From positions 62,162 through 126,161 of the forward strand of contig JAFGIP010000051.1 in assembly GCA_016929525.1 (NCBI GenBank): a stretch of DNA of 64,000 nt, in the 5' to 3' direction. Each line of letters begins with the position of its first letter. Positions within the stretch are counted from its first letter, which is position 1. Below, piece by piece: positions 1 through 64,000 of this stretch. The notes below the pieces were generated by a model. That model worked only from the letters and a program-made list of their open reading frames with translations. It ran no database searches and was not told the DNA's origin. The stretch is from Bacteroidales bacterium. GTDB lineage: Bacteria > Bacteroidota > Bacteroidia > Bacteroidales > UBA10428. Made by a program: the position numbers and the translations under genes.

Positions 1-2
1 AA

Positions 3-260
3 TTAAAAGAGAATGGATATGTTATAGCAGCTATTGAGCAGACGGAAGGAAGCATTTCTCTTGATAATTTTAGTCCACGGACAGATACTAAGTATGCAAT
101 TATTTTAGGGCATGAAGTTAGAGGAATAGAACAAAAGGCAGTAGACAGGTGCGATCTTGTAATTGAAATATCTCAGTTTGGAACGAAACATTCATTAAAT
201 ATTTCCGTGTGTGCGGGGATAGTTATATGGGAGTTTTTTAAAAAAATGTATATAAAATAG
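3..260 (+). CDS. SpoU/TrmH-family RNA methyltransferase, C-terminal fragment (5' end outside window)
   Basis: Frame 3 is open from the window edge to TAG at 258-260. The translation ...YAIILGHEVRGIEQKAVDRCDLVIEISQFGTKHSLNISVCAGIVIWEF matches the C-terminal SpoU methylase motifs (G.E..G, S.LNVS.A). Confidence 0.75.
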   Translation, partial: LKENGYVIAAIEQTEGSISLDNFSPRTDTKYAIILGHEVRGIEQKAVDRCDLVIEISQFGTKHSLNISVCAGIVIWEFFKKMYIK

Positions 261-284
261 AAAAGCGGCTTTTAGGCCGCTTTT
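261..284. terminator. Rho-independent terminator hairpin between convergent genes
   Basis: aaaagcggc (261-269) pairs perfectly with gccgctttt (276-284) around a 6-nt loop. A and T runs flank both sides. Confidence 0.7.
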
Positions 285-306
285 CTATTTTATAGTATTT
301 TGAGAT

Positions 307-2028
307 TTATTCTAAAATACCTGCAAAACCTTCATTTGCTATATAGTTTATGAATTCAGCATCTTTCTTAGCGAATGCCTTTAATGAAGGATTTTTTTCA
401 ATAGCAAGACGCAGGTTATTAAGAACAACTTCATCTTTATTTCCTCTTGCACCGGCAACAGCTTTCAGATAATATACCATAGCGTCACTTGCATCGCCAA
501 TTTCCCCCAGGGTAGTGATACATTTATCAGTATCTCCATTGAGCAACTGGGCAAGTCCGGCATTGAAAGATGGTTTATTTCCGAAATAGTTAACTGCTGC
601 AGAATAGTCTGCCTGCTTGATTTTAATGATACCAAGATTGTAGTTTACAGCATCACCGGCACCCATAGCAGAGGTGAACAATTCTTCGGCTTTGGCTATA
701 TCACCTTCCATAAGTTGAATAACACCAAGGTTGTTTTTAACAACATCATTAATTTCGATTGCCTGTGCTTGTTCAAAAGCAGCTTTTGCTTCAGCAAGAT
801 TACCTTTTTGAACCTGAACATAGCCAATGTTGTTTTTTGCACGGAAGCTTTCAGGATAATTGGCAGATGCTGCAGTATAAATACGAAGTTTCTCATCTAG
901 ATCATCGGTTAAAGCGGCGGCATAAAGAATTTCTTCTTCATTGAGGGTGTCAGGATTACTTTGTGCCAATGCTGTAATTTCCTCATCGGAATAACCAACT
1001 TTATCGGCATTAATATTTAATTGTGAACGACGAAGTTTAGGAAGAACGTCATCTTTTATTTGTTCGAAAGCTTCAGAAATATTTTTTATTTCTTTTTCTC
1101 TTACAGCAGGGTCAGAATACATTGAAAGAACACGAAGAATTAATTCTTTATCCTTAATTTCAGATGCTTCCATTAATTCTTTAAATCCTTCCCAGTCTTC
1201 TGCAGTTTCAACTGAGCTTAAGAAACCTTCAACATCATAACCTTCAACTTTGAGTTTTTTAAGAGCACGGGCTAGAAATCTTTCTGCAGATGTACCCCTG
1301 TTCCCTGACAGTTTTTCATTCAGATCGTAGGCACCATCGGGTGATGCATATGAAGATATTTTAGCTCCTTTGATCTGTATTGCAGAATCTTTTGCTGCAG
1401 CTGCAACTTTAGTCTGGAAAGTTTTTATATCATCTTGTTTAAGCTCTGAATCACGTACATCGTATTTATTGATCACATAGTGAATATCAGCATCATATGA
1501 TTCTGGTGTAATTCTTTCGAATTTATCACCAACAAGTACAGCTTGAGGATCGATTTGTACAAGCTCAGAAGTTGCAATTACCCCATCGGCTATTTTAATT
1601 CCAGGAACCAGAACAGGTTCTTTATCCTTGATCTGGGCACTCATTTCAACAACCAGTTCAGATTGACGCATTTCAGGTTTGTAAGGAATTTTACCTGTAT
1701 AGGTGTAACTTCCTCCCAGGTAAGGAATAACCTTATTGTTTGCTTCTACACTTTCTCCCTGAAGAATTGTAGCTTCATATTCAGTTTGACCACCTTCGTA
1801 TTTAACAATAGGGGTTGCTGTAACAACAGCTTTCTTATTGAAATACTTTTCAGGGAATTCAGTGTTGATAGTTACTTCAACTTCACCAGCATGAGTTTCA
1901 AGTGGGCTTGGTTGTACATCGTATTTTACAGAGCTGGAGTTTTCTACCATTTTGTTTAAACCCCCACAACTACTTATAACGATGGTTGCAACACCAATGA
2001 TTAAAAGGTTCAGCGCAAGTTTTTTCAT
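307..2028 (-). CDS. Lipoprotein with C-terminal TPR repeats and a degenerate OmpA-like segment
   Basis: 573-aa ORF. Lipobox signal MKKLALNLLIIGVATIVISSCGG. The SYASPDGAYDLNEKLSGNR segment resembles the OmpA_C core. TPR-like A/Y/N-rich repeats fill the last ~200 aa. Confidence 0.6.
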   Translation of the reverse strand: MKKLALNLLIIGVATIVISSCGGLNKMVENSSSVKYDVQPSPLETHAGEVEVTINTEFPEKYFNKKAVVTATPIVKYEGGQTEYEATILQGESVEANNKVIPYLGGSYTYTGKIPYKPEMRQSELVVEMSAQIKDKEPVLVPGIKIADGVIATSELVQIDPQAVLVGDKFERITPESYDADIHYVINKYDVRDSELKQDDIKTFQTKVAAAAKDSAIQIKGAKISSYASPDGAYDLNEKLSGNRGTSAERFLARALKKLKVEGYDVEGFLSSVETAEDWEGFKELMEASEIKDKELILRVLSMYSDPAVREKEIKNISEAFEQIKDDVLPKLRRSQLNINADKVGYSDEEITALAQSNPDTLNEEEILYAAALTDDLDEKLRIYTAASANYPESFRAKNNIGYVQVQKGNLAEAKAAFEQAQAIEINDVVKNNLGVIQLMEGDIAKAEELFTSAMGAGDAVNYNLGIIKIKQADYSAAVNYFGNKPSFNAGLAQLLNGDTDKCITTLGEIGDASDAMVYYLKAVAGARGNKDEVVLNNLRLAIEKNPSLKAFAKKDAEFINYIANEGFAGILE

Positions 2029-2089
2029 GATTTACTAGTTATTTAATTTACAATTTTAGTTTTGTCTTATTATTGAAAATATGAGAATG

Positions 2090-2097
2090 CAAACATA
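2090..2097 (-). promoter_or_regulatory. Bacteroidota -7 promoter box (TAnnTTTG)
   Basis: CAAAcaTA on the + strand equals TAtgTTTG on the - strand, 62 nt upstream of the ATG at 2028. Confidence 0.4.
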
Positions 2098-2298
2098 ATA
2101 ATGTTTTAAATATATAAAAAGCTTCTAATTTAGAGCTTCAAATTTTTTACTAAAATAAGAAAAAATAGAAAACTGCTTGTTAATCAAGAGAATAAATTAT
2201 TAAAAAGAATTCAACGTTTTATTTTCTAATTTAAGCATTTTCTGTCAATATATTTTGAACAGCAGAATGTGAAAATCGTTTACTTTCAAATATAAAAA

Positions 2299-2787
2299 TT
2301 ATATTTGAAGCTTATCATTGTATTTTCTTCGGTCTGTTTTATTTCCAGCCACTTGCCCTGATATCAGGCCAACGGCAGATAATATTAAAATTAAATTTAC
2401 TGAAATTTCATCAAGAAATATTAATGATATTATCCACCCTGTTATTGCACCAGCCAGCGAAAAAATCAGAGTAAAGAATGATGTATAATATGTAGCAAAT
2501 TTTACGTTGTGTGCTTTTTGTAAATGTTTTTCTATAATAATTTTTTTTTGTTCAAAGTTTTTTCTTGTCTCTGGTTTATGTAAACATTCAGGCAGATTCT
2601 CAAGCAAATTTTCCAGCTCTTTCAGATTTGAGGAGCAAATGCTACAATCCTTAGAAAAAAAGCTAGTTTGTTGAGCCAGTAGTGGTAATCGAGTTATGTT
2701 ATAAAACCTGAAGTCGCCCGGAGAAATTTGATTTTTCCTGGATTCAAGTTTTGAATAGTAATTTTCAACCCATATATCTGAACCCAT
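2299..2787 (-). CDS. Hypothetical membrane protein (two C-terminal TM helices)
   Basis: 162-aa ORF directly downstream of pnp on the same strand. Hydrophobic stretches FFTLIFSLAGAITGWIISLIF and LILILSAVGLISG. No family recognised. Confidence 0.5.
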   Translation of the reverse strand: MGSDIWVENYYSKLESRKNQISPGDFRFYNITRLPLLAQQTSFFSKDCSICSSNLKELENLLENLPECLHKPETRKNFEQKKIIIEKHLQKAHNVKFATYYTSFFTLIFSLAGAITGWIISLIFLDEISVNLILILSAVGLISGQVAGNKTDRRKYNDKLQI

Positions 2788-2840
2788 AAAACGTATTTTC
2801 AGCTAAAAAGTCAAGGAAGCAGATAATGCTTCCTTAAATT

Positions 2841-5000
2841 TTATTTTTGTTTATCAGAACCTTTTTGAGGTGGCTGATTTTCGGGTTTTGGTAAAAGCAC
2901 TTTTCTTGAAAGTTTCAGATTACCCGTTTTTTCGTCAATGTCGATAAGTTTGACTTCAACCTCGTCGCCAACTTTCATTTCATCTTCTACATTATTAATT
3001 CTTCGCCACGCAATTTCTGATATATGCAATAAACCGTCTTTGTTGGGTAAAATTTCTACAAAGGCACCAAAACTTACTATCGATTTAATTTTTCCTTTAT
3101 AAATTTTCCCAATTTCCGGAACTTCGACTATAGCTCTGATTCTTTTAAGTGCCGCATTGATGGTTTCTTTATCAGATGCAAATACATCAACAACTCCTAC
3201 ATTTTCAACTTCTTCAATTACTATTGTAGCACCCGTTGTATTTTGAATTTCCTGTATTACTTTACCTCCGGGGCCAATTAGCGGCCCAATCATCTCTTTT
3301 TGGATAATGATTTTTTCAATTCTTGGTACATGTGGTTTGTAGTCTTCTCTCGGTTCTGAAATGGTCTTGGTCATTTCTCCAAGAATATGAAGTCTGCCTT
3401 CTTTCGCCTGTTCAAGTGCTTTGGCGAGTGTTTCATATGATAAACCTTCGACTTTTATGTCCATTTGTGTAGCGGTAATTCCGTCTTTTGTACCGGCAAC
3501 TTTAAAATCCATGTCTCCGAGATGATCTTCATCGCCAAGGATATCGGATAAAATAGCATATTTACCACTTTCAGTATCAGTTATTAGTCCCATAGCAATA
3601 CCTGATACGGGCTTTTTAATTTTAACACCTGAGTCCATTAATGCCAATGTACCGGCACAAACTGTGGCCATTGAAGATGAACCATTCGATTCAAGAATAT
3701 CTGAAACTACCCTGATAGCATAAGGATTATCTTCCGGTATCATCCTTTTAAGTGCACGATGTGCTAGATTACCATGACCGACCTCTCTTCTGCTGATTCC
3801 GCGGGATGCTTTTGCATCACCTGTAGAGAAAGGAGGGAAGTTATAGTGAAGAACAAATTTATCGGTACCTTGTATCAAGACTTCGTCAATGACTTTTTCG
3901 TCGAGCTTGGTACCAAGTGTAATTGTTGTCAACGATTGAGTTTCACCCCTGGTAAAAACTGCTGAACCATGAGCAGAAGGAAGATAATCAATTTCACACC
4001 ATATATGTCTGATTTCATTGGTCTTTCTTCCATCTACCCTAATCTTTTCATCGAGGATAAGAGATCTAACTGCTTTTTTTTCAACATCGTGAAAATACCG
4101 GCCAATGAGAACTTCATTTGGTTCTTCATCTTCGGGTAGTGCTGAGGCATACCATTCTGTGAACTCTTCTTTAACTGCGTCAAGTGCATCGTGTCGTTCC
4201 TGTTTGGCCGGAGTCGTTTTTGCAATTTTGTATACTTTGTCGTATGTTTTATCCCATATCAGTTTTTCAAGTTCTTCATCATTTTCCTCATGCGAATATT
4301 CCCGTTTTTCGGTTTTACCAACTTCCTTTGTTAATTCCATTTGGATTTTACATTGTTTTTTAATTTGCTCGTGAGCAAACTTTATAGCTTCAAGCATTTC
4401 TGCTTCAGAAACCTCATTCATTTCACCTTCAACCATCAGGATATTATCGATGGTAGCACCTACCATGATATCAATATCGGCTTTTTCAAGCTCGACAAAC
4501 GTAGGATTAATTTTAAGTTTACCATTTGTTCTTGCAACACGAACTTCAGAGATCGGGCCATTAAATGGAATGTCAGAAACCGACAAGGCAGCCGAAGCAG
4601 CCAAACCTGCGAGGGCATCGGGCGTTATTTCTTTTTCCGCTGATATAAGTAAAACATTAACAAATACTTCTGCATGAAAATCATCGGGGAAAAGAGGTCT
4701 GAGTGCCCTGTCGATAAGTCGTGCAATGAGTATTTCATAATCACCGGGGCGGGTCTCGCGTTTCATAAATCCACCGGGGAATCGACCTGCTGAAGCAAAT
4801 TTCTCTTTGTATTCAACTGATAACGGCATAAAATCGACATCTTCTTTTGCTTCTTTGGCGCATGTAACGGTAGCAAGCAACATAGTATTTCCCTGTTTTA
4901 CTACAACTGATCCGTCGGCTTGTTTGGCCAGCTTTCCGGTTTCAATTTCTATCGTTCTTCCATCGCCAAGATCAATGGTTTTTACAATTGATTTGTACAT
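2841..5000 (-). CDS. pnp: Polyribonucleotide nucleotidyltransferase (PNPase)
   Basis: 719 aa. Two RNase PH domains, KH ([10 protein letters not shown]) and S1 ([20 protein letters not shown]) domains, and the typical N-terminus with [19 protein letters not shown]. Confidence 0.97.
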
Positions 5001-5043
5001 TTCTTTGTTTATATTAATTTTTTTACACTGAGGGTTTTGCTTT

Positions 5044-5051
5044 CAAATTTA
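5044..5051 (-). promoter_or_regulatory. Bacteroidota -7 promoter box for pnp
   Basis: CAAAttTA on the + strand (TAaaTTTG on -), 44 nt upstream of the pnp ATG. Confidence 0.45.
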
Positions 5052-5101
5052 AAATTACGGCAAATTAAAATATTGATTAAAGATATCCCTCTTAATTAAA
5101 A

Positions 5102-5127
5102 GAAAAAAGGCAATTGTACAACTGCCT
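5102..5127 (-). terminator. Rho-independent terminator of rpsO
   Basis: On the - strand: AGGCA-gttgtacaat-TGCCT followed by TTTTTT, 9 nt after the rpsO stop. Confidence 0.7.
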
Positions 5128-5135
5128 CTTCTCAA

Positions 5136-5405
5136 TTATTTTCTTAGATCTAAAGCTTTTATGATTGCCCTGTATCTTTCAATATCCCTTTTTTTCAAAT
5201 AATCCAGTAATCTCCTGCGCTTACCTACCAGTTTTAGCAAAGCCCTTTGTGTATTGAAGTCTTTTTTGTTGTTCTTCAAATGTTCGGTAAGGTGTCGAAT
5301 ACGGTTGGAAAATAGGGCAATCTGGCTTTCTGGGGAACCAGTGTCCTGCTTAGACTTTCCGTGTTGACTGAAAATCTTTTGTTTTTCTTCTGCTGTTAAT
5401 TTCAT
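5136..5405 (-). CDS. rpsO: 30S ribosomal protein S15
   Basis: 89 aa, [50 protein letters not shown]. The canonical rpsO-pnp order is present. Confidence 0.97.
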
Positions 5406-5443
5406 AAAATGTTTATTGTTAATATCCCAAAAAAACAGAGGTG

Positions 5444-5451
5444 CAAAGGTA
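5444..5451 (-). promoter_or_regulatory. Bacteroidota -7 promoter box for rpsO
   Basis: CAAAggTA on the + strand (TAccTTTG on -), 39 nt upstream of the rpsO ATG. Confidence 0.5.
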
Positions 5452-5729
5452 TTTATTATATTGAAATAAACAAGGGGTTCTAGTTTGAAGTGAGTAGTGA
5501 ATGGTGATTAGTGAATATTAAAAAGTTCAAAGTTCAAAGCCTGCCTGTCGGAAGACAGGTTCAAAGTTTAAAGCTTTCTCAAGTGTGCATGGAGTTTTCC
5601 TCTCACAGGGCGTTAGGGGGTCGGTGGGGGAAGTAAAAGGTGAATGGTTGAAGAGTGAGTTGTTAAAAGGGTCTGGTTTCTGATTGCTTGTTGTCTGGTT
5701 CTGATTTAGTAATTTGAGTACATTGAACA

Positions 5730-6758
5730 TCAAACATCTTCCCCTTCCGTGATTGTCTTTTTCAGGCGGGTAATTTGATTTTTTGTTCCCAGCGCAAATA
5801 TTTTATCAGTTGATGATAATAACACTTCAGGTAAAGGATTGATGGTAAAAGAATTATCGGAACGTTTCAGACCAATGATATTTGCACCCGATTCATTTCT
5901 GATATCAAGTTCGCGGATTGACTTTCCTTCGAAACAGGAATGGAGATTTATGCAATCAATTTCTTCGAGCGCTACGTTTTCGAGGCTTTGAAGCATCAGG
6001 AAATCGAGAAACTCTACGACGTCAGGCTGTGCTACCAGCTTAGCCATGCGTTGTCCACCTATACGATCCGGCATTATTACATTAGTTGCTCCTGCACGTT
6101 TTAATTTGGCATCGGAATGCTCATCGGAAGCCCTGGTAATAATTTTGAGGTGAGGATTCATTTCCCGGGCTGTAAGCACAACAAACAAGTTATCTGCATC
6201 GACAGGTAAAGTAGTAATAAGTGCTTTAGCCTTATCTATTCGGCATGTACCAAGCACATCGTCACGAGTTGCATCTCCATGTAAGTACAGTAGTTTTGAA
6301 TTTTCAATTATTTGCCCCATCGATTCTTCTTCTCTTTCAATGATAACAATACTTGCATCGTGGTTAAGCAGTTCCTGGACAGCCTGACGGCCATTCCGGC
6401 CATAACCACAAACAATTACGTGGTCTTTTAATTTTTGGATTTTAGTTCTCACTTTTCTGCTTTTATAATAGTGACCGATTGCTCCATCGACTACATAGCG
6501 TGTAAAGGTAGTAACTGCATACGCAAATATACCAAAACTGAACACAATGAGGAATGCTGTAAAATACATTCCTAAAGGCGATAGTGGGTGGACTTCCCTA
6601 AAACCAACAGTTGCGATAGTGATTATGGTCATAAAAAAAGCATCTGTAAACGTGAATCCTTCTATGACCATAAAGCCAATTACACCAATGGCAATTATGG
6701 AGAACAACAAACTTAGAGCAATATAAGCACTCTTAAGACTCTCTCGTTTCATGTTCAT
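5730..6758 (-). CDS. Potassium channel protein with RCK (TrkA-N/TrkA-C) domains
   Basis: 342 aa. Two TM helices flank a pore loop TIATVGF, then a Rossmann motif VIVCGYGRNGRQ and a TrkA-C region. Confidence 0.85.
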   Translation of the reverse strand: MNMKRESLKSAYIALSLLFSIIAIGVIGFMVIEGFTFTDAFFMTIITIATVGFREVHPLSPLGMYFTAFLIVFSFGIFAYAVTTFTRYVVDGAIGHYYKSRKVRTKIQKLKDHVIVCGYGRNGRQAVQELLNHDASIVIIEREEESMGQIIENSKLLYLHGDATRDDVLGTCRIDKAKALITTLPVDADNLFVVLTAREMNPHLKIITRASDEHSDAKLKRAGATNVIMPDRIGGQRMAKLVAQPDVVEFLDFLMLQSLENVALEEIDCINLHSCFEGKSIRELDIRNESGANIIGLKRSDNSFTINPLPEVLLSSTDKIFALGTKNQITRLKKTITEGEDV

Positions 6759-8022
6759 TACGTTTTAGTAACAGATTACCTATTTGGCAATCGAGACATT
6801 TTTTACTTTTACAGTATTCAATGGTAAGTTGTAATATCGCCTGGCTGTCAGCAGTATGTCTTGGAATTATACCTAGTTCTTTCCATCTTCTTACAACCGA
6901 ATTATTTTCGGCAGGTAGATCCTCAAGTAAACGGACAGCTCTTTCTTTAAGCTCAGGTATTGATTTTATACTCGCATATACAAACATAAATGGGATAATA
7001 GTATTTATGATAAGTAAATGAACTGAACTTTTACCGATGGATTTATTCTGTATCCCGGATATTTTTCCAAAGGTATAGTGAGATTTCCAATATTCACTCA
7101 CTTTAAAAGAGTATAATTTAATCAGTTCATCAACATTTTCACATTCCATGGTTTTTGAGAATAAATGTTCTGAAATATGAATAAGGTTACAAAACTGAGA
7201 AATTCTTATTGTTGGAAAATTTGAGGGACGTAGTCGCATAAATTTCCAAATATGCTGCTCGAGAGGTTTTAAGCCGTATTTAGTTTTAAGATATTGATAC
7301 TCTTTCTTTAATTTGCTGTGGTAATTATCGACAGGCCTGGTATTTAACATTCCTGCCTGACCAAAGAGGATAGCTTCGAGCTGAAAAAGACTACTGCTGT
7401 GTTTTTCCAGTATTTTTAAAGGTGTAACCCTTGCGAGCATTTCGAAGGGGACTGAATTAACCTTTAATCCATAACTTTTTAAAAGATGAATGTAAAATGC
7501 ATCTTCCCAACTATTCTTTGTTAATTTCAGCAGTTCTTTTACTACGTTTATTTTTGATTGTAACCGCTCGATGGCTAAAGAACTTAACCAGAATGATATT
7601 AACGAATGGTTTAGTGATGAAAGTTCACTGGAGCAACTAATTAATTCAAAACTGTTTACCAGCTTATTGAATTTTTTATAAATGCTTTCGGGATATTTTA
7701 ATTTAATAGTTGGTATAAGCCGGCCGCTATTTGTAAAGCATTTACAATCATCTTTTTCTACAACATGAAGGATGACATTATTATAAGCATCATTTTTATG
7801 ATGATTATGGTTATTCCAATCGGATGCATTTTTATGAATCTCAACATTTCCGGCCCATTTTGTATTGTCGATTAAAATTTTCGCATGTGTAAAATCGGGA
7901 CCGGAATTACAATTATGTTCTCCGGTATTAAGTATTTTAATTTTTTCTTTATTACTGGCGGGATACTCAGTGTTTTCAAATAACGAATTTTTCCAGATAA
8001 AATGTAAAAACGCTTCCTGCAT
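6733..8022 (-). CDS. DUF2851 family protein
   Basis: 429 aa. The N-terminus MQEAFLHFIWKNSLF and the GPDF...GNVEIH segment are typical of Bacteroidota DUF2851 proteins (recognised from memory). The 3' end overlaps the channel gene by 26 nt. Confidence 0.75.
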   Translation of the reverse strand: MQEAFLHFIWKNSLFENTEYPASNKEKIKILNTGEHNCNSGPDFTHAKILIDNTKWAGNVEIHKNASDWNNHNHHKNDAYNNVILHVVEKDDCKCFTNSGRLIPTIKLKYPESIYKKFNKLVNSFELISCSSELSSLNHSLISFWLSSLAIERLQSKINVVKELLKLTKNSWEDAFYIHLLKSYGLKVNSVPFEMLARVTPLKILEKHSSSLFQLEAILFGQAGMLNTRPVDNYHSKLKKEYQYLKTKYGLKPLEQHIWKFMRLRPSNFPTIRISQFCNLIHISEHLFSKTMECENVDELIKLYSFKVSEYWKSHYTFGKISGIQNKSIGKSSVHLLIINTIIPFMFVYASIKSIPELKERAVRLLEDLPAENNSVVRRWKELGIIPRHTADSQAILQLTIEYCKSKKCLDCQIGNLLLKRNEHETRES

Positions 8023-8116
8023 TTGCGATTTAAGTTAAAAACCTAAAGATAAAAAAACATTAAATAAGATTATTTATAATCTTGGGTTGAGATTGTCAAT
8101 AAAAATTAAGATCGAT

Positions 8117-8947
8117 TTAGATTAGTTCAAATGCAGCCAGAATTTTTTCCATATCCGACTGAAGATCTTTTGCAGCTTTAGCGGCAGCATTTGCGAAATC
8201 ATTTGTACTATCTGAAAATATAATGGACCTTGAAGCATTGACAATTAATCCGCATTTATTGTTTAACCCGTATTCAGCAATATCTTTCAGGCTGCCACCC
8301 TGTGCACCAACACCCGGTACCAATAAGAAGTGATCTGGTATAAGCTCACGGATTTTTACAAGCATTGATACTTTTGTTGCACCTATTACATACATCATGT
8401 TTTCACTATTTCCCCAGTTTAATGACTTTTCGATTACATCGATAAACAGAGGCTTATTTAATTTTGAAGTGAAATATTGAAAATTTTCAGCACTCGGGTT
8501 TGAAGTAAGTGCTAAAAGTATCACGAATTTGTTCTTGAATTCGAGGAATGGTTTAACTGAGTCTTCTCCCATATATGGTGCAACAGTAACTGCATCATAA
8601 TTAAGGTTTTCAAAAAATGCGGAAGCATACATTTTCGATGTATTACCAATATCACCACGTTTGGCATCGGCAATTAGGAAAATATCGGGGTAATTTTGTT
8701 TAATGTAATTTGTGGTAAGTTCAAAGTCACGCCACCCTTCCAACCCGCGACTTTCATAAAACGCCAGGTTTGGTTTGCAGGCTATACAGTAGGGTGCAGT
8801 GGCATCAATTATTTGCTTATTGAATTCGTAAACAGGCCTCTCTACAGAAAGCAAATGCTGAGGAATTTTTTTTATATCGGAATCCAGGCCAACACACAAA
8901 AAGCTTTTTTTACGTCTGATGATAGAATAAAGTGTATCGGTATTCAT
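8117..8947 (-). CDS. pyrF: Orotidine 5'-phosphate decarboxylase (type 2)
   Basis: 276 aa. [29 protein letters not shown] and PGVGAQGG motifs. Confidence 0.9.
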
Positions 8948-9167
8948 GTTTGCAAACTGATTTGTATGAATTTAAAGATTGTCAAATAATGCGATCTGTC
9001 AATTATGTTTATTATGTAAAACCAATTTGTAATAATGGGGTGATGGAATACTGATAACCTTGTTTAAGAATCCTCAATATTCCAATTTTCCGCTATTACG
9101 AAACAATATATAAATTAACAATTCTTCAATTTCTGATATTATAAATTATTCAAATATCAAACTCACA

Positions 9168-10256
9168 TTAGTTTAATCCGCTTTCTTTAAGTCTTTCAGC
9201 ATTTTCAGCCATCTGCAATTTATCAATAATTTCCTGTATATCACCATTAATTATAGCCTGAAGGTTATACATGGTAAGATTTATTCTGTGGTCTGTAACA
9301 CGTCCTTGCGGATAGTTGTATGTTCTGATCTTTGCTGAACGGTCGCCTGTGGAAACCATTGTCTTTCTTTTTGATGAAATTTCATCAAGATATTTTTGGT
9401 ATTCCAGATTATATAGACGAGTTCGCAGTTCAGCCATGGCTTTGTCAAGATTCTTAAGTTTCGATTTTTGATCCTGGCAGGTAACAACCATACCGGTTGG
9501 TATATGTGTTAACCTGATTGCCGAGTATGTCGTATTCACCGACTGTCCTCCGGGACCTGATGAGCAGTATTCATCTCTTTTGATATCTTCCGGTTTAATC
9601 TCCACATCGAATTCTCCGGCTTCAGGTAAAACGGCAACCGTTGCGGCCGAAGTGTGAACCCGTCCCTGGGTTTCTGTTTGAGGTACCCTTTGCACCCTGT
9701 GAACCCCCGATTCATATTTTAAGATACCATAAACGCCGTCTCCTTTTACACTGAGAATAATTTCTTTGTATCCCCCGACAGTTCCTTCCGTGAAATTGGA
9801 AACTTCCATTTTCCATCTCTTCGATTCAATATATTTTGCATACATACGATACAGGTCGCCGGCAAAAATACTGGCTTCATCGCCGCCTGTTCCTGCGCGT
9901 ATTTCAAGCACAGCATTTTTTTTATCTTCGGGATCACTGGGAAGCAGAAGTATTTTTAATTCCTCTTCAAATGGCTCAACTTTTTCAAGCAGTTCATCCA
10001 GTTCTTCTTTTGCCATTTCACGCATTTCTTCATCTTTCTCTGTCGCAAGAATTTTTTTAGCATCATCTATATTGCTCAGTAAATTCTTATATTGATCATA
10101 ACTGGCCACAACAGGTTCAAGTTCCTTATATTCTTTATTTAATTTCACATACCTTTCCATATCGTTTATGATATCAGGTAGTGTAATTAACTCACCAACT
10201 TCCTGAAATCTGGTTTTTACCCCTTCCAATTTATCTAAGATCAAGTTTTTACCCAT
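9168..10256 (-). CDS. prfA: Peptide chain release factor 1
   Basis: 362 aa. GGQ motif ([11 protein letters not shown]), RF1-type [17 protein letters not shown] tripeptide region, and no frameshift site. Confidence 0.95.
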
Positions 10257-10268
10257 GTCAGATCAGAT

Positions 10269-11435
10269 TCAATATTCAAATACACCATGTTCGCCCTTTA
10301 TAGTAAGTCTCTTGCCACTCCATTTTTCAACCCTGCCAATAATTTGTGCATCGACATTAAATTCTTTAGAGATGTTAATAATGGTTTGAGCGTATTGTTC
10401 CGGTAAATAAATCTCAAACCTGTGTCCCATATTAAAGACTTCGTACATTTCCTGCCAGGTAGTTTCCGATTGTTCTTGTATTAATCTGAAAAGTAAAGGG
10501 GTAGGTAAAAGGTTATCTTTAATGATATGAAGGTTGTTAACAAATTTCATGACCTTGGTTTGTGCACCTCCGGAACAATGAATCATACCGTGGATTTTTG
10601 GTCGTAATTCTTTTAATACCGGTATAATTATGGGTGCATAGGTTCGGGTCGGAGATAATGCTAATTTTCCAATATCAACTATTGATTCCGGGACTATATC
10701 TGTAAGGCCATAACGCCCGGTGTAAACCAACGATGAAGGAATAAGGTCGTCGTAACTTTCCGGATATTTGTTTGCAAGATGATTATAGAATAAATCATGT
10801 CGAGCAGAAGTCAAACCATTACTGCCGATGCCGCTATTATATTCACTTTCATACGTGGCTTGTCCGTATGATGCGAGTCCAACAATCACATCTCCCGGTT
10901 GAATATTATTTTCTACAATTTCTTTTCGCTTTATTCTACTTGCTACCGTTGAGTCGACAACTATTGTGCGCACCAGATCACCAATGTCGGCCGTCTCACC
11001 CCCTGTAAGAAATATTTTCACTCCGAAACTGTTCAGATGAGTTATTAGTTCGTCGAACCCTCTCAGGATATGCATAATTACTTCACCGGGGATTTTTAAT
11101 TTATTTCTGCCTATCGTAGACGAAAGCAAAATATTATCAATTACACCAACACAAAGTAGATCATCAATATTCATAACAATGGCGTCTTGAGCAATACCTT
11201 TCCAAACCGATAAATCACGTGTTTCACGCCAATACATATATGCTAATGATGATTTTGTACCCGCACCGTCGGCATGCATAACTGTACAATATGAAGGATC
11301 GCCTGTAAAGAAATCGGGAAGAATTTTGCAGAATGCATTAGGGAATAATCCTTTGTCAAAATCTTCAACTGCCTTGTGTACATCTTCTTTCTGGGTAGAA
11401 ACGCCTCTCAAACTGTACCTTGTAGCTTCACTCAT
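10269..11435 (-). CDS. purM: AIR synthase-related protein (PurM-like phosphoribosylformylglycinamidine cyclo-ligase, Bacteroidota long form)
   Basis: 388 aa. ADGAGTKS and GGETAD motifs and the HCSGGAQTK C-terminal domain signature. Confidence 0.75.
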   Translation of the reverse strand: MSEATRYSLRGVSTQKEDVHKAVEDFDKGLFPNAFCKILPDFFTGDPSYCTVMHADGAGTKSSLAYMYWRETRDLSVWKGIAQDAIVMNIDDLLCVGVIDNILLSSTIGRNKLKIPGEVIMHILRGFDELITHLNSFGVKIFLTGGETADIGDLVRTIVVDSTVASRIKRKEIVENNIQPGDVIVGLASYGQATYESEYNSGIGSNGLTSARHDLFYNHLANKYPESYDDLIPSSLVYTGRYGLTDIVPESIVDIGKLALSPTRTYAPIIIPVLKELRPKIHGMIHCSGGAQTKVMKFVNNLHIIKDNLLPTPLLFRLIQEQSETTWQEMYEVFNMGHRFEIYLPEQYAQTIINISKEFNVDAQIIGRVEKWSGKRLTIKGEHGVFEY

Positions 11436-11454
11436 TTCATGAATTTTTGTGTTG

Positions 11455-11462
11455 CAAAATTA
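11455..11462 (-). promoter_or_regulatory. Bacteroidota -7 promoter box for purM-prfA
   Basis: CAAAatTA on the + strand (TAatTTTG on -), 20 nt upstream of the ATG at 11435. Confidence 0.45.
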
Positions 11463-11596
11463 TAAATAAATATGAAACCCACGTTTATTGTAAAAACAAA
11501 GGCGGTTGTTTGAAAACTGTGGTTTAATTTATCTGACAAATTATTTGGAGCGAGAATTTTATTTTTGAATAATTAAGGTTAACAACTTGAGAAGAA

Positions 11597-11639
11597 CAAA
11601 AAAAGGGAATAGATACTCCCAAATCCATTCCCTTTTTTC
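11597..11639. terminator. Rho-independent terminator after folE
   Basis: aagggaat (11603-11610) pairs with attccctt (11627-11634). An A-run lies 5' and a T-run 3', giving a U-run on either strand. Confidence 0.7.
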
Positions 11640-11656
11640 GAATGTAATTTACTAAT

Positions 11657-12370
11657 CTACTTTGTCTTATTTAAATATGAAAAGAATTCATTCCGGTATT
11701 CTTTGTCTTTGAATTTACCATGAAAGCTACTGGAGGTAGTTGAACTTCCATGATCTTTAATACCTCTCATTGCGACACACATATGCTCTGCCTCAATTAT
11801 TACTGCAACATCTTCCGTTTTAAGTGCATTTTTAAGTTCTTCGGCAATTTGTTCTGTAAGCCGTTCCTGCAACTGTGGTCTTCGGGAATAATAATCCACT
11901 ATCCTGTTAATTTTGGATAAACCAATTACATATCCGTTTGAAATGTATGCCACATGAGCCTTTCCGAGAATTGGTACAAAATGATGTTCGCAGTAAGAAT
12001 GAACTTTAATATCTTTCTCTACAAGCATCTGATTATAGTTGTACTTATTTTCGAATAGTGTTGCTTTTGGTTTATTTTTGGGATTCAAACCACTGAAAAT
12101 TTCATTAACATACATTTTTGCAACCCTGTTGGGTGTTTCCTGCAGGCTGTCGTCGGTTATATCTAAACCGAGTGCATCCATTATTTTTTCAAAATGCCAT
12201 GCAATTTTTTTAATTTTAGCATCGTTATCCGGCTCAAACAGCGGTTCTTCATTAAATTGTGTTTCACGATTAATGGAATTCTCAGTGTTGCCGACAACAC
12301 GCAAAAAATCTTTATATATTTCTTCCGATTTGTTTGTGTTAATTTTTGCTGTATTATCTTGAACTTTCAC
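11657..12370 (-). CDS. folE: GTP cyclohydrolase I
   Basis: 237 aa. Zinc and active-site motifs [12 protein letters not shown] and [11 protein letters not shown]. Confidence 0.93.
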
Positions 12371-12414
12371 TTTTCAAAATTAGATTGAGTTAATAATAAT
12401 GAGGCTGCACGATT

Positions 12415-12957
12415 TTAATTAAGATCATAATCCTTGAGTTTCTCCATAAGCTTTTTCCGGGTAAAAAATATTCGACTCTTTACAGTTCCGATCTTCAAAT
12501 TCAGTTTATCTGCAATTTCTTTATATTTATAACCCTGAGTATGCATCATAAAAGGTAATCTGAATTCATCACTTAATTCATTAATGCTTTTTTGTATCTC
12601 TTTAACAGAGTAATGTGAATCAGGAGATTCAAATGCTGATTCTTTATTGATGTTCAGATAATAAAGATCGTCAGTATTATCAAATGTTGTATTTGCCTTT
12701 ACATTACGTCTGTAATTATTAATAAATGTATTCTTCATTATTGTAAATGTCCAGGCTTTTAAATTTGTGTTTTCTTCAAATTTATCTCTGTAGGTAATTG
12801 CCTTTGCAAAAGTTTCCTGTAATAAATCCTTGGCATCTTCCAGGTTCGAGGTAAGACTCAAGGCAAATCTTTCAAGGTTACTTGAAAGATTAGTTAATTG
12901 GTAATTAAATTCTATTGCTGTCATAACTGTTCGAATTTGAGGTTTACCTGATTTCAT
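12415..12957 (-). CDS. ECF-type RNA polymerase sigma-70 family factor
   Basis: 180 aa. Region 2 (LLQETFAKAITYRDKF...NLKAWTFTIMKNTFINNYRR) and a region 4 HTH (GYKYKEIADKLNLKIGTVKSRIFFTRKKL). No anti-sigma gene is adjacent. Confidence 0.85.
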   Translation of the reverse strand: MKSGKPQIRTVMTAIEFNYQLTNLSSNLERFALSLTSNLEDAKDLLQETFAKAITYRDKFEENTNLKAWTFTIMKNTFINNYRRNVKANTTFDNTDDLYYLNINKESAFESPDSHYSVKEIQKSINELSDEFRLPFMMHTQGYKYKEIADKLNLKIGTVKSRIFFTRKKLMEKLKDYDLN

Positions 12958-12961
12958 TAAA

Positions 12962-12991
12962 TGTTTAACAAAAATATTGATAAGTTAAACA
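12962..12991. promoter_or_regulatory. Operator-like palindrome R1 (TGTTTAAC-N14-GTTAAACA) abutting the sigma factor start
   Basis: Perfect 8-bp inverted arms at 12962-12969 and 12984-12991. It lies 5 nt upstream of the ATG at 12957 and overlaps the candidate -7 box at 12969-12976. Confidence 0.5.
12969..12976 (-). promoter_or_regulatory. Candidate -7 promoter box for the ECF sigma gene
   Basis: CAAAaaTA on the + strand (TAttTTTG on -). It is only 12 nt from the ATG, implying a near-leaderless transcript if used. Confidence 0.3.
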
Positions 12992-13142
12992 CTAAACAAA
13001 TTCAGAACCTGCGTACACACCTTAATTTAAGGCTTATTATAAATAATAATAATATTCGAAAAAGTCTTTAATAAAGGATTACAAAACAATTAAATAGATT
13101 TATTCTAAATAAGATATAAATTACAATAAAATCTTTAACAAA

Positions 13143-13172
13143 TGTTTAACATATAATTAGAAAAGTTAAACA
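13143..13172. promoter_or_regulatory. Operator-like palindrome R2 (TGTTTAAC-N14-GTTAAACA), second copy
   Basis: Same perfect arms at 13143-13150 and 13165-13172 with the same 14-nt spacing, 181 bp from R1. Both copies share the flank aATGTTTAACA...AAGTTAAACA. Confidence 0.5.
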
Positions 13173-13308
13173 ATAAATTATGAATTTGCTGATAATCCAG
13201 TGCTATAGACCTGAATTTCTGCTTATTTTGAAGTATGTGAGTAATATCAACTACAAATTAATTGCAGCTAAGTTTAATAGTCAGGGTTTAATAAATTTAG
13301 TATAGTAA

Positions 13309-14199
13309 TTAAAGAGAATCGATATAGTTGAGTTCAGAAATCAAAATTTTGGGAGATCCGATAAATTTAATATTTGTGAAACCTGAACACAAATCTCTGA
13401 GTTTATTCTGACCGGTGATATATATAGATTTATCAGGGAATATTTTTGAAAGTCTTTCGAGATAATTCAAAGCTTCTTCATCGCTTAATGTAACTATAAA
13501 AGATAAATACAGATAATGACATGAACGAATTTTGTCTACTTCAATAAGGTCGTTAAACGGGACATTTTGGCCCAGATAAATTACCCGGTGTCCTCTTTTT
13601 CTGATCAGATAACTGGCAAACAGTAGCCCAAGTTCATGCATTTCACCTTCTGGCAGGAACAATAAAAAATTTTTAGTGTTTGGAGATTCACTTGAAAGCT
13701 GGCTATCGATGGCTACCAGCATTTTCTGGCGAATCAGGTTTGAAACGAAGTGTTCCTGTGCAGGATTGATTGTCCCTGTTTGCCACATGATACCAATTCG
13801 CATGAAGAATGGATTCAGCACTTTAATAACTGTATCTTCAAATCCTAACTGAATTATTGTTCTTGAAAGAATCCGTTCAAACTTGTTCTCGTCGAGATCG
13901 ATCATAGCAATAGCTAAGTTTTCGATCTGTGTCTCGGTATCTGTTAAATTTTCGGTTAACCTGCTTATGTTAGTAGTTATTTCATCATTTGTCAAATTAG
14001 CAATCTTAGAGATCTTGAATCCGTTTTTATTTAATATGGAAATATTTAGTAGTTTTTTAAGCTCCGCATCACAATATGTGCGAATATTTGTTGAAGTCCT
14101 TTCAGGCTCTATCAAACCATATCTTTTTTCCCAAATACGTATTGTGTGTGCTTTTATACCTGAAAGCTTTTCAAGATCTTTAATTGTATAATTTGCCAT
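13309..14199 (-). CDS. MerR-family regulator with C-terminal cobalamin-binding domain (CarH/LitR-like)
   Basis: N-terminal MerR HTH YTIKDLEKLSGIKAHTIRIWEKRYGL. Helical bundle with W-x9-EH (WQTGTINPAQEH). Rossmann B12 motif E-x-H-x-x-G (EMHELG) followed by RVIYLGQNVP. Start placed at MANYTIKD (14199); the ORF extends to 14223. Confidence 0.85.
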   Translation of the reverse strand: MANYTIKDLEKLSGIKAHTIRIWEKRYGLIEPERTSTNIRTYCDAELKKLLNISILNKNGFKISKIANLTNDEITTNISRLTENLTDTETQIENLAIAMIDLDENKFERILSRTIIQLGFEDTVIKVLNPFFMRIGIMWQTGTINPAQEHFVSNLIRQKMLVAIDSQLSSESPNTKNFLLFLPEGEMHELGLLFASYLIRKRGHRVIYLGQNVPFNDLIEVDKIRSCHYLYLSFIVTLSDEEALNYLERLSKIFPDKSIYITGQNKLRDLCSGFTNIKFIGSPKILISELNYIDSL

Positions 14200-14325
14200 T
14201 AGTTTAAATTTAATAATTAACAATAGTCTTTTTAGAAAGTTGGAGACTTTACTATTGTTACGGCAAGAATATTTGTTACATTATAGCATCTTATTCTCAA
14301 ACAAAAGAAATGAATATATTGTTTA

Positions 14326-14973
14326 TTATGAACTTTTTTTTCTTATCAGGTTTAAACCATCGCGTATTGGTAAGATAACGTTTTCTACCCTTCGATCATT
14401 TTTGATATGGTTATTGAAATTTATTATTCCCCTGGTTTCTTTATCTGCGTTGTCAGAACCTTTTATCACTTTACCGTCCCATAAAACATTATCAGCAATA
14501 ACATAACCTCCATTCCTGACTTTATCAATAACCACTTCATAATATTCTACATAATCTTTTTTTTCTCCGTCAATAAAAATAAGGTCGTATAAATTTTCAA
14601 GTCCCGGAATAATTTGTAACGCATCACCAACTATAATATTTACTGACCCTTCCAAGCCTGCTTTATGAATATATTTTTCCGCCAGGTGGATTATTTCATC
14701 ATTAATTTCAATGGTTGTTAATTTACCTCCTTTATCAAGTCCTTTTGCCATACAGATAGCTGAATAACCTGTAAATGTGCCTATTTCAAGAATATTTTTT
14801 GGACGTATCATCCTTGATATTATCTCCAGGAATTTACCCTGTAAATGTCCGGACAGCATCCTGGGGTACAAGGCTTTCAGATGAGTTTCACGGCTGAGTT
14901 CTTTCAGCAACTTGTCTTCATCTGAAGAATGAAGTTCTGCATAATCAAGAAGATCAGTGTTAATTTCAGGCAT
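14326..14973 (-). CDS. Class I SAM-dependent O-methyltransferase (Methyltransf_3 / caffeoyl-CoA OMT-like)
   Basis: 215 aa. ILEIGTFTGYSAICMA SAM motif, FIDGEKKDY, and GGYVIADNVLWDG. Confidence 0.85.
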   Translation of the reverse strand: MPEINTDLLDYAELHSSDEDKLLKELSRETHLKALYPRMLSGHLQGKFLEIISRMIRPKNILEIGTFTGYSAICMAKGLDKGGKLTTIEINDEIIHLAEKYIHKAGLEGSVNIIVGDALQIIPGLENLYDLIFIDGEKKDYVEYYEVVIDKVRNGGYVIADNVLWDGKVIKGSDNADKETRGIINFNNHIKNDRRVENVILPIRDGLNLIRKKSS

Positions 14974-14981
14974 AACAGATT

Positions 14982-16208
14982 TTATTCATAAATGAGATAT
15001 GATAAACAATCCGGATTAAAGATCTCATTTGTGACATCTCTTATCTGTTTTGCAGAGATAGCCTCAATTTTGTTATTTATCTCGGAAAGTGACTCTATTC
15101 TATTATATAGTAAAAGGCTTCTTCCGTTTGAAATCATCTGTGATTCATTACTTTCTGCTCCGATAGCAATTTGCCCTATTAATTGTCTCTTAGCTCTTGC
15201 TAATTGTACCGTACCTAATAACTTTTGTCGTAAAATCTTAAGCTCTCCGTGAGTTAGTTTAATACATTTATCCACATCAATTTTATTGGTGCCGAAATAT
15301 ATATTTATAATTCCGGTATCGCTATAAGTCGTATAATTTGATTCAACATTATATGCTAATCCTTTTCGTTCTCTCAGGTTCATATTTAGTCTTGAATTCA
15401 TTCCAGGACCTCCTAATAAGTTATTGAGAAGGTGTAAAGCATATCGTTTTTCACTGAGGTTGCCAAAAGCCTGATTACCAATTATACAATGTGCCTGGTA
15501 AGTGTTTTTAACACTCTTCTTTTTTATTGGTGAATATTTTGAGAGATCATATTGCTGCCTTGGTATTTTCCTTTTTTTTTCGGAAATATCAGAGAAGTAT
15601 TTCTCAAAATAAACAACAATTATTTTTAGCGATACATTGCCTACACTAGAAACAATCATCTCGTTAGTGGGGTAATTATCCTGGTAAAATTTTAAAAGAT
15701 CGTTTCTGCCATAACTATTTAAACTTTTTTCAGTGCCAAGTATATTACGCGCAACAGGATTACCTTTAAAAATAATCTCTTCAAAATCGTCGTAAAGTTG
15801 CTCATAAGGTGAATCTTTGTATGAGTTTATCTCATCCAGAATTACTACTTTTTCTTTGAAAATTTCCCGATCGGGGAATACCGAATTGAATATCATATCT
15901 GATATCAGTTCAAAAGCTCTGTCATAATAATTATTGAAAAAGGAAACCTGTATGCACGTTTCTTCTTTGGTTGTATATGCGTTTATTTCACCACCTACAT
16001 CTTCCATGCGACTCAGTATATGGTGAGCTTTTCTTTTATTTGTCCCCTTAAAAATGAGATGCTCTATAAAGTGTGCCATTCCAAGCTGAGAATCGCTTTC
16101 GTCTCTGGCCCCTGTATTTATAATAATTCCACAGTGCGCAACAGGTGATAGAGACGGTTTATGAATCAGCTTTATTCCGTTTTTTAATTTATGAATATAA
16201 TACTCCAT
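14982..16208 (-). CDS. M16 family zinc peptidase (insulinase-like)
   Basis: 408 aa. Inverted zinc motif HxxEH in GMAHFIEHLIFKGT. Confidence 0.85.
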   Translation of the reverse strand: MEYYIHKLKNGIKLIHKPSLSPVAHCGIIINTGARDESDSQLGMAHFIEHLIFKGTNKRKAHHILSRMEDVGGEINAYTTKEETCIQVSFFNNYYDRAFELISDMIFNSVFPDREIFKEKVVILDEINSYKDSPYEQLYDDFEEIIFKGNPVARNILGTEKSLNSYGRNDLLKFYQDNYPTNEMIVSSVGNVSLKIIVVYFEKYFSDISEKKRKIPRQQYDLSKYSPIKKKSVKNTYQAHCIIGNQAFGNLSEKRYALHLLNNLLGGPGMNSRLNMNLRERKGLAYNVESNYTTYSDTGIINIYFGTNKIDVDKCIKLTHGELKILRQKLLGTVQLARAKRQLIGQIAIGAESNESQMISNGRSLLLYNRIESLSEINNKIEAISAKQIRDVTNEIFNPDCLSYLIYE

Positions 16209-16232
16209 TCTAAATAAGGGTGACAGAGCTTA

Positions 16233-16240
16233 CAAAAGTA
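16233..16240 (-). promoter_or_regulatory. Bacteroidota -7 promoter box for the M16 peptidase operon
   Basis: CAAAagTA on the + strand (TActTTTG on -), 25 nt upstream of the ATG at 16208. Confidence 0.45.
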
Positions 16241-16363
16241 TTAAAATGTTAGAGGTTGTAGATAATTATTTTCTGATTTAAACGTAAGAAGTTGAACAGT
16301 AAACGTACCTTATGATTATTCCAATTAAATAAAAATCTTGTTTTGTAAAATGATTTTTTTGTA

Positions 16364-16371
16364 TAGATTTG
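16364..16371 (+). promoter_or_regulatory. Bacteroidota -7 promoter box for tRNA-Phe
   Basis: TAgaTTTG lies 19 nt upstream of the tRNA 5' end. A TTTG at 16342-16345 fits the -33 element. Confidence 0.5.
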
Positions 16372-16389
16372 CACCGCTTATCAAATGGC

Positions 16390-16462
<73 letters not shown>

Positions 16463-16478
16463 CAAGAAAAGATCAGGA

Positions 16479-16510
16479 GCGAGGTACAAGAAGTAACCTC
16501 GCTTTTTTTT
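16479..16510 (+). terminator. Rho-independent terminator after tRNA-Phe
   Basis: gcgaggt (16479-16485) pairs with acctcgc (16496-16502), followed by TTTTTTTT. Confidence 0.75.
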
Positions 16511-16820
16511 CTTTCATCCATCATAGCTTCATCGCAGGTGGATCTTTACTAGCGCTGACGCTCATACTGACACTTCAATTACATTAGTGCATTAAGGATT
16601 TATTTACATATTATTTACAACCATATCCTAAATGAACGGAGTACTCCTGAATTATGATTACATTAAATCAGAAAGAAGAGCAAATATTAGTATGCTTACC
16701 CAGAAGGAATTTTGTTTTATTGTTGACTTAATTAAGGCTTAAGAATGATAAAAATACAAGAATAATTACTATAATAATTGCCTTTTTTTTGATATATTTA
16801 ATAAGAAAGGCTTACCATAT

Positions 16821-19800
16821 ATGAAGTATTCATATCATATTATTACATGTTTATTTTTTCTGTTATTTGGAATTATATTATATGGGCAAAATTCATATAC
16901 ATTAAAATCACTAACAAAAAAAGAAGGATTATCATCAATAACTGTTTATACTATAATTAAGGACAAAAATGGATTTGTATGGATAGGCTCGGCTGACGGT
17001 CTTAACAAGTTTGATGGTCAAAAGGTATCCCGATATTTTTATGATCCCGGCAAAAAAACAAGCATATCATCTAATATTATTGAAAGGTTATACATTGACA
17101 GTAGTGGTCGTTTTTGGGTTGGCACTTTTGATAAATTACATCTTTATGATTACCATAAGGATGAGTTTATTGAAATAACAGACATACAGAAAGTTGAGAT
17201 CAAAAATAAAATAAGACATGTTCATACCATTGCTGAAGATGACGAAGGTTATCTATGGTTAGGTACACGTAATGGGTTATATAAACTTTGTGTAAGTTCT
17301 TCAAACAATATAGAAATTACAGATAAAACATACCTTATTAAAAGAAATGATATTGACAATGATAACTATGTGCGACAGGTCTTAATTGATAAAAACAATC
17401 AGTTATGGGTTGGAATAAAATACGGGAACAAAGGCGTTGTGCGAATTGATTTAAACGATAGCAGTGCTTACTTTTATTCCAATGACCCTAATAATATAAA
17501 CAGCCTTTCGAACAATGAAATAAGATATATGGATATAGCCGATGATGGAACACTTTATGTTGAAACAGCTGACGGTCTTAATTATTATAATGATTCACAA
17601 AACCAGTTTAAAAGAATTAAAACTTCTTCCGATTTTCAATATCATAAACTTATTATGTCTGTTCGCACCGGCGTTCATGAAGATATTAGCTCTTTGTTTG
17701 ACAAAAACAGAGAACTCATAATAAATAATTCTTTGGAATATTTGGAATCCAGTATTAATAATGAGATAACAAAGCAATTTTATTCAAGTATTAATAAAAA
17801 AGAAATTCTGACAGGATACGCAGATAATAAAGGAAATATTTGGTATGGGACATTATATAATGGAGTATACTATTTATGTAGAAATAATTTTGGGTTTAAG
17901 ACTTTCTCAAATTGCTCACAGGTTGAGCTAAATCAGATGGTAAGATCACTTTCCAATGATGAATCAACAAATACAATATGGTTTTCTGCTTATGACGAAA
18001 TTTATGAATACAGGAGAAACTCCGATCAATTAATCAGATACTCTTACAAATCAGGTAATAATCCTTTTAATTTAAATGAAGATGATGTGATTGGGGCAAT
18101 TTTCCTTGATTCCAGGAAAAAACTTTATATAGGATATAATGACGGCTTACTGATATATAATACCATTAGTAGAAAATTAGAACGTAAACTGGCATATTTA
18201 AATAACGATTTCAAAAGTTCCGCCACGGTGCCTGGTAATCAATTTCAATGTTTTTTTGAGACTTCGGATAACTTAATCTATATCGGATATTATGGTAAGT
18301 CAATTTCTACTTACAATCAGATAACAGGTGAGTTAGTGCACTATAATAATATTTATCCTGAAATACTTAACAGCTCAGTATTTTCGATCCTGGAATCCGA
18401 AAAGCGCGTTATCTGGTTAGGAACAAGTCATGGTGTAGTTAAAATTGATTTCAACAATCACGAAGCTACCAAATTCAGATTTGACCCGATGAATATAATT
18501 AAAAGCATTGTTATTGATCAAAAGCAAAGAATTTGGGCAGGGGGTAACGGTCTTTTATATTTAAATAAGATTACTCAGGAGTTCGAATATGACACCGTTG
18601 TTGAAACTAAATATAATATAAGGAATATTTTAGCTCAGAATAATGCTCTTTGGTTATCGACACAGTTAGGACTTATTAAATATCTGCCGGATAGCGCAAG
18701 CTATATATTGTATTCAGTTGAACATGGTATCCGGAGTGAAGATCTGTTTAGTTCTATTGGAGGACTTTCGCAAAATGGAGAATATATTATCGGGAGCGAT
18801 AAGGGATTAACAATGTTTTTTCCAGACAGTGTTATAACACAATCTGATTTTCCTGAAATAAGATTAAAAGAATGTTATATAAATAATGTTGTAATGAACA
18901 TTGGGCAGGAACTGAACGGGCAAGTTATTTTAACAGAATCTATTATTAATACCGACAGGATAGACCTTAATTATAAAAACAATTCATTTTCATTTGAATT
19001 TTCAGCCATTGAGTTTTTAACACCCGATAAAATACTGTTTAAGTATAAACTTGAAGGGTTTGACAATATTTGGATCGACGTTGAAGAGGGATCAAATAAA
19101 GTAGTATACACAAATATTCCACCAGGTGAATATAAACTATTAATAGTTTCAACGAATACTTTAGGTCAGTGGAATAAAACTCCGTTTGAACTGGAACTGA
19201 ATATTGCATTTCCATTTTGGCAAACATGGTGGTTCAGAGTCTTGGTAGTAATCATTATTATACTAATTATTAACACTATAATTCGTTTGCGATTAAGATT
19301 TTTCAAGGAGAATGAGAAGATACTTAAAAACAAAGTTCATGAACGGACCCTTGAATTGGAAGAGAACCAAATAGAAATAATTGCACAAAAAGAAGAATTA
19401 GAGAGACAACGAGATGCACTGAATGAATTAAACAAGAAGCTTGAAGAACAAAACCGCGAAATCATTCAACATAGAAATCACCTTGAAGATATAGTTGAAA
19501 ATCGCACAAAAGAACTGATTCAGGCTAAAGTAAAGGCCGAAGAGAGTGACAGATTAAAATCGATGTTCTTGGCAAATATGAGTCACGAGATACGGACACC
19601 AATGAATGCCATTTTAGGTTTCTCAAGCTTGCTTAATAAACCTGACATAACAGAAAGGGAAAAAATAACTTTTATAAATTATATTAATACAAATGGAGAG
19701 TCTTTACTTAGGTTGATTGAAGATATAATCGATATTTCGCAAATTCAGACACACCAGCTTAAATTCAATATACAAAGCTTTGTAATCGACGATCTTCTTC

Positions 19801-20672
19801 AGCAATTATATCAGCAATATAAGTATACAGCGGATGAAAAGGGCATTCAGCTTCAATTAAAAATTCCTGATAAAAAAACGATCATATATAGCGATATCAC
19901 CCGGTTAAAACAAATTATCAATAACCTTTTATCTAACGCATTTAAGTTTACTGATAAAGGCTCTGTCAGTTTTGGATACAGGCAGGATACCAATAATACA
20001 ATTGAATTCTTTGTACAGGATACAGGTATTGGTATTGCCGAAGATATTATTGATGAAATCTTTAATAAATTTATTAAAGATGAACGGAGCATGTTAAAGA
20101 AATATCGGGGTAATGGATTAGGTTTATCAATCAGTAAGAGTCTTGTTGAACTGATGGGAGGGAAAATTTGGGTTCAAAGTAAATTTGGCAGTGGCAGTAC
20201 ATTTTACTTCTGTATTCCTGTAAGAACAAATCTAAACGAAGTAAAAATTTCTGATGAAAGTTATAAAGAGCTGTCTAATGAAAAACCTTATTTAGGAGGT
20301 AAAAAAGTATTAATTGTTGAAGATGAAGAGGCCAATAGAAGGTTGCTTATGATATTTATGAAAGATACCAGCTCTGAAGTTATTGTGGCAGAAAACGGGA
20401 AAGAAGCTGTCGATATTGTCGAAAAATACCAGGGAAATATAAATATTATTTTAATGGATATAAAAATGCCTGTAATGGATGGAATTACAGCTTTAAAACA
20501 TATAAAGAAAAAATATAAACACATACCTATAATTGCCCAGACTGCATTTGTTCAGGAGCATGAAAAACAAAGGTTTTTATCTGAAGGATTTATTGATTTA
20601 ATTACAAAGCCTATTAACCGCAGTGTGTTATATAATACAGTTCAGTATCATATTAGTGATAAGAAGAACTAA
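16821..20672 (+). CDS. Hybrid sensor histidine kinase/response regulator with periplasmic beta-propeller (Reg_prop) and Y_Y_Y domains, no DNA-binding output
   Basis: 1283 aa. Signal peptide; repeated G.W.GT..GL propeller blades; Y_Y_Y region (FKYKLEGFDNIWIDV); TM helix; coiled coil; HisKA H-box (FLANMSHEIRTPMNAI); HATPase N/G boxes; C-terminal REC (VLIVEDEEANR...MDIKMPVMDG). The ORF ends after REC. Confidence 0.9.
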   Translation: MKYSYHIITCLFFLLFGIILYGQNSYTLKSLTKKEGLSSITVYTIIKDKNGFVWIGSADGLNKFDGQKVSRYFYDPGKKTSISSNIIERLYIDSSGRFWVGTFDKLHLYDYHKDEFIEITDIQKVEIKNKIRHVHTIAEDDEGYLWLGTRNGLYKLCVSSSNNIEITDKTYLIKRNDIDNDNYVRQVLIDKNNQLWVGIKYGNKGVVRIDLNDSSAYFYSNDPNNINSLSNNEIRYMDIADDGTLYVETADGLNYYNDSQNQFKRIKTSSDFQYHKLIMSVRTGVHEDISSLFDKNRELIINNSLEYLESSINNEITKQFYSSINKKEILTGYADNKGNIWYGTLYNGVYYLCRNNFGFKTFSNCSQVELNQMVRSLSNDESTNTIWFSAYDEIYEYRRNSDQLIRYSYKSGNNPFNLNEDDVIGAIFLDSRKKLYIGYNDGLLIYNTISRKLERKLAYLNNDFKSSATVPGNQFQCFFETSDNLIYIGYYGKSISTYNQITGELVHYNNIYPEILNSSVFSILESEKRVIWLGTSHGVVKIDFNNHEATKFRFDPMNIIKSIVIDQKQRIWAGGNGLLYLNKITQEFEYDTVVETKYNIRNILAQNNALWLSTQLGLIKYLPDSASYILYSVEHGIRSEDLFSSIGGLSQNGEYIIGSDKGLTMFFPDSVITQSDFPEIRLKECYINNVVMNIGQELNGQVILTESIINTDRIDLNYKNNSFSFEFSAIEFLTPDKILFKYKLEGFDNIWIDVEEGSNKVVYTNIPPGEYKLLIVSTNTLGQWNKTPFELELNIAFPFWQTWWFRVLVVIIIILIINTIIRLRLRFFKENEKILKNKVHERTLELEENQIEIIAQKEELERQRDALNELNKKLEEQNREIIQHRNHLEDIVENRTKELIQAKVKAEESDRLKSMFLANMSHEIRTPMNAILGFSSLLNKPDITEREKITFINYINTNGESLLRLIEDIIDISQIQTHQLKFNIQSFVIDDLLQQLYQQYKYTADEKGIQLQLKIPDKKTIIYSDITRLKQIINNLLSNAFKFTDKGSVSFGYRQDTNNTIEFFVQDTGIGIAEDIIDEIFNKFIKDERSMLKKYRGNGLGLSISKSLVELMGGKIWVQSKFGSGSTFYFCIPVRTNLNEVKISDESYKELSNEKPYLGGKKVLIVEDEEANRRLLMIFMKDTSSEVIVAENGKEAVDIVEKYQGNINIILMDIKMPVMDGITALKHIKKKYKHIPIIAQTAFVQEHEKQRFLSEGFIDLITKPINRSVLYNTVQYHISDKKN

Positions 20673-20781
20673 AAGAGCCTGATTTCATTCATTTTAAACA
20701 AAGGTGTTAAACAAAAAATCTCTGATTTAATCATTAAACAGAATTAACTATCTTGGTGCTTCATTTCAAATTTTTACTCAC

Positions 20782-21759
20782 ATGGAATATTTCAGATTGT
20801 ATATACCTGCTGCACTAATTGTATTAACGTCGATATCTTGTAACGACGGTAAAAAAGCATCACGCTTTCCGGAAGAACTGGCAAATAAAAAGTTAAGTGA
20901 GATAAATGTTGAAACTATAGAAGATTCTGTTAGTTATGCTCTTGGAATTACGTGGGCAAATAATATGAGAGGGTTTGGCATGAATACTATTACAAACGCA
21001 TTTTATATTGGAGCCTATGACTGTATACATCATCGGGATACTTTAATGACATTTGAAGAAACCGATACATATCTCCAGGATAGATATCAAAAATTACAAT
21101 ACGATGTAACAAAAACCCGGGGAACAGATGATATTCTTTTAAAAGATATCTCTTTAAAAACCCCGTTTGATACTTTTAGTTATGCTTTAGGGTATGCGTG
21201 GACATACAGAGCATATGCTCACGGCATAGATGATGTTACGCCAGCGCTCTTAAAAGGTTTGATGAAACAATTGAAGGGAGATTCAACAATATTCAGTTAT
21301 TCTGATTCTGAGAAATACCTTTATTATTATATTGAGAATAAACGTAGTATGGTTTATGCTGATACTAAAGCAAAGAATGAGAAATGGTTTAATGATAATG
21401 CAGGTAATGAAAGAGTGATAGAACATCCATCGGGCATACAATATAAAATAATAAAAAGCGGAAACGGTAAAAAATCAACTCCCGGTAGTGTGCTGGAATG
21501 CAATTTTACTACTCGTTTGATTGACGGTACTATAATTGAATCATCTGAGAAAAATGGTAACCCATTGCGATTTTATCCATCCGGTGTTATCAGAGGTTGG
21601 GCAGAAGCGGTTCTCAGTATGAGAGAAGGTGATATCTGGGAGGTTTATATTCCTTATAAGTTGGCATACGGCTCAGGAGGAATAAAGAATAAGGTCCCAC
21701 CTTATTCAACAATTATTCTCTATATTGAGTTACTCAGTGTGGAAAATAATCCAATGTAA
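20782..21759 (+). CDS. FKBP-type peptidyl-prolyl isomerase lipoprotein
   Basis: 325 aa. Lipobox LTSISCNDG. Duplicated FKBP_N-like region (SYALGI.W / SYALGYAW). C-terminal FKBP_C (GVIRGWAEAVLSMREGDIWEVYIPYKLAYG). Confidence 0.85.
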   Translation: MEYFRLYIPAALIVLTSISCNDGKKASRFPEELANKKLSEINVETIEDSVSYALGITWANNMRGFGMNTITNAFYIGAYDCIHHRDTLMTFEETDTYLQDRYQKLQYDVTKTRGTDDILLKDISLKTPFDTFSYALGYAWTYRAYAHGIDDVTPALLKGLMKQLKGDSTIFSYSDSEKYLYYYIENKRSMVYADTKAKNEKWFNDNAGNERVIEHPSGIQYKIIKSGNGKKSTPGSVLECNFTTRLIDGTIIESSEKNGNPLRFYPSGVIRGWAEAVLSMREGDIWEVYIPYKLAYGSGGIKNKVPPYSTIILYIELLSVENNPM

Positions 21760-21892
21760 TAGGATACAGAAAAGACTTCTCGAATAGTATAAATCACGTT
21801 ATATAATTTATCAATATTCGACCCTATTGTTTTTGAGTTTTCAGTTTTTACTAATCTCCAACTGACTTATGATGCTTTGAGCTAAGAGGAAT

Positions 21893-21922
21893 AAAAAACC
21901 GCCTGAAAAGTTTCAGGCGGTT
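21893..21922 (-). terminator. Rho-independent terminator of the GH16 gene
   Basis: aaccgcctgaaa (21897-21908) pairs with tttcaggcggtt (21911-21922). On the - strand it is followed by TTTTTTATT. Confidence 0.75.
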
Positions 21923-21942
21923 ATAAAATATAAAGGAGTGTA

Positions 21943-23379
21943 TTAGTTTTTGGTGATCCTGATTGATTTTTCAAAAGTATCTGTAACAACTCTGAGGATG
22001 TACATACCGCTGTTGAGACCAGATAAATCAAGAACCGTTGCTGAAGAGTTGTTTACTACACTAACGCAGCGTTTTCCCGTAAGATCGAAGATCTCCAGAA
22101 TTGCTACATCATTTTTCAAACCAGTAATATTAATGAAGTCGTCGGCCGGTAACGGAAAGACTTTAACGTTCTCTGAGATTGAAATATCATACTCAATACC
22201 TGCTTTTGGATCGGTTTGTGCAAATGTCGCGTCATTTCTGTCGAGAGTAGTTGAAATTGTTGTAATATACAACAGAGAATTTCTATGCCGGATATACCTT
22301 CCCGGGTAATTATATGATTCAAAAGATACTTTCGATCCATCGGCCAGACCTGCTCTTTGATGAAATGTAGCATCTTCTCTGAACAACTGCGATCCGTCAT
22401 AAACATCAAGCCATATCTCGCCGCGTCTGTGACGTAAATAACGATTGGGGAAATTCTGCGATTGGAATGAAACACCGGAGCCGGCCAGTCCGGACACCAT
22501 CAGCCAATTTTGATCGGCTGCCGGGGTTACGTTAGGATCGATACGTCCTCGGCTCCAGGCATGACGAATATACCTGTTGGGGAAATTGTGGCTTTGCCAG
22601 GAAACATATCCCGACGGGGGCGGAGGTGTTGAAGTTTGTTGAGATACTCTCACCCAGTCAACTCGCATATTTGCAGGAAATGCATTGTTATCAATTGTAA
22701 ATCCGGGCCAATTACCGCCAATAGCCATATTCAGGAGAATAAAGAAATTGTTGTGGAATTCATTGGTACCATTAATGCTGTTTGCAATATTTGCTTCATG
22801 AAACTGAGCACCATCAACAAACCATTTAATTGAATTTGCATCCCAGTCGATGCGGTACACATGATAAGCAGTAACATTTACCCCGGTTGAGCCACTGTAA
22901 CTGGCATAACCGTTATAGTCCCAGTGAATGGTTCCATATGTTACTCCTTCGGTGTTCACATGTTCCATAATATCTATTTTTCCACAGGCAGGCCAACCTA
23001 CCGATCCGATATTATCACCGAGCATCCAGAATGCTGGCCATGACCCTGTGAATGATGGTAACTGAATTCGTGCTTCCACCCGGCCATAACGCCACGATCT
23101 TCTACCCTGTGTTTTCATTCGTGCCGAAGTATAGGCCATTCCTCCATAGCTCTCCAGGCGAGCCTGGATTTGCAGTGCGTTGTTCACGACAGATGCATTT
23201 TGCGAACGGTAGTACTGAAGTTCGTTGTTACCCCAGCCACCGGAACCGGTTCCAATGTCGTAAACCCAGTCGGGGCCGATACTGCCATTGAATTCATCTG
23301 CCCATACAACCTGCCAGGTTTGACCTTTAAGTGTAATGGCAAAAATTGCAAAAACTAGAAAAGTCAGAAATTTTTTCAT
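21943..23379 (-). CDS. Secreted GH16-family (laminarinase-like) protein with AbfB/CBM42-like beta-trefoil and T9SS C-terminal sorting domain; nucleophile position is Lys
   Basis: 478 aa. Signal peptide. GH16 core with WPAFWMLG and WPACGKIDIMEH, where the canonical sequence is GEIDIME. Three repeats of S[WF][QE]S.N[FY]P.RY[IL]RH. C-terminal VKVFPLPADDFINI...GMYILRVV...IRITKN. Confidence 0.85.
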   Translation of the reverse strand: MKKFLTFLVFAIFAITLKGQTWQVVWADEFNGSIGPDWVYDIGTGSGGWGNNELQYYRSQNASVVNNALQIQARLESYGGMAYTSARMKTQGRRSWRYGRVEARIQLPSFTGSWPAFWMLGDNIGSVGWPACGKIDIMEHVNTEGVTYGTIHWDYNGYASYSGSTGVNVTAYHVYRIDWDANSIKWFVDGAQFHEANIANSINGTNEFHNNFFILLNMAIGGNWPGFTIDNNAFPANMRVDWVRVSQQTSTPPPPSGYVSWQSHNFPNRYIRHAWSRGRIDPNVTPAADQNWLMVSGLAGSGVSFQSQNFPNRYLRHRRGEIWLDVYDGSQLFREDATFHQRAGLADGSKVSFESYNYPGRYIRHRNSLLYITTISTTLDRNDATFAQTDPKAGIEYDISISENVKVFPLPADDFINITGLKNDVAILEIFDLTGKRCVSVVNNSSATVLDLSGLNSGMYILRVVTDTFEKSIRITKN

Positions 23380-23992
23380 AGTAGTTAATAATGTTGGTTA
23401 TTAAAAAGATTATTTTGATATACCTATTAAGGCTTCTTTAGTTTTTAGATAGAATAAAAAGCCCTATAGTCATGTTTCTCAAATATTAATCACAGATCAT
23501 GGCAGGTAATTTATATACTATGAAATGCAAAAGATACATTGATCCTTGACTAATATTCTGTTTGCAGTATACTCTGATGAATTATTAAAAGATGTAGCGA
23601 ATGGTTTTCCTAAAGATAATATATGAGGTAGGCGGATACCTATATCAACAACTATATAAATACTATAGCTTAACTCAAGAAAAATTCACTATTCATTAAT
23701 AATGAGCTAGAAATAAATAGATTATAGATGAAAATAATATCCTTTTTATACAGTATAATACTTAACGGTTAGCCTGAAAAAACACTTTCGGGAAAAATCA
23801 CTACAAATTTCTATTCTCATTCTCCTTATTATGCAATTACAGATTCGAGCGATATTGTTGGAATAATTACTGAAATTAGACGATTAGAACATAAATCATC
23901 AATGTTTTTTTCAGTGATACATAATCGGTCAGGGAATCAGTTGAATGTAAAAAACAAGGCAAAGTAATTTAAATAACCACAGGGAGCGTAAA

Positions 23993-26479
23993 TTAAAATC
24001 CAATATCTTCTCCACCGAAGCCATTTTCATCACCTCTCCGATCTGGTTCGGGACGTTTTTTCTTTTGGTTAAGTCGATACATAAAAGTTAGCATATAGGT
24101 GCGTTCTGACCGACGCCATTCACCTTCAGAATAAATATTTGGTTCATCAAGCACATATCGGTATTTTCTGCTGTTCAGAACATCGCGAATATTAAATGTC
24201 AGAGTTCCTTTATTTTTCAGGATATCCCGACTGATAGCCAAATCAAGCATATACATTGCCTTCCTTTTTCCCTGCGTAGTTTCACTGGGTGCTCGATAAC
24301 GATAAATTGCCTGTAAATCGAAAAGTTTCCTGAAACGCATTTTAGAATTAAGACGTGTGTTCCACGAGTAGTAATCGCTTTCGCGCTCTACGCCTTCAGT
24401 AGTACCATTCGTTTGGGATCGGTAGTAGTTAATGTCACTTGTAAATGTCCACCATTTAAACGGATTCAAAGTTAAATTCGATTCAATACCATAAGATATC
24501 CTTCTGTCCAAATTATACGGGATCTGGATTGAGATATCCAAACTGTCAAAATATGTTGTAATACGATCAATAACTCCTTTTGTGTCCCTTAAATAGAGGC
24601 CCGCATAAAAGTTTATGTAGTCTTGTTTAAATATATAACCTGCCTCATATGAATTAGTGTATTCAGGCTCTAAGAATGGATTTCCAGTTCTTATGTTCTT
24701 TGGATCGGTATAACTGTAAAAAGGATTGAGTAACCAAAAATGCGGTCGGTTTATTCGTCTGCTATAACTAAGCTGAACTGCATGCTTTGGATTAAACTCA
24801 TATGTTGTATGAACAGTCGGAAAGAGATTAAAATACAGGTCATCATTTGCACTTTCTGCTACTGGTAGTATTGTAAATATACTATCGTTCGATTCGTTTT
24901 GTGAAATCCTGATATCAGAGAGTTCACCTCTTAATCCTACCTGAACTGAAAACTTATTAAACTTGTTACCTGCCTGCATATAAAATGCATGAACATTCTC
25001 GATGTAATTAATATTGTTTGTGTACTCCGGTAAAGTATCCCAGTTACCAATTGTGTTTTTTTCTTCTACAATATAAGGATTGCTGATTTTCCGAAATTCA
25101 CTTCGATAACCTGATTCAAATTTTCCACTTCTGCCCAGTGGTTGGATGTAATCAACCTGTATAAGAAAATTTCTTTCACTTTCTTCGTTTAGTACTCTTT
25201 GAACTAAATCCCATTCACGGATCATTTCATTATCAGGTACATATTCAATACTTTCAGAAATATCAGAATCCTCGGTTTCTTCATCCTCAATATAATGAGA
25301 ATAGATCGTCAGTTTGTGCTCGTCACCGGAGAATATTTTTTCATAATTCAGTGTAAATTCAATATCCAATTCATCTTCCCGTTCTTTATCCTCCCGCAAT
25401 GTTAGATAATCCAAAGTATCTGTAATCGTATAATCTTTATAAGTCAGTTCAGAGAGGTTTAACTGATTGTCGATTCCCAGAATAAATGAACCGGTAATGA
25501 TATTTTTTGAATTAATAAAATAATCCAGTCCTCCCTGTATTCGATTTGATAACCCTGTACGAAGACGATCCTGGTGTATCCGTTTTATGTATGCCGAATC
25601 AGTCAAACCACGTTCCTGGTATCCATAACCACCACCCGGTCTTTCATCATAGCGGACATTATAATTTAAAAAATAATTAATTTTTTCACGGCGAAAATTA
25701 ACATTAGCTCCTAATGAATAGATGTGCGGATATCCTGCTGTTGTTTCAAATGTTCCGTTTACACCTTTCTGCTGTTCTTTTTTCAATACAATATTTATAA
25801 TTCCCCCCATTCCTTCAGCTTCGTATCGTGCACTTGGATTGGTAATAACTTCCACACGATCAACCATTGAAGCCTGTAAATTTTGTAATGCTTCAGAATT
25901 ACCTGCATTGATCATACCCGAAGGTTTTCCATTTATTAGAATTTGAAGGTTGCTACTTCCGCGAAGGCTTACATTACCTTCAAGATCGACACTTACTGAA
26001 GGAATATTGTCTAAAATATCCAATGTAGTCTGTCCTGTATTACTAAGGTCTTTTCCAACGTTGAATACTTTTTTATCTAATGCAATAACCATTTCACTTT
26101 TCTCTGCAACAACTGTTACAGCATCCAGGTCAGTTGCTTCGGGTTTCAGTTCAATGGTTCCCAAATCGACAATTCTGCTTCCACGGCTAACTTCTATATT
26201 GTCTAAGTATTCTTTTTTATAAGAAATAAATTGTATAACGGCATAATATTTACCCGGATCAATATTAATTGAAAATGTACCGTCAGTTCCTGTAATACCT
26301 CCGTTAATTAGTGTCGAGTCAGGTCCAAATACAGAGATAGTAGCAAATTCCAGCGGGATTTGGTTAATATTATCAATCACCTTACCCATAATTTTACCTG
26401 GACCTTCAGGAGCAGGTTGAGCTATTGCACCGGTAAAGATCACGACAATTAGTATTAAAGATATTAGTGATATTTTCAT
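23993..26479 (-). CDS. TonB-dependent-receptor-like outer membrane beta-barrel protein with N-terminal carboxypeptidase-regulatory-like domain
   Basis: 828 aa. Signal peptide; CarbopepD_reg-like GKVIDNINQIPLEFATISV; plug region (LDILDNIPSVSVDLEGNVSLRGSSNLQILINGKP); long barrel ending in a terminal F. No adjacent SusD. Confidence 0.8.
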   Translation of the reverse strand: MKISLISLILIVVIFTGAIAQPAPEGPGKIMGKVIDNINQIPLEFATISVFGPDSTLINGGITGTDGTFSINIDPGKYYAVIQFISYKKEYLDNIEVSRGSRIVDLGTIELKPEATDLDAVTVVAEKSEMVIALDKKVFNVGKDLSNTGQTTLDILDNIPSVSVDLEGNVSLRGSSNLQILINGKPSGMINAGNSEALQNLQASMVDRVEVITNPSARYEAEGMGGIINIVLKKEQQKGVNGTFETTAGYPHIYSLGANVNFRREKINYFLNYNVRYDERPGGGYGYQERGLTDSAYIKRIHQDRLRTGLSNRIQGGLDYFINSKNIITGSFILGIDNQLNLSELTYKDYTITDTLDYLTLREDKEREDELDIEFTLNYEKIFSGDEHKLTIYSHYIEDEETEDSDISESIEYVPDNEMIREWDLVQRVLNEESERNFLIQVDYIQPLGRSGKFESGYRSEFRKISNPYIVEEKNTIGNWDTLPEYTNNINYIENVHAFYMQAGNKFNKFSVQVGLRGELSDIRISQNESNDSIFTILPVAESANDDLYFNLFPTVHTTYEFNPKHAVQLSYSRRINRPHFWLLNPFYSYTDPKNIRTGNPFLEPEYTNSYEAGYIFKQDYINFYAGLYLRDTKGVIDRITTYFDSLDISIQIPYNLDRRISYGIESNLTLNPFKWWTFTSDINYYRSQTNGTTEGVERESDYYSWNTRLNSKMRFRKLFDLQAIYRYRAPSETTQGKRKAMYMLDLAISRDILKNKGTLTFNIRDVLNSRKYRYVLDEPNIYSEGEWRRSERTYMLTFMYRLNQKKKRPEPDRRGDENGFGGEDIGF

Positions 26480-26696
26480 AAATGTATTTCAATAAATTAT
26501 TATCGAAGTAACTATAAATCTGATATTTCGTTCAATCATTACCAATTAAAAATTTGTTAAAATTTTTTCAAATGCATAATTGAATGAACAAACGCAAAAA
26601 TAGGATATATAATATCATCTGGAATTAAATTCTACTAAAGCTTTAAATGTCTCAACCAGATCGAGTATTATTCTATAAATTGTAATGTTAAATGCA

Positions 26697-26704
26697 TATC
26701 TTTG
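26697..26704 (+). promoter_or_regulatory. Bacteroidota -7 promoter box for the DUF3109 gene
   Basis: TAtcTTTG lies inside the 5' end of the long ORF, 18 nt upstream of the internal ATG at 26722. This argues for the shorter start. Confidence 0.5.
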
Positions 26705-26721
26705 AACGCCATAAAAAAAGT

Positions 26722-27291
26722 ATGCTGCAGATAAAGAATACTATCATAAGCAGTGATTTACTTAATAAAAATTTCTGTTGTGATTTGGAGAGTTGTAAGG
26801 GCGCTTGCTGCATTCATGGAGATGTAGGAGCACCGCTAACTGATTTTGAAGTTAAAAAGTTATCATTGATTTATCAAAAACTAAAGCCTTTCATACGCGA
26901 GGAAGGTGTTAGAGCAATTGAGGAGCTGGGTACATATGTAGTTGATGATGAAAATGAAACCGTTACTCCGCTTATTGATGGTAAGGAATGTGCTTATGTA
27001 GTGTTTGATAACGGAGTAGCAAGATGCGGCATTGAGAACGCATATACAGCAGGGGAAGTTGATTTCAGAAAACCAATCTCTTGCTTTTTATATCCGATTC
27101 GAATTAAAAAATATGAACAGTTCATAGCTGTCAATTACGATCAGTGGAATATCTGTGAATCTGCGAGGAAGAATGGGGACAGAAAAAATTTACCTGTTTA
27201 TAAATTTGTTGAAGAAGCGCTTACACAACGTTTTGGAACTGACTGGTTCCGGCATTTGAGAATTGCTGCTAGGGAGATAAAAAAAGATTAA
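26722..27291 (+). CDS. DUF3109 family Cys-rich protein
   Basis: Starts MLQIKNTIISSDL...FCCDLESCKGACCIHGDVGAPL, a pattern I recognise as DUF3109. The ORF track gives 26692 as the start, but the promoter box at 26697-26704 favours 26722. Confidence 0.75.
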   Translation: MLQIKNTIISSDLLNKNFCCDLESCKGACCIHGDVGAPLTDFEVKKLSLIYQKLKPFIREEGVRAIEELGTYVVDDENETVTPLIDGKECAYVVFDNGVARCGIENAYTAGEVDFRKPISCFLYPIRIKKYEQFIAVNYDQWNICESARKNGDRKNLPVYKFVEEALTQRFGTDWFRHLRIAAREIKKD

Positions 27292-27421
27292 ATAGATTAT
27301 AAAAGAAAGAAATGCCGATGATTCTTTATTTTCAGCCACACCGCAAATCAGACTAAATTTTCTCGTTGAATCACCGGCATTAATGAACCCTAATCTAATC
27401 ACTGAAAAATCTAAAATATTT

Positions 27422-28498
27422 TTACCATTTATTGTTTCTGTTATTTTTCCAAAATTCAATGTAATTCTTCTGCGATATTATACCAACGGGTCCTTCGTAA
27501 ATTCCACCAGAACCACCGGAATCGTACACTCTTACACTGATCGTATTCTTCTGATTCTTCTTTAATAATTCACTTGAAAAATAATAACCTCTTAATGCTG
27601 TCCATTCTATACCGGATATTACCATTTTTCTTTTATCAGATGAAATTACACCTGTTGAACCTACTTTTACGCCATTGACATATACCTCATCAATATCATC
27701 AATTTTACCAAGCAACAGAACAAATTTTGTATCAGTAACATTTCCACTGAAAACGAACGTTTTTCGATACCATGCAAAACCATCATAATCCCTGTAATGC
27801 TGATCTTCCCATTTACCCGGCACAAAAATTTTGTCCCAATCGGAATCGTCATATACTATATTTCTTCTATTTATATCATCACCGGTAGAGAAGTTCCAGG
27901 TACCCTGCAGATTTATTTCCAGTGGGATGGCAAACCTGTCAGAATAAATTCCGATATCTCCGCTGACAATTCCTCCGGCCTGATATATATCATATACGAT
28001 TATTGTAATAACATTGACTCCATCGAAATTTATATAATCTTCAGGAATATAATATACCCTGTTGGCATTATATGCAGTTTCAAATTGTGGAGGAAATGCT
28101 CCCGTTGTTCCAATTTTTCTTCCATTAAAGTAGGTTTCGTCCACATCATCTATATAACCGGCAACCAGATATAATGCTTTACCTTTATGATTACTGGGAA
28201 TCGTTACTTTTTTTCTGTATGAGGCAAATCCGTTATAGCCATAAAATCCTTCATCTTCCCACGAAGATGGCACTTTTACTGTTTCCCAACTGGAATCGTT
28301 ATAACCTGGTTTTGTCCATTCTTCGCGTTCTCCAATAGAAAACCTCCAGGGACCTTCAAGATCTATTATTCTAATCAGGTCCCCGGAAGAACCAAAAACA
28401 CCAATTGATATTGCACAGATAAGGCCAGGTAATGATATTTTGGTTATATGCTTTTTAATATATTCAAATACTACGATTTTCATATTTTCCCCCTCCAT
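27422..28498 (-). CDS. Membrane-anchored/secreted protein with two galactose-binding-domain-like (GH2 N-terminal sugar-binding / 7TMR-DISMED2-like) modules, paralogue 1
   Basis: 358 aa. N-terminal hydrophobic anchor. Two copies of W.F..G....W......DS.W....VP..WE..G...Y.G...YR ... G.IDD.DE...NG...G ... N.I...VYD..G.GGI. Confidence 0.6.
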   Translation of the reverse strand: MEGENMKIVVFEYIKKHITKISLPGLICAISIGVFGSSGDLIRIIDLEGPWRFSIGEREEWTKPGYNDSSWETVKVPSSWEDEGFYGYNGFASYRKKVTIPSNHKGKALYLVAGYIDDVDETYFNGRKIGTTGAFPPQFETAYNANRVYYIPEDYINFDGVNVITIIVYDIYQAGGIVSGDIGIYSDRFAIPLEINLQGTWNFSTGDDINRRNIVYDDSDWDKIFVPGKWEDQHYRDYDGFAWYRKTFVFSGNVTDTKFVLLLGKIDDIDEVYVNGVKVGSTGVISSDKRKMVISGIEWTALRGYYFSSELLKKNQKNTISVRVYDSGGSGGIYEGPVGIISQKNYIEFWKNNRNNKW

Positions 28499-28506
28499 CC
28501 TTTTCT

Positions 28507-29580
28507 TTAGTCAATAAAAAATTCATCTATTACAAAATCAATGAACGACTGACTTTTATAATGTTTACGTCTGTATTCCTTATGATTCTCTTTTGTCATT
28601 ATACCAATCGGTCCTTCATAAATTCCTCCGCGAAGTCCCTTGTCATATACCCTGATTGCAATTACATTTGTTCCGTTTTTATTTAATACATCGACTGGTA
28701 TTTTATAAGTTCTTCTTGCATTATATTCATAACCTTTCATTTTATATTCACCATCTTTTTTCAAATCAAAGACATTTCCGATAAGTTTACCATTTAAAAA
28801 TACCATATCGAAATCGTCAATTTTACCAAGAGATAGATACAACTCTTCCTGTTTTAATTGAGCAGGTAAAACAAATTTGGTTCTATACCATGCATAACCA
28901 TCATAATTATCATATCCCTGATGTTCCCACTCGTCGGGAACTGCAATCTCATTCCATAAGTTGTCATTGAAATCTGGTGATTTCCATTGCTTATTATCTC
29001 CTGGCTTAAACTTCCACTTACCTGATAGTGACAGGTTAAGCAGTGAATAATCTTCATCTATATAAATTCCTGATGGACTGCCTACTATACCTCCTTCACC
29101 GAATGTATCATAAACTCTTATTGCTATGATGTTGGTTGAGTTATAATCCAACAAATCTTTTGGGATCAGGTATTTTCTTTTGCTGTTGTAAGCAGTTTCA
29201 AAATCAGGTGGGAAGCTTCCTGTTATCGAAATAAGTTTACCATTTAGAAAAACTTCATCTACATCATCAATTCTTCCAAAGACTAGATATAACGGAGAAT
29301 TGTTATTTACTTCATCTATTCTGAATTCTTTTCTGTACCATCCATATCCATTATAATCGGAATAACCTTGACTTTCCCATGATGCAGGCACCCTTATTTC
29401 ATCCCAATCACTATCGTCATAATTTTTTTTCGACCATTCCTGGTAGTCTCCAATTGAGAATTTCCAGTAACCGCTTAGCTGTACAATTTTCACTAAATCT
29501 TCAGCTTTAGTTAGAAAGGCATTAATTATCAGTATTATAACTGTAAGAACAAGATTAATATATCCGACTCTTCTTTTCAT
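28507..29580 (-). CDS. Paralogue 2 of the two-module galactose-binding-domain-like protein
   Basis: 357 aa. About half the positions are identical to the downstream paralogue by eye, with the same two-module layout. An 8-nt gap separates it from the next gene. Confidence 0.6.
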   Translation of the reverse strand: MKRRVGYINLVLTVIILIINAFLTKAEDLVKIVQLSGYWKFSIGDYQEWSKKNYDDSDWDEIRVPASWESQGYSDYNGYGWYRKEFRIDEVNNNSPLYLVFGRIDDVDEVFLNGKLISITGSFPPDFETAYNSKRKYLIPKDLLDYNSTNIIAIRVYDTFGEGGIVGSPSGIYIDEDYSLLNLSLSGKWKFKPGDNKQWKSPDFNDNLWNEIAVPDEWEHQGYDNYDGYAWYRTKFVLPAQLKQEELYLSLGKIDDFDMVFLNGKLIGNVFDLKKDGEYKMKGYEYNARRTYKIPVDVLNKNGTNVIAIRVYDKGLRGGIYEGPIGIMTKENHKEYRRKHYKSQSFIDFVIDEFFID

Positions 29581-29585
29581 TTGTT

Positions 29586-30014
29586 CTAAATTTCATTATA
29601 ATAATTCTTTCTGTTAATTAGCATATCTGATTTAATACGTTCATTCAGGTCAATTATCCGATTATTCCTAAACGATAGAACAATTTGATTGTTAATAACT
29701 TTACTTAGTTTTCCGGGTTTATTTATATGTTCTCCGCAGGGTCCGCCAATAAAATACCAATCACCCCGGGTAGTATCTACTTTTGATATCAGATCATTGG
29801 GATCAGGTGTTTTTGTATTATGTTTATTGTATTTACTGTTCATGTAAAATTCGGTCGTTTCAGATTTTACCAGAAATTTATTAGTCAAAAGTGTATCACA
29901 TTCTGTGATGGTTCGATTTGCACTGGCAGATAAAGAAATGATCAGCAGAAAATATACTGTCAAAAGCGCCAGTATTTTATTTGTTCTGAACTTATACCCG
30001 ATATTATTTTTCAT
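29586..30014 (-). CDS. Small secreted hypothetical protein (first gene of a three-gene operon)
   Basis: Start placed at MKNNIGYKFRTNKILALLTVYFLLIISLSASA (signal peptide). This is supported by the -7 box at 30035-30042, which lies inside the longer ORF (30092). Confidence 0.45.
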   Translation of the reverse strand: MKNNIGYKFRTNKILALLTVYFLLIISLSASANRTITECDTLLTNKFLVKSETTEFYMNSKYNKHNTKTPDPNDLISKVDTTRGDWYFIGGPCGEHINKPGKLSKVINNQIVLSFRNNRIIDLNERIKSDMLINRKNYYNEI

Positions 30015-30034
30015 TGCTTTTAAAATTATGTGTA

Positions 30035-30042
30035 CAAAAGTA
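30035..30042 (-). promoter_or_regulatory. Bacteroidota -7 promoter box for the 30014-27422 operon
   Basis: CAAAagTA on the + strand (TActTTTG on -), 20 nt upstream of the ATG at 30014. Confidence 0.45.
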
Positions 30043-30319
30043 ATGGTGGCTATTTCTCCCGCTGTCACAGCCAGGTAAAAGAATGTCATCAATTGTCACC
30101 AGGTTGTAAAGAATTTCATTTCATTTATAAAAACAACCAAATATTCTGTTATTTAAAAGAAATTTAGAAGTTAAAATGACTTTAACTTTTATAACTGAAT
30201 AAGTGAGCTTTATAATTTGTTTATAAGAGGATGAACATTATTTAGAATAACATGTAACTGAATAAGATCTTGTGGGAATAAGTTATCTAAATTCATTAAA
30301 TTTAGAACTATTCTAAATA

Positions 30320-32233
30320 ATGCCTTATATGAATAAAATGCTAAACCCTCTACATCTAAGTAAGTTATTTGCAGCAACTTTCATTTTATTAAATATCTCG
30401 AATTTTAATGCTTGGGCTGGTGATCCCGAAACAGACGGCTCAGATGTAAGATCAGTCTGGACGCTTGGGGTGGAGAATGCAGTAACAGTTTATTTTAAGA
30501 ACGATGAAGCATTTACGGCAAATGATTTTGAAGTATCGCTTGCTATATGGCGCCAAACGAGTATATCAGGATGGGAACTAGAATATTCATATTATGAATC
30601 TGGTATAACATTTCACCCAAATTCAACAGTGGAAATCACAACAGGTTTATACACACCAACAATTGCAGGGAAATATCAGCTTGCTGTATCTTCCTACTCG
30701 CCTGACGATATTGATCTTACAAATAATAACTATTATAAAGATTTTATAGTTGGAAATTATAAAAGACTTTCGTTAAAACAGGTTAGTCTTATTGAACCAT
30801 ATCAACAGGAAAACAGCACCTGGGGAGCCTTTAAAGCAAAGCTTCCTGCTAAGGAATATTTCTCTTATTTAAATGTTAAATTGAGGGAACCTGAAACAAC
30901 CAATGAACAATGGATGATTAAAAATGCGCCATCACCGCCATTTGCAATCGAACATACTTTATATTACTACTTTAATTTTGGTAAGCTTGGATATATATCG
31001 GGGGTTGATATCGAAAACATTGATATGGCCATTCGCGAAGACGAGGAACCTGTACTAGAGGATTATTCTACATATGAATACATTAATAAACGTGTATGGA
31101 ACCTTGAATATCAGGTACCTGGGAATGGAAATGGACCGAATGAGTATGTAAATGAATCGTTACCTACCGTAGTATCGAATTCGACAATTGGTGATATTCC
31201 AGTTCCCGACTGGCTATTTCCGGGTTGCGAAATTCCCAATATCGATCTCGACAGCAGCAAACATAAGGTCACTGAAGAATACGCCGGTGATTTGAATGCA
31301 TGCGGACCTGCAGCAGCAGCCAACAGCATTCAGTGGCTCGAGAATAAGCATGAAGAAATTGAGTCGGGAACCTCACATCGAGAAAAGTTGGAAGAAATTA
31401 GCAGCTTAATGGAACGCGGAGCCGAGGATGGGGTTACGACAACACAATTAATAAAAGGGAAGCTGTCATTTATTGATAAATATCAACTTCCGATACATGT
31501 GAAATACCAAAGTTTCTTTCTGACGACAGACAGTATTCCATCGCCCGACACAACATATGGGCACCAGGCCGATAATATGAGCGATTCGATTGGTAAACAG
31601 ACACCACCTACATGGGAATTTCTGAAGCAAGAGGTTGAAAAAGGTGAAGATGTTGAAATAATGTTCGGATGGTACGATCACGGAGCTACCCGTCATGGAG
31701 GACATTGGGTGACCGTAAGCGGTTTTGTACAATCGGGTGATGTCAAAGGAATATTTATCAAGGATGACGCTGAACAGGGTGATTCGGCAGGTATACAAAA
31801 TCACTATCACCAGTGGGAAACTGATGAGAACTGGTCACGACTGGCGGGTTATGACGGACCTAATAATTATTGCTGGGTGGAAAGCATTGTCTCTGAAAGT
31901 TATGACTCAACTGTAACGTTCGATACAGCCGGTTCCGAACCAGTATCTTTTGTTGAAAATGATATCAATGATATAAACCTTGTTGTATTGAATAATCCGG
32001 GTCCTGCAGGTCAGGATGCGCAAATTGGATTCACGCTTAATGGTTCTGCCCGGGTAAGCGCCAAGGTATTCGATAACAGGGGGGCATTAATCGGACAAAT
32101 GAATTTTGGTCAGATGCTTGCCATCAGACATATACAAAACCTGCCAGCAAACTGGTTTGCCAATAAGGGAGTTTATTACCTCGCACTACAGGTCGATGAT
32201 ACATTACATATGGTAAAACTTATCCGGTACTGA
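30320..32233 (+). CDS. T9SS-targeted protein with papain-fold / C39-like Cys-His peptidase-like domain
   Basis: 637 aa. Signal peptide. Candidate catalytic Cys in GDLNACGPAAAANSIQWL. Candidate His in RHGGHWVTVSGF followed by IFIKDD. C-terminal T9SS-like domain (VSAKVFDNRGALIG...GVYYLALQVDDTLHMVKLIRY). Confidence 0.6.
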   Translation: MPYMNKMLNPLHLSKLFAATFILLNISNFNAWAGDPETDGSDVRSVWTLGVENAVTVYFKNDEAFTANDFEVSLAIWRQTSISGWELEYSYYESGITFHPNSTVEITTGLYTPTIAGKYQLAVSSYSPDDIDLTNNNYYKDFIVGNYKRLSLKQVSLIEPYQQENSTWGAFKAKLPAKEYFSYLNVKLREPETTNEQWMIKNAPSPPFAIEHTLYYYFNFGKLGYISGVDIENIDMAIREDEEPVLEDYSTYEYINKRVWNLEYQVPGNGNGPNEYVNESLPTVVSNSTIGDIPVPDWLFPGCEIPNIDLDSSKHKVTEEYAGDLNACGPAAAANSIQWLENKHEEIESGTSHREKLEEISSLMERGAEDGVTTTQLIKGKLSFIDKYQLPIHVKYQSFFLTTDSIPSPDTTYGHQADNMSDSIGKQTPPTWEFLKQEVEKGEDVEIMFGWYDHGATRHGGHWVTVSGFVQSGDVKGIFIKDDAEQGDSAGIQNHYHQWETDENWSRLAGYDGPNNYCWVESIVSESYDSTVTFDTAGSEPVSFVENDINDINLVVLNNPGPAGQDAQIGFTLNGSARVSAKVFDNRGALIGQMNFGQMLAIRHIQNLPANWFANKGVYYLALQVDDTLHMVKLIRY

Positions 32234-32242
32234 TCACTGCTG

Positions 32243-32935
32243 TCAAAATATAAACTTATAACCGACACCATGCACGGTATGAATAATCTTGGGCTGGTTC
32301 GGATCGTTTTCTATTTTCTGTCTGAGCTTTAAAATAAAATTATCGACAGTTCGTGTGGTAATATCGTAATTTATATCCCAGACATTGCTCATGAGTTCAT
32401 CACGGTCGATAGTTTTATTGGCATTTTGATACAGATAATGCAGAATTTCAAATTCTTTATGAGACATTTTTACAGGCTTTTCATCGATAAAAGCTTCATA
32501 ATTTTTAAAGTTCACCGTTAACTTTCCAATTTGAATATTTATATTTTCATTGATTAGTCCGTTACCGGAGCTTTTTGTTCTTCGAAGAATTGCCTTAATA
32601 CGGGCTAGCAGTTCTCTTAGACTGAAAGGTTTAGTAATATAATCATCAGCGCCAAGTTCGAGTCCGAGTACTTTATCAATTTCTTCTCCTTTTGCCGTTA
32701 ACATAATAATAGGAGTGGTTATGCCTTCTTTACGTGCAGTTTTGCAAATATCGAATCCCGAGATATTAGGTAACATAACATCCAGCAAGATAAGATCATA
32801 TTTATTCTGTAATAGTTTCTCAAGACCTGTATTGCCTTCTTCTGCCGTATCGACAATATAACCCTCAAATTCCAGGTTATCTTTTAAGCCTCTTAACATA
32901 TTAGCTTCGTCTTCAACGATTAGTATTTTATTCAT
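32243..32935 (-). CDS. OmpR-family response regulator
   Basis: Start at MNKILIVEDE (32935). REC domain (DLILLDVMLP) plus a winged-helix Trans_reg_C (IHTVHGVGYKF). ATGAATAA overlaps the upstream kinase stop by 8 nt. Confidence 0.9.
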   Translation of the reverse strand: MNKILIVEDEANMLRGLKDNLEFEGYIVDTAEEGNTGLEKLLQNKYDLILLDVMLPNISGFDICKTARKEGITTPIIMLTAKGEEIDKVLGLELGADDYITKPFSLRELLARIKAILRRTKSSGNGLINENINIQIGKLTVNFKNYEAFIDEKPVKMSHKEFEILHYLYQNANKTIDRDELMSNVWDINYDITTRTVDNFILKLRQKIENDPNQPKIIHTVHGVGYKFIF

Positions 32936-34490
32936 GGTGTTCTGATTTATAGATAGGGAAATATAACCTGAATCTGGCACCCTTTCCTTTCTGGCTGATG
33001 AGTTCAATCTTACCATTATGTGCATCTATTATATGTTTTACAATGGCGAGCCCCAAACCAGATCCTTTTGCTTTCAATGCCAGATTTTTTTCTGTAACCC
33101 GATAAAACTTATCATATATATATTTTTGTTCTTTCTCAGAAATTCCAATACCGCTATCTTCAATTTCGAAAAAAACCTTTTCTTTGACTTTCCCTGTCTT
33201 TAATCTAATTTCTTTAATATCTCCGCTGTATTTAATAGCATTGTCAACCAGGTTCATTATTGCATCTGTTACAGCTTCCCTGTCTGCTTTAATAAGAGGC
33301 AGATCCTCAATACATTCACAACTGCATTTAAATCCTTTGTTATCAAGGCTGAATTTATAAGTCAGTAATACCTCTTCGACATTATTATTCAAATTTACTG
33401 CATCAAAATTATACGTTCTTTTACCACTTTCAATTTGTGAGAAATTCAGGATTTTATTTACGATACCCGAAAGCCGTCGAGTTTCCTGCAATATTATTGA
33501 ATAATATTCATCGATCTTTTCCTTTGCCTTAATTCTTCCCATTTCAAGCGTTTCAATATACATGCTAATAAGTGCCAGGGGTGTTCTTATTTCGTGAGAC
33601 ACATTAGAGACAAAATCCGATTTCAGCTGGGATAGTTCCATTTGCTTTCTGACATTCCTGAATATGATCCATATACCAAGAATTAGAACAAGGTCAACAA
33701 TAATAAGTGCCGTTATATCTTTTTTAAGCCTTGAACTGGCAAGGTCACTAATAGTGATATCCTTAAGCTCAATACCAAAAGAATATCTGGGTAAAATCCA
33801 GAATGGTTTGCTGTACTGAACTGATTCAGGTGAATCGTTTTTATCTGAACTATATATTATCTCTTCTGTTTCTTTATTGGTGGCGATAATATAAAATTTC
33901 CCACGTGCAATCTCCTGGATTTTAGGATCAAGAATTTGAGTAATGAATTTTTCCGGGTTTAATACAAAAACATTAATAAGGTTCTTCTCATCCTTGTTTT
34001 CCGATGCAAATACTATAAGCTCTTCCTTATAACCACTTAATCCAATGCCTACTATTTTTCTGTAACCACCTCTTAAGTATGTTTGTAAACGCCTGACAGT
34101 TGTGTCATTATTAATTAAAGTCTTACTTACTTTATTTATCAATTCTTTGTGAATAGAATCTTTAGGTGAGCCTCTCTTAAATGCATAATTACTTTCAAAC
34201 TGAAGAATGTATCTTATCGGTGAAGAGAGATCGGTAAAATTGTCAAGATTAATTTGCACATCCTTGCCATTTGATGTTATTCTTTCGAACCTGCCGGCCC
34301 AACTGTTGATAACATCATCGGAATACTGATTGACTGAAAACAAGATTGCGTCGAGCTGATTATTGTAAATCGATTCTATAACTTGTTCATTTACCTTAAG
34401 AGAACCTAATTCGTACAACGAAAAAATGATCGTTGGCAGGATCAGCACGATAAGAAAAAGGAAAGCAGTTCTTCGAAATGTTTTCAGCAT
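32928..34490 (-). CDS. Sensor histidine kinase (two TM helices, HisKA + HATPase_c)
   Basis: 520 aa. H-box FVSNVSHEIRTPLALI, N-box LVDNAIKYS, G-boxes DSGIGI and GSGLGLAIV. Confidence 0.9.
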   Translation of the reverse strand: MLKTFRRTAFLFLIVLILPTIIFSLYELGSLKVNEQVIESIYNNQLDAILFSVNQYSDDVINSWAGRFERITSNGKDVQINLDNFTDLSSPIRYILQFESNYAFKRGSPKDSIHKELINKVSKTLINNDTTVRRLQTYLRGGYRKIVGIGLSGYKEELIVFASENKDEKNLINVFVLNPEKFITQILDPKIQEIARGKFYIIATNKETEEIIYSSDKNDSPESVQYSKPFWILPRYSFGIELKDITISDLASSRLKKDITALIIVDLVLILGIWIIFRNVRKQMELSQLKSDFVSNVSHEIRTPLALISMYIETLEMGRIKAKEKIDEYYSIILQETRRLSGIVNKILNFSQIESGKRTYNFDAVNLNNNVEEVLLTYKFSLDNKGFKCSCECIEDLPLIKADREAVTDAIMNLVDNAIKYSGDIKEIRLKTGKVKEKVFFEIEDSGIGISEKEQKYIYDKFYRVTEKNLALKAKGSGLGLAIVKHIIDAHNGKIELISQKGKGARFRLYFPIYKSEHHE

Positions 34491-34645
34491 ATTTTAATTA
34501 TTCAGTGATTAAAAATAATATGTTTTATTCAAAGCAAACAATTCAGTCATATTCATTTAATCAATTAATAAGATTTCAATGACAATTTATGTAGTATAAG
34601 TATAAGTGTTTTACTACTTTCGGTTATAACTTATCATATTAACAA

Positions 34646-36007
34646 ATGGATATTGTTAAGACATATATAGAAAAAAATAAGAACCGATTTATAGGAGAGC
34701 TTTTTGAAATGCTCAGAGTTCCTTCAGTGAGCGCTCTAAAGGAAAGTGAACCGAAAATGGAGCAGATGGCACGACTCGTGTGTCAGCATTTATTAAAAGC
34801 AGGAGCTGATATGGCGGAGGTTATGACAACTTCTGGCTGGCCGGTTGTTTTTGGTGAGAAAATTATTAATAGAAACCTGCCGACTATTATGGTATATGGG
34901 CATTATGATGTTCAGCCGCCCGATCCGCTTGATCTTTGGAAGACACCTCCTTTTGAACCGGAAATAAAGGATGATAAGATTTATGCGCGCGGAGCTGACG
35001 ATGATAAAGGGCAACTTTTTATGCAGATTAAGGCTTTTGAGTACATGGTTGCAGAAAACAAACTTCCCTGTAATGTTAAATTTCTTATCGAAGGCGAAGA
35101 AGAAATAGGATCACCTGCGCTAAAAGAATTTTGTAAAGAAAATAAGAGCATTCTTTCTACAGATGTAATTCTGGTTTCTGATACGAATATACATTCCCTG
35201 AAGAAACCGGTTATTACAACAGGTCTGAGAGGAATTGCATATTTTGAGATTTCGGTGACAGGTCCGGATCGGGATTTACATTCGGGACTATACGGAGGAG
35301 CGGTTGCTAATCCGGTTAATGTTCTGTCGGGAGTTATTGCGGGAATGAAAGATCCCGAAGGCAAAATTAAAATACCGGGATTTTATGATGATGTTCTTGA
35401 AGTTGATTTGAATGAGAGGAAATTGCTAAATGAGATCAATTTAAATGAAAAAGAATTTGCTGCTTCAATAAATGTTGAAGAATTGTCTGGTGAAAAAGGA
35501 TATACGACAGTTGAAAGAATAGGAATACGACCTACATTGGATATTAATGGTATATGGGGAGGTTATACCGGAGAAGGAGCCAAAACCATTCTACCTTCGA
35601 TTGCTTCGGTTAAAGTATCAACACGGCTTGTACCTAATCAAAGGCCCGAAAAAGTTAAGGAACAACTTATAAGATATCTTAAAGAAGCAACTCCAAAATC
35701 TGTAAGAATTGAGCTAAAGACTATACAAGATGGTAACGCATATGTTTGTCCCTGGGACTCCAAAGAGGTTCAGTCAGCAGCTAAAGCCTTAGAAAAAACA
35801 TTAGGTGTTAAACCAATACCAAATCGAGGAGGAGGAAGCATACCCGTGATTACCGTACTTGAAGAGGTGCTAAGTGCAAAATCAGTATTATTGGGTTTTG
35901 GTCTTGAGTCGGATGCAATACATTCACCTAATGAGAATTATCCTCTTAAGAATTTATATAAAGGGATAGAAACATTACCATGGTTTTATCATTTCTATTG
36001 TAAATAA
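34646..36007 (+). CDS. M20 family dipeptidase
   Basis: 453 aa. GHYDVQP, ARGADDDKG and EGEEEIGS metal-ligand motifs. Confidence 0.88.
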   Translation: MDIVKTYIEKNKNRFIGELFEMLRVPSVSALKESEPKMEQMARLVCQHLLKAGADMAEVMTTSGWPVVFGEKIINRNLPTIMVYGHYDVQPPDPLDLWKTPPFEPEIKDDKIYARGADDDKGQLFMQIKAFEYMVAENKLPCNVKFLIEGEEEIGSPALKEFCKENKSILSTDVILVSDTNIHSLKKPVITTGLRGIAYFEISVTGPDRDLHSGLYGGAVANPVNVLSGVIAGMKDPEGKIKIPGFYDDVLEVDLNERKLLNEINLNEKEFAASINVEELSGEKGYTTVERIGIRPTLDINGIWGGYTGEGAKTILPSIASVKVSTRLVPNQRPEKVKEQLIRYLKEATPKSVRIELKTIQDGNAYVCPWDSKEVQSAAKALEKTLGVKPIPNRGGGSIPVITVLEEVLSAKSVLLGFGLESDAIHSPNENYPLKNLYKGIETLPWFYHFYCK

Positions 36008-36103
36008 ATTCATACCCCTGTAAATAAAAAGGTGCTTTCCTGAAATTGTACATTTTTTTACTTGATAAAGTAAATATCTATAAGCAAGTAGGTGCAGAAT
36101 AGA

Positions 36104-36111
36104 TATATTTG
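36104..36111 (+). promoter_or_regulatory. Bacteroidota -7 promoter box for glnN
   Basis: TAtaTTTG lies 33 nt upstream of the ATG at 36144. Confidence 0.5.
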
Positions 36112-36143
36112 TACAATTTACTTATAATTTAACATTTTAATTT

Positions 36144-38333
36144 ATGGCGATTATTCGATTTCAGGCAGTACACGATGCTAATTCACGTAAACCGAATGAA
36201 ATATCCGGCAAGCAAAATAAGACCTCTGATTATTTTGCAGTAAATGTTTTCGATAAGAGCAAAATGCAAAAGTTCCTTTCCCAGGACGCTTATAGCGGAG
36301 TAATGGAATGTATTGAGAAAGGAATTAAAATTGACAGAAATCTTGCTGATAAAGTTGCTGTAGGAATGAAGTCCTGGGCGCTTGACATGGGGGCTACGCA
36401 TTTCTCACATTGGTTTCATCCATTAACAGACGGAACAGCAGAAAAACATGATGCATTTATTGAGTATAATGAATTTGGCGGAGTGGTAGAAAACTTTTCA
36501 GGGAAGCACCTTGCCCAACAGGAACCTGATGCCAGCAGTTTCCCGAGCGGTGGGATAAGAAATACATTTGAAGCAAGAGGTTATACAGCTTGGGATCCAT
36601 CATCACCTGCATTTATTGTCAGAAATACTTTAAGTATTCCAACAATATTTGTTTCATATACCGGGGAAGCTCTTGATCATAAAACACCATTACTTAAAGC
36701 ACTTCATGCAATCGATAAAGCGGCTGTTGAAGTATGTGAATATTTCGATAAGAATGTATCTAAAGTATTTTCAACTCTTGGTGCCGAGCAGGAATACTTT
36801 CTGGTTGATGAAAGTCTGTATTTTGCACGCCCCGACCTTGTTATGACCGAGAGAACTCTGGTAGGTCATGCTTCTGAAAAAGATCAGCAACTGGATGACC
36901 ATTATTTCTCATCGATACCGGAAAGAGTAGGGGCATTTATGCGTGAATTTGAGACAGAAGCGTACAGGCTGGGAATTCCTCTTCGCACAAGACACAATGA
37001 AGTAGCTCCAAATCAATATGAGGTTGCCCCTATTTATGAGGAATGTAACCTTGCTGTCGATCACAATATTCTTCTTATGGATATCATGAAGAAGATTGCC
37101 AGAAGACATCATTTTATTGTGTTATTTCATGAAAAACCTTTTAAAGGAATTAACGGATCGGGAAAACACAATAACTGGTCGCTGATGACCAATACAGGTG
37201 TTAATCTTTTATCCCCGGGAAATAAACCAAAGTCAAACATGCAATTTCTCAGCTTTCTGGTATGTACATTAAAAGCTGTATATACACACCAGGATCTGCT
37301 AAGGGCAAGCATTGTATCGGCAGGAAACGCTATGCGAATGGGTTCGAATGAAGCTCCACCTTTGATAATGTCGATATTTGTTGGTAACAAAATATCACAA
37401 ATGCTCGATGAACTTGAGGTGAGGGTAACAAATAAAAAGATGACCCCCGACGAGAAAACAGAATTAAAACTTGACGTAGGAAAAATTCCTGAAATTCTTC
37501 TTGATAATACTGACAGGAACCGTACTTCGCCTTTTGCGTTTACGGGTAACCGATTTGAATTCAGGGCAGTTGGTTCTTCCGCCAACTGTGCCTCACCCAT
37601 GACGGTATTGAATACAGCAATTGCTCAACAACTCATCCAATTTAAAAAAGATGTTGATGACCTGATTGAAAAGAATGTTAAAAAGGATGAAGCTATTTTT
37701 CAGGTCATTCGAAAATATATTATTGATTCGAAAAAAGTGAGGTTTGAGGGTAATAGTTATAGCGAAGAATGGCAGAAGGAAGCAAAGAAAAAAGGTCTTA
37801 CTAATGTAACGAATGTTATTGAAGCACTTGATGCATATCTTTCTGCCAAATCAAAAAGACTTTTTAAATCGCTGAAAATACTTAATGAGAAAGAACTGGA
37901 AGGAAGAACCGGTGTACGATACGATAACTATACAAAGAAAATTCAGATTGAATCAAGAGTTATCGGTGATATAGCAATAAGCCAGATTGTGCCAACGGCA
38001 TTAGATTATCAGACAAAACTAATTAAAAATGTAAAAGGTTTAAAAGAGTTATATAGCCAGAATGAATTTAAAGTTTTGGTTGGAGGACGACTGGAACTTA
38101 TAAAGACAGTATCAGGGCATATCACGGCTATTAAATCGAAAGTGCACGATATGACTGAAGCACGAAAAGTTGCAAATAAAATTGAAGATGCACGGGGAAA
38201 AGCGGTCCAGTATTCTGAAACTGTTCTGCAATATCTTGAAGATATCCGAAGTCATATAGATAAACTTGAACAAATAGTTGATAATGAAATGTGGCCCTTA
38301 CCTAAATACAGGGAGCTGCTTTTTAGCAGATGA
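36144..38333 (+). CDS. glnN: Glutamine synthetase type III
   Basis: 729 aa, the size and layout of GSIII. HWFHPLT, EQEYFL, HNEVAPNQYE, NGSGKHNNWS and NRTSPFAFTGNRFEFRAVGSS motifs. Confidence 0.93.
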   Translation: MAIIRFQAVHDANSRKPNEISGKQNKTSDYFAVNVFDKSKMQKFLSQDAYSGVMECIEKGIKIDRNLADKVAVGMKSWALDMGATHFSHWFHPLTDGTAEKHDAFIEYNEFGGVVENFSGKHLAQQEPDASSFPSGGIRNTFEARGYTAWDPSSPAFIVRNTLSIPTIFVSYTGEALDHKTPLLKALHAIDKAAVEVCEYFDKNVSKVFSTLGAEQEYFLVDESLYFARPDLVMTERTLVGHASEKDQQLDDHYFSSIPERVGAFMREFETEAYRLGIPLRTRHNEVAPNQYEVAPIYEECNLAVDHNILLMDIMKKIARRHHFIVLFHEKPFKGINGSGKHNNWSLMTNTGVNLLSPGNKPKSNMQFLSFLVCTLKAVYTHQDLLRASIVSAGNAMRMGSNEAPPLIMSIFVGNKISQMLDELEVRVTNKKMTPDEKTELKLDVGKIPEILLDNTDRNRTSPFAFTGNRFEFRAVGSSANCASPMTVLNTAIAQQLIQFKKDVDDLIEKNVKKDEAIFQVIRKYIIDSKKVRFEGNSYSEEWQKEAKKKGLTNVTNVIEALDAYLSAKSKRLFKSLKILNEKELEGRTGVRYDNYTKKIQIESRVIGDIAISQIVPTALDYQTKLIKNVKGLKELYSQNEFKVLVGGRLELIKTVSGHITAIKSKVHDMTEARKVANKIEDARGKAVQYSETVLQYLEDIRSHIDKLEQIVDNEMWPLPKYRELLFSR

Positions 38334-38341
38334 TTAAAAAT

Positions 38342-38373
38342 AAAAAAAGCTGCAACATTTGATGCAGCTTTTT
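38342..38373. terminator. Bidirectional rho-independent terminator shared by the two glutamine synthetase genes
   Basis: aaaagctgca (38345-38354) pairs with tgcagctttt (38363-38372) around an 8-nt loop. An A-run lies 5' and a T-run 3'. Confidence 0.8.
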
Positions 38374-38391
38374 ATACAGACATATTTAAAT

Positions 38392-39402
38392 TTATACTTT
38401 AGCCGTTTTAACCGTTTTAATTATTCTTGCAGCAACTTTGTAAGGATCTGCATTCGAAGCTGGTCTTCTGTCTTCCAGCCTTCCCTTCCAACCATTTTCA
38501 ACGGTGCTTATGGGTATACGGATAGAAGCTCCCCTGTCGGATACTCCATAGCTGAATTTATCAATTGATTGTGTTTCATGCCTGCCTGTAAGTCTTTTCT
38601 CGTTACCGGCACCATAAACAGCAATGTGTTCAGGAATATGTTTTTCAAATTCTTTACATATAGCTTCAAATACTTTTCTGTCACTACAAGTTCTCATTAA
38701 ACCGTTAGAAAAATTAGCATGCATACCGGAGCCGTTCCAGTCACCTTCTACAGGTTTTGGGTGAAGATTTATTCTAACACCATATTTTTCACCTACTTTT
38801 TCAGCAATATAACGGGCTACCCAAACTTCATCACCGGCAGCCTTTGCACCTTTTGTAAAAACCTGGTATTCCCACTGTCCTTTCATCACTTCTGCATTTA
38901 TACCTTCTATATTAATTCCTGCTTCAATGCATAAGTCAAGATGCTCTTCAACTATTTCGCGACCTACATTGTATTCTGCACCTACAGAACAATAGAAAGG
39001 TCCCTGCGGAGGAGGATAGTAACCCGGAGCCGGGAATCCGAGAGGCGTGTGGTGATCAAGATCCCAAAGTACATATTCCTGTTCAAAACCAAACCAGAAG
39101 TCAGCGTCGTCATCATCAATAGTAGCTCTACCATTTGATGCATGCGGAGTACCATCTGCATTGAGAACTTCTGTCATTACCAGCCAACCATTGTTTCTTG
39201 ACGGATCGGGAAATAATGCAACAGGTTTCAATAAACAGTCGGAATCATTACCTGCGGCTTGTTCTGTTGATGAACCATCGAATGACCAAACAGGGCATGA
39301 TTTTAATTTTCCATCAAAATCGGCAACCACCAGCGTTTTACTTCTCATGGTCTGTGTGGGCTTGTAACCATCAAGCCAAATGTACTCGAGCTTTGCTTTC
39401 AT
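38392..39402 (-). CDS. Glutamine synthetase, type II-like (short eukaryote-like form)
   Basis: 336 aa. KLEYIWLDG N-terminus, FGFEQEY, QWEYQV, GSGMHANFS and ASIRIP motifs. Confidence 0.88.
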   Translation of the reverse strand: MKAKLEYIWLDGYKPTQTMRSKTLVVADFDGKLKSCPVWSFDGSSTEQAAGNDSDCLLKPVALFPDPSRNNGWLVMTEVLNADGTPHASNGRATIDDDDADFWFGFEQEYVLWDLDHHTPLGFPAPGYYPPPQGPFYCSVGAEYNVGREIVEEHLDLCIEAGINIEGINAEVMKGQWEYQVFTKGAKAAGDEVWVARYIAEKVGEKYGVRINLHPKPVEGDWNGSGMHANFSNGLMRTCSDRKVFEAICKEFEKHIPEHIAVYGAGNEKRLTGRHETQSIDKFSYGVSDRGASIRIPISTVENGWKGRLEDRRPASNADPYKVAARIIKTVKTAKV

Positions 39403-39451
39403 AATATCGCTTTTAATAAGTTATTGATTAATAATTTCTATTTTATGAGTA

Positions 39452-39459
39452 CAAATGTA
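39452..39459 (-). promoter_or_regulatory. Bacteroidota -7 promoter box for the GSII gene
   Basis: CAAAtgTA on the + strand (TAcaTTTG on -), 50 nt upstream of the ATG at 39402. Confidence 0.45.
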
Positions 39460-39745
39460 ATAATAAATTTCAAATATGACACAAAATTATACGAATCCTT
39501 AAAAAAGATAGGGTATAAATTACAAAGTTGTAACTAAATTCGATGTATACCCTATAAATTTAGGGGTATTATTCATGTAAATATTAAATATCAATAAAAA
39601 ACAGTTTAAAAGATATAAATTTGATAGGGTTGTTAAGTTTAACGGGGTAATTAATTATATATAGAAAATGTTCTTACAGATCGACTTCCGGATCATAAAA
39701 AATATGTTTTTTGATTTGGGAATTTAAGTATGAAAAAGGAGATAA

Positions 39746-40357
39746 CTAATTTTTTACCATATCTGTGAAATTATTTTGGAAAACACTTACAAGTTCATCA
39801 TGCAGTATGGCAATTCTTTCATGTTTTTCAATAATTTCTTCAGTCATTTTCGAAATATAACCTTCAGTATTTAGCTCTGCGTCTTTACAGGAAATTAGTT
39901 CAATAATAATCTTTTCAGTTTCAATAAATACTAGTTTCAGGTTTTGTATTATTTTGATAATATTTTCCGGCAACAGTTTTTTTGCTTCAGTCTGCATTTT
40001 CTTATATTCTGTAATAAGTCTATGCATATCTGGTTTAAGTGATTTTAATATCTGGATGTCATCTTGTTTTAATGAAATATATTCCTGCTGTTCTCTTTCT
40101 AGGCTCATAAGTTCCGATCGCGCTTTCTGTACGATGTTACGCATCTTAATTGTATGGTTCAGAGCAATTTTAAAAGACTTAAGCCAATTCTCTTTATATT
40201 TAAATTCATTCTGGAGTGCATCAGGTAATGGTTTCTTGCGTAGATTTTCGGGAATGTAGAATTTGGTTTTTCCATACTCCAGGATTATCATAATATAATA
40301 TATTATTCCTCCCAGAAGAACAATTAATCCAAATATTATAAGTGCTGTTCTAGTCAA
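39746..40357 (-). CDS. Hypothetical N-terminally anchored coiled-coil protein
   Basis: 203-aa ORF. One TM helix (ALIIFGLIVLLGGIIYYIMIIL), then K/E/Q-rich helical sequence. No family recognised. Confidence 0.45.
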   Translation of the reverse strand: MTRTALIIFGLIVLLGGIIYYIMIILEYGKTKFYIPENLRKKPLPDALQNEFKYKENWLKSFKIALNHTIKMRNIVQKARSELMSLEREQQEYISLKQDDIQILKSLKPDMHRLITEYKKMQTEAKKLLPENIIKIIQNLKLVFIETEKIIIELISCKDAELNTEGYISKMTEEIIEKHERIAILHDELVSVFQNNFTDMVKN

Positions 40358-40531
40358 TGAGATGCAAAAGTTTGATTAATACTTATGTTAATACAATATT
40401 TTATTGTTCTGAAGTTAAAACATACTAAAGTTATATCATTTAAGTTATTCAATGAACTGTTAGTTATTTACTTTCGGAATATTATTCAAATTGAGTTAAT
40501 TTTACGTAAATTATCATTAACCACTTATAAA

Positions 40532-42526
40532 ATGAGAATTCTGGCAACTTTAGTACTCTTCGCTCTTGTATTCGTGATAGCAAACGAAGTATATGCACAA
40601 AATAAAAGACTCCAGAGAGCCTACGAAACATATGAAGCAGGTGAGTACTATGAAGCTATTGATATTTTTAAAGATGCATATCAGAAGATTACTGATAAGA
40701 AAGAAAAAGTTAGGATAACCTTTCATATTGCTGAGTGTTACAGAAAGATCGATGATCCGAATCATGCTGCAATGTGGTATGGCAAGGTTGTAAAGAAGAA
40801 TTACGAAGATCCTGCAGCAACACTTTATTATGCAGATATGTTAAAAATGCTTGGGGATTACGAGGAAGCTAAACTTCAGTATCAGAATTATAAAGAACTG
40901 GTTCCCGGAGATCAAAAAGCTGCTGATGGGGTACTCTCTTGCGATTTAGCACTGGAGTGGATAGAATTCCCTAACGGTTATGTCGTAGAAGAGATGAAAT
41001 TCTTTAACTCAAAGATGAGCGATTACAGTCCGACTTATGCCCGAGAAGATTACAGGCAGATATATTTTACATCTACAAGAGAGGAAACTTTCGGAAAGAA
41101 AGAACATGGGGGCACCGGACAAAATTTTGCAGATATTTTTGAATCAACAATGGACAGAAAAGGAAAATGGAGTTCGCCAATTCCGTTATCTGAAGATATT
41201 AATACTGAGGGTGAGGAGGGTACTCCTTATATAACACTCGACTATAGTAAAATGTATTTTACAAGGTGTATGACCAGCAAGAATAAGACAATGGGATGCC
41301 AGATATATTTTGCTGAACGTAAAGGTGAGGACTGGGACAAGCCCGAATCACTTGATTTATTGGAAGACAGCATTGTAGCTGCACATCCTGCAATATCACC
41401 TGATGGTCTTACTTTATATTTTGTCTCTGATATGGATGGAAGTATTAAAGATCAAAACGGGAAAAGTAGCAAGGATATCTGGAAGGTAACCCGCGAATCG
41501 GAGTCGGAAGAATGGAGTGAACCGGTAAACCTGGGAAATCAGATTAATACTTCGGGTAATGAATTATTCCCTTACGTTCACGCAGATGGAACATTATACT
41601 TTTCTTCAAATGGACGTATAGGTATGGGTGGTCTGGATATTTTTAAGGCAAAATCAATTCCCGGTGGTAACTGGGAAATTGAAAATATGCGTTATCCGAT
41701 AAACAGCTCGGCCGATGATTTTGGAATTTGTTTCGAAACACGGCGGGAAGCCGGGTTTTTAAGTTCTTCAAGGAAAGGTAAGGTTGATGATATTTACATG
41801 TTCATGCTTCCACCTTTGAAATTCTCTATTACAGGTATCGTCAGAAATGAAAACACCAATGATCCGATTGAAGGAGCAACGGTTAAGTCAATCAGTAGTG
41901 ACGGAGTTACCCTTGAAGCAAAAACTACCGGTGATGGTGCATTTAAGTTTATGCTGAAACCTGGAACCGATTATGTATTTCTTGCTTCAAAGGAAGGATT
42001 CCTTAAGGGTAAAGAAAGAGAAACAACAAAAGGTAAAGAAACCAGTAGTGAATTCTCGGCAACAATTTATCTGCCCCCAATAGATAAAGTTATTAGAATT
42101 GAAAATATTTTCTTCGATTTTGCCAGTGCTGATCTCAGACCCGAGTCTACAGTATCGCTTGATAAGCTTGTTGAAACATTGAATGATAATCCAAATGTGG
42201 TAATTGAACTGGGCTCGCATACCGACAACAGAGGAAACGATGATTTTAACCTTGATTTATCTGAACGCAGAGCAAAGGCGGTCGTTGATTATCTTATTAT
42301 GAAAGGTATAAATACAGAACGTCTCGTTTCGAAGGGATATGGAGAAAATCAACCTAAGGTTGTTGATAAACGCGATCATGAATCGTATCCTTTCCTGCCG
42401 GAAGGACAGGTTCTAAATGCCACGTATATTAACTCTATTAAAGATGAAGACCTTCAGGAGCTGGCACATTTCCTTAATCGCCGGACAGAGTTTAAAGTGC
42501 TTCGGACAGACTATGTTGGGCAGTAG
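40532..42526 (+). CDS. OmpA family protein with TPR, TolB-like beta-propeller, CarboxypepD_reg-like and OmpA_C domains (PorE-like architecture)
   Basis: Start at MRILATLVLFALVFVIANEVYAQ; the AT-rich upstream extension of the ORF is unlikely to be coding. TPR (YEAGEYYEAIDIFK...); WD40-like repeats (SP.ISPDG.TLYF); GIVRNENTNDPIEGATV; OmpA_C (FFDFASADLRPES...ELGSHTDNRGNDDFNLDLSERRAKAV). Confidence 0.8.
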   Translation: MRILATLVLFALVFVIANEVYAQNKRLQRAYETYEAGEYYEAIDIFKDAYQKITDKKEKVRITFHIAECYRKIDDPNHAAMWYGKVVKKNYEDPAATLYYADMLKMLGDYEEAKLQYQNYKELVPGDQKAADGVLSCDLALEWIEFPNGYVVEEMKFFNSKMSDYSPTYAREDYRQIYFTSTREETFGKKEHGGTGQNFADIFESTMDRKGKWSSPIPLSEDINTEGEEGTPYITLDYSKMYFTRCMTSKNKTMGCQIYFAERKGEDWDKPESLDLLEDSIVAAHPAISPDGLTLYFVSDMDGSIKDQNGKSSKDIWKVTRESESEEWSEPVNLGNQINTSGNELFPYVHADGTLYFSSNGRIGMGGLDIFKAKSIPGGNWEIENMRYPINSSADDFGICFETRREAGFLSSSRKGKVDDIYMFMLPPLKFSITGIVRNENTNDPIEGATVKSISSDGVTLEAKTTGDGAFKFMLKPGTDYVFLASKEGFLKGKERETTKGKETSSEFSATIYLPPIDKVIRIENIFFDFASADLRPESTVSLDKLVETLNDNPNVVIELGSHTDNRGNDDFNLDLSERRAKAVVDYLIMKGINTERLVSKGYGENQPKVVDKRDHESYPFLPEGQVLNATYINSIKDEDLQELAHFLNRRTEFKVLRTDYVGQ

Positions 42527-42538
42527 TAGGTCTTATAT

Positions 42539-43057
42539 TTAATATTCCGGAAGGTCAAATCCGGTAAAGCTTATATCAGTTGTAGATTCGATATTACTTT
42601 CATGCCCCGCGCGGTCAACTATATAGAAATCATAACGAATAGTATCGTAATCGGGAAGGAAAAGGTAATATATATTTAATGTAACAGTTCCTCTGATTGT
42701 TGTATTCTGACCTACACGATCAAGTCTGTCATCGTGTTGAACAGTATAATTTAATGGAGGAGTAGTGGTGTCCGGTTCAATGAAATAATAAGTATCGTTT
42801 AATTTACCATATTCGCTGAGGAATATATTATATTCTTGTGGCTTTGTAGTATCGATATTAATACCAAAATCTGCATCACCATCAATAAATGAGAATTTCA
42901 ACTTTCCTAATAAAATATCATTACCCAGGTTATCATATCCTGCGGAAAGATCAAAGCTTATAAATTCAATCTCTGGAACAGGTGATACCGGTTCTGTTTC
43001 AATGCATGCGTATAATATTATCATTGTGCCGATAAAAATAAGCGCTAATCTTTTCAT
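42539..43057 (-). CDS. Hypothetical lipoprotein
   Basis: 172 aa. Lipobox signal MKRLALIFIGTMIILYAC. No family recognised. Confidence 0.5.
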   Translation of the reverse strand: MKRLALIFIGTMIILYACIETEPVSPVPEIEFISFDLSAGYDNLGNDILLGKLKFSFIDGDADFGINIDTTKPQEYNIFLSEYGKLNDTYYFIEPDTTTPPLNYTVQHDDRLDRVGQNTTIRGTVTLNIYYLFLPDYDTIRYDFYIVDRAGHESNIESTTDISFTGFDLPEY

Positions 43058-43062
43058 CCCAG

Positions 43063-44367
43063 TTACTTTTTTCGCATATATATTCGCACAGGTGTTCCTG
43101 TAAAGTTAAAATATTCCCGCAACTGATTTTCAAGAAATCTTTTATAAGGTTCTTTTATATACTGCGGCAGATTGCAGAAAAATGCAAACGAAGGAGCTTT
43201 CCCTGGTAGCTGGGTTACATATTTTATTCTGATATATTTACCCTTGGTTGAAGGTGGGGGATTTTTTTCAATGATTTCTAGCATAACATCGTTTAATTTG
43301 GAAGTCGGAATTCTTTGCTGTCTGTTCTTGTATACATTAATGGCTGTTTCCAATACTTTGTGAATACGTTGTTTTGTTAAGGCTGAAGTGAAAATTATTG
43401 GCACATCGGTAAAAGGTGCAATCCTGTTTCGGATGTTCTTCTCAAATTCTTTTGTAGTATAGGTATCCTTTTCAACGAGGTCCCACTTATTAACGAGAAT
43501 TACAACTCCTGTGTAGTTCCTTAACGCTAACCCTATGATGTTTATATCCTGTGATTCAATTCCTAAAGTAGCATCAATCAAGACAAGGCACACATCAGAA
43601 CTTTCAATGGCCCTTACTGAACGTATAACCGAGTAGAATTCCAGATCTTCATGAACCTTTCCTTTTTTTCTTAATCCTGCCGTATCGACCAGGTAGAAAT
43701 CATAACCATATTTATTATAGCGGGTAAATATTGAATCGCGTGTTGTTCCCGATATTGGTGTCACAATATGTCTTTCTTCCCCGATTAGTGCATTCAGCAG
43801 CGATGATTTACCAACATTTGGTCTTCCAACAATAGCAAATTTTGGCAGGTTCTCAGTTTTAACGTTACTCTGTTTTCTGAAAGTCTTAACAAGATTATCG
43901 AGTAATTCTCCTGTGCCGCTTCCGTTAATTGAGGATATACAATAGATATCTCCCAGACCAAGACGATAAAATTCCTGTGCTTCATACTGTCTTTCACCAG
44001 TATCAACTTTATTCACCGCAAGTAAAACAGGTTTACTCACCTTGCGAAGCATTTCTGTCACTGATTCATCCAGGTCGGTTACTCCCGTAACAACATCAAC
44101 CATGAAAATTATAGAGTCAGCTTCTTCTATTGCCAATATGACCTGTTTTTTAATTTCTGCCTCAAACATATCGTCGGGACTGGTTACATATCCACCTGTA
44201 TCTATAACTGAGAATTCTACACCATTCCAAACTGATTTACCATACTGGCGGTCACGTGTAACACCTTCCATCTCATCGACAATGGCATTTCGGGATTCGG
44301 TTAACCGATTAAAAAGTGTCGATTTCCCAACATTTGGTCTACCTACTATGGCTGCTATATTTCCCAA
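43063..44367 (-). CDS. der: Ribosome-biogenesis GTPase Der (EngA)
   Basis: 434 aa. Two G domains (GRPNVGKST twice, DTGG/DTAG, NKVD/NKWD) and a KH-like C-terminus. Confidence 0.95.
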
Positions 44368-44388
44368 GTTAATTTCTTTAGAAAATGG

Positions 44389-44694
44389 TTAAAAGGTATG
44401 ATCAATAGCCGATCGCTGCAAATTTAAAGATTTGAAATATTGAACAACTTCCAGGTGATCGGGATAGTCCTGATAAGTGCTTAGATATTCAAGGGAATTA
44501 AAAGTTGTCTCGAGAATTGTATCGCAGTTCTGTTCAGAGGTATCCGTATGATTGATATGTACATGCAGAGAAAGAAGTTCATCCACTTTATCTATTAGAC
44601 TTTCCAGTTTGTGCCTGAGCTCATTACAGATTTTATCTTTTTCATCTTTTGAATAGCTCTCATCTAATTTCCACATTACACGATGTATGATCAT
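44389..44694 (-). CDS. Dabb (stress-responsive alpha/beta barrel) family protein
   Basis: Start placed at MIIHRVMWKL. The YQDYPDHLEVV segment fits the Dabb Y..HP.H..V signature. The ORF extends to 44724. Confidence 0.6.
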   Translation of the reverse strand: MIIHRVMWKLDESYSKDEKDKICNELRHKLESLIDKVDELLSLHVHINHTDTSEQNCDTILETTFNSLEYLSTYQDYPDHLEVVQYFKSLNLQRSAIDHTF

Positions 44695-44704
44695 ATCATT
44701 ATTT

Positions 44705-45586
44705 TTAAGATTTATTATATCCAAATCTTTTCAATTGGTTTTCCTTATCGCGCCAGTCTTTCATAACTTTCACATAAATTTCAAGATATACCTTCTTATC
44801 GAAAAACGCTTCAATGTCTTTTCTTGCTTCGGTTCCAACTTTTTTTAGCGAGCTTCCTTTATGCCCGATAATTATTCCCTTTTGTGATTCGCGCATAACA
44901 TAAACATTTGTTAATATGCGGATTATATCTCTTTCTTCTTTAAATGATTCAACATCGACTTCAACAGAATAAGGTATTTCTTTCTGGTAATACATGAATA
45001 TCTTTTCCCTGATTATTTCAGATACAATAAACCTTTCCGTTTTATCAGTCAGAGAATCTTTCGGGTAATATTCAGGTACTTCGGGCAGAAGTGATATAAT
45101 TTTATCGAATAGTAATGAAAGATTTACCTTTTCCAGTGCCGAAACGGGTAAAATTTCTGCTTTAGGTAATATTTCATGCCATGTTTCAACTAATTTTATA
45201 AGGTTTTCTTCGCTGGTGAGATCTATTTTATTGATGAGTAGTAAAACCGGAACGTTGCTCTTTTTTACTTTATCGATATATTCCTGGTTTTTATCGTATT
45301 TTTCGACTGGGTCGGTTACATAAAGTATAATATCGGCATCTATAAAAGCATTATTTACAGATTTCAGCATCGATTCCTGTAACTTGTAATTCGGTTTCAG
45401 AATTCCGGGAGTATCGGAATAAATAATCTGAAAATCTTCACCATTTACAATTCCCATTATCCTGTGTCGTGTAGTTTGCGCTTTCGAAGTAATGATTGAA
45501 AGCTTCTCACCGACAAGGGCATTCATCAATGTTGACTTACCGACATTGGGATTACCAATAATATTTACATATCCTGATTTATGCAT
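44705..45586 (-). CDS. era: GTPase Era
   Basis: 293 aa. GNPNVGKST, DTPG and NKID motifs, and a C-terminal KH domain (VMRESQKGIIIGHKGSSLKKVG). Confidence 0.95.
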   Translation of the reverse strand: MHKSGYVNIIGNPNVGKSTLMNALVGEKLSIITSKAQTTRHRIMGIVNGEDFQIIYSDTPGILKPNYKLQESMLKSVNNAFIDADIILYVTDPVEKYDKNQEYIDKVKKSNVPVLLLINKIDLTSEENLIKLVETWHEILPKAEILPVSALEKVNLSLLFDKIISLLPEVPEYYPKDSLTDKTERFIVSEIIREKIFMYYQKEIPYSVEVDVESFKEERDIIRILTNVYVMRESQKGIIIGHKGSSLKKVGTEARKDIEAFFDKKVYLEIYVKVMKDWRDKENQLKRFGYNKS

Positions 45587-45608
45587 TTTACAGTCCCGAA
45601 ATGGATTG

Positions 45609-45616
45609 CAAATATA
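45609..45616 (-). promoter_or_regulatory. Bacteroidota -7 promoter box for era
   Basis: CAAAtaTA on the + strand (TAtaTTTG on -), 23 nt upstream of the ATG at 45586. Confidence 0.45.
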
Positions 45617-45702
45617 CTACATACGATAGATTTTGAAATTTTCATCTTCATATATAATTTCCAAATCAAGGTTAATGCCTTTTCCATCAGTAGTTTTAAG
45701 TA

Positions 45703-46975
45703 TTACGGCATATTGGCATCCCAGCGCTTTAATTTTTCCTTGTATTCAGGTTTTTGTAAATCATTATTATTGGTTCTCCAACCTTTTCTGTGGGCAAGGT
45801 ACAAAGCTGTCGGATCGTCGCCTGCATTAATTGTTATAAGATCTTCGCGATTGCTTACTTTATCCATTACGTTTTCAAGTTCCATCAAAGTCCACCTTTC
45901 TTTTCGTGGTGAAAATTTAGTCCATGTGTTAAGTACGTTTTCCATACATATAGTAATTATAATGGTAAGATATAGCCAGTGAACCTTTATCTGGTTAACG
46001 GCATAACCCGCTATTAAAGCCATAACAGGTACAAAGGGTATAATATAATAATTATGAACGGCGAATTTATGACCTGTTTTAAGAAGTGCCGGTATAAAAG
46101 CGACGAAACCAATTATGAATACGAATATTATCCTTTTGTTTTTTTTATAGATCGAAATAATTAAACCGCCCATAAATGCTATAAAACCTGTTATCATCAT
46201 AGCGGAACGATGAAAACGTTTCAGTGTCTCGGCTAGATTGTCGTAAATTTCTTTTGCTCCTTTGCTTACTGAAACCCCCATAAAAAAATGTCTGAACGAG
46301 TATTTCTCGAAGAGATATGGTACCCAGTAAAAATACCAGAATGTAACCGATGCTAAAAAAATTATTGAAGTTAAACAAAGGACTATTTCGTTTTTCAGCA
46401 ATACTTTTTTATTTAAAAGCGAAACGATTAAAAAAACCAGAATATATCCGGTGTGAATTTTAGAAAGTATACCTATGCCAGCCAGAAAAAGATATAATAT
46501 TAAGTTAACTGCCAGTTTTTTGTTTTCAAGAAATTCAATTCCATGAAATAATCCCGCAAGTGCAAGTGAAGTTGAAAAAGTATCTGGCATTGTCTTACGG
46601 GAATATGCAAACTAAATAGAAAATGTCAGTAGGATGGTAGCGTTGAAAGCAATATTCTTATCAAAGAATTTAAGAACCATCCTAAAGAAATACCAACATC
46701 CTATGGTAGATATTACCAGATTGATCATCCTTCCATACCAGCGATACCAGGTAGATGAGATAGTTCAGAATCGGGAATTCCATTCCTGTTATTCCGGATT
46801 TTTCTCCGGCGAAGTCCAGCCGGGGATAAAGGATATTAACTTCAATTTCATAGAAGTTCCTGGCCCCCATTAAAACAGTTGTTTGACACCAGCTATGTTG
46901 CGTTTCTATTGGGGGTTGTGTAATATGAAATAACCTGATTATGAAAAAGATTAAAAGCCAGAATTTCGCCGACAT
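45703..46975 (-). pseudogene. Disrupted GT-C fold glycosyltransferase (GT39/ArnT/PMT_2-like): one frameshift plus one in-frame TAG
   Basis: ORFs 46682-46975 and 45703-46590 are consecutive pieces of one membrane glycosyltransferase. The frame of the downstream ORF stays open upstream as ...GRMINLVISTIGCWYFFRMVLKFFDKNIAFNATILLTFSI*FAYSRKTMPDTFSTSLALAGLF. The TAG is at 46612-46614. The two frames differ by 1 nt and switch near 46725-46745. Confidence 0.7.
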
Positions 46976-47004
46976 ATTTTTTATTGAGGGTCATATTCGT
47001 TGTA

Positions 47005-48042
47005 TTATATTTCACGTCCTTCGATATATTTTTCCCATTTGTCTACTACGGTCTGCATATCGTCTGGCAGTTCTGTTGAAAAGAACATATTTTCCCCGGT
47101 TACAGGATGTGTAAACCCTAATGTCATGGCATGCAGTGCTTGTCGGGGTATGATTTTAAAGCAATTATTTACAAACTGTTTATACTTTGTGAAAGTGGTA
47201 CCTTTCAGGATCTCATGACCTCCATATCGTTCATCGTTAAAAATCGGGTGGCCAATATATGCGAGATGAACCCTTATCTGGTGTGTGCGTCCTGTTTCGA
47301 GTTTACATTCTATAAGGCTGACATATCCCAATGACTTAATAACTTTATAGTGTGTGACCGCATATTTACCCTCATTTCCATCCGGGAACACTTGCATTTT
47401 TAACCGGTCCCTGATATTACGTCCTATGTTTCCTTCAATGGTTCCTTCATCTTCATCAAAACTTCCCCATACAAGTGCAACATATTTTCTGTCTGTCTTA
47501 CGCTCGAAAAACTGCTTGGCCAGGTGACTCAGACAAACTTCATTTTTTGCAATAACCAGTAATCCGGATGTGTCTTTATCAATACGATGCACCAAACCCG
47601 GTCTGGTATCGCCCCCTGAGAACAACGGATTATCTTTCAGATGGTACGCCAGGGCATTAACGAGTGTTCCCCCATAATTCCCATGCCCCGGGTGCACAAC
47701 CATACCTGCTTCTTTATTTACTACTATCAGAACATCATCCTCATATACGATATTTATAGGTATGTCTTCGGGAATTAGTTCAAGTTCATGGGGTGGATGA
47801 GGTAATACAATCGAGATAATATCATCGGGCTTAACTTTATAATTTGATCTTACCGGTTTTTCGTTTACCAGTATATTACCGGCTTGCGCAGCAGCCTGAA
47901 TTTTTGACCGTGAAATGCTGTCTAATTTTTGATACAGGAATTTATCGATCCGAAGAAGACTTTGTCCTTTATCGGCAATAATTCTGTGATGTTCGTAAAG
48001 TTCAGAGCTGTCGCTTGTTTCAATTGTATCAAATTTATCCAA
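47005..48042 (-). CDS. rluD: RluA/RluD-family 23S rRNA pseudouridine synthase
   Basis: 345 aa. S4 domain (RIDKFLYQKL), catalytic GLVHRIDKDTSGLL, and HQIRVH. Confidence 0.9.
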   Translation of the reverse strand: MDKFDTIETSDSSELYEHHRIIADKGQSLLRIDKFLYQKLDSISRSKIQAAAQAGNILVNEKPVRSNYKVKPDDIISIVLPHPPHELELIPEDIPINIVYEDDVLIVVNKEAGMVVHPGHGNYGGTLVNALAYHLKDNPLFSGGDTRPGLVHRIDKDTSGLLVIAKNEVCLSHLAKQFFERKTDRKYVALVWGSFDEDEGTIEGNIGRNIRDRLKMQVFPDGNEGKYAVTHYKVIKSLGYVSLIECKLETGRTHQIRVHLAYIGHPIFNDERYGGHEILKGTTFTKYKQFVNNCFKIIPRQALHAMTLGFTHPVTGENMFFSTELPDDMQTVVDKWEKYIEGREI

Positions 48043-48048
48043 ACCCGA

Positions 48049-49956
48049 TCAGTATTTAATAAATTTAGCTGTATACAGTTTGCTATTAACAATATCAGTT
48101 ATGCGAATCAAATATAATCCTCCGGGAAGAGAATTGACATTAATGTAATTATTTTCGGTAGTGGTATTAATCAGGCAGGTTCCTGTAAGGTTATAAATTG
48201 CTACACCAACTGGATTTCCGGGTAATGCTTTTAAACTGAAGTTTAACCGATCGCTTACCGGATTTGGAAAAACACAGATTTCAACTTCATCAATGTTAAT
48301 TGATTCTTCAGAGGTAAGTATACTGTATGTACCAAATGATGGTCTGATCATAAATGATCCTTTCATCATATTGGGGCGGTTTATCCAGTTTGGCTGGTGA
48401 TATTCGTAATAATGCTTTATATTATTGGTGTTAATATCGTATCCAATGTTCAGGTATTCACCGAGTTGTTCAATTACAACAAAGAAAGTATCTGATACGT
48501 AGATCGGCGGATCAATATCGATTCTTGTAAATTCATTTATACCATGATTAAAAGCTGGAAAATAATAATCCGAGAAATATAAAACTTCATCTGAAGGCTG
48601 GCTGCCGCTATTTTTACGGATTGAGATCTGAAACTCCTGATTATTACTGGACTCAGGGTCGGTTGTAGTTTTGTTGAAATAAATAAGCACCGCACGAAGC
48701 GAATCGGGAATAAACGTTCTGAACCTGATGGCCATATATATATTTTCCTCAGTCTGGCCGGAAATTCCAATACCGTATTCAGCTGTTCCATCATCGTAAG
48801 CATAGTAGTCGTGATATGTTTCAATACGTTCGACCGTGTCGTTTTCGCTTTTAAAATTATGATCTGTAGCCCCCAGATAGCTTACGATTTTAAATCTGCC
48901 TATTGTATCATACTCATTTTGAATAAATCCCGGACCAGAAGGTAAATCATCAAGAAATGTAATAAAAACATTGGGTTCCATATCATTAGAAGTGGAAGGC
49001 GGATCCCTTAACAGATCACCTGTTGTCAGATCATAAGTTCTGTAATAACGATCAACGGGGATCAGATCTGTTTCCGGTGAACTGGTTCTGATACTCAGAG
49101 GAACTATCAATCTTTCGCTGGTACTTAATGCTAATTGTAAATGAGAATATGGGGTGGCAGTATACTCAGTAAGTGCGGATAATAAAGGATTTGCAATCAT
49201 AATGTCATCCAGGTTATACATATCCTCTCTTGTTGCTGCCGTTTTAATCCGGATATAATCGATATGCCATAAATCGGCAATAGGAAAGACGGGATCACCT
49301 TCATTCCTGTCGACATTTTCAAATGATATATAATTTCTAAACCTGAAACGAAAACCGTTTTGTATATATGATTCCGGTATAGCGATTACTACCTGTTTAA
49401 ATTTCGATGGTTCTTCGGTATCGTTGGTATAAAAAATATTATTCCATTTCATTGAGTCAACATGGAAGAAATCCAGTAGTAAAGTATCTTTTTCATTAGG
49501 TAAGTCCCCTTTACCGCCAGCCTGGTAAAAAAAGCTAAAAAACAAAGTGTCATCAAAAGGCAGTACCGATTCGAATTTAAATGAGTTTGATGTCAAGGTG
49601 TCAGCAGGAATTATTGTTCCAAGGTCGTCTGTATACGGGAACCCATCTGAATTAAAAGCATCCAGGGTTGCTACACCAAGGCTGATCATGGAATCGGCAT
49701 AGGTGGAATTTATGAAAGCATAATGGTCTGACCAATATTTGTTTTTAGGGAATACCCAGCTTTTATAATTTGAAAAATCCTCAAAGAACTCGGCGATAAA
49801 AATAATTGAGTCCTCTTCCGATTTATCATTCGTCAGCTCACCTTTTTCAATAGCCTGCACAATAGCATGGTTGTATCCCAAACCCTTGAATGTCTGACCA
49901 TGCAAAGCAACCAGGCTACTCGTTATAATCGTAATCGTAAGAATCTTCTTCAACAT
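48049..49956 (-). CDS. Uncharacterised T9SS cargo protein
   Basis: Start placed at MLKKILTITIITSSLVALHGQ (signal peptide). C-terminal sorting domain VFPNPVSDRLNFSL...GGLYLIRITD...YTAKFIKY. No other domain recognised. Confidence 0.55.
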   Translation of the reverse strand: MLKKILTITIITSSLVALHGQTFKGLGYNHAIVQAIEKGELTNDKSEEDSIIFIAEFFEDFSNYKSWVFPKNKYWSDHYAFINSTYADSMISLGVATLDAFNSDGFPYTDDLGTIIPADTLTSNSFKFESVLPFDDTLFFSFFYQAGGKGDLPNEKDTLLLDFFHVDSMKWNNIFYTNDTEEPSKFKQVVIAIPESYIQNGFRFRFRNYISFENVDRNEGDPVFPIADLWHIDYIRIKTAATREDMYNLDDIMIANPLLSALTEYTATPYSHLQLALSTSERLIVPLSIRTSSPETDLIPVDRYYRTYDLTTGDLLRDPPSTSNDMEPNVFITFLDDLPSGPGFIQNEYDTIGRFKIVSYLGATDHNFKSENDTVERIETYHDYYAYDDGTAEYGIGISGQTEENIYMAIRFRTFIPDSLRAVLIYFNKTTTDPESSNNQEFQISIRKNSGSQPSDEVLYFSDYYFPAFNHGINEFTRIDIDPPIYVSDTFFVVIEQLGEYLNIGYDINTNNIKHYYEYHQPNWINRPNMMKGSFMIRPSFGTYSILTSEESINIDEVEICVFPNPVSDRLNFSLKALPGNPVGVAIYNLTGTCLINTTTENNYINVNSLPGGLYLIRITDIVNSKLYTAKFIKY

Positions 49957-50812
49957 GTTCAATATTTTCAACTTCGTTAAGTTCTTGCCAACCATAATCT
50001 GCACTATCTGATGATTCAGTTCCTGCAAACTTCATTGAATCAACGGTAACCCAAAGGGTTATTTGTGTCCCGAGGGGTACACGAACATCATTTCTGTGAA
50101 CAGGATGCTGCCTGAATACTCTTGGTATCAAACTGTCTGAAGTATTTTCTTCTATGCTCTGGTCAGGTATTGCAGTACCAATACTGAAAAATGCATCTGA
50201 AGCTTTTATGACAGCTTCTTCTTCGCTAAGGCCAATTAGGTTTGGTACCATTGCTTTTTCATTTGACAGCCCTTTACCAAGCACCAGATCAATCCTGGAT
50301 CCCTTTGATATTGTGTCTCCTATCTCGACCGGCTGCCCGTTCATCATTTGTTCAAGTACAACATTTTTAGCCATATCATACTGGTACGAAAGTTTGCCAA
50401 TAATCAGCCCGCTAACTTCCATTTTTAACCTGGCTTCCCGAAGTGTTACTCCAACCAGTTCTGGCATAACTATTTTTTCCGGCTGATTAGCGTTTATAGT
50501 TAAATATATTTTCCGGTTTTTCTTCACAAGAAATCCCGGTCGCGGATGCTGATCAACAACAACCCCTTTTTCTTTTGTTATAATAAATATCGAATCGAAT
50601 ATTTCATATCGCAGTTTTCGCTCGTTAATTATTTTGGATGCATCTTCCACTGGGAGATCAGTTAAATCGGGAACCGATATGAAGCGACCGTGATGTGTAT
50701 ATACTTTAAGCCAAAGAGTCAATGCAATTAAAAGAAATAAGATAATGCCTATCGCCAGAAGTAAATTTTTAAGAAATTCTTTACCTGAGATATAGGTTAT
50801 AAGCTTATTCAT
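49916..50812 (-). CDS. PASTA domain-containing membrane protein
   Basis: 298 aa. N-terminal TM helix. Three PASTA-like units (VPDLTDL..., MPELVGVTLREA..., VPNLIGLSEEEA...). Acidic tail. Confidence 0.8.
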   Translation of the reverse strand: MNKLITYISGKEFLKNLLLAIGIILFLLIALTLWLKVYTHHGRFISVPDLTDLPVEDASKIINERKLRYEIFDSIFIITKEKGVVVDQHPRPGFLVKKNRKIYLTINANQPEKIVMPELVGVTLREARLKMEVSGLIIGKLSYQYDMAKNVVLEQMMNGQPVEIGDTISKGSRIDLVLGKGLSNEKAMVPNLIGLSEEEAVIKASDAFFSIGTAIPDQSIEENTSDSLIPRVFRQHPVHRNDVRVPLGTQITLWVTVDSMKFAGTESSDSADYGWQELNEVENIEHVEEDSYDYDYNE

Positions 50813-50935
50813 ATTATTTAATTTTCGATTTCTGTCAACAAAGATAAAACTATATAAACCTTAACGTAACCATATCAACGAAAGTAATTCAAAAAACGTA
50901 TTTACAATCATAGTGAAATTTGTTAATCTCTTTAA

Positions 50936-53044
50936 CTAAGGTAAGGAATTGGCAACTTCCATAAGTTTCTTTGCAAATTCTGCATTTCCTTTCATTTTAT
51001 TAATCTGGGCTGCCAGGTAATAGGGAGGCTTATATCTTGGATTTACTTCGATAGCTTCCTGGAGGTATTTTAAAGCCGTCTCCGGGTCGTTGTTCTGAGA
51101 ATATATTACCCCGGCATAATAGTATGAAGCTACATATTTCGGATTCTCCTCCATATTTTTTAAAAATACCTGGAGCGCTTTCTCATAATCTTTATTGTTT
51201 AAATACGCTATTCCCAGAAGATTTAATGCTTTATCGTAATTAGGGTATAATTTCAGGCAACTTGCGGCTGAATTTGCAGCCTGCTTGTACTGTCCCGTGC
51301 TTAAGTAACATTGTGCAAGGTTAAGGTAAGCCATTTCGTACTTTTTATCCTGTAATACTGCAGATTTGAAATACGGTATTGCTGCCATTGGATTACCGGA
51401 ATTCATTAACTGGTATCCTTTCAGATCATCCTTATTTTTGCGTTCCAGTACAGCACAAACTGGTTTTTTATCTACATCGATTGTATGTATCGTGTTAGCC
51501 GGTGGCCAGATTCTTCTTTTAAGCTGGTAAGGATTTATATAACTATTGGCAATAATGGCATAATCCCAGTCGGAATTACCTCTTTCATAATATCGGATGT
51601 ATATGATTTTAACTTTATCCTTATAATTTCTGAAATAATATTTTACAATTATACTAAGATTTGATGCTACAATTATTTTATCGTCACCGGTAACAGTTGT
51701 CTTTTCAATTTTATTTTTTATTAACCAGTCCGATCCGGCTTTCAGACTATGATAGAAATAGTCCATTTCATATCTGCCGTATGCTTTTTCTACCCCGCCT
51801 GATAACTTATTATAATAAATGTACTCGTGAGGGTGATTGGTGATGTAATGTTTAATGGGGAAAAATGCCAAAAATAAAAGCAATGCTATGACCGGAAACC
51901 GTATATATTTCTGCTTAAAGTTATTTAAAAGTGTATAAATGCCAATTGATGCAATAATAACCAATCCGGGATAAATAAAACTAATATGACGCCAGCCACC
52001 ATATACATTTGATTCTTTGTATATAATATACACCACCGGAAAAACGGAAACAAACAGTAGTATAAAATACCAGGTTGAATCTTCCTTTTTAATTTTCCCT
52101 GACAGAACAATGAAACAAATAAGTCCGAGAATTACAAATTCCGGTATAGTCATAAAAATATACTTTGGAAGATAATATGCAGGGGCGTGATCAGACCAGA
52201 TTGTCTTACCTTCAAATACTTGCCGCAGGCTTGTACCATAAGCCTCCATAAATTTCATTGCTTTAAAGGTATTTTCGATTGGTGCTTTATGAGCATATGG
52301 CCAAAGCAAAATACCCAGGGTATATCCTGCAACAGATATTAGTGATGCAAAGAGTAACAATCGTCCAAGCTTTATTAGCTTTTCCTGGTTGAACCACTGC
52401 TTATAATTGTTAGTAAACAAGTAATGTATGCCAACAAAAAATAAGAAATATACTATCAGTAATATACCACCAACACGAACGCCTATTGAAAGTCCAATAC
52501 CCAAAGCGACGGGCCAGGCAAATCGAAATCTATTTTTTGGGTAGTATTTAAGGAATCTGATGATGGAATATATTGTGAAAATGTAAGTTGCCGCAAACGG
52601 AATGTCTTTCGGGTTATTAAATGAATGCCCTAGAAAACGCGGAGAAAAAAACATAAAAAGCATTGTTATAATACCCGCCCGCCAACCTCCTAACATCACA
52701 GCTATTAATCCTGCAAAAAACAACGCAGTCCAACCTGTAAGCGAGTTTAGCATATGCCTGACCATATATTCATCATCCGGGTTAAATATCTTTATTACAA
52801 CAACTGTAGTAAGATCGAATACAGGGCCGTACATGTGAAGTGCACTATTGTCGTAATACAGACAGGTGGTGTCCTTACCAAAGGTTGCATAATAGTTATA
52901 CACATTCTTGCCATGCGGGTAGTGGAAAGTTTCTTCATCACCCGAAATACCCGATTTGATGCTCATTATGGGCATAAGTATGAACAGCAGAGCAGCTAAG
53001 CCATAAAATATCTTTTTCTCCAGTTGGATGGTTAGTTGTTGCAT
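50936..53044 (-). CDS. GT-C fold glycosyltransferase (GT39/PMT_2-like, many TM helices) with C-terminal TPR domain
   Basis: 702 aa. First loop contains an acidic motif (SGISGDEETFHYPHG). About 12 hydrophobic helices. The last ~170 aa are TPR repeats (AYLNLAQCYLSTGQYKQA, ALNLLGIAYLNNKDYEKA, ...). Confidence 0.75.
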   Translation of the reverse strand: MQQLTIQLEKKIFYGLAALLFILMPIMSIKSGISGDEETFHYPHGKNVYNYYATFGKDTTCLYYDNSALHMYGPVFDLTTVVVIKIFNPDDEYMVRHMLNSLTGWTALFFAGLIAVMLGGWRAGIITMLFMFFSPRFLGHSFNNPKDIPFAATYIFTIYSIIRFLKYYPKNRFRFAWPVALGIGLSIGVRVGGILLIVYFLFFVGIHYLFTNNYKQWFNQEKLIKLGRLLLFASLISVAGYTLGILLWPYAHKAPIENTFKAMKFMEAYGTSLRQVFEGKTIWSDHAPAYYLPKYIFMTIPEFVILGLICFIVLSGKIKKEDSTWYFILLFVSVFPVVYIIYKESNVYGGWRHISFIYPGLVIIASIGIYTLLNNFKQKYIRFPVIALLLFLAFFPIKHYITNHPHEYIYYNKLSGGVEKAYGRYEMDYFYHSLKAGSDWLIKNKIEKTTVTGDDKIIVASNLSIIVKYYFRNYKDKVKIIYIRYYERGNSDWDYAIIANSYINPYQLKRRIWPPANTIHTIDVDKKPVCAVLERKNKDDLKGYQLMNSGNPMAAIPYFKSAVLQDKKYEMAYLNLAQCYLSTGQYKQAANSAASCLKLYPNYDKALNLLGIAYLNNKDYEKALQVFLKNMEENPKYVASYYYAGVIYSQNNDPETALKYLQEAIEVNPRYKPPYYLAAQINKMKGNAEFAKKLMEVANSLP

Positions 53045-53062
53045 AACCTTTTTTTTAAGGAT

Positions 53063-53980
53063 TTAGTAATTTTTAATAAACCAGTTGAGACTGGGAATAT
53101 CGATTTTAAGTAATAAAACAAGTAAGATAAAAAGAAAAACAACAAAAGTCACAAATCCTTTCTTTTTATATAGTTTCTCAGGATTTTGTACAATGGAGTC
53201 TTTCTCAAAACCTATGTCCAAATACCAAGTGAAAAGTAAGGCAATAAATGGAAATGATATTAGTAATTCAATTCTGTGCTTAATAAGAAATATAGCCAGG
53301 AAAAATGAAGAACACAGCGCATAGAATACTGTTGAAACCAACAACAGGTTCTCGGTATAACGTTTAAACGACTGGCGGTATTTGCCTGCCAGATCAGGGT
53401 CGCCAATAAATCTGTATTCAGCGAATCGTTTTGTTGCCATTAGAAATGCACCACCCATCCAGTAGGCTACCAGTATGCTTGATGGCGGGATGAAATCAAT
53501 ACCGATAAGTAACCAGCCCAGAATAAACCGAATAGGATTGTTAATCGATTCGGTAAGCACGTCAAGATATGCTTTATCTTTTGTCCTGAAAGGTTTTACA
53601 TTATATAAAAAGCCCATGAAAAGAAAAAGTAATTCAGTTATAAAAAATTCGTTGGATATGTAAAAACTGATAACCAGTCCGGATAAAGCTAAGACCGTAT
53701 ATTCAGTATATACAATTCCGGCATTAAGGTCAGCCAGCACTGCCGTTCTGTATTTCTTTACAGGGTGAAAACGATCAAATTCAAGGTCGAGAAATTCATT
53801 GATAACATAATTGGCAGAAGCTATTAAACAAGTTGCTAAAATACCTGCGGCCAGAATTAAAACCGATGTGTTATCGAGACTAAAATCAGTATAATATAAG
53901 CCCATGACTATTCCCGGCAGCATGAATATGTTTTTAAACCAGTGATCAGGCCGGGCTATACGAACGTAATGTTTAAGCAT
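53063..53980 (-). CDS. UbiA-superfamily prenyl-phosphate transferase, decaprenyl-phosphate phosphoribosyltransferase (DPPR synthase)-like
   Basis: 305 aa polytopic protein. IARPDHWFKNIFMLPG (compare the RPxQWxKN N-terminal motif). NYVINEFLDLEFDRFHPVKKYR (compare N..xD.ExDRxHPxKxxR). ATKRFAEY...YRQSFKRYT. Compared from memory with M. tuberculosis Rv3806c. Confidence 0.7.
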   Translation of the reverse strand: MLKHYVRIARPDHWFKNIFMLPGIVMGLYYTDFSLDNTSVLILAAGILATCLIASANYVINEFLDLEFDRFHPVKKYRTAVLADLNAGIVYTEYTVLALSGLVISFYISNEFFITELLFLFMGFLYNVKPFRTKDKAYLDVLTESINNPIRFILGWLLIGIDFIPPSSILVAYWMGGAFLMATKRFAEYRFIGDPDLAGKYRQSFKRYTENLLLVSTVFYALCSSFFLAIFLIKHRIELLISFPFIALLFTWYLDIGFEKDSIVQNPEKLYKKKGFVTFVVFLFILLVLLLKIDIPSLNWFIKNY

Positions 53981-54857
53981 TTTTATTTTTTAATGTACAA
54001 ACTACCAGAATGGAATCACGCAAATTTACTGGTACAATAATTCTTTCCAAGAATTCCGGTAATGGAAATCGCATAAATTTTGGGAAAAAAGACAGAAACC
54101 GGATCCCTAAATATTTCAATGTAAAATACCACGAAGGTCGGGTAAGTTTAATTACTTCGAATCCCGTTTTGTTTAATAATGCAATCAGATTTTTCTTGTT
54201 GAAATATCCGATATGTGCAAACCGGTAATGCCACCATCTGTAACCGAATATTTTTGCAGCCAGTGAATTCACATCGGGGGTTACCAGTATAAATATACCG
54301 TCACTGGCCAGGGTTTTAGAGATTCCATTTAATAAATCTCCCGGTTCGGTCACATGTTCTATTACATCGACAAGCGTAATAATATCATATGGTCCCGGGG
54401 TATTTGGGTGAGGGAATATACCCTGGTATACCGGTAATCCCAACTTTTCCGCATTTTTTTGAAGCCATTTTGATGGTTCAATTCCTTCAGCCTTATATCC
54501 CATTTCCAAAGCGGCTTCAACCATTATTCCGCTTCCTGCTCCAATATCGAGTAGTGTTCCCTCTCTTTTAAATTTGCTCAGAAATTTAACCAGACGTTTC
54601 TCCTGTAATTTTCTTTCCTTACGGGTATTTTCATATTCCGTATCAACAAGGTCTTCATAAAAACCGACTACTTTATCAAGATCGGTACACTGGATAAAGC
54701 CACAGTTAAGACAACGCTGAAGTTCGCCTGTTTTACCATAATCGAAATTGGTAATCGCAAAGTTGTTACTGTCTAGATATTCAACAACATCTGAATTTTT
54801 TATGAGCCGGAAATCTTTCGAATCACAAACCCAGCATTTCAATTCTTTATTAGTCAT
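53973..54857 (-). CDS. Class I SAM-dependent methyltransferase with N-terminal Cys4 zinc ribbon
   Basis: 294 aa. CWVCDS...CLNCGF, SAM motif LLDIGAGSGIM, and DIITLVDVIEHV. The start overlaps the HAD stop (ATGACTAA) and the stop overlaps the UbiA start (ATGCTTAA). Confidence 0.8.
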   Translation of the reverse strand: MTNKELKCWVCDSKDFRLIKNSDVVEYLDSNNFAITNFDYGKTGELQRCLNCGFIQCTDLDKVVGFYEDLVDTEYENTRKERKLQEKRLVKFLSKFKREGTLLDIGAGSGIMVEAALEMGYKAEGIEPSKWLQKNAEKLGLPVYQGIFPHPNTPGPYDIITLVDVIEHVTEPGDLLNGISKTLASDGIFILVTPDVNSLAAKIFGYRWWHYRFAHIGYFNKKNLIALLNKTGFEVIKLTRPSWYFTLKYLGIRFLSFFPKFMRFPLPEFLERIIVPVNLRDSILVVCTLKNKNA

Positions 54858-55551
54858 AGGCCGAAATTAACTTTTTTTGAAATGCTGAAAAAAAATCTCC
54901 CCGACGTGCTTCTTTGACATTAACTTTAATAAAGTCAGTTCCTGCCATCCTTGCCGATTCACCATCCGTATCTTCACGATCGCCAATAAAGACTGTTTCG
55001 TCTTTTGGAATATTCAAAGCATTGCATATTTTCAGTAAACCCGATGCATTTGGTTTAAGTTGTGCAATGCTACTATCCATAGAACAAACATGCAGGTCAA
55101 TATTCAGATTTAATGCTTCCAACTTTTCTTTTGCCGGATAATCGGAATAGACAGCAGTTTTTAGTTTTAAATCTTTAAGGGTTGCAAAAACTCTGTCGAT
55201 ATTTTTATATTTTGACTGATGCAAAAACTGCAACGGAAACCTGAAGATGAAATGATCGATGGTTTTTTTAACACGTTCTAAAGGTATTTTTAATTTATCG
55301 GCACACCAACTATACTGTTCAGCTTCAAGATTGTCTGAACTATATCCTTTGTGCAGTTCACGCTGCCTTCTGAACTCTCCTATGATCCTGATCTCGGTGA
55401 AGGAATATTTCAGTTTTACTAATCCTGCTAAGATTTTTCGAAATATAATCCTGCGAAGAATCTGTTGGTCATATAGAGTTCCATCCAGATCGAAAATGTA
55501 AAGCTTGTACTTGTTGAGAGGAGGTATTATAATTTTGGTTGATTCTTGCAT
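54850..55551 (-). CDS. HAD-superfamily hydrolase (phosphatase)
   Basis: 233 aa. Motif I IFDLDGTLYD; motif IV-like FIGDREDTDGESA. Confidence 0.8.
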   Translation of the reverse strand: MQESTKIIIPPLNKYKLYIFDLDGTLYDQQILRRIIFRKILAGLVKLKYSFTEIRIIGEFRRQRELHKGYSSDNLEAEQYSWCADKLKIPLERVKKTIDHFIFRFPLQFLHQSKYKNIDRVFATLKDLKLKTAVYSDYPAKEKLEALNLNIDLHVCSMDSSIAQLKPNASGLLKICNALNIPKDETVFIGDREDTDGESARMAGTDFIKVNVKEARRGDFFSAFQKKLISAYD

Positions 55552-55624
55552 GAATGATATGGGAAAATAATTTACATAATTGATCTGTGCTAAGTTATCT
55601 GATTTATGCTGAATTAACTAAAAT

Positions 55625-55656
55625 AAAAAAGGTTACCCTTAAATAAGAATAACCTT
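55625..55656 (-). terminator. Rho-independent terminator of rpmH
   Basis: On the - strand: AAGGTTA-14 nt-TAACCTT followed by TTTTTT. Confidence 0.6.
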
Positions 55657-55680
55657 AAAATATATCATGAAATATAAAGC

Positions 55681-55836
55681 TTATTTTCTGTAGATCTCAT
55701 CGGACACAGTAAGTCTTTTCCTGCCTTTTGCCCTTCTTCTGGATAAAGCCTTTCTGCCATTAACAGTCGACATTCTTTCTCTGAATCCATGTTTATTCCT
55801 TTTCTTTCTTACCGATGGTTGAAATGTCCTTTTCAT
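55681..55836 (-). CDS. rpmH: 50S ribosomal protein L34
   Basis: Not in the ORF track because it is under 60 aa. Hand translation of the - strand gives [51 protein letters not shown], the canonical L34 sequence. Confidence 0.92.
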
Positions 55837-55872
55837 TATATTGTATTTTAATACCCTAAATTTTCAGGTCTG

Positions 55873-55880
55873 CAAAGATA
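55873..55880 (-). promoter_or_regulatory. Bacteroidota -7 promoter box for rpmH
   Basis: CAAAgaTA on the + strand (TAtcTTTG on -), 37 nt upstream of the ATG at 55836. Confidence 0.45.
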
Positions 55881-56097
55881 TGTTCTTTTTTTAAATAGCA
55901 AAAACTTATCACTTAGTTTTATGACTCTTACTAATAAGCTGGTATTTCAGAAGTACGAAATGATCATTTTAATTAAAGTCTTATATTTATCTTGAGTTAA
56001 ATTAAACTGAATACCGAATAATAATTGCCTTATCAGTTAGGTTATAAACAGTATTTATGTTAGTCTTATTTTGTAAAGGCTTGTAAAATAAATTTCT

Positions 56098-57111
56098 ATG
56101 ATTAAAAGTAAACTTTTGAAATTAATATTGAGCATATTCTCAATCATTATTCTTTCCTGTACCAATAGTAAGGGACCAGTTAATAAAGTGAAAATGGATC
56201 TGGATGTAAGGCGATTTGAAAAGGATTTATTCAGTATAGATTTATACGATTTTGAAGACGGAGTTACTAACCTTTCGGATAAGTATCCCGAGTTTTTACC
56301 ATTATTTACACAGGGTATAATTGAGATAGGTTCACCGGTATCAGATGGATTTGCTGATAGATTCAAACTCTTTTTCACCGACTTTACAATTTACCGGGTT
56401 AGTGAATATATCAAAGAAAATTTCAAAGATATTTCCGGGATTGAAAAAGAATTGGAGAATGCTTTTGGGAATTACTCTGCCTGTTTTCCTGATATGCAAA
56501 TCCCAAAAATTATTACCTGTATTTCCGGATTTAACCAGTCAATAGTTACAGCCGACAGCATTTTGGCGATAAGCCTTGATAAATATCTTGGTTCCGGTAA
56601 TGAATTTTATGAACTGATGTATCCCCCGATACCAAAGTATATGCGTAATAAAATGATTCCTGAAAAAATTCCTTCTGATGCAATGAATGCGTGGATCATT
56701 TCTGAGTTTCCTTATAATAGCAAGAAGGACAACCTTGTTTCGCAGATGGTTTTTAATGGAAGAGCTGTTTATTGTACTAAAATTCTTATGCCTTCATTAC
56801 CGGATACATTATTATGGGGATTTACTTCCAGCCAGTTAGATTTTTGCAAAAGAAATGAAAAAGGTATGTGGGAGTTTTTAATTGAACACAAATTACTTTT
56901 CAGTACCGATCATTTTATAATTAATCAATATGTTAATGATGCTCCTTTTACCAAAGATTTCTCAAACGAATCACCCGGAAGAGCAGTAAACTGGATTGGT
57001 TATCAGATTGTTAGTTCTTATATGAATAACAACAAGGATATTACACTACCGGATCTGATGAAAGAATCGAACTACCTTAATATTCTTAACCATTCCAGGT
57101 ATAATCCTTAA
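56098..57111 (+). CDS. gldB: Gliding motility lipoprotein GldB
   Basis: 337 aa. Lipobox IIILSCTNS. Collinear, from memory, with F. johnsoniae GldB (RFEKDLF..., KYLG..NEFYE..., NESPGRAVNWIGYQIVSSYMNNN). Confidence 0.75.
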   Translation: MIKSKLLKLILSIFSIIILSCTNSKGPVNKVKMDLDVRRFEKDLFSIDLYDFEDGVTNLSDKYPEFLPLFTQGIIEIGSPVSDGFADRFKLFFTDFTIYRVSEYIKENFKDISGIEKELENAFGNYSACFPDMQIPKIITCISGFNQSIVTADSILAISLDKYLGSGNEFYELMYPPIPKYMRNKMIPEKIPSDAMNAWIISEFPYNSKKDNLVSQMVFNGRAVYCTKILMPSLPDTLLWGFTSSQLDFCKRNEKGMWEFLIEHKLLFSTDHFIINQYVNDAPFTKDFSNESPGRAVNWIGYQIVSSYMNNNKDITLPDLMKESNYLNILNHSRYNP

Positions 57112-57115
57112 AAAT

Positions 57116-59125
57116 ATGAACAAGCTTCGGATAACCATAATAGCATTTTTAAATTTCGCTTTCATGCTACTTGGGGCACAACAACAAGAAAAATTGGCCG
57201 AAATATGGAATGAAGCCAACAAATCGATAGAAGAAGGAGACTATTTAAAAGGTGTTGAGTATATGAATAAGTATCTGGAGATATCACCTTTTAATGATAG
57301 AGCATTATTTAAAAGGGCTGTTTGTAAATTAAATCTCGCAGACCTGGCAGGCAGTTGCGAAGATTTTAATAATGTCAATAAAATGGGTTTTATTAAAAAG
57401 CTGGTAGTCAATTATCTTTGTGATCACGAAAAGCGTTTTAAATATTTAAAAAAACAATATTATAATAAAACTGAAGTTTATGCCAACTTAGGTTACAGGC
57501 CGATTTATACAAGAGCTGACACACTAAGGGGAGCACTTCGAAAAGAAAGAACTTGCTTCGATGTTTTTTACTATAACCTATCACTGAGAATACTCCCTGC
57601 CGGAAAAAAAATCTCAGGAACGAATGAAATTTGGTTTAAGGGCTTAGAGAAATGCGGGACAATTCAGCTTGATCTGTTTTCGAATCTTGATATTGAATCT
57701 ATTAACTATAAAGGCTCTGAATTAAACTATCGAAGGGAATATGATGCAGTTTTCATCGATATACCCGGCGGTATAAAGAAAGGGGAACAGTACTGTATTT
57801 CATTTAAATATTCAGGGAAACCGATAGTGTCGAAAAATCCACCATGGGATGGCGGATTTGTCTGGAGTCGCGATATGCATTTAAACAGATGGGTTGGTGT
57901 TGCCTGTGAACAATTCGGAGCCAGTTCGTGGTGGCCATGTAAAGATCATCTGTCAGATAAGCCTGATTCTATGGGAATAAATATCGAAGTGACCTCAGGT
58001 TATCAGGCAGTATCTAATGGTACATTAAGAGATGTTATTGAATTAGAAGATGGATATTGTCGTTATGAATGGTTTGTTAATTATCCGATTAACAATTATA
58101 ACACTACTTTTTACATGGGCAAATATTCTGAATTTACCGATACAATTTATTGTGAGAGTGACACACTTCTTGCCCGATACCATGTACTGCCCAATCATAT
58201 GGATATTGCAAAAGAATATTTCAAACAATGTAATGATGTTGTTCGCTTTTACAGCTCAGCATTTGGACCGTTTCCTTTCCCAAAGGACAATTTCAGAATG
58301 GTTGAATCGCCTTATGCCGGAATGGAACATCAAACAGCAATAGCATACGGCGATGCATTTAATGTAGAAAAGAATGCACGAACCTATCTTATTAAGGATT
58401 TCGACCCGATAATAGTACATGAAACTGCTCATGAATGGTGGGGAAACGCAGTTACTATTGGCGATATGGCTGATATCTGGTTACATGAAGGTTTCGCTAC
58501 GTATTCGGAATACCTGTTTCTGGAGCATATGCTTGGCTATGATACTGCTATGGCAGAACTCCATAAGCAGATGAGAATTATTAATAATTTTTGGCCATTA
58601 GTGCAGAACCGCGATGTGAATGAAAATACTTTTGCAGGGAGTGATGTCTACAATAAAGGCGCTGCATTGCTGAATAATCTGCGCTGCTCAATAAATAATG
58701 ACTCGTTATTTATGAAGATGCTATATGATTTTAATATGTGTTACCGCGACAGCATTATAAGATCTGAACATTTTATTGCTTTTGTGAATAACGCAACCGG
58801 AGAAAATTATGATCCTCTGTTCAATAAATTTCTTTATCATACTGATTTACCGGTTCTTTATTATACTTATACCCGGGAAGGTGATAATCTCAGGTTAAGG
58901 TTTAAATGGACAGAAGTTGAACAAGGTTTTAGAATGCCATTTTCAATAATAACTTTTGGTGAACAGGAAAGATCTGCTAGATTTGATGCAGATACCAAGG
59001 AAAAAGAAATTGTTCTGGAAGATGTTTCTTCTTTCAATTTTTTCAGCATGCACCATACTCCGGAAAAATGTCCGCACAATGGTCTTACGTATTTTCACAC
59101 ACACTGTGGGAATTTTCATCAGTGA
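57116..59125 (+). CDS. M1 family metallopeptidase (aminopeptidase N-like) with N-terminal TPR-like segment
   Basis: 669 aa. GAMEHQ-like GMEHQT exopeptidase motif and HETAHEWWGN...WLHEGFATY (HExxH-x18-E). Confidence 0.88.
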   Translation: MNKLRITIIAFLNFAFMLLGAQQQEKLAEIWNEANKSIEEGDYLKGVEYMNKYLEISPFNDRALFKRAVCKLNLADLAGSCEDFNNVNKMGFIKKLVVNYLCDHEKRFKYLKKQYYNKTEVYANLGYRPIYTRADTLRGALRKERTCFDVFYYNLSLRILPAGKKISGTNEIWFKGLEKCGTIQLDLFSNLDIESINYKGSELNYRREYDAVFIDIPGGIKKGEQYCISFKYSGKPIVSKNPPWDGGFVWSRDMHLNRWVGVACEQFGASSWWPCKDHLSDKPDSMGINIEVTSGYQAVSNGTLRDVIELEDGYCRYEWFVNYPINNYNTTFYMGKYSEFTDTIYCESDTLLARYHVLPNHMDIAKEYFKQCNDVVRFYSSAFGPFPFPKDNFRMVESPYAGMEHQTAIAYGDAFNVEKNARTYLIKDFDPIIVHETAHEWWGNAVTIGDMADIWLHEGFATYSEYLFLEHMLGYDTAMAELHKQMRIINNFWPLVQNRDVNENTFAGSDVYNKGAALLNNLRCSINNDSLFMKMLYDFNMCYRDSIIRSEHFIAFVNNATGENYDPLFNKFLYHTDLPVLYYTYTREGDNLRLRFKWTEVEQGFRMPFSIITFGEQERSARFDADTKEKEIVLEDVSSFNFFSMHHTPEKCPHNGLTYFHTHCGNFHQ

Positions 59126-59131
59126 TTTGTT

Positions 59132-59857
59132 TTAGAATTCCCACTTGACCCCCAGAGTAGGGAAAAACTCTGTTCTTGAACTACCAGGATAGAAATTATA
59201 TCCTATCTTAACCTCACTTCCGACAGCCAGGTATGGTGTTATATTGTACCATAGCTGAGGTTCTCCGTAAATAACAAGAACTTTCTCTTCCGGATCACCA
59301 TAAAAATCGTCCTGGCTCCAGAAATCGAGGAAGCCGCTAATGGTTACTTTATCATTGAAAAGAAAATGATACCATGCAAATGTTAACTGAAAATCAGGGG
59401 CAACTGACCCTCTGATGTATTTGTACAGTAACATTGTATTTAATGTAAATCCTCCCGGCCGGACCGGATAACCCAGGCCGGCCAGCCAGGATCCTCTGAG
59501 ATTTTCACCATATACAATATTTTCATCGGAATAAATTAAACTTCCGTCATTATACTCCACGTGTAATCCTAATTCGTTTATAAATTTGTTTTTTTTAAAC
59601 CATGGCATGTAGAATTCACGGGAGATCTCAAAATATCCCAGTGATACTCCACGCGGATTATCGGGTGAATCGAATTCAAAATCGATAAAAAGAAAGGTAT
59701 AGCCCAGTGAATCGGGTTTAAACATTTCAAATGTCGAAACAAAAAAATCCCTGTGAGTGCCATCTTCATACCGGCCAAAGTCATAATGGAGCTGAACGTT
59801 TTGTGAAAAGATAAAAGTCGGGAAGAAACTTAGAAGAATAAATAACTGTTTTTTCAT
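59132..59857 (-). CDS. Outer-membrane beta-barrel protein, DUF5020/Tsx-like
   Basis: 241 aa. Signal peptide, then QNVQLHYDFGR. Alternating aromatic beta-strand pattern and a C-terminal ...GVKWEF. Confidence 0.55.
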   Translation of the reverse strand: MKKQLFILLSFFPTFIFSQNVQLHYDFGRYEDGTHRDFFVSTFEMFKPDSLGYTFLFIDFEFDSPDNPRGVSLGYFEISREFYMPWFKKNKFINELGLHVEYNDGSLIYSDENIVYGENLRGSWLAGLGYPVRPGGFTLNTMLLYKYIRGSVAPDFQLTFAWYHFLFNDKVTISGFLDFWSQDDFYGDPEEKVLVIYGEPQLWYNITPYLAVGSEVKIGYNFYPGSSRTEFFPTLGVKWEF

Positions 59858-59921
59858 TTTACTAGTTTTTTACGTGGTTATCTAGGACACGAACTTTGAT
59901 TTATGACATTTTTGAAGGGTG

Positions 59922-59929
59922 CAAATGTA
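59922..59929 (-). promoter_or_regulatory. Bacteroidota -7 promoter box for the DUF5020 gene
   Basis: CAAAtgTA on the + strand (TAcaTTTG on -), 65 nt upstream of the ATG at 59857. Confidence 0.4.
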
Positions 59930-59974
59930 GAATAATTTTTATATAGCGAAAAACGGACTGCAAATTTTTATTTA

Positions 59975-60694
59975 ATGCGTAGCTTTGCTGTCTCAGAGGC
60001 AGTGAAAACATACAGACACATATTCTTTGACCTTGACAGAACGTTATGGGATTTTGAGCAGAATTGCGCAGAAACTCTGCATCAGGTTATTACTGAATTT
60101 TCAATAGATAAAATAAAAGATCAGGAAAAAGAGTTTATACGTGCATACAATTATTTTAATGATCATCTCTGGGATCATTACCGAAGGGGAAAGATAAAGA
60201 AGTCCCTGTTAAAGCATGAGAGGTTCAGATTGTTATTTAATCACTTTGGTATAAATAATAAAGAACTGGTTCAGAAGGTGAGCCGGTTTTATTTAAACAA
60301 CTGTCCGCTAAAATCGGCACTAATGCCAAATGCCAAAGAGATTATACGGTATCTGTATGATAATTATACGTTATGCGTTATTTCAAACGGATTTTATGAT
60401 GCACAGCTTACAAAAATGAAGAATTCAGGTATATCACCTTATTTTAAAAAACTCTTTACATCCGACAGGATAGGATATGCAAAACCGCATAAAGGAATAT
60501 ATGAGTATTCTGTCAGTGCGGTGCATGCAACGAAGGAGGCCAGCATAATGATTGGTGATGATCCCAGGAACGATATAGACGGGGCAAAAAATGCCGGCAT
60601 CGATCAGGTATACTATAAGCAGAAGAAAGACGAAAACGAAATTAATGCAACCTTTATCATAGAGTCGTTATTGGAACTGAAGGATATTTTGTAA
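59975..60694 (+). CDS. HAD-superfamily hydrolase, YjjG-like nucleotidase subfamily
   Basis: 239 aa. IFFDLDRTLWDF motif I, ISNG motif II, and IGDDPRNDIDGAKNAG motif IV. Confidence 0.75.
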   Translation: MRSFAVSEAVKTYRHIFFDLDRTLWDFEQNCAETLHQVITEFSIDKIKDQEKEFIRAYNYFNDHLWDHYRRGKIKKSLLKHERFRLLFNHFGINNKELVQKVSRFYLNNCPLKSALMPNAKEIIRYLYDNYTLCVISNGFYDAQLTKMKNSGISPYFKKLFTSDRIGYAKPHKGIYEYSVSAVHATKEASIMIGDDPRNDIDGAKNAGIDQVYYKQKKDENEINATFIIESLLELKDIL

Positions 60695-60757
60695 GGATGG
60701 GTTAAAGCTTGGAAAGAGGCAGAGATATTTGGATTTTTCACTTTTTGAAAACTTAAT

Positions 60758-60815
60758 GAAACCGGAATAATGTGATGTTGGGATAATGTGAAACCGGAAT
60801 GATGTGTTGATGGGG
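60758..60815. repeat. Imperfect tandem direct repeat (about 32-nt period)
   Basis: GAAACCGGAATAATGTGATGTTGGG (60758-60782) and GAAACCGGAATGATGTGTTGATGGGG (60790-60815), inside a G-rich/C-poor spacer. Confidence 0.6.
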
Positions 60816-60950
60816 TAGTGGGTGATTAATAGCTTCTTTCTGATAAACTGTCTCTACAGTTTTCCACCAGGCAACATTTCAGCTTCAACACAGGTTTGAT
60901 TTTGTGTACTTATAAAAGTACGGTATCATTCATACTTTGCAGGGAGCTTA

Positions 60951-62483
60951 TTAGAAAGGCACCTCTTCAGAGAAGTCGGAGTTACGCAATAAATCGTCTT
61001 TGTCAAAATCAGAAGTATGCTCATTCATTTTTGAACCAACGGTAAATGCTTTTGGTTGAGCTTCGGGATCAATATCCAGGTCTACCGGGCCAAAGTAATC
61101 ATCTTCCATTTCAACAAATTTTGCATACTCACTGATAAATTTGAGAAAGACGTCGCCAAGTGCACCGTTTCTGTGTTTTGCCAGGATTATTTCAGCCAGT
61201 CCGCGTAATGAATTACCGTCATTGTCCTCTGTAATTCCGTATTTCTCAGGACGATGGATAAAAGCAACCATATCAGCATCCTGTTCAATAGCACCTGATT
61301 CTCTCAGATCGGATAGCTGTGGACGTTTACTGCCGGTTCTTATTTCAACTGAACGGTTAAGCTGTGACAAAGCAATTACGGGTACGTTAAGTTCTTTTGC
61401 AATTCCCTTAAGGGCTCTTGATATATTACTTACTTCCTGTTCACGGTTTCCTTTTGTTTCAGGAGTTCCGCTCATAAGCTGCAAGTAATCAATAATAACA
61501 ATATCAATATTGTGCAGGCGTTTTAATCTTCTGCATTTTGCTCTTAATTCAAATACTGATATTGCAGGTGTATCGTCGATAAATATTTTAGCATCTTCCA
61601 GTCTTTTAATTCTGTAATCAAGCCTTTCCCATTCATTATCCGATAGATTACCGACACGGATTTTTTCTGAAGGGATTTCTGCTTCGGATACAATAAGTCT
61701 GTTTACCAGCTGAATACTTGACATTTCAAGACTGAATAAGGCTACTGATTTACCATGGTCAATTGCCATATTTCGTGTCATTGAAAGAACAAAAGCAGTT
61801 TTACCCATCGATGGACGACCTGCAATGATAACAAGGTCTGAATTCTGCCAGCCACTTGTCAGTCGGTCAATCTTTGTATAACCTGAAGGAATTCCACTAA
61901 GATTGTCATCTCTTTTCGAAGCTTCCTGAATAAGTGAGATGGCATCTTTTACCAATACGTTCATTGGCGCTGCTTCTTTCTTGATATGTCCTTGAGCAAC
62001 ATTAAAAAGTTCACTTTCGCTAAAATCGAGAAGATCATTTACATCCACCCCATCGTCGAATGCTTTATTTTGAATTTCGGATGAAACCCGTATCAATTCC
62101 CGCTGAATAAATTTTTGTTGTACAATACGGGCGTGGAATTCGATATGTGCTGCTGAAGCTACCCTGCTGGTCAGATGAGTAATATATGAGATACCACCTA
62201 CCTCGTCGAGTTTACCTTCTTTTTTTAGTTCTTCAGGTATTGTAAGCAGATCGATTGCTTTATCTGCTGCAAAAAGATTTAATGCTGCCTGGTAAATTTT
62301 CTGGTGCTCCTCCCTGTAAAAACTTTCAGGTTTTAATATGTCAATAACTTCAATGATGGCGTCCTTTTCAAGCATAACAGCTCCCAACACGGCTTCTTCA
62401 AGCTCTAAAGCTTGCGGGGGAAGTTTACCATGTTCAAGATTTACCGGAAGCTGACTGGAGGCTGTAGACTTTTTTTGGGCCAT
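60951..62483 (-). CDS. dnaB: Replicative DNA helicase DnaB
   Basis: 510 aa. LPPQALELEEAVLGA N-terminus, Walker A GRPSMGKTAF, Walker B IDYLQLM, and QLNRSVE. No intein. Confidence 0.95.
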   Translation of the reverse strand: MAQKKSTASSQLPVNLEHGKLPPQALELEEAVLGAVMLEKDAIIEVIDILKPESFYREEHQKIYQAALNLFAADKAIDLLTIPEELKKEGKLDEVGGISYITHLTSRVASAAHIEFHARIVQQKFIQRELIRVSSEIQNKAFDDGVDVNDLLDFSESELFNVAQGHIKKEAAPMNVLVKDAISLIQEASKRDDNLSGIPSGYTKIDRLTSGWQNSDLVIIAGRPSMGKTAFVLSMTRNMAIDHGKSVALFSLEMSSIQLVNRLIVSEAEIPSEKIRVGNLSDNEWERLDYRIKRLEDAKIFIDDTPAISVFELRAKCRRLKRLHNIDIVIIDYLQLMSGTPETKGNREQEVSNISRALKGIAKELNVPVIALSQLNRSVEIRTGSKRPQLSDLRESGAIEQDADMVAFIHRPEKYGITEDNDGNSLRGLAEIILAKHRNGALGDVFLKFISEYAKFVEMEDDYFGPVDLDIDPEAQPKAFTVGSKMNEHTSDFDKDDLLRNSDFSEEVPF

Positions 62484-62750
62484 ATCTGCTGTTTTTCAGG
62501 TTTTTGGAACAAAATATTTGATAATTTTAGGGTTTATAAAAATACAATCACAAACAGGTTTTAATCGGAAAACCTTGTTTTTATTATAAACATATTTTCA
62601 GCTTATTTTAAATTTTATTGTTGAAAAATTGTGAACTTCTTTTTTAATAATTTTTATGAAGAAAAAGTTTTAAGAAGTTAAAGGTTCATTATTACTGAAG
62701 AATTGTATATTGGCATGAAAAAGCCGTGATATAATTTATATTTTTTCGAA

Positions 62751-63578
62751 ATGGTACTTTTCCCAAATGCAAAAATTAATCTTGGTTTACGCATCACAGA
62801 GAAACGCAAGGACGGTTTCCATAACATCGAAACAATTTTTATTCCCGTCGGTTTATGCGATGTCCTTGAGTTTGTAGAAAACAAAGGTTCCGATGCAGAT
62901 ATTACGGTCACGGGACTGGAATTTGAACATAAGTCGGGTGATAACCTGGTAGTAAAAGCGTGGGAATTAATGAATAAAAAATACGGCATTCCAGGTGTTG
63001 ACATCCAACTTCAGAAAAACATACCATTAGGTGCCGGATTAGGAGGTGGTTCTGCCGATGCTGCATTTATGCTTAAAGGTTTGAACTGGTGGTTTAATTT
63101 AAACTGCAGTAATGAATCACTTGAGCTGATGGCGGCACAGTTGGGAAGTGATTGTGCTTTTTTTATTCGGAACAGCGCTGCATATGCTACAGGCAGGGGC
63201 GAAATTCTTGAGACAATTCATTTACACCTTCATAAGTATAAAGTATTTTTAGTAAATCCGGGTATTCATATCGATACCAGTGAAGCATATGCCGGTACTA
63301 TACCACAAAGTTTTAATAAAACATTAAAGCAGTTATCTGCACTTTCTGTTGATGAGTGGCAGGATCAAATTACAAATCAGTTTGAAGAGTCTGTCTTTGA
63401 GAAATATCCGCAACTTTCAGAAATAAAAAAGACACTACTGGATGAAGGGGCTGTATATGCTTCGATGTCGGGAAGCGGCTCCACCATATATGGATTGTTT
63501 CACAGGGATAAGAAATTACCCGGCGATTTATTTAAATATCATTTTACATGGTTTGGTGATATGATGTCAACAATCTGA
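62751..63578 (+). CDS. ispE: 4-(cytidine 5'-diphospho)-2-C-methyl-D-erythritol kinase
   Basis: 275 aa. PNAKINLGLRI, GHMP kinase motif IPLGAGLGGGSADAA, and ASMSGSGST. Confidence 0.9.
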   Translation: MVLFPNAKINLGLRITEKRKDGFHNIETIFIPVGLCDVLEFVENKGSDADITVTGLEFEHKSGDNLVVKAWELMNKKYGIPGVDIQLQKNIPLGAGLGGGSADAAFMLKGLNWWFNLNCSNESLELMAAQLGSDCAFFIRNSAAYATGRGEILETIHLHLHKYKVFLVNPGIHIDTSEAYAGTIPQSFNKTLKQLSALSVDEWQDQITNQFEESVFEKYPQLSEIKKTLLDEGAVYASMSGSGSTIYGLFHRDKKLPGDLFKYHFTWFGDMMSTI

Positions 63579-63579
63579 A

Positions 63580-63612
63580 ATAAAATAAAAAACCGGGTAT
63601 GTACTTCCCGGT
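63580..63612 (-). terminator. Rho-independent terminator of the downstream porin-family gene
   Basis: accggg (63592-63597) pairs with cccggt (63607-63612). On the - strand it is followed by TTTTTTATTTTATTT. Confidence 0.55.
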
Positions 63613-63636
63613 CTTCAAACTTATGTTGATTTTTTT

Positions 63637-64000
63637 TTAAAAGTAAAAGTAACCGGTAATCATTCCTACCCTTGATTTTGAGATCATATCATTTCTGTCA
63701 AAAAAGCCCTCAACTTCAGGAGTAATATTCATTAGGCCTATGGCAAAAGATGCGTCAATGGCAACAGGACCAAATTTCACACCGGCCCCTAATATTAAAC
63801 CACCATCAAAACGATATGCCGGCCATTCTTCATCACCAATATCCTCCGGGTCGAATGAAGTACCAAAAACATAACGAAGTACCTCCTCATCTCCTTCTTC
63901 CCCATCGTATTCGAATTTGTATTTATTTCTACCCCAAAATCCTACATCAATGAAAGGTCCGGCAAAAAATCTGAAGTTATTAAGATTATAAGCAGCTTTT
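63637..64000 (-). CDS. Porin-family outer membrane beta-barrel protein, C-terminal part (5' end outside window)
   Basis: Hand translation of the - strand: ...FAGPFIDVGFWGRNKYKFEYDG...GGLILGAGVKFGPVAIDASFAIGLMNI...SRVGMITGYFYF*. It ends in an aromatic residue and is OMP_b-brl_2-like. The + strand ORF 63750-63953 is its shadow. Confidence 0.55.
   Translation of the reverse strand, partial: KAAYNLNNFRFFAGPFIDVGFWGRNKYKFEYDGEEGDEEVLRYVFGTSFDPEDIGDEEWPAYRFDGGLILGAGVKFGPVAIDASFAIGLMNITPEVEGFFDRNDMISKSRVGMITGYFYF

What the first reader, a model, noticed from the sequence alone, without database searches (positions are those of the whole stretch)
12415..14223. CarH/LitR-type B12-dependent MerR regulator paired with an ECF sigma factor (LitR-LitS-like module)
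Seen in sequence:
- The 297-aa regulator has a MerR HTH.
- It has a helical bundle with an exact W-x9-E-H motif (WQTGTINPAQEH).
- It has a Rossmann domain with ExHxxG (EMHELG).

Established knowledge:
- Wx9EH plus the lower-axial His motif are the signature residues of CarH-type adenosylcobalamin photoreceptor repressors.
- In Streptomyces (LitR/LitS) and Myxococcus (CarH/CarA with CarQ), such regulators act together with an ECF sigma factor to switch on light-induced genes.

Context and inference:
- The same regulator-then-sigma order occurs here, about 350 bp apart on one strand.
- No carotenoid or photolyase genes are nearby, and no anti-sigma gene is present. The sigma gene is followed after 45 nt by folE.
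- The regulon is therefore unknown. In a low-GC Bacteroidota organism that may be anaerobic, the module might sense B12 status rather than light.
Basis: partly seen in the sequence, partly recalled or inferred. Interest (0 to 1): 0.6.

Follow-up and report, generated by a model that had tools for sequence, protein, structure and literature searches.

The report
B12 light-sensor repressor controlling a sigma factor
An uncultured Bacteroidales bacterium carries a vitamin-B12-based light-sensor repressor of a known family (CarH/LitR) next to the alternative sigma factor it most likely switches off in the dark; this is an ordinary pairing across the phylum, found here without the usual pigment genes.

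Summary
The regulator is 13309-14199 on the minus strand (296 aa, not 297). It has a MerR DNA-binding domain, an exact Wx9EH motif and an almost complete B12-binding motif. These align residue for residue with Thermus CarH, and the predicted fold matches CarH first.

The regulator-then-ECF-sigma pair is not peculiar to this window. It recurs in 51 of 80 related Bacteroidota loci. In 13 of them, all aerobic pigmented lineages, carotenoid genes follow directly; photolyase genes lie next to the pair in others.

I found the likely operator, a 30-bp palindrome TGTTTAAC-N14-GTTAAACA. It occurs exactly twice in 64 kb, both times between the two genes. It is conserved across the phylum and follows the regulator. 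Its sigma-proximal copy overlaps a housekeeping-type promoter.

Most likely mechanism (inferred): in the dark the AdoCbl-bound regulator blocks this promoter. Light, or lack of AdoCbl, releases transcription of the sigma gene and of folE, which is probably co-transcribed. The sigma then acts on unlinked genes.

The sigma gene probably starts at 12924 (169 aa). Its regulon is unknown, and no pigment or photolyase gene lies in the window.

Verdict: a new member of a known kind, with an unusual operator design. Moderate interest.

The parts
13309..14199 (-). CarH/LitR-type regulator, 296 aa. It has a MerR wHTH with RIWEKRY at residues 21-27, a four-helix bundle with W139-x9-E149-H150, and a Rossmann B12 domain with E186-x-H188-x2-G-x41-S233-x-I-x27-G263.
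   Evidence: Pfam. NCBIfam CarH model scores 118.7 bits, below its cut-off of 400. phmmer to TtCarH gives E=2e-19 with the motifs aligned. The AF2 model has pLDDT 84. Foldseek top hits are all TtCarH.
12415..12924 (-). ECF sigma factor, probably 169 aa starting at the ATG at 12924. The longest ORF starts at 12957 and gives 180 aa.
   Evidence: Sigma70_r2 and r4_2 domains. TIGR02937 scores above its cut-off. The start ATGACAGC (M-T-A) is conserved in homologues, and the upstream ATG is absent in L001 and L002. The median homologue length is 168 aa. The closest solved relatives are M. tuberculosis SigH and S. coelicolor SigR.
12962..12991 (.). Proximal operator, the palindrome TGTTTAAC-N14-GTTAAACA. 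Its half-site TAAACA fits the CarH TnnACA core.
   Evidence: Exact palindrome; 2 copies in 64 kb against 0.02 expected. It is conserved upstream of the sigma gene in 48 loci. The TnnACA core is taken from PMC9304148.
12969..13000 (-). Predicted housekeeping (sigma-A type) Bacteroidetes promoter of the sigma gene. The -33 TTTG is at 13000-12997, followed by a 20-nt spacer and the -7 box TATTTTTG at 12976-12969. The last G of the -7 box is the first base of the operator's downstream half-site.
   Evidence: Read directly from the sequence. An exact TAnnTTTG overlaps the proximal operator in 35 of 48 loci, in only three registers, against a background of 0.003 per position. The -7 box consensus is from PMC9723704.
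13143..13172 (.). Distal operator, a second exact copy of the palindrome 181 bp upstream of the first. No recognisable promoter overlaps it.
   Evidence: Among loci with the sigma, 34 carry more than one site (>=13/16) upstream of it, 60-200 bp apart wherever spacing was read.
13104..13111 (.). Second conserved element (gene strand CTTATTTAGAAT) between the two operators. Its role is unresolved.
   Evidence: TATTTAG[AT] occurs at 2.3 per kb in regulator-sigma gaps against 0.086 per kb elsewhere in the loci. The block is conserved in the alignment with L001 and L002.
11657..12370 (-). folE (GTP cyclohydrolase I), 44 nt after the sigma gene and probably co-transcribed with it.
   Evidence: Pfam E=5e-67 and NCBIfam above cut-off. 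No terminator lies between sigma and folE. The same order occurs in L001 and L002. An independent sigma-idi-PTPS-folE operon occurs in L021.
11597..11640 (-). Intrinsic-terminator-like hairpin that would end the sigma-folE transcript.
   Evidence: An 18-pair stem followed by a T run.

Best explanation
The regulator is a class I (B12-binding) member of the CarH/LitR family.

Inferred steps:
- In the dark its AdoCbl-bound oligomer occupies two 30-bp palindromic operators in the 350-bp region upstream of the ECF sigma gene.
- The proximal operator overlaps the -7 box and start site of a housekeeping-type promoter, so RNA polymerase is excluded.
- Light breaks the Co-C bond of AdoCbl and releases the repressor. 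Lack of AdoCbl would have the same effect.
- The sigma gene is then transcribed, together with folE, which lies 44 nt downstream with no terminator in between.
- The sigma has no anti-sigma partner, so it is controlled by its own synthesis. It goes on to activate unlinked genes. By analogy with relatives, these are probably photoprotection or repair genes.
- folE would supply pterin or folate, for example the MTHF antenna of photolyases.

Shown here: the domains, motifs and fold; conservation of the gene pair; conservation, position and promoter overlap of the palindrome; and its association with the regulator.

Not shown: B12 binding, the light response, repression itself, co-transcription of folE, and the sigma regulon.
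For: Family membership
- The MerR, B12-binding_2 and Rossmann domains are present. The Wx9EH residues and the axial His align with TtCarH.
- The fold search returns TtCarH as the top 23 hits. The cobalamin-binding domain matches with target TM about 0.8.
- The key residues are invariant in close homologues and kept in 74 of 79 orthologues.

The pair is a functional unit
- The sigma lies directly downstream of the regulator in 51 of 80 loci from many Bacteroidota orders.
- In 13 loci the order is regulator, sigma, crtI, crtB, then idi, lycopene cyclase, crtZ or ispH.
- A photolyase gene lies beside the regulator in L012 and follows the crt genes in L048 and L066; L029 also carries one on its fragmentary locus.

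Operator
- The palindrome is exact and occurs twice only.
- Across the loci there are 154 sites with at least 13 of 16 matches, against about 24 in shuffles. They cluster upstream of the sigma gene.
- The palindrome also occurs where the sigma is absent but the regulator is present: the crtI/regulator divergent gap of L069, upstream of the regulator in L024, L038 and L074, and at the head of fasciclin-regulator units in L033, L050, L067 and L071.
- It is absent near the four Saprospiraceae orthologues (L058, L060, L062, L064) that lost the B12 residues.
- The half-site TAAACA fits the TnnACA core recognised by CarH DNA-binding domains. The recognition helix RxWE(K/R)RY is kept (for the published motifs).

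Repression geometry
- An exact TAnnTTTG -7 box overlaps the proximal operator in 35 of 48 loci, in registers +4, +15 or -6.

folE link
- LitR-dependent light induction of folE is published for Pseudomonas (PMC9758184).
- L021 has a sigma-idi-PTPS-folE operon.
Against: - No experiment of any kind supports the model. B12 binding is inferred.
- The NCBIfam CarH equivalog score (118.7 bits) is far below its cut-off of 400. The Pfam Rossmann B12 domain is below threshold.
- Residues important in TtCarH are not kept. The His after the Trp, which is the light-state upper ligand, is Q here. The Arg-Asp salt bridge of the dimer interface is M...N here. Oligomerisation and the light state may therefore differ.
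- The operator is an inverted pair of hexamers 18 bp apart, not the tandem 11-bp direct repeats of characterised CarH proteins.
- No photoprotective gene is in the window.
- Many relatives come from MAGs whose names suggest dark anoxic sources, such as deep sediment, a 90-m lake layer and digesters.
- folE follows the sigma only in the closest relatives. L005 and L022 lack it there.
Confidence: 0.68

Rival explanations
1. The parts are the same, but the physiological signal is cobalamin supply rather than light. In a permanently dark, anoxic habitat the repressor would be bound when AdoCbl is available and released when it is scarce. The sigma regulon and folE would then respond to B12 status. 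A possible logic is that low B12 stalls methionine synthase and traps folate, so folate synthesis is raised.
For: Apo-CarH does not form the repressing oligomer in characterised homologues (PMC9304148), so derepression without AdoCbl is built into the family. Several relatives are MAGs whose names suggest dark sources. No crt or photolyase gene is in the window. folE is the only metabolic gene in the unit.
Against: Orthologues in the same family are wired to carotenoid and photolyase genes. folE is a documented light-induced LitR target. Nothing in the sequence separates an AdoCbl sensor from a photoreceptor. The habitat and lifestyle of this organism are not known; the only identifier is run SRR13394437. 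The folate-trap logic is my own speculation.
Confidence: 0.17
2. The palindromes are not the regulator's operator. They would be the sigma's own autoregulatory promoter, or the site of another transcription factor. The regulator and sigma would be neighbours without a direct regulatory link.
For: ECF sigmas are often autoregulated. The left half-site ends in AAC, as many ECF -35 boxes do. A second conserved motif (TATTTAGA) shows that other factors may act here.
Against: Both halves are conserved symmetrically as an inverted repeat, unlike -35 and -10 boxes. The site is found with the regulator in loci that lack the sigma. It overlaps a housekeeping-type -7 box in 35 of 48 loci. The half-site fits the CarH TnnACA core.
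Confidence: 0.07
3. The regulator acts as a MerR-type or LitR-type activator of the sigma promoter in the light, as proposed for Streptomyces LitR, rather than as a simple dark repressor.
For: The Streptomyces model has light-converted LitR activating the litS promoter (PMC11519972). The protein has a MerR fold.
Against: MerR-type activation needs the dyad at a fixed place between the two promoter boxes. Here the -7 box sits in three different registers relative to the dyad, and in some loci the site is downstream of the box. That pattern fits steric repression.
Confidence: 0.08

Closest known systems
Thermus thermophilus CarH (TtCarH; PDB 5C8D/5C8E), the structural reference for AdoCbl photoreceptor repressors
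   Same: The three-module architecture matches. Wx9EH and the lower-axial His align exactly. The predicted fold matches best. It is proposed to repress a housekeeping-sigma promoter by occupying an operator that contains TnnACA hexamers.
   Different: Sequence identity is only about 24-26%. The His after the Trp is Q and the Arg-Asp interface pair is M...N here. The operator is two inverted hexamers 18 bp apart, present in two copies 181 bp apart, not three tandem 11-bp repeats. The target is a sigma gene, not crt genes.
Streptomyces LitR-LitS (B12 photoreceptor plus partner ECF sigma)
   Same: The logic is a two-step cascade: a B12-based MerR regulator controls transcription of an adjacent ECF sigma, and the sigma relays the signal (PMC11519972).
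   Different: In Streptomyces litR and litS have bidirectional promoters and LitS drives the neighbouring crtE promoter (GCATCCR-N15-CVGAAD). Here the genes are in tandem, no crt genes are near, and in crt-linked relatives the crt genes are mostly co-transcribed behind the sigma. Whether the two sigmas are related was not tested.
Myxobacterial CarH/CarA operators
   Same: The operator design is plastic. Inverted repeats occur in the M. xanthus operator bound by CarA, and dimeric CarH binds cooperatively (PMC9304148). This gives a precedent for a palindromic, multi-site operator.
   Different: Those operators lie at the crt promoter, and the ECF sigma CarQ belongs to a separate singlet-oxygen pathway.
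Pseudomonas class II LitR regulon
   Same: folE, together with folM and folX, is light-induced through a LitR-family regulator (PMC9758184).
   Different: Class II LitR lacks the Rossmann B12 domain and works with a LOV protein. The regulator here has the full B12 module.

Membership tests
CarH/LitR class I (AdoCbl-dependent photoreceptor repressors) | N-terminal MerR-type winged helix with the RxWERRY recognition motif | tested here: met
   MerR_1 E=1.3e-14. RIWEKRY at residues 21-27 carries one conservative R-to-K change. RIWEKRY is the variant in 46 of the 60 orthologues (of 79) where the motif was detected. The motif definition is from PMC9304148.
CarH/LitR class I (AdoCbl-dependent photoreceptor repressors) | Four-helix bundle carrying an intact Wx9EH motif | tested here: met
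   W139-x9-E149-H150. It aligns with the TtCarH Wx9EH, is invariant in 20 homologues and is present in 74 of 79 orthologues.
CarH/LitR class I (AdoCbl-dependent photoreceptor repressors) | Rossmann module with D/ExHx2G-x41-SxT/V-x22-27-GG | tested here: inconclusive
   The window protein reads E186-x-H188-x2-G-x41-S233-x-I-x27-G263-Q. The spacing is exact, but I replaces T/V and the second G is Q. Pfam PF02310 scores 20.6 bits, below its cut-off of 32.1.
CarH/LitR class I (AdoCbl-dependent photoreceptor repressors) | Overall fold like solved CarH | tested here: met
   The AF2 model has pLDDT 84 and pTM 0.77. The top 23 Foldseek PDB hits are TtCarH. Full-length E is about 1e-13; the cobalamin-binding domain has target TM about 0.8 and rmsd 3.2-3.6 A.
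CarH/LitR class I (AdoCbl-dependent photoreceptor repressors) | NCBIfam equivalog model NF052513 (TransRegCarH) at its curated cut-off | tested here: not met
   It is the best hit, but at 118.7 bits against a cut-off of 400. The protein is a distant subfamily, not an equivalog by that model.
CarH/LitR class I (AdoCbl-dependent photoreceptor repressors) | AdoCbl binding, oligomerisation in the dark and disassembly by light | not testable with these tools
   This needs purified protein. The TtCarH His after the Trp and the Arg-Asp interface pair are absent (Q; M...N).
CarH/LitR class I (AdoCbl-dependent photoreceptor repressors) | Operator of tandem 11-bp direct repeats with TnnACA overlapping a housekeeping promoter | tested here: inconclusive
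   TnnACA (TAAACA) is present and overlaps a -7 box. However, it forms an inverted pair, not tandem repeats. The 11-bp periodicity of related hexamers is only weak.
LitR-LitS type cascade | ECF sigma gene adjacent to, and transcriptionally controlled by, the B12 regulator | tested here: inconclusive
   Adjacency is met and conserved in 51 of 80 loci. Control is inferred only from the overlap of operator and promoter.
LitR-LitS type cascade | The sigma drives carotenoid gene promoters | not testable with these tools
   No crt genes are in the window. In relatives the crt genes mostly sit 3-36 nt behind the sigma, which implies read-through. An ECF-like TGCAAC-N16-CGTTT lies before crtI only in Adhaeribacter.
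ECF (group IV) sigma factors | Only regions 2 and 4 of sigma-70 are present, and the superfamily model is passed | tested here: met
   Sigma70_r2 and r4_2. TIGR02937 scores 78.2 bits against a cut-off of 42.9. No curated subgroup cut-off is reached.
ECF (group IV) sigma factors | A cognate anti-sigma factor encoded alongside (typical but not universal) | tested here: not met
   There is no candidate ORF next to the sigma and no C-terminal extension (169 aa). In relatives the sigma is followed directly by crtI or by unrelated genes.

The most novel reading that the evidence does not exclude
In Bacteroidales of dark, anoxic habitats this CarH-type module has been repurposed from a photoreceptor into an intracellular AdoCbl sensor. 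It would couple B12 supply, through a dedicated ECF sigma, to folate or pterin synthesis (folE) and an unknown regulon. Two palindromic operators 181 bp apart would be bridged by the oligomer. A close synteny relative (L022) has already lost the B12-ligand residues, which would mark ongoing divergence of the sensor.
Probability: 0.15. Interest if true: 0.7.

Novelty: new member of a known kind. Interest (0 to 1): 0.4.

Why it matters
- Within the literature I could search, B12-based photoreceptors have been studied in Thermus, Bacillus, myxobacteria and Streptomyces. I found no experimental work on the very large Bacteroidota branch.
- This locus and its relatives give a concrete, testable operator (TGTTTAAY-N14-RTTAAACA), a promoter model and a partner sigma for that branch.
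- The branch lacks residues that matter in the Thermus protein, so it could broaden the rules for CarH oligomerisation and DNA recognition. It could also offer new parts for light-controlled gene expression.
- The presence of the module in apparently anaerobic, sediment-dwelling Bacteroidales raises an ecological question: what does a light or B12 switch do there?

Tried and rejected
- Riboswitch or other RNA element between the genes or before folE: an Rfam search of 11000-15500 at E<=1 gave only chance hits.
- Extra copies of the operator elsewhere in the window that would reveal the direct regulon: only weak 13/16 matches, at 12941 (overlapping the proximal operator), 19036 (inside a kinase gene) and 20705, consistent with chance.
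- Carotenoid, photolyase, PTPS, fasciclin or DUF4397 genes in the window: none by tblastn or by Pfam scans of ORFs >=120 aa.
- A promoter motif for the ECF sigma: a scan for CAAC-N16-CGT upstream of genes found a convincing, conserved case only in the two Adhaeribacter loci. I could not define a regulon.
- The TATTTAGA motif as tandem 11-bp CarH-type repeats: peaks at 11, 22 and 33 bp are no stronger than peaks at 7, 17 and 25 bp. This is left unresolved.
- The ECF classification paper's supplements, which might assign the sigma to a numbered group, are not held.
- Literature searches for experimental work on CarH in Bacteroidota or Bacteroidetes found none. Takano 2011 is not held.
- The E. 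coli-type promoter scan was uninformative: 15 sites against 15.4 expected. That is as expected for Bacteroidota.
Full report
**What is there**

All genes of the finding lie on the minus strand. The regulator ORF runs 13309..14199 from its ATG and encodes 296 aa. It is identical to an NCBI protein from a 'MAG: Bacteroidales bacterium' on a 139,744-bp contig. The same locus was also found in run SRR13394437.

- Pfam finds a MerR DNA-binding domain, the B12-binding_2 helical bundle and a weak Rossmann B12-binding match.
- The best NCBIfam model is the CarH equivalog. It scores 118.7 bits against a cut-off of 400.
- phmmer against PDB sequences gives T. thermophilus CarH at E=2e-19. WQTGTINPAQEH lies on the CarH Wx9EH and the His of EMHELG lies on the lower-axial His.
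- The classic B12 motif is almost complete: E186-x-H188-x2-G-x41-S233-x-I-x27-G263.
- An AlphaFold2 model (pLDDT 84, pTM 0.77) finds TtCarH structures as its top 23 Foldseek PDB hits.
- The downstream gene is an ECF sigma with regions 2 and 4 only. It passes the ECF superfamily model and no subgroup model.
- Next come folE, 44 nt later, and then a strong terminator-like hairpin at 11640-11597.

**Sigma start codon**

The longest sigma ORF starts at 12957. Homologues start at a conserved ATGACAGC (M-T-A-I-E-F), which corresponds to 12924. L001 and L002 have no ATG at the upstream position. The median length of 51 homologues is 168 aa. I take 12924 as the start, giving 169 aa.

**The pair is a conserved unit of Bacteroidota**

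The regulator family is very large. A scan of GTDB species genomes found at least 599 relatives.

I fetched 80 loci from Bacteroidales, Lentimicrobium, Cytophagales, Chitinophagales, Flavobacteriales and Saprospiraceae.
- In 51 of them the same ECF sigma (44-86% identity) lies directly downstream of the regulator.
- In 13 loci of aerobic lineages the order is regulator, sigma, phytoene desaturase, phytoene synthase, then idi, lycopene cyclase, a hydroxylase-like gene or ispH. These lineages include Pontibacter, Adhaeribacter, Fulvivirga, Chitinophaga, Ohtaekwangia, Marinoscillum, Cyclobacteriaceae and a Flavobacteriales MAG.
- In a fourteenth locus (Chitinophaga L069) crtI-crtB-crtZ lie divergently beside the regulator and no sigma is present.
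- A photolyase gene lies beside the regulator in L012 and after the crt genes in L048 and L066; L029 also carries one on its fragmentary locus.
- A carotenoid-synthesis-family gene precedes the regulator in L039, L065 and L068.

The window's module is thus the orthologue of a carotenoid and photolyase-linked switch. In the window's own clade the synteny is M16 peptidase, O-methyltransferase, regulator, sigma, optionally folE, then purM and prfA. This is seen in L001, L002, L005 and L022 (L004 shows the same order up to the sigma, where its contig ends). No light-related gene is adjacent there.

**The operator**

GTTTAAC-N14-GTTAAAC occurs twice in the 64-kb window, at 12962-12991 and 13143-13172 with flanks, against 0.02 expected. 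Both copies lie in the regulator-sigma gap.
- The same bipartite palindrome, TGTTTAAY-N14-RTTAAACA, is found across the loci. There are 154 sites with at least 13 of 16 matches in 871 kb, against about 24 in shuffles. They cluster upstream of the sigma gene.
- In 34 of the loci with the sigma more than one site lies upstream of it; where I read the spacing, the two main sites are 60-200 bp apart.
- The outer hexamers TGTTTA and TAAACA are the best conserved, and equally so on both sides. This points to a dimeric DNA-binding protein rather than to -35 and -10 boxes.
- The site follows the regulator, not the sigma. It lies in the crtI/regulator divergent gap of Chitinophaga L069, upstream of the regulator in L024, L038 and L074, and at the head of fasciclin-regulator units in L033, L050, L067 and L071. 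All of these loci lack the sigma.
- It also precedes crtZ in the three Pontibacter loci, and a DUF4397/T9SS gene in L034 and L043.
- TAAACA fits the TnnACA core that characterised CarH DNA-binding domains recognise. The recognition motif RxWERRY is kept as RIWEKRY (PMC9304148).

**Promoter overlap**

On the gene strand the proximal region reads TTTG, then 20 nt, then TATTTTTG. The final G of that box is the first base of the downstream half-site. The coordinates are 13000-12997 for the -33 element and 12976-12969 for the -7 box. TAnnTTTG at -12 to -5 is the -7 box of the primary sigma of Bacteroidetes (PMC9723704).

An exact TAnnTTTG overlaps the proximal operator in 35 of 48 loci. It does so in only three registers: +4 in 18 loci, +15 in 12 loci including this window, and -6 in 4 loci. 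The background in these gaps is 0.003 per position. A site that always covers the core promoter, but in different registers, is what a steric repressor needs. It is not what a MerR-type activator needs. This is the basis for the proposed mechanism: dark repression of a housekeeping-type promoter, relieved by light or by lack of AdoCbl.

**folE**

No terminator-like site lies between the sigma gene and folE, and a strong one follows folE. folE follows the sigma in the nearest relatives L001 and L002, but not in L005 or L022. Independently, a Flavobacteriales MAG (L021) has sigma, idi, 6-pyruvoyl-tetrahydropterin synthase and folE in a row. In Pseudomonas putida and P. mendocina, folE is among the LitR-dependent light-induced genes (PMC9758184). 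A light-controlled pterin or folate supply, for example for photolyase antenna chromophores, is therefore a reasonable reading. It is an inference, not a result.

**How this branch differs from characterised CarH**

- In all 74 orthologues with Wx9EH, the residue after the Trp is Q, L, V, M, T or I and never His. In light-exposed TtCarH that His is the upper cobalt ligand.
- The positions of the TtCarH Arg-Asp dimer salt bridge are L/M/Y/W/F and S/N.
- The operator is an inverted pair rather than tandem 11-bp repeats.
- Five orthologues have lost both the EH and the axial His, as in B12-independent CarA-like proteins. They are the four Saprospiraceae loci L058, L060, L062 and L064, and L022, which belongs to the window's own synteny clade.
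- The window protein keeps all ligand residues.

**The sigma and its regulon**

No anti-sigma candidate is present. In relatives the sigma is followed directly by crtI or by unrelated, often convergent genes. Its activity is therefore probably set by transcription.

Among solved structures it is closest to M. tuberculosis SigH and S. coelicolor SigR, which are oxidative-stress sigmas. This is a resemblance only. I could not define its promoter. The one plausible ECF-type promoter, TGCAAC-N16-CGTTT before crtI, is confined to Adhaeribacter. The regulon in this organism remains unknown.

**Light or B12?**

The sequence cannot separate a photoreceptor from a dark AdoCbl sensor. The wiring of orthologues to crt and photolyase genes, and the folE precedents, favour light as the ancestral and most likely cue. 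Several relatives are MAGs whose names suggest dark anoxic sources, and one close relative has lost the ligand residues. These points keep the B12-status reading alive at about 15-17%.

**Comparison and verdict**

The protein is a member of the CarH/LitR family on motifs and fold. It is a distant subfamily by the NCBIfam model. The system works like Streptomyces LitR-LitS, where a B12 regulator controls a partner ECF sigma. It differs in gene orientation, operator design and the absence of nearby crt genes.

JGI already labels homologues 'light-induced transcriptional regulator', so the identity of the protein is not new. I found no experimental study of the Bacteroidota branch in the held literature. 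I rate it a new member of a known kind, with variant features worth testing, and of moderate interest.

Noticed in passing
window 13104-13111, with a weaker copy about 65 nt nearer to the sigma gene (alignment A2, columns 301-314); also L009, L005, L022, L001, L063, L078: A second conserved element, CTTATTTAGAAT, lies in regulator-sigma gaps. TATTTAG[AT] is 27-fold enriched there. In L063 it forms a palindrome (TTATTTAGAACAATTCTAAATAA). In L009 it forms four tandem 11-bp repeats. TATTTA differs by one base from the operator half-site TGTTTA. It could be low-affinity sites of the same regulator, the site of another factor, or an ECF -35-like element.
   Followed up: partly
L022:6004-6891; L058, L060, L062, L064: Five orthologues of the regulator have lost the EH of Wx9EH and the lower-axial His (replaced by Y or Q), like B12-independent CarA. 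L022 has the same synteny as the window and keeps operator-like sites. The four Saprospiraceae loci have no sigma and no palindrome nearby.
   Followed up: partly
L046:7984-8012 and L054:7770-7798: An ECF-type promoter-like sequence TGCAACGTTCG...CCGTTTAAT (AAC-N16-CGT) lies between the sigma gene and crtI in the two Adhaeribacter genomes. It is a candidate target promoter of this sigma family and was not seen in other genera.
   Followed up: partly
L048:10380-10545 and L066:10420-10590: A small conserved ORF (about 55 aa, MFSFLKSDPI...) lies between idi and the photolyase gene in two crt-linked loci. I do not know its function.
   Followed up: no
L034:7687-7810 and L043:7657-7800: Two or three operator-like palindromes lie upstream of a DUF4397 protein with a T9SS sorting tail, just after the sigma gene. 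Fasciclin-domain genes preceded by one palindrome sit before the regulator in sigma-less loci (L033, L050, L067, L071). These may be unrecognised members of the direct regulon.
   Followed up: partly
window 12955-12957: The ATG that gives the longest sigma ORF (180 aa) lies only 5 nt from the operator and is not conserved in L001 or L002. Gene callers that use it, as in the Logan record, probably add 11 residues that are not translated.
   Followed up: yes
window 16821-20672, 23993-26479, 36144-39402, 56098-57111: The rest of the window is ordinary Bacteroidales content. It includes a hybrid two-component sensor with Reg_prop/Y_Y_Y domains, a TonB-dependent receptor, type III and type I-like glutamine synthetases, GldB and several T9SS-tailed proteins. 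Nothing there is linked to light or B12.
   Followed up: yes

Follow-up and report, generated by a model that had tools for sequence, protein, structure and literature searches.

The window analysed here, a stretch of 64,000 nucleotides of Bacteroidales DNA, carries two copies of one palindrome, R1 and R2, between a gene for a CarH/LitR-type regulator and a gene for an ECF-type sigma factor, and the question raised by this locus is which factor, if any, acts through them. Much is known about CarH/LitR photoreceptors from Thermus, Bacillus, Myxococcus, and Streptomyces, and they serve as components in optogenetics. Bacteroidota rank among the phyla that dominate in oceans, soils, sediments, and guts. 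A literature search found nothing on CarH/LitR targets in Bacteroidota, no described LitR/CarH operator from this phylum, no record of the dyad motif string, and no paper on binding, footprints, transcription start sites (TSS), or light responses for its members. The initial annotation of this DNA proposed that an oligomeric repressor, with the neighbouring MerR-B12 protein as the obvious candidate, uses the palindromes as operators, and the comparison presented below supports this proposal through a fixed spacer, overlap with a predicted promoter -7 box, a TnnACA half-site, and light-regulon genes. Judged from sequence, R1 and R2 are very probably the operators of the adjacent CarH/LitR-type, adenosylcobalamin-sensing dark repressor, in a cascade that would lead from light to LitR to the sigma factor. 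The features of the locus are listed in Table 1.

Table 1. Coordinates of genes, dyads, and predicted promoter elements in the window
Feature	Position	Strand	Basis
CarH/LitR-type regulator (MerR wHTH + B12-binding domain)	13309..14199	-	Pfam MerR_1, B12-binding_2, B12-binding
ECF-type sigma factor gene, 169 aa from conserved start	12415..12924	-	Pfam Sigma70_r2, Sigma70_r4_2
folE (GTP cyclohydrolase I)	11657..12370	-	Pfam GTP_cyclohydroI, E = 5e-67
R1, sigma-proximal operator dyad (predicted), TGTTTAAC-N14-GTTAAACA	12962..12991		exact pattern match
R2, distal (auxiliary) operator dyad (predicted)	13143..13172		exact pattern match
Predicted sigma-A -7 box TATTTTTG, fused to R1 right arm	12969..12976	-	read from sequence
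Candidate -33 element TTTG	12997..13000	-	20 nt upstream of -7 box
Predicted transcription start region, about 12964	12962..12966	-	-7 box position rule
Second conserved element, two tandem 11-bp repeats (TAATTTATAtc TTATTTAGA)	13104..13123	-	conserved block, five closest spacers

The twin dyads and their neighbouring genes

A search of the window for TGTTTAAC-N(10-18)-GTTAAACA returned exactly two matches, R1 and R2, and 100 dinucleotide-preserving shuffles returned none, with 0 expected by chance. The spans, the perfect arms, and the 14-nt spacer described in the initial annotation were borne out by this search, as was its remark that the pair of 8-mers had not been noticed elsewhere in the 64 kb. 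The single arm TGTTTAAC occurs seven times in the window against 3.8 expected; the arms of R1 and R2 account for four of these occurrences, and the remaining three (8260, 20706, and 46370) lack a second arm at a suitable distance. The only other dyad candidates in the window were matches with three mismatches at 19036 and 20705, which were judged to be due to chance. The two copies also share their flanks and lie 181 bp apart, as had been claimed, with 38-nt blocks (12959-12996 and 13140-13177) that are 82% identical. R2, the upstream copy, begins 136 nt past the stop codon of the regulator gene. The related locus L002 features a perfect dyad at the same 181-bp spacing, although it shares only 6 of the 14 spacer bases with the window.

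The regulator gene, the spacer, the sigma gene, and folE follow one another in this order, and all genes here are on the minus strand. The sigma protein matches the NCBIfam sigma70-ECF superfamily above its cut-off. The longest open reading frame of the sigma gene opens at an ATG at 12957, and the conserved start is the ATG at 12924 (codon 12), with which the start is aligned in 55/55 related loci that have a sigma gene after the regulator gene. This places the end of R1 37 nt before the likely start. The earlier statement that R1 lies 5 nt from the sigma ATG does not hold, since the distance to the ATG at 12957 is 4 nt and that ATG is unconserved. The sigma gene and folE are separated by 44 nt in which a terminator scan found no terminator-like site, and folE is probably co-transcribed with the sigma gene. 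Dyads are followed by folE or PTPS-folE in other lineages too, and the folE of Pseudomonas is light-induced under LitR-family control (PMC9758184). No anti-sigma gene adjoins the sigma gene. In the regulator-sigma spacer no terminator was predicted, and sigma-70-type promoter matches were at the level of shuffled sequences in a scan that is uninformative for Bacteroidota. Small open reading frames in the spacer reach only 20-41 aa and are matched by no conserved block of the spacer alignment, and they were rejected.

Conservation of the dyad and its overlap with the predicted sigma promoter

The comparison set consists of 80 related Bacteroidota loci (926 kb, ~81% coding). The exact motif TGTTTAA-N16-TTAAACA occurs 44 times in this set, while gaps of 6-15 and 18-26 yield 0-1 occurrences each and a gap of 17 yields six. 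Near-exact dyads in the related loci are intergenic in 87 of 92 cases, and exact dyads in unrelated metagenome contigs in 108 of 120. The tandem order of regulator and sigma genes is found in 55/80 loci, and cultured relatives with this layout include Adhaeribacter terrigena, Pontibacter, and Chitinophaga. The initial annotation had suggested looking for the dyads in orthologous spacers, and a dyad is present in 53 of the 56 regulator-sigma spacers, with R1 at the orthologous position. Some loci with no sigma gene nearby carry dyads immediately before the regulator gene or before a fasciclin-regulator pair, and Carboxylicivirga is a cultured relative with the latter layout. The 8-bp arms that were described are accurate for the window copies but not across the relatives, where the conserved arm is 7 bp long (TGTTTAA-Y ... 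R-TTAAACA) and the eighth positions are complementary in 29/80 sites.

The arm TTAAACA contains TAAACA, which is the CarH half-site TnnACA, and the T, A, C, and A of this half-site are each present in more than 90% of 80 sites that were selected on these bases. The architecture of the dyad is that of inverted half-sites, TGTTTA-N18-TAAACA, with the TnnACA hexamers 24 bp apart from centre to centre. No cryptic 11-bp CarH repeats were found in the dyad spacer, as positions 9-22 are without TnnACA periodicity (C at position 18 in 7/80).

The initial annotation also placed a TAnnTTTG box within R1, and such a box is confirmed there on the minus strand. In TSS maps of Flavobacterium, this box sits at -12 to -5 (PMC9723704), which predicts the start given in Table 1 and a leader of ~40 nt, and R1, which contains the box, would extend from about -27 to +3 in the sigma promoter. 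By motif, 43/53 spacers, that of R1 included, have a perfect TAnnTTTG that overlaps their proximal dyad, against 0.037 expected per 38-nt window elsewhere in the spacers and 14 boxes in the other 14.5 kb of spacer. The box occupies three discrete registers relative to the dyad (-6, +4, and +15) that differ by lineage, and register +15 is common to R1 and its closest relatives, L002, L003, L005, and L006. Just upstream of the proximal dyad, an ATTTG block hardly varies among the five closest spacers (four have TTTG and L022 has TTG), and the known Bacteroidetes promoter layout suggests that the TTTG of the window is the -33 element. R2 features no perfect TAnnTTTG box overlapping it and no recognisable promoter.

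Instead of a repressor site, the dyad could be a promoter at which the ECF sigma factor activates its own gene, with the arms as -35 and -10 elements (GTTTAAC ... GTTA). AAC is frequent in ECF -35 elements, and it is common for ECF sigma genes to control their own transcription. A CGT -10 motif of ECF type has also been described (PMC9723704). However, perfect two-fold symmetry that extends to the outer TGT/ACA is unexpected of a promoter, AAC and GTT are 14 nt apart where 16-17 nt is usual, the dyad has a canonical sigma-A -7 box within it, and dyads also precede crtI and the regulator gene in loci that lack a sigma gene. This interpretation is extremely unlikely.

Equally improbable is the alternative of the initial annotation that the palindromes are AU-rich RNA hairpins, located in the sigma leader or in a transcript that reads through from the regulator gene. 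Each palindrome can fold into an 8-bp stem of -5.2 to -8.8 kcal/mol with a z-score of about -3 against shuffles, and a read-through transcript would agree with the lack of a predicted terminator between the two genes. The arms are, however, kept as sequence across the phylum without compensatory changes, and the sole variable pair (positions 8 and 23) has the low complementarity given above, so that sequence and not pairing is conserved. The stems are weak and AU-rich, the loops are 14 nt long, and no Rfam match at E <= 1 was found in 12300-14400. The predicted start leaves nearly all of R1 upstream of the transcript, and dyads occur in either orientation relative to their target genes. A structured RNA or an intrinsic terminator was therefore rejected on the grounds of no covariation, weak folds, no terminator-like site, and no Rfam match.

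The regulator, its rival, and the predicted target genes

The regulator features the N-terminal MerR-type wHTH (Pfam MerR_1, E = 1.3e-14; MerR, E = 2e-10), which aligns to the DNA-binding domain of T. thermophilus CarH. The Wx9EH motif of the four-helix-bundle subdomain is present (WQTGTINPAQEH), and its residues W139, E149, and H150 do not vary among 19 homologues and line up with the corresponding motif of T. thermophilus CarH. The Rossmann-type domain features the ExHxxG motif as GEMHELG, which includes the lower axial His and aligns to PGERHEIG of T. thermophilus CarH, and E186 and H188 are invariant. The Pfam B12-binding match, with an E-value of 4e-4, falls short of the gathering score. 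Among solved structures, T. thermophilus CarH (5C8D, E = 2e-19) is the closest, and the best NCBIfam match is CarH with 118 bits against an equivalog cut-off of 400. By its predicted domains and motifs (wHTH, Wx9EH, and ExHxxG), the regulator is a complete CarH-type photoreceptor. Across all 80 loci there is next to no variation in the recognition helix GIKAHT[IL]R[IAM]WE[KQR]R or the wing RTxTNIR, which makes a protein-site covariation test of the binder impossible; the near-invariant helix and wing would match the near-invariant half-site. The regulator is accordingly the presumed binder of the dyads, and an oligomeric state, repression, and a response to light are attributed to it provisionally.

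The dyads could also be bound by another factor, for example the TetR_C_23 protein of marine Flavobacteriia, with the CarH/LitR gene as a co-regulated neighbour. A TetR_C_23 gene lies 28-39 nt downstream of 19/120 exact metagenomic dyads, six of them divergent from epimerase/DUF1731 genes, and TetR-family regulators typically control their own genes through a palindrome. However, TetR_C_23 genes are absent from the 64-kb window and from within 6 kb of any of the 80 regulator loci with dyads. The putative TetR-like recognition helix is variable (ETEFYNYF, ESKFYEFF, EQNFYKHF, EDDFYQFF, and others) while the dyad is identical, whereas the LitR helix is near-invariant. The dyad arm is the CarH half-site, and half-sites ~24 bp apart are a poor fit to a single TetR dimer. 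A TetR-like protein was judged an unlikely binder.

The targets of the exact metagenomic dyads include genes for ECF sigma factors (20), crtI (9), fasciclin (7), epimerase/DUF1731 (6), rhodopsin (5), and PTPS-folE (3), and all nine of the crtI targets adjoin a regulator gene. In 15 loci crtI directly follows the sigma gene, with crtB next in 14 of the 15 and idi following in about eight; a gap of 2 nt in L014 indicates that sigma and crtI probably form one operon. No sigma-dependent promoter motif was identified, and in the window only folE follows the sigma gene. The dyad recurs across the phylum before carotenoid, rhodopsin, and pterin genes among others, and this predicted regulon content fits a light sensor.

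Pairing of the dyads and the proposed mechanism

A second dyad is found at 19/19 metagenomic sigma promoters, at a distance of 33-186 bp for the second complete dyad, and it is rare at other targets (crtI 0/9, TetR and epimerase 0/6, rhodopsin 1/5), which indicates that pairing is a design feature. The conservation of two sites is specific to sigma promoters and would be in keeping with cooperative binding or with looping, both of them predicted from the arrangement of the sites. Helical phasing of the dyad spacings gave R = 0.62 at 9.8 bp over all 35 pairs and was not significant over the 20 distinct distances left after removal of duplicates, and as evidence for looping it is only suggestive. 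The role of R2 as an auxiliary operator is a conjecture because R2 has no recognisable promoter. A role for R2 as a mere roadblock to read-through from the regulator gene is weakened by the tandem regulator-crtI pairs, which have one dyad. In the LacI (O1/O2/O3), GalR, and lambda CI systems, the primary operator covers the promoter and an identical second site is found tens to hundreds of base pairs away. By analogy, R2 may be such an auxiliary site, which here is kept only at the master sigma gene, where tight control would be needed.

In the mechanism proposed for the CarH/LitR-type repressor, a B12-loaded oligomer would sit in the dark on both TnnACA arms of each dyad. Occupied R1 would cover the sigma-A promoter including its -7 box, and RNA polymerase would be excluded. 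R2 would assist as an auxiliary operator and make repression tighter, by cooperative binding or by looping. Light would photolyse the cofactor, the oligomer would disassemble, and the DNA would be released. The sigma-folE operon would then be transcribed, and the ECF sigma factor would turn on more photoprotective genes.

The regulator might instead bind the dyads as a light-dependent activator of the sigma promoter in the style of MerR or Streptomyces LitR, in place of or besides acting as a dark repressor. MerR-family operators are classically located between two promoter elements, as R1 is. Streptomyces LitR is reported to be a dark repressor of litR/litS and a light activator of the litS promoter (PMC11519972). 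However, R1 covers the entire -7 box and the predicted start site, and the 20-nt spacing from -33 to -7 looks canonical rather than over-long. The three registers of the -7 box are easily reconciled with steric occlusion and are hard to reconcile with geometry-dependent activation, and the characterised B12-dependent CarH proteins all work by occlusion. An activator is thus very unlikely.

The proposed dark repressor shares with CarH from T. thermophilus, B. megaterium, and M. xanthus the MerR wHTH, the Wx9EH four-helix bundle, the ExHxxG Rossmann domain, an operator that overlaps the sigma-A promoter of its target (here by motif), and a half-site with TnnACA. One head-to-tail dimer of T. thermophilus CarH contacts two repeats 22 bp apart, which is close to the 24 bp found here. 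All characterised CarH operators, however, consist of three or four tandem 11-bp direct repeats, whereas the dyad consists of two inverted half-sites with no conserved internal repeat. Bacteroidota sigma promoters also differ in the second complete dyad, and the regulator differs in its score below the NCBIfam CarH equivalog cut-off. The inverted-repeat geometry and the conserved twin operators imply a quaternary arrangement on DNA unlike that in the T. thermophilus CarH crystal structure, and both are of interest for the mechanism and for the engineering of tighter light switches. In Streptomyces, where the B12 photoreceptor LitR controls the ECF sigma factor LitS that drives crt genes, the LitR-family gene likewise adjoins the ECF sigma gene that is its target, and the crtI found straight after sigma in 15 Bacteroidota loci is a further likeness. 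The Streptomyces genes are, however, divergent with bidirectional promoters, and LitR is reported also to activate litS in the light, whereas the genes here are in tandem with twin dyads over a Bacteroidota-type promoter. In this window the sigma gene is followed by folE and not by crt genes, and an anti-sigma gene is not adjacent. The class II LitRs of Pseudomonas (PplR/PmlR) likewise belong to the LitR family and control a light regulon with folE and pterin genes in it (PMC9758184), but they are without the B12-binding Rossmann domain and require a LOV photoreceptor partner, whereas the B12 module here is complete.

It appears reasonably likely that the dyad represents a second, undescribed DNA-binding mode of B12 photoreceptors, with TnnACA half-sites head to head, 24 bp apart, and doubled at the promoters of master regulators, and that Bacteroidota possess a phylum-wide light regulon under direct CarH/LitR control, which comprises ECF sigma, carotenoid, and pterin/folate genes and the proteorhodopsin of marine Flavobacteriia. 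If this is true, the sequence of any Bacteroidota genome and one 30-bp motif are enough to read off the genes under direct light control. A B12-dependent repressor would then directly control rhodopsin and carotenoid genes in marine flavobacteria and would tie the supply of vitamin B12 to phototrophy, and rhodopsin-bearing flavobacteria would have a concrete candidate for light sensing. In a more radical variant, the module of sediment-dwelling anaerobic Bacteroidales would report the availability of adenosylcobalamin and not light. The host of this window is a Bacteroidales MAG whose relatives come mostly from sediments and anoxic waters, an observation that was counted against the light-sensing reading.

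The second conserved element is located between R2 and R1, and it is uncertain that it belongs to the dyad system. The sequence TATTTAGA is present in 20/56 spacers against 13/387 control intergenic regions, and this element lies at fixed distances from the proximal dyad of about -119/-130 and -53.

Paired dyads and their conservation in Bacteroidota

The genes around the dyads R1 and R2 all lie on the minus strand (table). The pattern TGTTTAAC-N(10-18)-GTTAAACA has exactly two exact matches in the 64-kb window, R1 and R2, and no match in 100 dinucleotide-preserving shuffles. This agrees with the initial annotation, which described a palindrome in two copies with shared flanks 181 bp apart; the common flanks give 38-nt blocks that are 82% identical at that distance. 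The pair of 8-mers had been noticed nowhere else in the window, which also holds: a single arm occurs seven times (3.8 expected), four of these belong to R1 and R2, and no partner arm was found for the other three. Chance does not account for two such sites even at the ~20% G+C of the regulator-sigma spacer, and the comparative data settle the question.

Features of the dyad region and copies of the cTTATTTAGA(A) motif in the window
Feature	Position	Strand	Remark
M16 peptidase gene	16208-14982	-	
O-methyltransferase gene	14973-14326	-	
MerR + B12-binding regulator gene	14199-13309	-	
Regulator-sigma spacer			351 bp; order regulator, R2, R1, sigma gene
R2	13143-13172		distal dyad
TTTG	13000-12997		20 nt upstream of -7 box
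R1	12962-12991		sigma-proximal dyad
-7 box	12976-12969		overlapped by R1
ECF-type sigma factor gene	conserved start 12924	-	after spacer
folE (GTP cyclohydrolase I)	12370-11657	-	after sigma gene
cTTATTTAGA(A)	13104-13123	-	two tandem 11-bp repeats in spacer, conserved in five closest relatives
cTTATTTAGA(A)	16209-16217	-	abuts ATG of M16 peptidase gene
cTTATTTAGA(A)	30238-30246	+	
cTTATTTAGA(A)	30312-30320	-	one copy abuts ATG at 30320

One scan of a species-representative genome collection yielded 80 loci with genes related to the regulator gene, spread over many lineages of the Bacteroidota (among them Bacteroidales, Lentimicrobium, Marinilabiliales-like taxa, Cytophagales, Chitinophagales, Flavobacteriales, and Saprospiraceae), and in 55 of them a sigma orthologue follows the regulator gene in tandem. 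In the 926 kb comprising these loci and the window, there are 44 exact copies of TGTTTAA-N16-TTAAACA; gaps of 6-15 and 18-26 occur zero or one time each, and N17 occurs six times. Sites with at most one mismatch are intergenic in 87 of 92 cases, while ~81% of the sequence is coding. The check that had been proposed, a search for the dyads in orthologous spacers of relatives, found a dyad in 53 of 56 regulator-sigma spacers. In the closest relative, locus L002, both dyads are perfect and 181 bp apart as in the window, within a spacer alignment of 58% mean column identity.

The dyad consensus is tTnTGTTTAAY-N14-RTTAAACAnnA. The perfect 8-bp arms first described are exact in R1 and R2, but across relatives the eighth positions favour Y/R, with complementarity in only 29 of 80 sites, and these sites show little conservation of the 14-nt dyad spacer. 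The initial annotation had offered RNA hairpins as an alternative. The eighth positions indicate that hairpin pairing is not under selection, the stems are of low stability (-5.2 to -8.8 kcal/mol, with 14-nt loops), no Rfam family matches the dyad region, and the predicted transcript start leaves R1 mostly outside the transcript. The hairpin explanation is therefore disfavoured, and the comparative evidence strongly supports the original interpretation of R1 and R2 as operators, with putative binding and light dependence. This reading draws on the phylum-wide fixed gap, overlap with the -7 box, TnnACA arms, linkage to the regulator, and light-type target genes.

The sigma promoter

R1 had been placed 5 nt before the sigma ATG. 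The ATG at 12957, which opens the longest ORF, is 4 nt from R1 and is not conserved, and in every related locus the aligned start is an ATG matching 12924 in the window (ATGACAGCAA). The longest-ORF start is thus probably wrong; a start at 12924 would give a 169-aa protein and a leader of ~40 nt, placing the end of R1 37 nt before the likely start codon.

In Bacteroidota, the sigma-A -7 box has the sequence TAnnTTTG and lies at -12 to -5 from mapped starts (PMC9723704). Of 53 spacers, 43 have a perfect TAnnTTTG overlapping the sigma-proximal dyad, in only three registers relative to it, -6 (9 cases), +4 (16), and +15 (16). Elsewhere in the spacers there are 14 boxes in 14.5 kb (0.037 per 38-nt window), and distal dyads are usually without one. 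The TAnnTTTG-like box that R1 was said to overlap is TATTTTTG, in register +15 as in the closest relatives. This register predicts a sigma transcript start near 12964, with R1 covering ~-27 to +3. The conserved TTTG upstream is a plausible candidate -33 element. An operator over the -7 box and start site is the classical layout for repression by occlusion. By analogy with Streptomyces LitR (PMC11519972), the regulator might activate this promoter, although such a mode is disfavoured by the three different registers of the -7 box. The dyad arms could also be taken for ECF promoter elements, which is at odds with their two-fold symmetry, an AAC-GTT spacing of 14 nt, the sigma-A box embedded in the dyad, and the presence of dyads at loci that lack the sigma gene.

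The regulator and the genes behind the dyads

The regulator features a MerR winged helix, Wx9EH (WQTGTINPAQEH), and ExHxxG (GEMHELG), the full CarH/LitR class I signature, and the residues of the latter two motifs are invariant in 19 homologues. The closest solved structure is Thermus thermophilus CarH (5C8D, E = 2e-19, both domains aligned), and the top NCBIfam match is CarH, under the equivalog cut-off. An identical protein is already recorded from a Bacteroidales MAG. Each CarH DNA-binding domain binds an 11-bp repeat with the consensus TnnACA (PMC8156234; PMC9304148), and the dyad arm TTAAACA includes it. The recognition helix and wing (GIKAHT[IL]R[IAM]WE[KQR]R ... RTxTNIR) are near-invariant in 80/80 loci, as is the half-site. 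Dyads accompany the regulator gene even without the sigma gene and lie directly upstream of it in several loci; in Carboxylicivirga, Mariniphaga, and Prolixibacteraceae (Marinilabiliales-like) the order is dyad, fasciclin gene, and directly the regulator gene. The regulator appears to be autoregulated in several other lineages, with a dyad upstream in genome loci L016, L017, L019, L061, L063, L067, and L072, unlike the window, where no dyad was found upstream of the regulator gene (14200-14325) with up to 3 mismatches allowed.

Searching metagenome contigs for exact 8-14-8 dyads gave 120 loci, with the dyad intergenic in 108. The recurrent downstream families are the ECF sigma orthologue (20), a TetR_C_23 protein (19), CrtI-like phytoene desaturase (9, all adjoining a regulator gene), fasciclin (7), epimerase/DUF1731 (6), a bacteriorhodopsin-like pump (5), DUF2452 (4), PTPS then folE (3), DUF2911 (3), and DUF4397 (2). 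Carotenoid, rhodopsin, and pterin genes are expected targets of a photoreceptor. The TetR-like protein (218 aa, degenerate N-terminal HTH; L082, L125, L132, L139, L166, L171, L190, and 12 more contigs) is second commonest behind exact dyads, mostly with the dyad 28-39 nt upstream, and in six loci its gene and an NAD-epimerase/DUF1731 gene are divergent. As the binder in place of the regulator it is disfavoured: neither the window nor any of the 80 regulator loci contains its gene, and its putative recognition helix is variable where the dyad is constant. It is read as a putative regulon member.

In 15 genome loci (L014, L036, L041, and 12 more, ~7500-10400) crtI directly follows the sigma gene, with crtB next in 14 and a NUDIX/idi gene in ~8; the sigma-crtI gap in L014 is 2 nt. 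The regulator-sigma-crtI order is found in presumably aerobic lineages such as Flavobacteriales, Cyclobacteriaceae, and Adhaeribacter. In the window folE takes the place of crtI and there are no crt genes nearby; folE is light-induced under LitR-family regulators in Pseudomonas (PMC9758184). Nine aquatic Bacteroidota metagenome contigs (L092, L093, L095, L097, L114, L144, L147, L169, L192) have a simpler layout of regulator gene, single dyad, and crtI with no sigma gene between, so direct and sigma-cascade designs coexist in the phylum. Exact dyads also immediately precede bacteriorhodopsin-like (proteorhodopsin-type) genes in contigs L106, L110, L136, L151, and L173. The L110 product matches Pfam Bac_rhodopsin (E = 1e-41), which suggests that the same repressor may directly control a light-driven pump in aquatic, probably marine, Bacteroidota. 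Other recurrent targets are fasciclin-domain proteins (genome loci L031, L048, L064, L069, ~4390-4440; contigs L086, L099, L149, L163) and DUF4397 proteins with a T9SS sorting tail (L032, L037, L133).

Site doubling, known operators, and a second motif

A second dyad lies within 350 bp at 19/19 metagenomic sigma promoters, mostly with 0-1 mismatch, and is rare at other metagenomic targets (crtI 0/9, TetR + epimerase 0/6, fasciclin 1/7, rhodopsin 1/5). Doubling is thus a trait conserved at the sigma promoter and not an accident of the window. Centre-to-centre spacing differs by lineage (33-36, 41-46, 54-55, 63-64, 100, 112, 140-143, 153, 166, and 181-186 bp), with ~10-bp steps between the short classes. 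Phasing is suggestive for all 35 pairs (R = 0.62 at 9.8 bp; null 99th percentile 0.43), but the 20 distinct distances give R = 0.48, below the null 95th percentile of 0.51, so helical phasing is not established. R2 as a pure read-through roadblock is argued against by the tandem regulator-crtI pairs, in which a single dyad suffices. The favoured role of R2 is a putative auxiliary operator that would tighten repression of a master regulator via cooperative binding or looping.

The proposed action resembles that of CarH, a B12 photoreceptor repressor seated on a sigma-A promoter, and the proposed control resembles Streptomyces LitR-LitS, where the photoreceptor controls an ECF sigma factor linked to crt genes. 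Characterised CarH operators are tandem 11-bp direct repeats (PMC8156234; PMC9304148), whereas the Bacteroidota dyad has inverted half-sites whose centres are 24 bp apart and lacks an internal repeat. This implies an arrangement of DNA-binding domains different from that of T. thermophilus CarH, in which a single head-to-tail dimer touches two repeats spaced by 22 bp (PMC9304148); a comparable span of opposite polarity is therefore conceivable on structural grounds. A search of literature available without subscription found no description of the dyad motif or of any Bacteroidota LitR/CarH operator.

All four window copies of cTTATTTAGA(A) are intergenic. The motif accompanies few dyads in marine metagenome loci (3/120) and occurs in 20/56 regulator-sigma spacers versus 13/387 control intergenic regions. 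It lies at fixed distances from the proximal dyad (~-119/-130 and -53) and is palindromic in some loci (TTATTTAGAnnnnTCTAAATAA).
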